Assembly: GCA_040387275.1 (NCBI GenBank)
Contig: JAZKDZ010000003.1
Location: 105,858 to 129,857, forward strand
Length of the DNA stretch: 24,000 bases
DNA from: Bdellovibrionota bacterium
GTDB lineage: Bacteria; Bdellovibrionota; Bacteriovoracia; Bacteriovoracales; Bacteriovoracaceae
Direction of reading: 5' to 3'
Under the pieces are notes generated by a model, which worked only from the letters and a program-made list of their open reading frames with translations, made no database searches and was not told the origin of the DNA. This document shows, piece by piece, positions 1-24,000 of the stretch. The first letter of the stretch is position 1. Every line of letters begins with the position of its first letter. Made by a program: the position numbers and the translations under genes.

Positions 1-1
1 C

Positions 2-412
2 TTAATTAAAATATTTAGCAGGAATGGGAATATTTTTCGTGTAAATGATGCCGACTCGTTTGGTCAGGATTAAAGGTGGGAATTTTTTTATTATTTTAAC
101 TCTCCATCCCCATTTGGGTTTTTTATCATCCCATCTCCATTCAGATGTTTTGTCTACAAGGTGACTGTTGAAGTCTGTGTAGAAGGCGTCTTCTGAGGGG
201 TATAAAAAGCATTCGGTAAATTCAATCAAGGCAATAGCTCTTGATTTGAACTTTTGACTCTTTCCTGGTGTTTCAATAAGTAGCAAACTTCGATTCAAAT
301 ATTCTTTAGCAAGAGGATAAGTCCGTGTCTCTATGTCTTTTTTTTCTTCAGCGATATATTGCGAATATGGCCATTGAATACAAATCCCTGAAGTCAGCAC
401 AGATTTAGACAT
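2..412 (-). CDS. ASCH domain (PUA-like fold) protein
   Basis: The 136-aa ORF has an N-terminal pattern, GICIQWPYSQYIAEEKKDIETRTYP, that matches the ASCH signature (I-x-x-P-W-a-x-x-I-x-x-G-x-K-x-I-E-x-R). Its start overlaps the stop of the upstream radical SAM gene by 8 nt (405-412), which implies translational coupling. Confidence 0.7.
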   Translation of the reverse strand: MSKSVLTSGICIQWPYSQYIAEEKKDIETRTYPLAKEYLNRSLLLIETPGKSQKFKSRAIALIEFTECFLYPSEDAFYTDFNSHLVDKTSEWRWDDKKPKWGWRVKIIKKFPPLILTKRVGIIYTKNIPIPAKYFN

Positions 413-1739
413 TTATCATTCCATCAAGCTTCAGAAGATTGGTTCCCAATGGTGCGTGAAGGTTACTTATATTTATTGGTTTGATATCTTTATAAGCAGA
501 ATGTTTAAGTCTAATCTCCCAATCAATATCTCGTGACGATTTTCCTTTGAATGCTTTTACGCGGTCAATAGCGTTGCAGCAGTCTTTCTTGTTATCCCAC
601 AAATCTTGGTCGTCCCAGAATTGAGACTCACCGTTACCAATATAGCAAGTTGTAAATTGAAGTCCATTTTGAACGCACTTCGCTTGTATACGTTCGTAAT
701 AAGCTCTTATTTCTTTTCTGCTGAAATGTTTGTCTCCTCTGGTTGCGAGTACCTCGTCAGTAAAAAATAATTTGAGGTCTACTCCGCACGCCTCCTTGAT
801 CTGGACAATCGAAGATGGCGACAGACGAACCATACCAGCCAAGATTGATTGTGTTCCTGTCGCCGCAATTTCATCGATCATGTCAAAAGAGCTAAAATCA
901 AATTTTAATTTTCTTTTGTATTCTGGAAAATCAGGGTCAGTGAAATATCCATCAGGATGAATAGGGAAAAAAGGGTTTAGGCGTACTGTTGTCCAGAAAC
1001 CATTTTTTGTTAAAACTTTCAAGGCTTCAAGGCGCTTTTTAGCCGAAGGTGTACCAGGCTCTAAAAGTTTATTTAACTCATCGTTAGTGGATGCGATAGA
1101 CATTTGGATTGAGCATAGGTCAGGATTTAAGAGATCCAAATAGGGACTTTTAGATACCAGGTCGCTTCTTGTGAAAATAATGTACGGATACTGATAGTGA
1201 TCCAAGATTTTCAAAAATTCCTGCGTAACTTTATACTTTCGATCCATTGCCATGAATGAATCGGACATGGATCCAATCCTTATTGGAATTCGTTTTTCCA
1301 TCACTGATCGCCATTTACTAGGTTTGTCTGTTTCAAAAACGTCATAAAATGTTTGCCATAAGTCCGTTACATCTACAGGCATTGGAAAAGGTCGATTCCA
1401 ATACCCATGCTTAGTTAATTGTTCTTTGGCGTAACAGTAAACACAGTCATGCGTGCAACCTCTTCCATAAGTATCTACCTCGAATGCATATAAGCATTGT
1501 TGGCAGGAGCTATGAAAATTTACGAGTTTGAAGGGCGTTCCGAATATAATTCCCCCTCGAGGCTGTTCAAGGCCAAATCTTTGTTCAAGTTCTTTGTAAG
1601 TATTGAAGTCATAATCGCACTGATAATTTGAAAATCTTTTTAACTTTTCAGCTCTCAAGAATATTTGATCTGATTTTGGAGTGGGAAATTCTGGAATGGT
1701 TGAAACTGGAGTATCTAAAACCTCATGTAAAACTGTCAT
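405..1739 (-). CDS. Radical SAM protein, SPL/SplB-like (COG1533-type DNA repair photolyase family)
   Basis: A CxxxCxxC cluster, GCTHDCVYCYAKE, is encoded at about 1428-1460. Downstream blocks IRIGSMSDSF, IIFTRSDL, EPGTPSAKKRLEAL and RLNPFFP resemble the SPL-like family. I prefer the start at 1739 (MTVLHEV) because GAGG lies 7 nt upstream. The ORF-track start at 1808 adds a hydrophobic leader with no SD. Confidence 0.85.
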   Translation of the reverse strand: MTVLHEVLDTPVSTIPEFPTPKSDQIFLRAEKLKRFSNYQCDYDFNTYKELEQRFGLEQPRGGIIFGTPFKLVNFHSSCQQCLYAFEVDTYGRGCTHDCVYCYAKEQLTKHGYWNRPFPMPVDVTDLWQTFYDVFETDKPSKWRSVMEKRIPIRIGSMSDSFMAMDRKYKVTQEFLKILDHYQYPYIIFTRSDLVSKSPYLDLLNPDLCSIQMSIASTNDELNKLLEPGTPSAKKRLEALKVLTKNGFWTTVRLNPFFPIHPDGYFTDPDFPEYKRKLKFDFSSFDMIDEIAATGTQSILAGMVRLSPSSIVQIKEACGVDLKLFFTDEVLATRGDKHFSRKEIRAYYERIQAKCVQNGLQFTTCYIGNGESQFWDDQDLWDNKKDCCNAIDRVKAFKGKSSRDIDWEIRLKHSAYKDIKPINISNLHAPLGTNLLKLDGMINV

Positions 1740-2064
1740 AATGACCTCGAGAGTTATCGCTTTGATTTGTGTTGGGCGATACATAACGATCAAGATGCAG
1801 AGTATCAATAGGTAGCGGAGTAGATTTTTTTTTATTTAGGAAGCGTCGGCGTTAAGTAGATGTTTGCACATAATCGATCCAGGGATATGTCACTATGGGT
1901 CATCTCTACTCGGGCCAAATTTACATAGTTAGTAAGCTTTGGACCTAAGGAGTTATCAGCTTCAGGTGTTTAAAATTTTTGTTTATAAATCCCGCTTTTC
2001 AAATGATTTGTATTTAATCTTTTCAATGGTGATAGTTCCGGCAGGCTAATGCGTTCGCATAAGG

Positions 2065-2337
2065 TTACTCCCAATAAGCTCCACCTAAGATTGCTTTAAT
2101 TCTAATAAGAGTGTGCTCCAGTGCTTCGATGCTTTTAGAATAACCATTCAATCCAAGATCTTTTTGTATTTGCTGGCTGAAAAGATTTGGATAAGCAATC
2201 TCGTAAATCTCCCAATATTGTTTGATCGAATTCCAAACCGGGCAAAGTTGCTCTAGTGAGTTTGAAAGCTGGATAGGTTTGTTTAGCAACATTAAACATT
2301 CCCTCCAATGCATCCATGCCTTAGGCTGGATAACCAT
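2065..2337 (-). CDS. Hypothetical protein (weak ORF, possible gene remnant)
   Basis: This 90-aa ORF has no recognisable motif. A second 60-aa ORF overlaps it in another frame. The region between the two operons looks decayed. Confidence 0.25.
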   Translation of the reverse strand: MVIQPKAWMHWRECLMLLNKPIQLSNSLEQLCPVWNSIKQYWEIYEIAYPNLFSQQIQKDLGLNGYSKSIEALEHTLIRIKAILGGAYWE

Positions 2338-2599
2338 TCTGATTTAACCAAGCAGTGTCTCTTCCTATTCCGCATCAGATATCAGCAGAAGGAACACGTG
2401 TCTTAAAGAAGGTTTACAATGTGTAGAGGCGTAACGAAATTTGAATTTCATGAGATTTTTTAAATCTCCCGCATTTTGATCATACGTAGCTACAGTTTTC
2501 TTATCCATCTCATTATTTTATCCCAACTTAGCAATTCAATATCTTGCAGCTTTGCTCTGGCTCTAATTCAGTACTAAAAAGTGTGTTTTAGCTTCCAAA

Positions 2600-2614
2600 T
2601 CTCAATAATTGAGA
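2600..2614. promoter_or_regulatory. Perfect palindrome TCTCAA-TAA-TTGAGA, candidate operator overlapping a -35-like TTGAGA
   Basis: Read directly from the sequence: tctcaataattgaga, with 7-nt arms around one central base. It lies 90 nt upstream of the first gene (2704) of the McrBC-type cassette. The same TCTCAA-N3-TTGAGA core recurs at 13231-13245. Confidence 0.45.
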
Positions 2615-2703
2615 CTTATTAACCATCTGAAAAATTAAGATTAGGCGTCCTGTATATACGACCGAAACGGCTCAGAAGTGCATTTAATGTTTCCGGGAGT
2701 TGT

Positions 2704-3708
2704 ATGGCTAGAAGACCGATGAGTCAGTATGAGAAAGACGCTCAAAAAAAGCTGATGCAAGAGATTAAGCAACAAGAGAAAGAGCAACGTAAGAACGAAA
2801 AAGAAACAGCAAAATATAACTTCAATAACCTGACTGAGGATTCGATTAGATCATTCCAGATGGGGAGGTTCTCTTACGAAAAGTCGGCTTATGAGATGAA
2901 ACCAGATCTCAGAAGTATCTTTGAGATTTTAAAAGGTGATGGTTTTGAGCCAGAGTTGGAAAACAAAAGAATTAAGCTAAGCGATGTTGACCATTTTCTT
3001 TATTCCGGGAAGTTCAATTCAGTTTTAGGTCTAAATGGATTTAAAACTTTCAAAGAACAGATTAAAGCGATTCTCGATGACATCAATCGTGGGACAAGTA
3101 GGGATAACCTGGTCAATCTCGATGCTTTATTTGATCTTCTTCTTCATTCAGGAATTTATTTCGAGACAAAACATCTTCCAGAATACATGGCTGATGTAGA
3201 GGGCGAGGAAGGTTGGTTAACGGCCTATCGATTTGTTGCGAAAAATTTCCCAGACCTCACCTATAAAGAATTTAGAACTATCGTGAAAGACATTTCTAAA
3301 TCCAAAGGAGACGCAATTGAATTTGAGGAAGAGGAGAAAGAAACTAATCTATACAAAAAAATTGCTTCCTCTAAGCTATTCGTCGCTGACTCAAGCCCTA
3401 TTTCTATCCTTCAAACACTAGTCATGAGTGATATTCGTGCTATTTGTACTGAGCTAGAGGTCCAAGGGGCGCGTAGCAAGGAGCAAACAATTGAAAAACT
3501 TCTTACTGCCCCAGGTATTGAAGAGCATCTCTTAAAAAAATATTCGCATAAGCAAAATGGCTTAGTCTTCATGATCAAAGACAAAGATCTCGTCACAGGG
3601 GCCGACATTGTTTCGCTCGATAAATATCTAAGGCATCTCGCGAAAGCAGTTCGTGAAGAGCTGTTTTCATTTGTTGAATCTAAAATGAACTTTAAATTGG
3701 TGGGGTAA
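2704..3708 (+). CDS. Hypothetical protein with K/E-rich N-terminus and C-terminal SAP-like (helix-extended-helix) motif
   Basis: This is a 334-aa ORF with GGGAG 4-5 nt upstream of the ATG. The segment LQTLVMSDIRAICTELEVQGARSKEQTIEKLL fits the SAP/HeH spacing pattern L-x2-L-x4-(I/L)R-x5-L-x3-G-x3-K-x3-(I/L)-x-(R/K)-L. Its stop lies 3 nt from the next gene. Confidence 0.7.
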   Translation: MARRPMSQYEKDAQKKLMQEIKQQEKEQRKNEKETAKYNFNNLTEDSIRSFQMGRFSYEKSAYEMKPDLRSIFEILKGDGFEPELENKRIKLSDVDHFLYSGKFNSVLGLNGFKTFKEQIKAILDDINRGTSRDNLVNLDALFDLLLHSGIYFETKHLPEYMADVEGEEGWLTAYRFVAKNFPDLTYKEFRTIVKDISKSKGDAIEFEEEEKETNLYKKIASSKLFVADSSPISILQTLVMSDIRAICTELEVQGARSKEQTIEKLLTAPGIEEHLLKKYSHKQNGLVFMIKDKDLVTGADIVSLDKYLRHLAKAVREELFSFVESKMNFKLVG

Positions 3709-3711
3709 GAT

Positions 3712-5007
3712 ATGACTTATATGTTTTATGCGATTGTTCTTCTTTTAATAACAGCCGGAGCTTTATTTTATTCCCTTGTTCTAAGGAATCAGGAAATAAA
3801 GAAGTTGGAAGATGTCATTCGGGAAAAAGATAAAGACATTAGCGCTCTTAAGCCTAAAGCAGACAAATATGATGAAAACGAGGGGTTCGAGTCATTGATC
3901 ACGAGTAAGCAAGAGATTGTTCAAAAGCTTGAGTCTGTTTTTGAAGAATTAAAATCGCGAATTGATCCATTCCAAACGCATATGGAATTAGCCGATACTG
4001 GCCACTTCAGGCCGGAATTTAAATTTGAAGATGTTGATAAGTATTCCGAGGCTCTTACAGCAATTAAGGAAGCCCAGAAAGTCTTAATCAAAAACGCATC
4101 AGCAATTGATACCTCCTTACCTGATTTCAAAAAATCGGACATATACAAAGGTCTATCCCGTGTTTCACTCCTGGCATTCAATGCTGAATGTGAATCAATC
4201 ATAAGAAAAGTAACTTACAGCAACTTTGAAAGCGGTAAAGAGAAGCTGATTGATTGCTTTCACACGATTAATAAAAATTTATCCCCTCTAAAAGTTTCGA
4301 TCACTGAGGAATTCTTAGATTTAAAAGTGAAAGAATTGGTTTTAGGCTTTGAATTTGAAGATGAGAGAAGAAAAATCCAAGAAGAGCAAGCTGAGATCAT
4401 GTCGCAGATGAGAGAGGAAGAAGCCGCTCGTGTTGAGGCAGAAGAGGCTCGATTGGATGCCATTGAAGAAGAAGAGAAATATAAGGCTGCACTTGCCCAA
4501 GCTTTCAAAGAAATTGAAGGGAAAACTGAGAAAGAAAAAGAAGGGATGATGTCTCAAATTAGGGAGCTTGAAGCAAAACTTCAGGAAGCCCATGCAGAAA
4601 GAGAGCGTGCTACTTCGATGGCCCAAATCACAAAAGCCGGGCACGTCTATATCATTTCGAACATAGGATCTTTTGGTGAGAATATTTACAAAATTGGGAT
4701 GACGAGAAGGAAAGATCCTCAAGATCGAGTTAAAGAACTGAGCGATGCTTCTGTTCCATTTACATTTGATGTTCATGCAATGGTTCACACCGAAAATGCA
4801 CCCGAATTAGAAAATGCTCTACACAGATTTTTTGATCAAAGAAGAATGAATAAAATCAATATGAAAAAAGAATTTTTCAAAGTCACCTTAGAGGAAATTG
4901 AGACAGCATGTTTAAGCCTAGGAGTTAAGCCTAAGCTCACCAGAGCGGCTGAAGCTAGGGAGTATCGTGAGACAATCGAGATTCAAGAAAAGTCGAAAGT
5001 GGCATAA
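3712..5007 (+). CDS. DUF4041-family protein: N-terminal TM helix, long E/K-rich coiled coil, C-terminal T5orf172/MUG113 (GIY-YIG superfamily-like) domain
   Basis: The TM helix is MTYMFYAIVLLLITAGALFYSLVL. A coiled-coil segment reads EEQAEIMSQMREEEAARVEAEEARLDAIEEEEKYK...LEAKLQEAHAERERA. The C-terminal block GHVYIISNIGSFGENIYKIGMTRRKDPQDRVKELSDASVPFTFDVHAMVHTENAPELENALHRFFDQRRMNKINMKKEFFKV (about nt 4633-4912) is the characteristic T5orf172 signature found at the end of DUF4041 proteins. Confidence 0.9.
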   Translation: MTYMFYAIVLLLITAGALFYSLVLRNQEIKKLEDVIREKDKDISALKPKADKYDENEGFESLITSKQEIVQKLESVFEELKSRIDPFQTHMELADTGHFRPEFKFEDVDKYSEALTAIKEAQKVLIKNASAIDTSLPDFKKSDIYKGLSRVSLLAFNAECESIIRKVTYSNFESGKEKLIDCFHTINKNLSPLKVSITEEFLDLKVKELVLGFEFEDERRKIQEEQAEIMSQMREEEAARVEAEEARLDAIEEEEKYKAALAQAFKEIEGKTEKEKEGMMSQIRELEAKLQEAHAERERATSMAQITKAGHVYIISNIGSFGENIYKIGMTRRKDPQDRVKELSDASVPFTFDVHAMVHTENAPELENALHRFFDQRRMNKINMKKEFFKVTLEEIETACLSLGVKPKLTRAAEAREYRETIEIQEKSKVA

Positions 5008-5043
5008 CAGTGGATTGTAGTGAGATGGTTATGACGAGGTGCT

Positions 5044-7857
5044 ATGGATACTGAGAAAAATCTTGAGGTTTATGAAGCGAATATCGCTCTCATGATGAAC
5101 CGTGGTGATTTTAATGAGCGTACAAAGCAAATCCAATTCTGCAATTTAATGAGGGATTTGATTGTCGAGGTAATTAAAAAGCCTTTCAACAAGAATACAA
5201 TCACAGGACTTATACAAGTAGGGAAATTCTATTCCTCAGATGAGTGCATTCATAAATATGTTCAATTATTTGAAATAGAAGATCCTGAATATTTCATAAA
5301 GAACATGACAAGTATCGAGATTAACTTTCGTGGTTTAACGGGTGCAGGAAAACGCGCGGTAAGTGTAGATGAGGTTGGGAGAAGTAATTTAGAGAAAGTC
5401 AGGAGTTTTCTGATCTCCGTGAGCGAAGCTAAGTCTTATGAAGAAGCTAAAGAAGCTGTTAAAAAATTTACAGATCTTAACATTCCCGTTGTTAAGCACG
5501 GCATATTCTCTACCTGGTTAATATACCTCCAACCATATTTTTGTCCTATATTAAACAATATGGGCTCATCACTTTACGAAAGTCTAGGATGGGATGGAGA
5601 GTCCTATCTCTCTTTTATGGAATTCGCACACAATAAACTTTCAGAATGTGTTGAAGGCCGGAATTTATTATATATAGATGCCTCTAGCTGGCCTCACCTT
5701 TTGCCAGGGTTGCTCCCACACGTTTTAATTTGGGGTAAGACTAGTTTTCAACTAGAAACAGGCATCGCGAACTTCAATAAAACATTTGCTTCAGTTGAAT
5801 CGAAACTGTGGTCAGAATGTGAGAGTTGGATATTTGGGGCAACATCTTGCCTCGTTGCTCCAGTAGATTTTTGCGGATATCAAAATCTAAGTTGGGATAA
5901 GTATAGGGAACATTATCTTAAAGATTCAATCGCGATTCCATCTAAGAAGCTCGTACAAAAAAAGAATTTTAATCTTACTGAAATAACAAGTGGTGAGGTT
6001 TTCGCTGTATGGAATAATTGGATGCTTAATCAGGGTTTAAAAATAGAGGGTAGAAGACTTTTTGGAAGCGAAATTGAAGTATCAAACAGAACTTCCGTCG
6101 AAAAGTTGCCTCTACTTGCTTATAGATCTTTAAGCATGTCGAATTTATCACCCATGGCCAATCAGCTTATTCAGACACTTTTCGAAATGGGAGCAATTGC
6201 TACAAATTGGGAAGAAGTGTTTGAGGAAGAGTTTATACCTTTGGATATGCTGTTATCGAAATGGAAAAGTACCAATAATAATTTTCAAGACTTATTGGGC
6301 GCATTGGAAGAGTTGAGAATCGCTGGTTTGCTGGGTATGACCGATGAGAATGAAAAGAAATTATCTCCTCAAAAACTCCAGCAAGTAACTGAATCACAAT
6401 TTTTTAATCAGAATGTTTATTTCGAAAAAGGCTTTAGTGATCTCTTCGAGTTGAATGCTTTGCATCCTTTAATATCAAATTTTCAACCTGTCCTTACTGG
6501 AGTTAAGTCTATGGCTGTAACCACTAAAACAGACTTTAAGCTTAATACTATTTTTTGCGGACCACCGGGTACGGGGAAAACATATCATTCTATATTTAGA
6601 GCACTTGATATCCTAGGGGTTATTGTCCCTGGCGGAAGAGGAAGCGATGAATTTAGAGCAGCAGCTATTAAAGCATTCGAAGACCAAATCAAAAAAGGCA
6701 ATATTCTTTTTCTCACTTTCAATCAAGCGTATAGTTACGAAGAATTTATTGAAGGAATTAGACCCATTCTGAACAAAGATCAGCTCTCATATAAACTTGA
6801 AGATGGGGCTCTCAAAAAGTTTCTGTTTGGTGGATCCCAGATTAAAGATCTATTCAGTGCCGGTGATGTCTTGAAGGCTACGCGTTCCAAATTCGTTGTA
6901 GATAAAGTTGATAATGGAAATATCAAGCTTAGAAAATTTGAACTATCAGGTGAAGACAGTAGAGGAAATATTTATATTCCTTTAGAGGCTTTACAAGAGC
7001 TATGGCAATACATGAAGAATAAAAATGTAACCGCTGAAGTTCTTATGTCTCGGGATTACCTTGGAAATATTAAACAAGACCTGGAAACTGATAATTTTGT
7101 TCTCGGTTATACAGCTGAGTTTACGGCTTGCTTGAATCACTTAAAATCAAAAGAATTAGATATTCGAGACAATACCAAGGCCAAGGTTCTAGTTATAGAT
7201 GAGATTAATAGGGGGAATGTTTCACAAATTTTTGGTGAGCTCATTACTCTTCTAGAAGAAGATAAAAGGGAGGGTAAAGGGGTTACGATAAAACTTCCTT
7301 ATTCAAAAGAATCTTTTATTCTTCCTCCAAATCTTTACGTTTTGGGAACAATGAACACTGCTGATAAATCTATTGCTCCATTAGATTTTGCTTTGAGACG
7401 AAGATTTCACTTTGAATCTTACTGGCCTGATTCAAGGCTGGTATCTGACAAATGGAAAGTTGAAGGAATAACTAGAGAACAGGCTCGAGTTTCCTTTGAA
7501 AGTCTGAATGAAAAAATCGAAATGTTACGAGGCAGAGACTACACAATTGGTCACAGTTATTTTCTAAAAACACATAGTCCTGAGGATCTATATAGAACTA
7601 TTTTTGAGCAAATTATTCCTTTGTTGAATGAATACTTTTATCAAGACTGGAAATCTCTTGGTTTTATCTTAGGGAAAGGCTTCGTTCGACAACATCCAGG
7701 TATGAAAAAATTTAAAGGTGTTTCAAACCTACTGGATGAGTGCTGGGTCATTAATGACTTTGTAGAATATGGCAATATCAACATGTCGGCATTTCTGAAG
7801 GCATTTTCTGACTTAGGAAAAATGGAAGATTCAGATGATTCACAAGAAACTGCATGA
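5044..7857 (+). CDS. mcrB: McrB-type AAA+ GTPase (type IV restriction motor subunit) with long unassigned N-terminal region
   Basis: GAGG lies 5 nt upstream of the ATG. Walker A GPPGTGKT is at nt 6559-6582 (aa 506-513). The motifs YSYEEFIEGIRP, Walker B VLVIDEINRG (D-E at 7198-7203), the McrB signature GTMNTADKS (7354-7365) and ALRRRFHF are present. Residues 1 to about 500 carry no motif I can assign. Confidence 0.9.
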   Translation: MDTEKNLEVYEANIALMMNRGDFNERTKQIQFCNLMRDLIVEVIKKPFNKNTITGLIQVGKFYSSDECIHKYVQLFEIEDPEYFIKNMTSIEINFRGLTGAGKRAVSVDEVGRSNLEKVRSFLISVSEAKSYEEAKEAVKKFTDLNIPVVKHGIFSTWLIYLQPYFCPILNNMGSSLYESLGWDGESYLSFMEFAHNKLSECVEGRNLLYIDASSWPHLLPGLLPHVLIWGKTSFQLETGIANFNKTFASVESKLWSECESWIFGATSCLVAPVDFCGYQNLSWDKYREHYLKDSIAIPSKKLVQKKNFNLTEITSGEVFAVWNNWMLNQGLKIEGRRLFGSEIEVSNRTSVEKLPLLAYRSLSMSNLSPMANQLIQTLFEMGAIATNWEEVFEEEFIPLDMLLSKWKSTNNNFQDLLGALEELRIAGLLGMTDENEKKLSPQKLQQVTESQFFNQNVYFEKGFSDLFELNALHPLISNFQPVLTGVKSMAVTTKTDFKLNTIFCGPPGTGKTYHSIFRALDILGVIVPGGRGSDEFRAAAIKAFEDQIKKGNILFLTFNQAYSYEEFIEGIRPILNKDQLSYKLEDGALKKFLFGGSQIKDLFSAGDVLKATRSKFVVDKVDNGNIKLRKFELSGEDSRGNIYIPLEALQELWQYMKNKNVTAEVLMSRDYLGNIKQDLETDNFVLGYTAEFTACLNHLKSKELDIRDNTKAKVLVIDEINRGNVSQIFGELITLLEEDKREGKGVTIKLPYSKESFILPPNLYVLGTMNTADKSIAPLDFALRRRFHFESYWPDSRLVSDKWKVEGITREQARVSFESLNEKIEMLRGRDYTIGHSYFLKTHSPEDLYRTIFEQIIPLLNEYFYQDWKSLGFILGKGFVRQHPGMKKFKGVSNLLDECWVINDFVEYGNINMSAFLKAFSDLGKMEDSDDSQETA

Positions 7858-9124
7858 GTATGACCGACTCGATTACGAAGAACTGAATTTAGATTTAGCT
7901 AAGGCCAATGGTCTAAAGAAATATCTAGATAATTCTGGGCTTCGCGGAGCCCTGGAATTTCATTCGGATCATCTCAAGGCAACTCAATATGTTGGTGTTA
8001 TCAACTATCGAGGACGTCGAATTGATGTTCTTCCCAAGTTGTTAAGTGGGGGCGTTGGTCCTGACAATGATGAAGAAATTCGACTCATGCAACGCAATCT
8101 TCTCATCATGCTCTCTTATACTAATCATCTTCATATCAAGGATTCTGACCTCAGCAATTTTGACTTAGGGAAAGATAATCTCATTGATGTTTTTATTTAT
8201 CTCTTCGCTAGAGATCTCGTTTTTGCCTTGAATAAAGAAGTATTACATTCTTACGAGAACAAAGAAGAAAACGTTTCTTTTATAAAAGGTAAGATAAGCT
8301 TCCATAAGGATAGTGTAATAAATCAGTTTAATAGATCAAAGACTGTGTGTAGCTTTACATCTTTTGAGCATAATAACATCTTCAACCAGACTTTTTACTT
8401 CCTCTCTGAAAAGCTTTTAGCCCTCACTAATAATTCAGCAACTAAACAATATTTAAACCAAGCTCTTAAATGTCTAGAGGGTGTTTCTAGAAAGCAAATT
8501 TCATACGACCAAATTAAGGACAAGGTTGTGGGGAGATCATTTGAAAATTTTGAAACTCCATTTAATTTCGCAAAAGTTTTTTTAAAGAATAATCGACCGT
8601 CGCTCTCTTCAGGATCGAGTGAGAATTATTGCTTGATGTTCAACATGAATAATGTTTTTGAAGAGTTTATATACTCTGCCTTAAATCGAAATAAAATAAA
8701 GCTAGGTCTCTCTCGTGTAGAGTTTCAGAGGAATAGAACTCTTTTCCAAAGTTGGATTGATCTAAGTACCAATGACGAGCTAGGCGGATTTGGAAGTGTG
8801 AGAAATGATATTTACTTAGAGTTTTCCAATAAAATGCGTCCACCTTTAATCATTGACACTAAATACAAGGAAGTCTCATCCGTAAAGGATGTCTCCTCTG
8901 AAGACTTCTTTCAGCTCCTGACTTACAGACACATTGAGCGGAAAGCTGGGCTCTTAAATACTCCTGAGATAAAATTAGTTTATCCTCAGAAGAGTGCAAA
9001 AATAAAAGCTCGCCTAACATTTAGCGGACAAGATAAAACACTGATAAATGTGCGAACATTTCCTCTTAGAGATCTAACGGCTGAATCAATTTTCTTATTA
9101 CTTGAAGAAATGCTGACAGCGTGA
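7835..9124 (+). CDS. mcrC: McrC-type PD-(D/E)xK nuclease subunit
   Basis: It overlaps mcrB by 23 nt. It has an N-terminal RIDVLPKL motif. The C-terminal NDIYLEF...PPLIIDTKYKEVS...FFQLLTY...KLVYPQ parallels the E. coli McrC segment TDITIR...ILIIDAKYYK...LYQLMNY...LLIYPH (D at 8855-8857). Confidence 0.85.
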   Translation: MIHKKLHEYDRLDYEELNLDLAKANGLKKYLDNSGLRGALEFHSDHLKATQYVGVINYRGRRIDVLPKLLSGGVGPDNDEEIRLMQRNLLIMLSYTNHLHIKDSDLSNFDLGKDNLIDVFIYLFARDLVFALNKEVLHSYENKEENVSFIKGKISFHKDSVINQFNRSKTVCSFTSFEHNNIFNQTFYFLSEKLLALTNNSATKQYLNQALKCLEGVSRKQISYDQIKDKVVGRSFENFETPFNFAKVFLKNNRPSLSSGSSENYCLMFNMNNVFEEFIYSALNRNKIKLGLSRVEFQRNRTLFQSWIDLSTNDELGGFGSVRNDIYLEFSNKMRPPLIIDTKYKEVSSVKDVSSEDFFQLLTYRHIERKAGLLNTPEIKLVYPQKSAKIKARLTFSGQDKTLINVRTFPLRDLTAESIFLLLEEMLTA

Positions 9125-9138
9125 CGCTTCTGGTAGAG

Positions 9139-10413
9139 TTATATCCCAAGAGCTTCTTTCGTATCGACAATTTTTTTATGAATCTCTGAGGCTAACTTCT
9201 CAATATAATGGCTTCGAAAATCTGCATCCATAAACTTTATGAAGTCGTTTCCTGGAATGTTCTTTAATACTAACTTCTTTGCAGCTGTAGTCCCTGTCCA
9301 GATAATCCACCAGGCATTGGTATGAGGAGGACTGAAGATACCATCTAATTTTTTTGCGATAATTTGTGCTTTTGGGAGTAACTTTTCGTTTCCACCGACT
9401 TTATTGTCCGAATTTACAAAGCGAAGCCCTTGATACAAGACCCCGTTTTCTTTATTTAAATTAAATATTACGGTCTCACCTTCTATCTTACCAAGTTCTA
9501 TTGTTAGACCGTAATAATTAGAACCCTGTCGAATGCGATCTTCATTAAAAGTTGTCTCACATTTAAAATCAACATCTGCTCCCAATCCTTTTAGTTTTTT
9601 CGTGAGATTGGTTTGTAACTCATTCCAGAATTTGAATTCCAGTTGAATTCGTTTCTCTTCAGCCGCATTCGCAAGAAGTAGTGCCGCATTCATCTTCTCT
9701 TCAGAGTCAATTAGTTTAAGAGTTTCGTTTAGAGTGCTCATCTGAATGGTATCTCCGGTCAGTTTCTTTATAAGGTTTTTATAGTGAATAAGAATTTGAT
9801 GGACTGAAGGATGGTCTGTCGATTTTGAAATACTTTTTTTTAAAAAATCTTGAATGAAGTCTTTGTAAGTTAGAATGATTACTTTTCCACGAGGTAAATC
9901 GCCTAATGAATCCTCGTTTGGGCCATGACCGTCTAAGTTCAAATAAATGAGATAAATTCCTTTCTTTAGATGGTTATACTTATCTGTGTAGTTGTAATAT
10001 CTCTCAAGTTGTCTATGCTGATCTTCAGCGTAGATTTTGTTTTCAACCACAATTATCGCATTCGACGTCTCTATTCTAAGATCTATTCTGCCGCCAGTTC
10101 CCTGCCATGGGGCTGATGTTTCGATTCCTATCTCTGTATTATAATCAGCAATAATGGTGAAGCTGTGTTGCGAATTTAATTGATCAACAAAAATTTGTAA
10201 AAACATATCTTTGAGACCATGTGATCCGGTAGGCGACAAGATTTCTCCAAGAAAACGACTATGTCCTTTTTCTTCATCTCTTTCCCGATCAAGAATAGAG
10301 AATATATTGAAATGTTGGGTAACATTCTTACTATTCTCTTCTTGAGCACTTCTAAAAATGATTTGCGCTTTGGCGAGTAGTTCAGAAATTGTCTCTGCAG
10401 GCTTGTTTGACAT
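9139..10413 (-). CDS. PD-(D/E)xK nuclease family protein (PDDEXK_4-like) with uncharacterised C-terminal half
   Basis: The N-terminal FNIFSILDRERDEEKGHSRFLGEILSPTGSHGLKDMFLQIF and GRIDLRIETSNAIIVVENKIYAEDQHRQLERYY (about nt 10030-10095) match the D...E-x-K core and flanking signature of that family. Its ATG lies 2 nt after the upstream DUF2779 stop. Confidence 0.75.
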   Translation of the reverse strand: MSNKPAETISELLAKAQIIFRSAQEENSKNVTQHFNIFSILDRERDEEKGHSRFLGEILSPTGSHGLKDMFLQIFVDQLNSQHSFTIIADYNTEIGIETSAPWQGTGGRIDLRIETSNAIIVVENKIYAEDQHRQLERYYNYTDKYNHLKKGIYLIYLNLDGHGPNEDSLGDLPRGKVIILTYKDFIQDFLKKSISKSTDHPSVHQILIHYKNLIKKLTGDTIQMSTLNETLKLIDSEEKMNAALLLANAAEEKRIQLEFKFWNELQTNLTKKLKGLGADVDFKCETTFNEDRIRQGSNYYGLTIELGKIEGETVIFNLNKENGVLYQGLRFVNSDNKVGGNEKLLPKAQIIAKKLDGIFSPPHTNAWWIIWTGTTAAKKLVLKNIPGNDFIKFMDADFRSHYIEKLASEIHKKIVDTKEALGI

Positions 10414-10415
10414 GA

Positions 10416-11894
10416 CTATTTAATCCTCATTAACCACTTAACAATCTCGACCATCGCTAAAGTGTCCTGATGACAATATTTCAAAAGGTCATCAATGATC
10501 TTCTTACGGGATTGATCATCTTTCGCCAGGTTAAACATCAGAAGCGAAGCCATGCTTTGTGCGGTTCCACCATCACCGATGTCGAGATTATCGTAGCTGA
10601 GTTTGTCGCCAATCAAAGCTGGTGCTACAGCTTTAATACTGAAGCTTCCTCGGAACTCTGGATCATAAACATAGTTTCTGAATATTGGGAGAGGATCAAC
10701 AAATCGATCAATAAGCGCCAACAAGTCAGCTTTATTTTTTTTATCGAATTCCGCGAGTTTTTTAATAACTCCAATCTCGAATGTCTGATTATAGGCCACG
10801 ATACTTCCTTTCTTACCCAGGTTCTTCAGCATGGAAGCTATCAGGCTATTCCTTGGGTCGCTATTTTCGGTGTGGAGAAATTCGAAATGATCCAAAGTTT
10901 TAGATTTGGCATCTTTCCAGACGTGACAGCTGAATTGGAAAGGAATCTGTACATAAGGGGAGGTTCCCTGGAATTTAGGGATAGCTGGATTGATGGTTTC
11001 AAAGTCAAAGAAGTATAACGGCCACTTCCAGTCTTTCAGCTCTTCTTGAATTCCTTTCTTATCGATATATGTTTTTTTATTCTGTGTTGCCTCAATCGCA
11101 CGTTTCGTTACGTTCTTATAGTTCCCAGGATTGAGATCGGATATTTTGATGAGCTTACTCTCATAATGATCCCACTTTTTACTGGTGAAAGAGGGGAGAT
11201 CGAAAATTGAGAAGTCCGGGACTTTCTTCCAGCAATTTTCCTTGTAAGGGCATTCATAAGGACTATCGCAGTGGCTACCAATGGACTTCTTAGGTTCTTT
11301 TTTATCTTTTACAACCTTCTTCAATTCAGCGATTGCCTTCTTTGTCTGAACCATCTCTGTTCTAACTTCTTCTGTGATGTCTTCAGTCGAGAAGAAGTCT
11401 ACGAAATTGGGGAACACCATATTGTTGTTAATATGGCGAAGAAAGATTTTTGTAAGCTTTATTCCTGAAGCTTCAATGACCAATGTCTGAATGGCACAAT
11501 CTTGAATGTAGGATTCTTTGACCTCTGTCGCTTTCTTCACTTCTATAAGGTGCCAGCCGGACTTTGTTTTCTTCAGGATATCCGCACGGAAGTACAGGTC
11601 ATCTTTCAGGAAAGCTGCTTCATAGATAAGTTTGGAGCCATTTGCTATCAGTTCCTGAGTTTTCTTAGCAGCTCCGGCTAAATCCCAATACTCACCTTCA
11701 ATAAGATCACCGGGACCTTCCAATTTTCTGGCGAGTTCTCCAACTTCATTTCCTTCGTCAAATTGCATTTGGGTAGCAGCTGAAGTTTCTTCCCGATCAA
11801 GAGGCTTATTCAACGTGAGCCAAAGAAGTTTTTCGCATTGAAAGCCGAGCATGAGTTTACTTTTAGAGAGAACGATATTTCTAGTTTTTGTCAT
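10416..11894 (-). CDS. DUF2779 protein: N-terminal Cas4/RecB-like nuclease with Cys cluster plus C-terminal exonuclease-like (RNase H fold) domain
   Basis: The N-terminus LSKSKLMLGFQCEKLLWL is typical of DUF2779. Nuclease-type motifs are RADIL...HLIEVKKAT and YIQDCAIQ. A three-Cys cluster, HCDSPYECPYKENCW, combines with the N-terminal QC Cys. The C-terminal motifs are YFFDFET (about 10997-11017), QIPFQFSCH, AYNQTFE and KYCHQDTLAM. Confidence 0.85.
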   Translation of the reverse strand: MTKTRNIVLSKSKLMLGFQCEKLLWLTLNKPLDREETSAATQMQFDEGNEVGELARKLEGPGDLIEGEYWDLAGAAKKTQELIANGSKLIYEAAFLKDDLYFRADILKKTKSGWHLIEVKKATEVKESYIQDCAIQTLVIEASGIKLTKIFLRHINNNMVFPNFVDFFSTEDITEEVRTEMVQTKKAIAELKKVVKDKKEPKKSIGSHCDSPYECPYKENCWKKVPDFSIFDLPSFTSKKWDHYESKLIKISDLNPGNYKNVTKRAIEATQNKKTYIDKKGIQEELKDWKWPLYFFDFETINPAIPKFQGTSPYVQIPFQFSCHVWKDAKSKTLDHFEFLHTENSDPRNSLIASMLKNLGKKGSIVAYNQTFEIGVIKKLAEFDKKNKADLLALIDRFVDPLPIFRNYVYDPEFRGSFSIKAVAPALIGDKLSYDNLDIGDGGTAQSMASLLMFNLAKDDQSRKKIIDDLLKYCHQDTLAMVEIVKWLMRIK

Positions 11895-11907
11895 AATGAA
11901 TTGTACT

Positions 11908-12804
11908 TTATGGTCTTCTCAATTTCTGAGACTTTGAAAGGGCTCCCATGAGTTCGCATTGCTGACAGAGAGTCATATCATCAAGTCCAACATACTTATC
12001 TGGTGACGTAATTATCCCTGTCTCATATGAGGCTATGTATTTCAAAGCATCAGCTTGTCGTATTTTTAAAAAATCTGCGGCTTCAGATGGGATTGAGCCT
12101 CGTTGAATCATTGAAAGAAAAATAAAATGTTTTCCTTTCTTTGAGAGGGAAGGTTCTGACAAATACCTGTAACTTTTGTAAATGAATTTCTTCCTGAGTT
12201 CAACATCGTTATTAATCAAAGTAAGTCCGAAGCGTGGTGCTGTCGTAAAAGGAATCTTCGGTAACTGATCACTTGGCTTTATTTTGAGACTGCTGTTTGA
12301 ATCGAATGGAGATAGTTCCTCAAGCTTCGGTGCAAGAGCTTTGATATCGGAAGCGCCAAAATTATTCATTAAAAGATCTACGAATAAGCTGGAGCCTTCT
12401 TGATATTCATTGGATTGTACATTTCGAACAGCTCTTATTAGGATTCCACCTCGGTTAATTCCATTCCCAATAGTTAAATCCAATCCTTTATAGTTTCCAT
12501 TACTGTAGCCACCCTCACCCTTGCGATGAAAATACCACTGAAGGTTTTCTGCCTGTCTTTTATTCCCATGAACGAAAGGATCTTTATAAATTGCAGGAAG
12601 AAAATAGAATTCAATTTCCATCAGTCGATAATCTTTTCCATTTATTTCTACTAAACTCTGATTGAGTAAGACATCTGCAATAGCAGGATAATATTGTTCG
12701 GCTTCTTCGACGGATGTCGCTCCATTCAGCTCGTTCACAAGTTTCGTCAGCATGCTAATTCCTTTGTAGTTCTTATCGGTAACAATACGTGAATTCATTC
12801 CCAT
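11908..12804 (-). CDS. Putative DNA glycosylase-like protein (divergent AAG/MPG 3-methyladenine glycosylase fold)
   Basis: By-eye alignment to the MPG family gives: IADVLLNQSLVEINGKDYRLMEIEFYF against a..LLG..L....g....IVETEAY; KDPFVHGNKRQAENLQWYF against D.A.H....rT.RN..MF; GILIRAV against AVLIRA. The E-x-E-(F/A)-Y block lies at nt 12601-12621. An alternative start at 12753 (MLTKLV) has AAAGGA 7 nt upstream, a better SD than the ATG at 12804. It lies 13 nt upstream of the DUF2779 gene. Confidence 0.5.
   Translation of the reverse strand: MGMNSRIVTDKNYKGISMLTKLVNELNGATSVEEAEQYYPAIADVLLNQSLVEINGKDYRLMEIEFYFLPAIYKDPFVHGNKRQAENLQWYFHRKGEGGYSNGNYKGLDLTIGNGINRGGILIRAVRNVQSNEYQEGSSLFVDLLMNNFGASDIKALAPKLEELSPFDSNSSLKIKPSDQLPKIPFTTAPRFGLTLINNDVELRKKFIYKSYRYLSEPSLSKKGKHFIFLSMIQRGSIPSEAADFLKIRQADALKYIASYETGIITSPDKYVGLDDMTLCQQCELMGALSKSQKLRRP
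11917..11931. promoter_or_regulatory. One-mismatch copy of the TCTCAA-N3-TTGAGA palindrome (TCTCAA-TTT-CTGAGA)
   Basis: Read directly from the sequence. It sits in the last codons of the glycosylase-like gene, 23 nt upstream of the DUF2779 start codon. Confidence 0.3.
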
Positions 12805-12849
12805 TTTCTGAGACAGGAAGTTGCTATTTTAGATAAGGCAGGAGGGTCC

Positions 12850-13230
12850 ATGAAATCATTAAAGACATCTCATACTTTTCAGAACATCACTGAATGGTCA
12901 CATGACCTTAATAAATGGGTTTATTTATTCAAAACAATTCATGGTATTTACCCCACAATATTGTTGGCCGCTGACCGCACTTTCACAAAAATCGATATGA
13001 TCGCAAATACAAACAGTCGTCATAAAATCAAAGGTGCTTCTGGAAATTGTCCAGATAGGCCAGTTAGGATGATTGGATTTCAGGGAGCCAACTATGAATT
13101 GAAATTTTGTGTGAATGAATCTCTCGAAGTGAATAAAATAAATCTAATTTTTGAATTTGATTCTGGAGACGATGGAGAACAATTTGAAAAAGATTCATTA
13201 GCATTTTTTGCAATAGGAATTAATTGCTAG
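12850..13230 (+). CDS. Hypothetical small protein (126 aa)
   Basis: A strong SD, GGAGG, lies 5 nt upstream of the ATG. The gene is divergent from the glycosylase-like operon. I recognised no motif. Palindrome-related sequences flank it on both sides. Confidence 0.6.
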   Translation: MKSLKTSHTFQNITEWSHDLNKWVYLFKTIHGIYPTILLAADRTFTKIDMIANTNSRHKIKGASGNCPDRPVRMIGFQGANYELKFCVNESLEVNKINLIFEFDSGDDGEQFEKDSLAFFAIGINC

Positions 13231-13246
13231 TCTCAAAAATTGAGAC
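13230..13246. promoter_or_regulatory. Perfect palindrome GTCTCAA-AAA-TTGAGAC, second full copy of the candidate operator
   Basis: Read directly from the sequence. It begins at the last base of the stop codon of the 126-aa ORF, and its right end (13246) lies 137 nt upstream of the lipoprotein start (13383). The core TCTCAA-N3-TTGAGA is identical to the one at 2600-2614. Confidence 0.45.
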
Positions 13247-13382
13247 AGGTAGGCTTGGAGAAGCGCTAGTTATTTCAATACCTTGGGGCGGATCTGATAA
13301 TTCGATGTCATTAAGAATTCTTATTAATCTATTTTCACCTTATCCGCCGACAATAAGTTCAGTAACAAATTTAGGAACCAAA

Positions 13383-14972
13383 ATGAAACTTTCATTGTTT
13401 TTTATTTCTCTTCTTCTCGTTTCTTGTAACGGTGGCGGTGGCGGAGGAGGGGGATCCTCTGTAGCGATTTCTTACTGGGATATATCAGGTCTAGTTACGT
13501 ATCAATTTGTTCCGGCCACAGCGACTGGGCTTGATTATGCGGGAACTACCGAATTGCCGATGCGAAATGTTATAGTTCAAATCTTACGTTCCAGTGACAA
13601 TGTAGTTCTCGGAAGTGGCTCGACAGATGATAACGGTAATTACCTCGTTAAAATTCCTCAGGGTTCTCAAAATACTTCCATCAAGGTGTCTGCAAGAGCA
13701 GAGATGACTAGTCCCAGTGTTATTATCCAGGACAATACAAATAGTAATGCCAAGTACGTAGCAACCGGTCCTGTGAATGTTATCTTTGGCGATACAGTGA
13801 TTAGTACTTTGATTGCTCCAAGTGGCTGGGGAGGGAACTCCTATACATCGACCAGAGCTGCAGCACCATTTGCGATCCTTGATTCAATTTACACAGCAAT
13901 TAAAAAAGTGAAAGAAGCGCGACCTTCAACAGTACTACCTGCTTTGAAAGTAAATTGGAGTACATTGAATGTTGCAACATCAGGTGACCTAACTATTGGG
14001 CAGATAGGTACTTCTCATTTTAATCAGAATGGTCAGCTCTACATATTGGGTAAAGAAAATTCTGATACTGATGAATATGACCGTCACGTAATTGCTCATG
14101 AATGGGGACACTATTTTGAAGATAAACTAAGTCGTTCTGATAGTGGTGGAGGACAGCATTCCGATGGGGAAGTAGTCGATATGTCTCTGGCCTTTGGTGA
14201 AGGATGGGGAAATGCGCTTAGTGGAATTGTATTTTCACCAGACATAAATTACCGTGACACAGCTGGTGTAAAACAACAGGTAACTGCTATTGATTATTCA
14301 TTGGAAACATCACCGGACACCACGCCGGGTTGGTTCTCTGAAGTTTCGGTCCAGCAGATTATATTTGATATCTTTGATTCAAACGCAGATGCAGGCGATT
14401 CAGTTAGTTTAGGTTTAGGGCCCATACTTGATGTCTTTACAGGCTACCAAAAGACTACACCAGCTAAAACTTCAATTTTTAGTTTTATCACAGGTCTGAA
14501 AAATAATAATGCATCCAGTGTAGCTGCTTTAAATACACTGACTACTTCAAAGCAAATTTCCAACGTTGCTAATGCTTTTGGAACTGGTGAGACAAATAAT
14601 GGTGGATTGGCACGGATGCTTCCCATTTATAACCAACTTGTCGTTAACGGTGGCCCCGTGACTGTATTTATGGGTGGAGGAAGCGTGAGGATGAATGAAG
14701 CGGACAATAATAGATATTTCCGATTTACCGCTACAAGCACCTCAACCAAATTAACCTGGGCTTCAAGTGATACATATATTCTTTCAGTTTCAAGATTGGG
14801 GTCAACGATCTATGACGATCTCGAGCAAGCTCCCGACGGTAATATTCTTGGACCGTATTTTGATTTTGTAACTACAACACCGGGCTTAGAATATGTACTT
14901 CAAATAAGTACGCATCCTGATTTTGTTTTTGATTCAGCAAGTCCTGTCGAATTTGCAGCTAAAATTGAATAA
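13383..14972 (+). CDS. Putative zinc metalloprotease lipoprotein (HExxH)
   Basis: I prefer the internal start MKLSLFFISLLLVSC. It provides a signal peptide and an LVSC lipobox (Cys codon at 13425-13427), followed by a Gly8 linker. The motif VIAHEWGHYFE is an HExxH zinc site, with GEGWGNA downstream. The track start at 13224 adds 53 aa without signal-peptide character. Confidence 0.65.
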   Translation: MKLSLFFISLLLVSCNGGGGGGGGSSVAISYWDISGLVTYQFVPATATGLDYAGTTELPMRNVIVQILRSSDNVVLGSGSTDDNGNYLVKIPQGSQNTSIKVSARAEMTSPSVIIQDNTNSNAKYVATGPVNVIFGDTVISTLIAPSGWGGNSYTSTRAAAPFAILDSIYTAIKKVKEARPSTVLPALKVNWSTLNVATSGDLTIGQIGTSHFNQNGQLYILGKENSDTDEYDRHVIAHEWGHYFEDKLSRSDSGGGQHSDGEVVDMSLAFGEGWGNALSGIVFSPDINYRDTAGVKQQVTAIDYSLETSPDTTPGWFSEVSVQQIIFDIFDSNADAGDSVSLGLGPILDVFTGYQKTTPAKTSIFSFITGLKNNNASSVAALNTLTTSKQISNVANAFGTGETNNGGLARMLPIYNQLVVNGGPVTVFMGGGSVRMNEADNNRYFRFTATSTSTKLTWASSDTYILSVSRLGSTIYDDLEQAPDGNILGPYFDFVTTTPGLEYVLQISTHPDFVFDSASPVEFAAKIE

Positions 14973-14985
14973 CCAAAGGTTGGTA

Positions 14986-15531
14986 ATGAAATATATTTTT
15001 ATTGTTTTTTGTCTCATGAACCTCACAGAATCTTCCTGGGGAAAAGTGTCTAAAAAGAAGACCGCTGCCATAAAGAAGCAGAATGTTTTTAAAAATCTTG
15101 AGTGTAAGCAAAAAATCTTACCCTTGAGAATTGATTACAAGCTTTCCGATAGAGACGTGGAAGTTGTTATTACTGGCGAAAAAGATATTCAAGATTTTCA
15201 AGTTACATCAGTTGTTGGATTGGATGGAGTGAAAATTATTGAAGCTGATAAGATTGACAGTCAGCTTTTGAAAAAGAATTCAAAAGCTACGTTGGTAGTT
15301 GAATTTGATGCTCCGATTGGTCTCTCCTATATTTCAATGAATCTGAAAGGTACGGTCAATAAAGTAGTTAAGAATCAAGTTTTTGCTATTCCGGTTGGAG
15401 AGCTAAGTTCGAAACAGAAAAGTCTTAACGGTCGTAACATTCGAATTAATTCTGTGAATGAATCTAAAGTTGGCGGCAAAGCATCTGAAGAGAAAATTCA
15501 CGAAATGAAGCTCGAGACTAAAAAGAAGTAG
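14986..15531 (+). CDS. Hypothetical secreted protein
   Basis: The internal start MKYIFIVFCLMNLTESSWG gives a signal-peptide-like N-terminus, with AAGG upstream. It follows the protease gene by 13 nt. It has no recognisable domain. Confidence 0.6.
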   Translation: MKYIFIVFCLMNLTESSWGKVSKKKTAAIKKQNVFKNLECKQKILPLRIDYKLSDRDVEVVITGEKDIQDFQVTSVVGLDGVKIIEADKIDSQLLKKNSKATLVVEFDAPIGLSYISMNLKGTVNKVVKNQVFAIPVGELSSKQKSLNGRNIRINSVNESKVGGKASEEKIHEMKLETKKK

Positions 15532-15639
15532 CTAAGAGGGAATGCGATTGCCGTTCTAAATGCTGGAATTGTATTCGAATTCTAATATTGTCCGAGTGAA
15601 AGTCTCGGAAATCGGGACTGCGTTCCGATAAGATGAGAC

Positions 15640-16620
15640 ATGACAAAAACAGCCCAATTCCTTTTAGTGCTCCATCACGTCGCTACTTCTCCCAATCGTT
15701 GTCTTCCGGAAGAAAGACTTCGCTCACTTCTGGGAGATCCTCCGAAATCAACCTGGCACAGGCTTATTAATGAGCTCACCACGGGAACGAGTGATGTGCC
15801 TGCACTTCTCATGGAAACGATTCAGAAGGACACAGAGGGCGTATTCTATTGCGTGAACCACAGAGGCTGGCAAGCCTTTCTGGATGCTCATGAAGAGGGG
15901 AAGTTTCTCCTCGAATGTTACCGTCAGGTCGGCCATCTTCTCGATTCAGATTTCACGAATATGGTTTTCGATATCCCTGACATGAATAAAAAACATGTAA
16001 GCCGGATCGATCGGAAGTTCCTTCACTTGGTAAAAGTGAAGGCGCAGAAGACGAATAGCTCGAAAGAGATACTAAACTCCGTTATTCAGGGCCTCATTAC
16101 CGAAAAACAACTCGAACTCACTTACGATGGCGGAGTCCGGATTGTTCGTCCGCTGACTCTTTGCCAGCACCGGGATGATCTTTATCTCATGTGCTACCGC
16201 ATGAAAGATGGCGGGCAATGGGAAAAGAGAACTTATAAAGTGGCCCGGATGTCTGGGGTTAAGGTGCTTGAACGCAAGTTTCCTTATCCGGCGAAGAATG
16301 ATTGGGATCCGCTGAAAGAGTATCAAGGGTCGTCCGGAATTGTTCTGGGTGAAGAGAAACAAGTTCAGATCCGAGTATATGGAGTTTCGAGAAAGATCCT
16401 CGCGGAGAAAGATTTCTTCAACGGGAAGTTAACTAATCGTGACAAAGATTTTGATACCTATGTTTGCACGTATACCAACGTTCATGAATTTCTGGGACAA
16501 GTGTTTGTGTATGCCCAGGATATAGAGATTGTGGATGATGAATCATTGAAAGAAGCGTTTGTGAATAAAGCGCAGGCGGGGCTTCTTAGAAATCAAATTT
16601 CGAAGATCAAACTGGGCTAA
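15640..16620 (+). CDS. WYL-domain transcriptional regulator (wHTH-WYL architecture, BrxR/CapW-like class)
   Basis: The N-terminal region is wHTH-like (FLLVLHHVATSPNRCLPEERLRSLLGDPPKSTWHRLINEL). The central block ELTYDGGVRIVRPLTLCQHRDDLYLMCYRMKDGGQWEKRTYKVARMSGVKVLERKF matches the WYL pattern (x-Y...R-x-V-x-P...L-Y-L...Y......R-x-(F/Y)-x-(V/L)-x-R-(I/M)). Confidence 0.7.
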   Translation: MTKTAQFLLVLHHVATSPNRCLPEERLRSLLGDPPKSTWHRLINELTTGTSDVPALLMETIQKDTEGVFYCVNHRGWQAFLDAHEEGKFLLECYRQVGHLLDSDFTNMVFDIPDMNKKHVSRIDRKFLHLVKVKAQKTNSSKEILNSVIQGLITEKQLELTYDGGVRIVRPLTLCQHRDDLYLMCYRMKDGGQWEKRTYKVARMSGVKVLERKFPYPAKNDWDPLKEYQGSSGIVLGEEKQVQIRVYGVSRKILAEKDFFNGKLTNRDKDFDTYVCTYTNVHEFLGQVFVYAQDIEIVDDESLKEAFVNKAQAGLLRNQISKIKLG

Positions 16621-16841
16621 GCTACTTTCTTATAACGATTGATCTTCTTATTAAGATGTCTCAGCCATCCCTCACGTGTCTCCATGTGAGTCCTATGCTG
16701 GTTACAGAAGAGATGAGAAATTGAATTTGGTTCTATCCGATTCAGGATGCAATCTTCAAAGTTATAAATAGGCGTATTACAAATTGAGTAATTGGAATTT
16801 TGATTCCAAAGTCTCAGACAAGTTTTTCTATCCTGGGACAC
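16617..16841 (-). CDS. Hypothetical small Cys/His-rich protein (74 aa, GTG start)
   Basis: GGGAGG lies 6 nt upstream of the GTG. Its start abuts the stop of the upstream 51-aa ORF (TAAGTG). Four Cys and four His suggest possible metal binding. Its 3' end overlaps the WYL gene stop by 4 nt in convergent orientation. Confidence 0.45.
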   Translation of the reverse strand: MSQDRKTCLRLWNQNSNYSICNTPIYNFEDCILNRIEPNSISHLFCNQHRTHMETREGWLRHLNKKINRYKKVA

Positions 16842-16997
16842 TTAAAACCTCCCATATAGACATCCCCAAATGACAAATGCTGGAAGCAGGAGATGACCAA
16901 TGATTCTTAAACTTATTGCGAGACAAAAAAGAAAGGTCAGTTTTCCATAATCTGAGAAAGCGAAAGCTGTGAATAATATAAAGAAGATAAAAATCAT
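16842..16997 (-). CDS. Hypothetical small membrane protein (51 aa, two hydrophobic segments), not in the ORF track
   Basis: My own translation is MIFIFFILFTAFAFSDYGKLTFLFCLAISLRIIGHLLLPAFVIWGCLYGRF. GGGGA lies 6 nt upstream of the ATG. It is translationally coupled to the 74-aa ORF. Confidence 0.35.
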   Translation of the reverse strand: MIFIFFILFTAFAFSDYGKLTFLFCLAISLRIIGHLLLPAFVIWGCLYGRF

Positions 16998-17227
16998 GCT
17001 TATCCCCAAATCCAGAAGATGAGAAATATGAGGAAAGGGAATACTGTGAAAACTATCCAGTAACCTCGAAATTCTTTACCTAACATTCGGATCTTCTTTT
17101 TTTAAGTACGACAATGTTTCTTAACCAATTGGAGTAAACAATCCCTTCTCGTCTCAGATATTCCCTCCGTTTCCGAACTAAACAATGGATTAAAGTGACT
17201 AGAACAACTTTCAAAATGAAATATTTA

Positions 17228-17548
17228 TCAATCATCATCTTCCAGCTCCTGGTCAAAAAGTAATTGACCAAGAATTTCTCCAGCGCCATCATCAAGCAAA
17301 AGTATCTTCGTCGTGAGCCACGAAACCATATCCTGATGATTCGTATGAGTGACGATGATAAAATCCCCGTGATCCTGGATGCGAATGTCACAGCCGAGGT
17401 CTTCGTGAATTTCTTTTTTGAGATATTTGTGGAGTTTGTGAAAAGCTCTCATCGCCGTATCAGCTTCAAAGCTGAGCCCAAGTGGAGCGATGTCTACCTT
17501 CCACTTACCGTCTTTCTTGCTGTATTTGCCACGGAGATGGATCTTCAT
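17228..17548 (-). CDS. Hypothetical protein (106 aa, acidic C-terminus)
   Basis: The ORF lies 59 nt downstream of the 701-aa secreted protein gene on the same strand. The N-terminal KDGKWKVDIAPLGLSFEADT is faintly HicB/DUF1902-like, but too weakly to call. Confidence 0.5.
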   Translation of the reverse strand: MKIHLRGKYSKKDGKWKVDIAPLGLSFEADTAMRAFHKLHKYLKKEIHEDLGCDIRIQDHGDFIIVTHTNHQDMVSWLTTKILLLDDGAGEILGQLLFDQELEDDD

Positions 17549-17607
17549 GTCCCCATATTAGGGGACACGAGTCTCAGAATGTGGGACTTGGTGAAGTTAC
17601 GGATTTA

Positions 17608-19713
17608 CTAGGGAGTAGGAGCTTCAATCCCCGCACAGGCTTCTTCAATCTTCCGCTGCTTCCCTTTAAGCCCATTCGTGTAGAGATAAGCCTGCTCCGT
17701 CATGATTCTTTCGACGAAAGCATTAATCGACGTGAGTTCGCGAAGAGCGATCTCGGGGTCAATACTGATTCTGTCTCTGAGAGAGCTTACGGCAGCCTCG
17801 TGACGATTAGTTTCGCGTTCGAAGTCGGCAAAGAGTTGAGTGCGCTGTTGTTCGTAGGTTGAGTGTTTTTCAATACCCATCGGGATGAGTTCGCGATTAA
17901 AGCTCTGAACGAGTTGCGAGCGAGAGGCTTCTGGGAGCGCAGGGAATGCCGATCCAAGATTAAACTGCGGAAGGTTCTTGTCCTGAGTGACGAGAGTTTT
18001 ACAATAATCTCTGATGGCCTTTCTCTCAGGCTTTTGGTCGAGGCGATTGAATGAGTCTTCGCAATCATCTTCGATATCGTGACGGAGTTTCTTCGTGTCA
18101 CTGAGATTTCGTTCATAAAGACGACGGCGCTGACGATCCTGGGATCTTGATACGTCTTGATAGAGATCACCATCCTGAAGGCGATCAATGGCCTTCGCAG
18201 CATCGTTTTGATTGCGGGCGCGGGTATTGTTGAGGGCCGCTTCAGCTTTCAGAAGATTCGGACGAGCGTTCTGGAGCATGCCTTCGATTTCGGCCAGTTT
18301 CCGGAATGATTCACGAAGATCAGTACACATTTTTTGAAGTGGATTAGGGACATCGAGAATCGTCGCTAAACTTCTGTATTCGACGAGCTGACGATTGAGA
18401 TCGATCATCTTGTCAGCATCACGACAAGCTGTCGCGTCTTCGAGTTCAAATCCAGTTGTGATGATATTGCGCTGGAGATTTTCGAGAACATCACTGTTGT
18501 TGAGACGGAAACGAGCGTGAAGTTCCATACTCGCAAGAATGTTGTCGATACGTTTTTCAAGTTCTTCAGATAGTTTTGAACTCTGATCGTAGACCTGCAT
18601 TGCCTGATTGAATTCGCGAACCAGTTCTTCATCTTTGGCTCTTGCGAGATCTCCTGAAACCCAACGGGCCAGGAAAGTGACGGCAGATTTAATTCCGGCA
18701 ACAGCGAGGTTGGCTACTGAGGCACCAATCACGGCACCAGCAGCAGCAGAAGCGGAAAGGCGGGCGACGTGTTTGGGATCGGACATTTGCTCGCCGATGC
18801 GAAGAGCGCGGTCAGAGCGTTCCTCGACGATTTGTTGCCACTGATCGCTTTCGATCTGAGCAGAGGCTTGAGCGGAAACAATATTCTGGTTTGCGTTCGC
18901 CAGGTTTTGATTGAGTTGATCTGCTTGTTGATTGGAATTGGCCCAGTTCTGATTGGCCTGCGTTCCGATGACATTGATGTTCGCATCGATGTTGCCGGCT
19001 TGAGCAGCGATATTGGCGATACCATCCGCTCCGAGGTTAATGGAAGAATTGAGTGCACTCAATTGTTGGTTGCTTGAAGAAAGTTCAGTTTGAATGCCTG
19101 AGAGATCCATCCCTGCTAGAGCGGAATTGGTTCCTGAGACTCCGGAGTTAGCTGAACGACAAAGAAGAAGGCACGAAGGATTTCCTGCGCAACGAGAACA
19201 GTCTTCGGCAGCGTAAGCATCACTGATAATTTTATTGAAGAAGTGGTGGAACACCGATGTCGTTTTTTTATCGGTGAGATTGTGCTCGAGACGCTGGAAG
19301 AGTTCCACTTCGAGAGCGAGATTTCTTCCGTAGAACGGACGGTAGAAAGCGGATGAGACTTTGATTTGTTTTTCAGTTGTCGTGAGATGAATCACAACCT
19401 GGCGGCGAAGTTTCGGAGACCAACCCTCGTAGCGTTCGGTATCTTTGGTTTTTGTGTGCGAGAAACCTTCGAGCTGCATGGCCTTTTTAAGGGCATCGGG
19501 AATCATCGTCGTGGATTCTTTCTGCGAAGAAGGAATCTCGAAGATCGTCATCTCAGCGATCGAGTAATGAACTCCCTGCACATTCATCATCCGCTGATAC
19601 GTTCGGATTTTTCCTCCATCCTTTTTGGCGTCGAGACTCAGTTTCCACTTAGGAAGAGTTTCCGCAAATAGGGAAGAAGTGATGAAAAGAAGAAGGCAAA
19701 ATAAGGTTTTCAT
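17608..19713 (-). CDS. Large secreted protein with N/Q/A-rich helical region, internal hydrophobic segment and long coiled-coil C-terminal half
   Basis: The signal peptide is MKTLFCLLLFITSSLFA/ET. A Cys cluster reads DCSRCAGNPSCLLLCRS. An N/Q-rich stretch reads ANQNWANSNQQADQLNQNLANANQNIVSAQASAQ. A hydrophobic segment reads LSASAAAGAVIGASVANLAVAGIKSAV. The remainder is rich in heptad-like charged repeats. Confidence 0.85.
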   Translation of the reverse strand: MKTLFCLLLFITSSLFAETLPKWKLSLDAKKDGGKIRTYQRMMNVQGVHYSIAEMTIFEIPSSQKESTTMIPDALKKAMQLEGFSHTKTKDTERYEGWSPKLRRQVVIHLTTTEKQIKVSSAFYRPFYGRNLALEVELFQRLEHNLTDKKTTSVFHHFFNKIISDAYAAEDCSRCAGNPSCLLLCRSANSGVSGTNSALAGMDLSGIQTELSSSNQQLSALNSSINLGADGIANIAAQAGNIDANINVIGTQANQNWANSNQQADQLNQNLANANQNIVSAQASAQIESDQWQQIVEERSDRALRIGEQMSDPKHVARLSASAAAGAVIGASVANLAVAGIKSAVTFLARWVSGDLARAKDEELVREFNQAMQVYDQSSKLSEELEKRIDNILASMELHARFRLNNSDVLENLQRNIITTGFELEDATACRDADKMIDLNRQLVEYRSLATILDVPNPLQKMCTDLRESFRKLAEIEGMLQNARPNLLKAEAALNNTRARNQNDAAKAIDRLQDGDLYQDVSRSQDRQRRRLYERNLSDTKKLRHDIEDDCEDSFNRLDQKPERKAIRDYCKTLVTQDKNLPQFNLGSAFPALPEASRSQLVQSFNRELIPMGIEKHSTYEQQRTQLFADFERETNRHEAAVSSLRDRISIDPEIALRELTSINAFVERIMTEQAYLYTNGLKGKQRKIEEACAGIEAPTP

Positions 19714-19784
19714 GGGCTACTTATCGGTAGATACCTGACAAGATTGAACAACTTTGTTTTGCCCGGAATATTAAGGGTTTAAGC

Positions 19785-19904
19785 CTAGTTTCCGCGGAAG
19801 AAGAACACCCACAGAACAAGACAAAGGAATCCTGGAACTCCAAACGCATAGAGGAGTAGAGGAGGGAGGACACGGCCTTCGGCATTGTTCAAAATCTCTT
19901 TCAT
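19785..19904 (-). CDS. Hypothetical small membrane peptide (39 aa), not in the ORF track
   Basis: My own translation is MKEILNNAEGRVLPPLLLYAFGVPGFLCLVLWVFFFRGN. GGAG lies 8 nt upstream of the ATG. It has a single hydrophobic helix. It competes with the track ORF 19771-19962, which lies in another frame and has no SD. Confidence 0.35.
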   Translation of the reverse strand: MKEILNNAEGRVLPPLLLYAFGVPGFLCLVLWVFFFRGN

Positions 19905-19999
19905 GAAATTCTCCGGATAGGTTAATCGACAGATAGGCTTCTGCGAAACTTATGCCGGCCAATAGCGGTAGTGTTTGATGTATTTTGAGTCAATATGCC

Positions 20000-20581
20000 T
20001 CAAGCAGAGCGCTTGAATTCCATGCGGGCGATTTCAAAGACGTGATCGGGATCGTAATCGAAGAGTTGAAATGCCTTCGCCCGGAGATACCAGGAGAAGC
20101 AAGGGAACTCATCTGCCATGGCATCGGCTACAGGGTGAATTGCCACGAGTCCCGCACTCATCGTGAAGTGACTTCCGTTTTTTACAGCGTGAAGTGTTTC
20201 AGATTTATTGGGATGAGGAAATTTTCCAGAATACAAATGATGAACTGACCATCCACTATCGTCTGTGCGACTCGGTCTTTCTCCACCTGCAAATAGATAT
20301 GAGGAAAGCGCAGGACCATTCGCCCTGTTGTAAGGAGCAATCCCTTCTTTCTTTAATTTGTGCGTGAGATTTTTTGGATACTGATGTTGTTTCTGATCGC
20401 GATTGCAGCCGGGCCACAAAAGGATTGAGTCTGTGGGAAATTTCACCCAGGAGTCGAGATCGGAAATGATAAGGAGAAGAGCAGCTTCAACAGCAGGAGA
20501 CTTGAGAAGGGCAACCTCAGATCGAAACCACTCATCGAGGTTCGAAAGATCCGGAGCTTGGGAAATATAGTTTTTCGCCAT
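20000..20581 (-). CDS. Hypothetical protein (193 aa)
   Basis: AAGG lies 4 nt upstream of the ATG. It starts 27 nt downstream of the GH43-like gene. The segment WSVHHLYSGK...VKNGSHFTMSAGLVAIHPVADAMAD is only loosely reminiscent of HNH_2-type His/Asn spacing, so I do not call it. Confidence 0.65.
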   Translation of the reverse strand: MAKNYISQAPDLSNLDEWFRSEVALLKSPAVEAALLLIISDLDSWVKFPTDSILLWPGCNRDQKQHQYPKNLTHKLKKEGIAPYNRANGPALSSYLFAGGERPSRTDDSGWSVHHLYSGKFPHPNKSETLHAVKNGSHFTMSAGLVAIHPVADAMADEFPCFSWYLRAKAFQLFDYDPDHVFEIARMEFKRSA

Positions 20582-20608
20582 TACCTTTCGTATCGGTTTA
20601 GTCGGGGA

Positions 20609-21589
20609 TTACTTGAGCTTGATCTGGCAGTGAACATCTCTGCAGTTTTCAATCGTTACCGGTGAAAGCCACACATTTCTCTGCTCTTCTGGAGATGAGC
20701 CGTCATCTTTAATTCCGTGAAAGAGGGCCCAGTGTTTGTTGTTCGCTTCAAAGAACGCAGCTCGCGCTCCACCCCACGTGAGTGGCATTTGTTTTTCGAT
20801 ATCGGACGCAAAGTCTTTCAGGTCTTTTTTATCGGGAGTGAGATACGGCTCGTAAGGACCCAGAAGATTTTTTGAGGCCATGATGTGAATGCCGTAATCA
20901 TCAGACGTGTAATCACCAGCGCTGAAGGAAATAAAATAAATGCCGCTGGCCTTGAATGGTCGCGGACCTTCGACGAGTTTTCCGCCGAATGATCTTCTCG
21001 CTCTCGCCCAGTCCTGGGAAAGTTTGAGAATCGGAATCTCAGGACCCGTGAGATGAAACGCATCTTTCATTTTGCGCGCGAATATTTCTGTGGTCCATGG
21101 AGAGTTGTTTCTTTCTTCCGTCACTTTTTCGTAGAACATGTAGCCGTCGATAATGTGATGACCGTAAGTGTGACCCAGCCAGGTGGGTTGTACCGGAAGA
21201 GGACCGGAGAGCGGATGCGGTTCGCGAACCCATTTGCCGTTTACATTTTTGAAGGCGTACACACGACGACTCCAGTCTTCACCTTCACCATCAATCACAC
21301 TGCCGTAAAGAACGCCGTCCGTAATGTTTGGATCCCAGATGTCTTCGTCAGCATTCTGAAGTTTGAAGTGCGAGAGTTTGGCGGCTTTACCGGAAAGAAG
21401 ATCGTCGATATTTTTCCACGTGAGAATAAATCCGCCGGTGGTGAAGACTTCGACTTTGTTCGCTGAAATTTTTGGAGGAGAGGGATCGCCGAAATCAAGA
21501 CCTTTCGGTAATGCGCCGGTTCCCGTGAGGGGAATCACGGCGTATGCGGAAAAAGAAATTGCGAGTGTGAGGAAAGCAAAAATGCGCAT
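20609..21589 (-). CDS. Secreted beta-propeller glycoside hydrolase-like protein (GH43-like)
   Basis: The signal peptide is MRIFAFLTLAISFSAYA. The block VEGPRPFKASGIYFISFSAGDYTSDDYGIHIMASKNLLGPYEP resembles the GH43 motif EGP..fk..g.YYL.YSa......Y.......s..GPy. The family assignment was made by eye only. Confidence 0.45.
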   Translation of the reverse strand: MRIFAFLTLAISFSAYAVIPLTGTGALPKGLDFGDPSPPKISANKVEVFTTGGFILTWKNIDDLLSGKAAKLSHFKLQNADEDIWDPNITDGVLYGSVIDGEGEDWSRRVYAFKNVNGKWVREPHPLSGPLPVQPTWLGHTYGHHIIDGYMFYEKVTEERNNSPWTTEIFARKMKDAFHLTGPEIPILKLSQDWARARRSFGGKLVEGPRPFKASGIYFISFSAGDYTSDDYGIHIMASKNLLGPYEPYLTPDKKDLKDFASDIEKQMPLTWGGARAAFFEANNKHWALFHGIKDDGSSPEEQRNVWLSPVTIENCRDVHCQIKLK

Positions 21590-21606
21590 GCAAGGACGCT
21601 AGCACA

Positions 21607-23664
21607 TCAGCGGTCTTCTTTAAAGCAAACTCCGAAGTATCCTGGACCCGACTTAGTACGGCCTTCGGCCTTTAATGGGATTTGTGATAAGAATCCGGAA
21701 GTGGCAGAAGCTAACGGAATGCGGAAAGTCTTACTCATCGATTCGTTAATTGCTCCGTTAATGGCGTCAGTGACTTTTGCGCGGAGAAAAGGATCGGACA
21801 TCACACCCGTGCCGGTTCCTGTGACGAGGGCCCACGTGACTCGCGGTTGATCAATACAGAAGTCACCGTTGTGACAGGCCTTTGGTTTAAATGAAAGTGA
21901 GACGTTGAAGTCACCACTCACGTGAGCGCCGAACACTCCGAAGGGGAGAAGTTCTTTGCGACACTGTCTGAGTTTCAGGTCCGTTGAGTAGCGACCAGTG
22001 GAAGGTGCAAATTTAAGTTGAGGAGCTGCGTTCAATTTGCAACCAATGAGATCCGTCGGCAGGTAACAGTCTGTACCTTGTCCACCATTACACATGCGAC
22101 CTGATGACCAGAGAGTTCCGAGAACTTTGTTGAACTCATTGATATCGACGAAGGCCTGAATCGGACAATTCGGAATAGTTTGGTTGGCGTGAGTGGACGC
22201 AGTCGTTGCACTACACATGCCGGGAATCGAGAGACTGATGTTCCGGCGAACACCCGGAATGAGATCACCTATCACTTCAACGTTTTTGAATACATTATCC
22301 GCTTCACGTTTTCTTTCGATCTGAAGAACAAATGTATCGATGTTACGGATTAAAGTTCTGCGCTCATTAGTTACTTGTCTGATCTCTTCAGCGTTCAGTT
22401 CATTTGAGAGTTCCGATGTCTCAATCTGGGATTTCAAATTGATGAGACTCTTACGGATACTTTCTGAAACCACATTCGGGAAACGCTGAGATGGCCATGA
22501 GAGATCGTATTCCAGTGTCCAACCTTTCAGGAAGAACTGGATATCAGATGTGGTCGTGATTTTTTGTTTCGGATCGAGTCCTGCCTGCAGGCGCTCTGAA
22601 AATGTGACGTCGAGACCAAGACACGGGTGATTCGCCGGAATATCTTTTCCTGAGAAGACAAGATTACGGCACTGATAGAATGCAATGGATTGAGCGAGAA
22701 TAGGTTGTGTGTAACTGAGCTCACTCATGAAAGCCGAGCTATCAAGAACAAGTGGATTCTCACTTGATTCAACGGCCGCGAGAGATGTCGCCACCTGATC
22801 TTCTAAAACTTTGGCAAGAGCTTCAGCAATTGAGAGCTCAAGAGAATCGCGTAATGGGTGAAGAAGGACCGGCATGATTTCCGGAACAATAGATCTGAGT
22901 TCAGCCGGAGAGTAGCCATTAAGCCCCGAGACCTGAACATTCTTCGCGACGTTTCTAATGAGATCGTCGGAAATGAATGGCTCAGTACCCTGATGAACAA
23001 GTTTGACGTTGGAAATTGGCCGCGCCTGAGCGAGATCGATTTTCGCTGTGACACAAATGTCTTTTGCTTTATCGAGTGAGCCGCGGATATTTGTCACAAC
23101 AACAGAACGATCCGTGAGATTCGTTCCAGTCGTATCGAAATTAAATTGAGTGCCAAGATTAAGAGTGAGTTCAGTGATGCGGAAACAAAGGCGCGCATCT
23201 TTCCCCTGATAATCAATCGACTTGATATCCCACGCGAGTTTTTCAATCGTTACGGGTTGCGGGAAACCAATCGTGGTTCCGAAAACATCCTGAACGTTTT
23301 TACATTTCCCCACCTGGCGTGAGCCTTCGAAAAGGGGACACGGAAGATTGAAGCACAGGCGTTTTTTTAATTCGGGATTAAGGTCATGACGAAGACAGAG
23401 GTCTTTATCAGAGCAGTCCACACCTTCACGGGCGCATTCTTCTTTTTTCGGAGGAAGTGAGATGTCTTCAAGAGGATATGAGCGTTGAAGAAGGGAAGCG
23501 AGATTAGGAGCTACGTTACGGAGGACATTCAGCACAGTATTGCCGGCGACAGCGGTGACAGCACCTTGCGCGACAGAGACCCGCAGAAGCTGCGAGCGAC
23601 ACTGAGGAGCATCGAAGGCATGGGCCCCGGAAACGAGGAGAACAAGGAGGATAAGTGCTTTCAT
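21607..23664 (-). CDS. Large secreted Cys-rich protein, unknown function
   Basis: I prefer the start MKALILLVLLVSGAHA (cat at 23662-23664), which gives a clean signal peptide. Many Cys residues are spread through the protein, and I recognised no catalytic motif. It ends 17 nt upstream of the GH43-like gene. Confidence 0.8.
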   Translation of the reverse strand: MKALILLVLLVSGAHAFDAPQCRSQLLRVSVAQGAVTAVAGNTVLNVLRNVAPNLASLLQRSYPLEDISLPPKKEECAREGVDCSDKDLCLRHDLNPELKKRLCFNLPCPLFEGSRQVGKCKNVQDVFGTTIGFPQPVTIEKLAWDIKSIDYQGKDARLCFRITELTLNLGTQFNFDTTGTNLTDRSVVVTNIRGSLDKAKDICVTAKIDLAQARPISNVKLVHQGTEPFISDDLIRNVAKNVQVSGLNGYSPAELRSIVPEIMPVLLHPLRDSLELSIAEALAKVLEDQVATSLAAVESSENPLVLDSSAFMSELSYTQPILAQSIAFYQCRNLVFSGKDIPANHPCLGLDVTFSERLQAGLDPKQKITTTSDIQFFLKGWTLEYDLSWPSQRFPNVVSESIRKSLINLKSQIETSELSNELNAEEIRQVTNERRTLIRNIDTFVLQIERKREADNVFKNVEVIGDLIPGVRRNISLSIPGMCSATTASTHANQTIPNCPIQAFVDINEFNKVLGTLWSSGRMCNGGQGTDCYLPTDLIGCKLNAAPQLKFAPSTGRYSTDLKLRQCRKELLPFGVFGAHVSGDFNVSLSFKPKACHNGDFCIDQPRVTWALVTGTGTGVMSDPFLRAKVTDAINGAINESMSKTFRIPLASATSGFLSQIPLKAEGRTKSGPGYFGVCFKEDR

Positions 23665-23757
23665 GATCAGGGGAGTTGCAATCCCCTGACCAATTGAGCG
23701 TTTCAATTTACGGTGGTTTAGATCGGAAACAGTGTCGAAGAATTAGACACTGTCTTT

Positions 23758-24000
23758 TTACTTACAGGCCCCTAAGTAATCATTGTGCCGGATGTGGGAC
23801 TTGAGAGCAGGACAAGCGACAATGATTGCGTGCTCAGAACTTGAAGTCTGGTGGCAGAGTTTTACTTTCGAGATTCTCTTACTCTGACCATTCCCGCTGT
23901 AATTTTTCACGAGAAGATATTTCGGATCCAGGTCTTCACAATTCCCTTTGTAAGCTTCTTCCACAGTCGGTTCTTCTTCAACCACAACTGGTGGAACGGG
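23758..24000 (-). CDS. Hypothetical Cys-containing protein, 5'-truncated by window edge
   Basis: The reading frame stays open to position 24000 (PVPPVVVEEEPTVEE...). The track start at 23985 is a GTG and is probably internal. Confidence 0.45.
   Translation of the reverse strand, partial: PVPPVVVEEEPTVEEAYKGNCEDLDPKYLLVKNYSGNGQSKRISKVKLCHQTSSSEHAIIVACPALKSHIRHNDYLGACK

Follow-up and report, generated by a model that had tools for sequence, protein, structure and literature searches.

The window, meaning the whole 24,000-nucleotide stretch of Bdellovibrionota DNA analysed here, carries three closely spaced minus-strand genes (gA, gB, and gC), with gaps of 13 nt between gA and gB and of 2 nt between gB and gC when read from the sequence. 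The arrangement given in the first-pass annotation is confirmed on the sequence, as are the motifs that it quoted from all three proteins. The features are as follows:

2-412, minus strand: 136-aa gene, a flank gene with gB (36-50% identity to its L091 and L092 counterparts)
405-1808, minus strand: radical-SAM (rSAM) gene, a flank gene with gB (50-58% identity to its L091 and L092 counterparts)
3712..5007, plus strand: homolog of PD-Lambda-1, a known single-gene defence system, with DUF4041 and T5orf172/MUG113 (PADLOC 6e-128; Pfam)
5044-7857, plus strand: McrB-like protein, 937 aa, with a long N-terminus without assignment (AAA_5, NF008457 McrB)
7835-9124, plus strand: McrC (PF10117 McrBC at 1e-54)
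9139..10413, minus strand: gC, PDDEXK_4 nuclease with a PDC-S26 match, 424 aa (ORF 10413..9139; Pfam, PADLOC)
10416..11894, minus strand: gB, Cas4-like nuclease fused to a DEDDy-type exonuclease, 492 aa (ORF 11894..10416; Pfam, PADLOC, literature)
10431..11015, minus strand: DUF2779 / RNase H-like 3'-5' exonuclease domain of gB, aa 294-488 (Pfam coordinates, invariant residues)
11223..11840, minus strand: Cas4/RecB-like PD-(D/E)xK domain of gB, aa 19-224 (invariant residues, 46 orthologs)
11908..12753, minus strand: gA, AAG-fold glycosylase-like protein with a C-terminal HTH-like domain, 281 aa (AF2, Foldseek, Pfam of relatives)
11911..12141, minus strand: predicted C-terminal helical HTH-like domain of gA, about aa 205-281 (model helices, HTH matches of relatives)
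12154..12753, minus strand: predicted N-terminal AAG-like catalytic domain of gA, about aa 1-200 (invariant columns, hhalign)
12804..11908, minus strand: full open frame of gA, 298 aa
12850..13230, plus strand: divergent 126-aa ORF upstream of gA (homolog in L090)
15640..16620, plus strand: WYL-domain protein (PF13280 at 1.6e-6)

Because homologs were found for gA, gB, and gC, all three are genuine genes rather than chance ORFs. The start of gA most likely lies at M18 (12753), 17 codons into the open frame, since an AGGA stands 7 nt upstream of this ATG, none precedes 12804, and the NCBI model and all gA homologs begin at the equivalent position; with this start, the feature would span 9139-12753 rather than 9139-12804. 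The AGGA of gC lies 10 nt upstream of its start, within the 3' end of gB. Inside the block, promoter and terminator signals do not rise above the shuffled background, and co-transcription of the three genes is plausible. Coupling had initially been read from the tight spacing; the spacing itself stands but is not diagnostic, as DUF2779 genes lie equally close to those for QatD, McrB, ATPases, and WYL proteins. The proposed defence setting is borne out by the neighbours, PD-Lambda-1 and McrBC, and by the PDC-S26 match of gC, which together identify the window as a defence island. McrC and gC are convergent, with stops 14 nt apart.

The gA protein adopts the AAG/MPG fold with the catalytic Glu block retained, as had been suggested for the 298-aa frame. 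Its AF2 model has a pLDDT of 95.7, and in a Foldseek comparison with the PDB the best eight matches are all human AAG at a probability of 1.00, with TM-scores of only 0.46-0.50. PF02245 is matched by 31 of 80 gA relatives; the window protein itself does not match PF02245, and PDB sequence searches with it do not recover AAG. The motif MEIEFYF is present, and an 80-sequence alignment shows E48, Y50, H62, H76, G90, D92, R107, G120, R174, and R196 to be invariant. When aligned with verified human AAG by hhalign, E48, Y50, H62, and R107 correspond colinearly to E125, Y127, H136, and R182, which catalyse and bind the base. Human AAG/MPG and bacterial Mpg (PF02245, alkyladenine / 3-methyladenine DNA glycosylase) are thus the closest characterised counterparts of gA. 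In contrast to AAG/Mpg, the gA family forms a separate clade, has an invariant Asp (D92) at the position aligned with AAG N169, and carries an additional HTH-like domain of roughly 75 aa at the C-terminus. This region is modelled with helices across residues 208-277 and shows profile matches to the HTH region of IS21-type transposases, while HTH_23 and HTH_29 are matched by 8 and 5 of the 80 relatives, respectively.

The gA of the window is a rare offshoot of this large AAG-fold plus HTH family. The wider family, with about 2,200 representatives, is not defence-associated: its neighbours are mostly housekeeping genes, in Myxococcota, Planctomycetota, and Cyanobacteria, and members are also present in giant viruses. 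The subfamily to which the window's gA belongs is extremely rare and patchy, and its contexts are defence- or mobile-like, with PDC-S68, SNF2, AAA_14, and BrnT genes among the neighbours; its active site is the same as that of relatives in housekeeping contexts. The homolog with 74% identity is followed by PDC-S68 and the one with 68% identity stands alone, while a thioredoxin-like gene comes after another relative (P0006).

The gB protein belongs to the DUF2779 family, the assignment made at the outset (PF11074, E 1.2e-40), with further Pfam matches to RNase_H_2 (1e-7) and Cas_Cas4 (2e-4) and a PADLOC match to Cas4 at 1.2e-10. It has the same two-domain architecture, solo-Cas4 plus DEDD exonuclease, as the relatives TM0106, UU173, and MMSYN1_0389. 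The motifs IEVKK, FDFET, YNQTFE, and QDT are present. In the alignment of 46 orthologs (A3), the nuclease core (D105, E118, K120, and Q136), the Fe-S cysteines in their 1+3 arrangement (C20 and C209/C215/C221), and the DEDDy residues (D297, E299, D400, Y473, and D477) are all invariant, in agreement with published descriptions (PMC3985635, PMC13621843), the former of which placed the exonuclease domain in a 3'-5' exonuclease clade. No feature distinguishes gB from its orthologs, and what is new for DUF2779 is context only: gB anchors variable defence cargo or serves as its insertion site, and its tight partners are diverse.

The layout of gB, variable cargo, and the rSAM/136-aa pair is common to the window and L091, whereas L092 has these anchor genes arranged differently; in both relatives, other genes lie between the pair and the gB ortholog. 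L092 contains AbiE and HipA cassettes after which the 3' 490 bp of the DUF2779 gene recurs, with 98.8% and 90.6% identity. Elsewhere, tight DUF2779 partners include QatABCD, McrBC, AAA/NACHT ATPases, WYL, PLD/DEAD, and dGTPase genes, and plasmid-borne copies sit within strings of defence genes. Composition also sets gB apart: its GC3 is 0.44, whereas gA and gC both stand at 0.32 and McrBC at 0.31-0.34.

The gC protein is, as first assigned, a PDDEXK_4 family member (PF14281, E 4e-31), which contains the motif IDLRIE...VVENK and retains the D-E-K core, with D111, E124, and K126 invariant in alignment A5. It matches the single-gene candidate PDC-S26 over its full length (PADLOC 1.7e-89, residues 10-419). 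No experimental validation of PDC-S26 was found in the literature, leaving it a candidate system. The earlier statement that no named system has this composition holds, as PADLOC recognises gC alone, as a single-gene candidate. In the window, gC starts 2 nt after a DUF2779 gene, a neighbour that adjoins none of the five plasmid homologs sampled; a homolog with 47% identity is the first gene of a PLD/helicase operon.

An HMM tally of gene neighbourhoods covered 133 loci, including 102 gA-family loci. The full trio recurred in none of the 101 other gA-family loci and none of about 23 other DUF2779 contexts, which speaks against one dedicated three-gene system, as proposed in the first-pass annotation. 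Among the 102 loci, DUF2779 was present in three and PDDEXK_4 in the window only. The homologs closest to gA (74% and 68%) and to gC (47%) lack both partner genes, and the gB orthologs at 75, 72, 62, 60, 58, and 55% identity are without gA. Pairs of the genes nevertheless recur. A gA gene followed on the same strand by a translationally coupled DUF2779 gene occurs in two gA lineages, of which the second (L002 and L083) has a 4-nt start/stop overlap instead of the 13-nt gap. Identity between the lineages is 39% for gA and 23% for gB, and recurrence with such divergent DUF2779 proteins is unlikely by chance. In this second lineage, the gene that comes after the pair has a D...E-V-K motif, but the L002 copy could not be placed in PDDEXK_4. 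PDDEXK_4 also lies within the DUF2779 cluster in five of about 24 independent contexts, namely the window and four others. Thus, the protein identities and the island of the original interpretation stand, the trio as a conserved system does not, and the recurring gA and DUF2779 pairing is the part that deserves attention.

The block is best explained, with modest confidence, as a probably co-transcribed mosaic of three independently distributed DNA-acting genes in a defence island rather than a co-inherited dedicated system, because only the window has the trio and the nearest relatives of the single genes are uncoupled, because gB is anchor-like with a composition unlike that of gA and gC and many tight partners, and because the gA family at large shows no association with defence. 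In such a mosaic, gB, whose orthologs in related genomes share 55-75% identity with it and often come with the radical-SAM and ~136-aa pair, would be the resident element and an anchor for cargo varying between genomes; cassettes have been inserted at the 3' end of its ortholog in L092. The gC gene, an autonomous PDDEXK_4 / PDC-S26 candidate defence nuclease, would belong to the AT-rich cargo together with the convergent McrBC and PD-Lambda-1. As for predicted activities, gA may bind duplex DNA and flip out a purine-type base to fit a pocket that Y50 and H62 line, where E48 would activate water to cut the glycosidic bond and leave an abasic site. The Fe-S Cas4-like nuclease and DEDDy 3'-5' exonuclease of gB could resect from nicks or ends in both polarities, and gC may cleave DNA as a PD-(D/E)xK enzyme. 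Standing against the mosaic reading are the two gA-DUF2779 lineages, the five DUF2779 and PDDEXK_4 contexts, a single operon of DUF2779, McrB, McrC, and PDDEXK_4 in L088, and the small number of contexts sampled for the gA subfamily (six, some of them, several in all, on contigs <5 kb).

These recurrent pairs would fit a two- or three-component base-excision restriction system of the kind first suggested, in which gA removes a modified purine from invading DNA and DUF2779, perhaps with PDDEXK_4, degrades the abasic or nicked product. We consider such a system possible but improbable, even though the island setting, the defence genes beside the gA subfamily, and the intact catalytic residues of all three proteins are consistent with it. 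There is precedent in proven defence glycosylases of other folds (PMC11078745, PMC13160076, bioRxiv 10.1101/2025.10.29.685425), described as branches that diverged from repair families and occur in mobile contexts (bioRxiv 10.1101/2025.10.29.685425). Like Brig1 and Brig3 (UDG superfamily) and Dag1/Dag2 (HhH superfamily), gA is glycosylase-type, and it lies in an AT-rich defence island beside type IV restriction genes; it differs from them in its AAG fold, in that its anti-phage role is putative, and in the housekeeping contexts of most of its family. None of the Brig/Dag examples works with nucleases; they act singly or together with the deglucosylase BapA. Against such a system, each gene's closest relatives lack the partners, relatives of gA in housekeeping contexts have an active site that cannot be told apart from its own, GC3 differs within the trio, DUF2779 is just as tightly linked to many unrelated genes, the third gene of L002 is not an established PDDEXK_4, and on one plasmid a transposase splits PDDEXK_4 while DUF2779 is intact.

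It is unlikely that the block is a DNA-repair module, comprising a glycosylase for alkylated or deaminated purines and end-processing nucleases, that lies in a variable region by chance. The mostly housekeeping neighbourhoods of the gA family, its occurrence in giant viruses, and an AAG-matching active site unchanged in the window's subfamily would suit such a role, as would the quasi-essentiality of DUF2779 in a minimal Mycoplasma genome (PMC13621843) and the evolution of solo-Cas4 genes in the manner of ordinary cellular genes (PMC5704561). However, the immediate neighbours are PD-Lambda-1, McrBC, and PDC-S26, the gA subfamily is too rare and patchy for a core repair gene and occupies defence- or mobile-like contexts, and plasmid DUF2779 genes lie inside defence-gene strings.

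A larger modification-dependent McrBC restriction unit, in which DUF2779 and PDDEXK_4 would be accessory nucleases and gA an added second modified-base sensor, is very doubtful: the same four families that abut in the window form a single tight DUF2779-McrB-McrC-PDDEXK_4 operon in L088 and L089 (0-nt gap, 14-nt overlap), and the gB ortholog of L090 has a GmrSD-type enzyme 1.5 kb away, but McrBC occurs in only two of about 24 DUF2779 contexts, the convergent gene sets of the window are not co-transcribed and differ from the L088 type in order and strands, gA is absent from L088, and against 62% identity for gB the McrC proteins share 27%, the McrB proteins are similar in the AAA+ core alone with unrelated N-terminal domains, and the PDDEXK_4 proteins have no detectable similarity.

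The 126-aa ORF upstream of gA has no family match; L090 encodes a homolog of it (E 3e-15) close to the gB ortholog. The WYL-domain protein is a possible island regulator, and WYL genes directly adjoin DUF2779 on several plasmids.

The three minus-strand genes considered here, gA (AAG-fold glycosylase-like), gB (DUF2779) and gC (PDDEXK_4), are separated by gaps of 13 nt (gA/gB) and 2 nt (gB/gC), and both the coordinates and all the motifs quoted in the first-pass annotation are present as described. Their surroundings are a defence island, in which a PD-Lambda-1 homologue, an McrB-like gene and McrC adjoin them and a WYL gene lies farther off:

12804..11908, minus strand, gA (full ORF of the first-pass annotation)
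11894..10416, minus strand, gB
10413..9139, minus strand, gC
3712-5007, plus strand, PD-Lambda-1 homologue
5044-7857, plus strand, McrB-like gene
7835-9124, plus strand, McrC, its stop codon 14 nt from the gC stop
15640-16620, WYL gene, 2.9 kb from gA

The start of gA is better placed at M18 (window position 12753), giving a protein of 281 aa, because that ATG has an AGGA 7 nt ahead of it and the NCBI model and all homologues start there. The ATG of gC is preceded by AGGA at 10 nt, within the end of gB. A consensus scan for promoters and terminators inside the three-gene block returned nothing above the shuffled background, and co-transcription of gA, gB and gC is plausible. The GC content is 0.35-0.41 from position 1 to ~15.5 kb of the window, compared with 0.46-0.50 to the right; in GC3, gB (0.44) is similar to the flank of higher GC content, and gA and gC (0.32 each) are similar to the AT-rich cargo. 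No tRNA genes, att-like repeats or gB fragments were found within the window. Elsewhere in the island, a 334-aa ORF without a family match (2704-3708, plus strand) ends 3 nt ahead of the PD-Lambda-1 homologue. Since descriptions of PD-Lambda-1 have it consist of one gene, this ORF is a possible unrecognised partner or separate cargo. The ~480-aa N-terminal region of the McrB-like protein (5044-6480, plus strand) has no recognisable domain and no relationship to the DUF8426 N-terminus found in the McrB at comparison locus L088; it presumably represents a new type of domain for reading modified DNA.

The window's gA has no direct match in Pfam, NCBIfam or PADLOC, and neither phmmer nor a profile search of its sequence against the PDB retrieved AAG; the relationship came to light only through a Pfam tally over its relatives and a fold search. 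The best eight PDB matches returned by Foldseek for the AlphaFold (AF2) model (pLDDT 95.7, pTM 0.92) are all human AAG (E 1e-5 to 3e-4, probability 1.00), with TMt values of 0.46-0.50, and matches below these eight are at noise level (E above 0.2). PF02245 is matched individually by 31 of 80 gA-family members (E up to 0.01; best 1e-8), one relative scoring 23.3 bits, below the 27-bit cut-off, and the window's gA itself gives no match at E up to 0.1. Residues E48, Y50, H62, H76, G90, D92, R107, G120, R174 and R196 are invariant in the 80-sequence alignment. In a profile alignment with human AAG, for which the catalytic-domain reference sequence is identical to the PDB entries, E48 falls on E125, Y50 on Y127, H62 on H136 and R107 on R182; the two align colinearly across 135 columns, with the weak E-value (0.076) of a single-sequence template. 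The Pfam tally, the fold matches and the colinear residues together confirm the guess that the protein, first read as 298 aa, adopts an AAG fold, and the block thought to carry the catalytic Glu is indeed kept. A feature that had been overlooked is the C-terminal HTH-like domain, with HTH_23 matched in eight and HTH_29 in five of the 80 members. No active-site substitution is specific to the window's gA subfamily, the sole difference being A225 in the C-terminal domain; the active site is thus the same as in relatives from housekeeping contexts, and the sequence bears no sign of re-tooling.

A word-indexed search with gA recovered only three non-self homologue clusters, and an exhaustive profile search recovered 2,179 representatives at 50% identity. 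The family, which combines the AAG fold with an HTH and comprises ~2,200 representatives from bacteria and giant viruses, has neither its own Pfam model nor a characterised member. Longer family proteins checked as fusions were uninformative, apart from one DUF4326 fusion, and plasmid and phage collections gave zero matches to gA. Members of the wider family at 80 genome loci have housekeeping genes immediately alongside, and neither DUF2779 nor PDDEXK_4 occurs near any of these or near 16 giant-virus/IMG-VR loci. Defence or mobile surroundings are found in the window and in most of the six contexts sampled for the gA subfamily, but not at the 80 wider-family genome loci. Within this subfamily, the 74%-identical homologue is followed by PDC-S68, the 68%-identical homologue stands alone near SNF2, AAA_14 and BrnT genes, and downstream of the homologue P0006 lie a thioredoxin-like gene and beta-lactamases.

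Members of the gA family, complete with the C-terminal domain, are encoded by giant viruses (L097-L112, from IMG/VR, many of them GVMAG contigs). The corresponding BFVD entries (A0A3G5A9Y1, A0A1V0SB56 and A0A0G2YBS4) are all annotated as uncharacterised; the Hyperionvirus protein superposes on gA with TM 0.82/0.85 and an rmsd of 2.2 A over 264 columns, and Catovirus and Mimivirus proteins match too.

The second gene is a canonical DUF2779 gene, its sequence indicating a Cas4-like nuclease with a 1+3 Cys arrangement joined to a DEDDy exonuclease. This assignment, already made at first reading, is upheld by 139 bits against PF11074 (cut-off 23.3) and by the invariance of C20, D105, E118, K120, C209, C215, C221, D297, E299, D400, Y473 and D477 across 46 gB orthologues, which cover the 1+3 Cys, D..ExK and DEDD residues. 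The literature describes DUF2779 as an uncharacterised family, and the gB architecture agrees with these descriptions (PMC3985635, PMC13621843). The PDDEXK_4 identity of the third gene is equally secure: gC scores 108.8 bits against PF14281 (cut-off 22.3), its D-E-K core (D111, E124 and K126) is invariant, and PADLOC profile PDLC04983 (PDC-S26) matches residues 10-419 of 424 (E 1.7e-89). PDC-S26 is a candidate system for which no experimental validation was found in the literature searched. PADLOC recognises gC alone, and there is no named system with the gA+gB+gC composition, as had been supposed.

The three families do not behave as one co-occurring system. The trio is confined to the window in a set of 102 gA loci and 29 DUF2779 loci, and the nearest relatives of each gene lack the partners: DUF2779 is present at three of the 102 gA loci, PDDEXK_4 at that of the window only, and no gA lies beside gB orthologues at 75, 72, 62, 60, 58 or 55% identity. 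The closest non-self homologue of gC (47%) heads a PLD/helicase operon, and DUF2779 is absent beside five plasmid homologues of gC. What does recur is a tight same-strand adjacency of gA and a downstream DUF2779 gene, seen in the window and in a second lineage (L002 and L083). There, the gA homologues P0004 and P0005 (39% and 35% identical to gA) overlap by 4 nt a gene for a very divergent 648-aa DUF2779 protein, 23% identical to gB; the adjacency is absent from P0002, P0003, P0006 and 96 wider-family loci. PDDEXK_4 occurs in 5 of ~24 independent DUF2779 contexts, and the truncated third gene of L002 aligns with it over just the 23-residue D..ExK core (E 0.026). Tight spacing inside defence islands is weak evidence for one system. 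The first-pass interpretation stands with respect to fold, families and island context, and fails with respect to a conserved three-gene system. A ~135-aa protein of no known family precedes gA in the second lineage (L002:223-636 and L083:137-541; 54% identity) and has no counterpart in the window.

The most economical reading of the block, and one modestly favoured, is that of a mosaic, in which gB would be a resident DUF2779 anchor, gC an autonomous PDC-S26 cargo, and gA a rare member, set in mobile surroundings, of an AAG-like family that otherwise keeps to housekeeping contexts; a single transcript probably covers all three genes. At 39% identity or above, gB has relatives in more than 120 clusters; a metagenome scan with gB alone gave one weak locus, and phages gave zero matches. 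A gB orthologue and a radical-SAM/~136-aa pair are common to the window, L091 and L092, and the intervening genes are entirely different. At L092, the 3' ~490 bp of the DUF2779 gene recur behind an AbiE and behind a HipA cassette, with identities of 98.8% and 90.6% (7951-8438, 10289-10776 and 13433-13742), and the same pair of 106-aa and 98-aa genes follows each repeat. This signature suggests that elements integrated site-specifically and in tandem where the DUF2779 gene ends.

The glycosylase-plus-nuclease model of the first-pass annotation is rather doubtful in view of the distribution of the trio, and it stays alive through two observations, namely that two divergent lineages either acquired or retained the gA-DUF2779 coupling and that DUF2779 recurs with PDDEXK_4. 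A narrower version, itself unlikely, regards gA and DUF2779 as a two-component base-excision restriction module, with PDDEXK_4 and McrBC as interchangeable partners of a DUF2779 hub; the HTH-bearing AAG-fold glycosylase would mark invading DNA by excising modified purines, and the abasic or nicked sites so produced would be where the Cas4-DEDDy dual nuclease begins to destroy it. A DNA-repair module, to be set beside both the housekeeping neighbours of the wider gA family and the defence genes around the window's own block, is a weaker alternative and quite improbable. An extended McrBC-centred unit, in which the neighbouring McrB-like and McrC genes would belong with the block, is very improbable.

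What is new is the coupling to DUF2779, in a defence setting, of a glycosylase-like gene with the AAG fold. The glycosylases proven to act in defence are of the UDG (Brig1, Brig3) or HhH (Dag1, Dag2) fold (PMC11078745, PMC13160076, bioRxiv 10.1101/2025.10.29.685425), whereas the fold of gA is neither, and no AAG-fold defence glycosylase was found in the literature searched. If the gA-DUF2779 pairing is functional, AAG would become the third glycosylase superfamily in anti-phage defence, after UDG and HhH, and the widespread, uncharacterised DUF2779 would gain a role in DNA processing after a modified-base sensor. Under the conservative mosaic reading too, DUF2779 genes would anchor variable defence cargo or offer it a point of insertion, and the recurrence of PDDEXK_4 (PDC-S26) with DUF2779 is frequent enough to warrant a joint test.

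DUF2779 also occurs in McrBC operons. L088 (6001-12952) and L089 contain a tight co-directional operon of DUF2779, McrB-like (979 aa in L088; DUF8426, AAA_5 and lid), McrC and PDDEXK_4 genes in that order; at L088, integrase, HTH regulator and DnaB_C/DnaA-like genes lie upstream, so that the locus looks like an integrative element with a four-gene McrBC variant. A single orthologous, rearranged four-gene block shared with the window was rejected, as gB alone is well matched (62% identity), identity falls to 27% for McrC, and no similarity can be detected between the PDDEXK_4 proteins.

The radical-SAM (467 aa) and ~136-aa pair (window 2-1808, L091:13469-15275 and L092:1-1152; 50-58% and 36-50% identity) has weak NCBIfam matches (PA0069/Rv2578c and 'radical SAM mobile pair protein B') and may flank a hotspot or belong to the backbone of a mobile element. 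The L091 cargo between the gB orthologue and the radical-SAM gene (8523-13042) encodes a 179-aa GIY-YIG protein, an unknown protein of 526 aa and a 787-aa protein whose N-terminus is PLD/NgoFVII-like, and may be an undescribed defence operon. A second small gene travelling with gB is the 126-aa ORF divergent from gA (window 12850-13230, plus strand), whose homologue (L090:7293-7691, minus strand; E 3e-15) lies ~0.8 kb downstream of a gB orthologue. In the window, the end of the 126-aa ORF overlaps by 7 nt a 582-aa ORF (13224-14972, plus strand) with a signal/lipobox-like N-terminus, a seven-glycine run, a Big-like domain and an HEWGH zinc-metalloprotease motif.

On plasmids, DUF2779 genes form tight co-directional strings with QatABCD, dGTPase, NACHT/AAA ATPases, WYL, PLD and DEAD helicases, and in several cases with PDDEXK_4. 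On Arcobacter-group plasmids (L121:298-10756), DUF2779 follows QatABCD, 1 nt after TatD/QatD, and precedes AAA, hypothetical and dGTPase genes; similar strings from DUF2779 to dGTPase occur on other plasmids (L115, L129). The PDDEXK_4-led operon at L134:7001-12135 (PDDEXK_4, 320 aa, PLD-like, helicase) parallels the DUF2779-led one at L114:5995-13470 (DUF2779, WYL, hypothetical, PLD, DEAD helicase), a likeness that is architectural, as the two have no detectable sequence homology. WYL genes directly flank plasmid DUF2779 (L114:3851-8465, L119:2751-7485, L113:8540-9343 and L130:3438-3956), and the order AAA ATPase, DUF2779, WYL is kept between Rhodoferax and Diaphorobacter plasmids. In an A. 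butzleri plasmid (L117:2427-5002), a transposase splits the PDDEXK_4 gene upstream of DUF2779 and leaves DUF2779 and WYL intact; in its sister plasmid L113, the PDDEXK_4 gene is intact.
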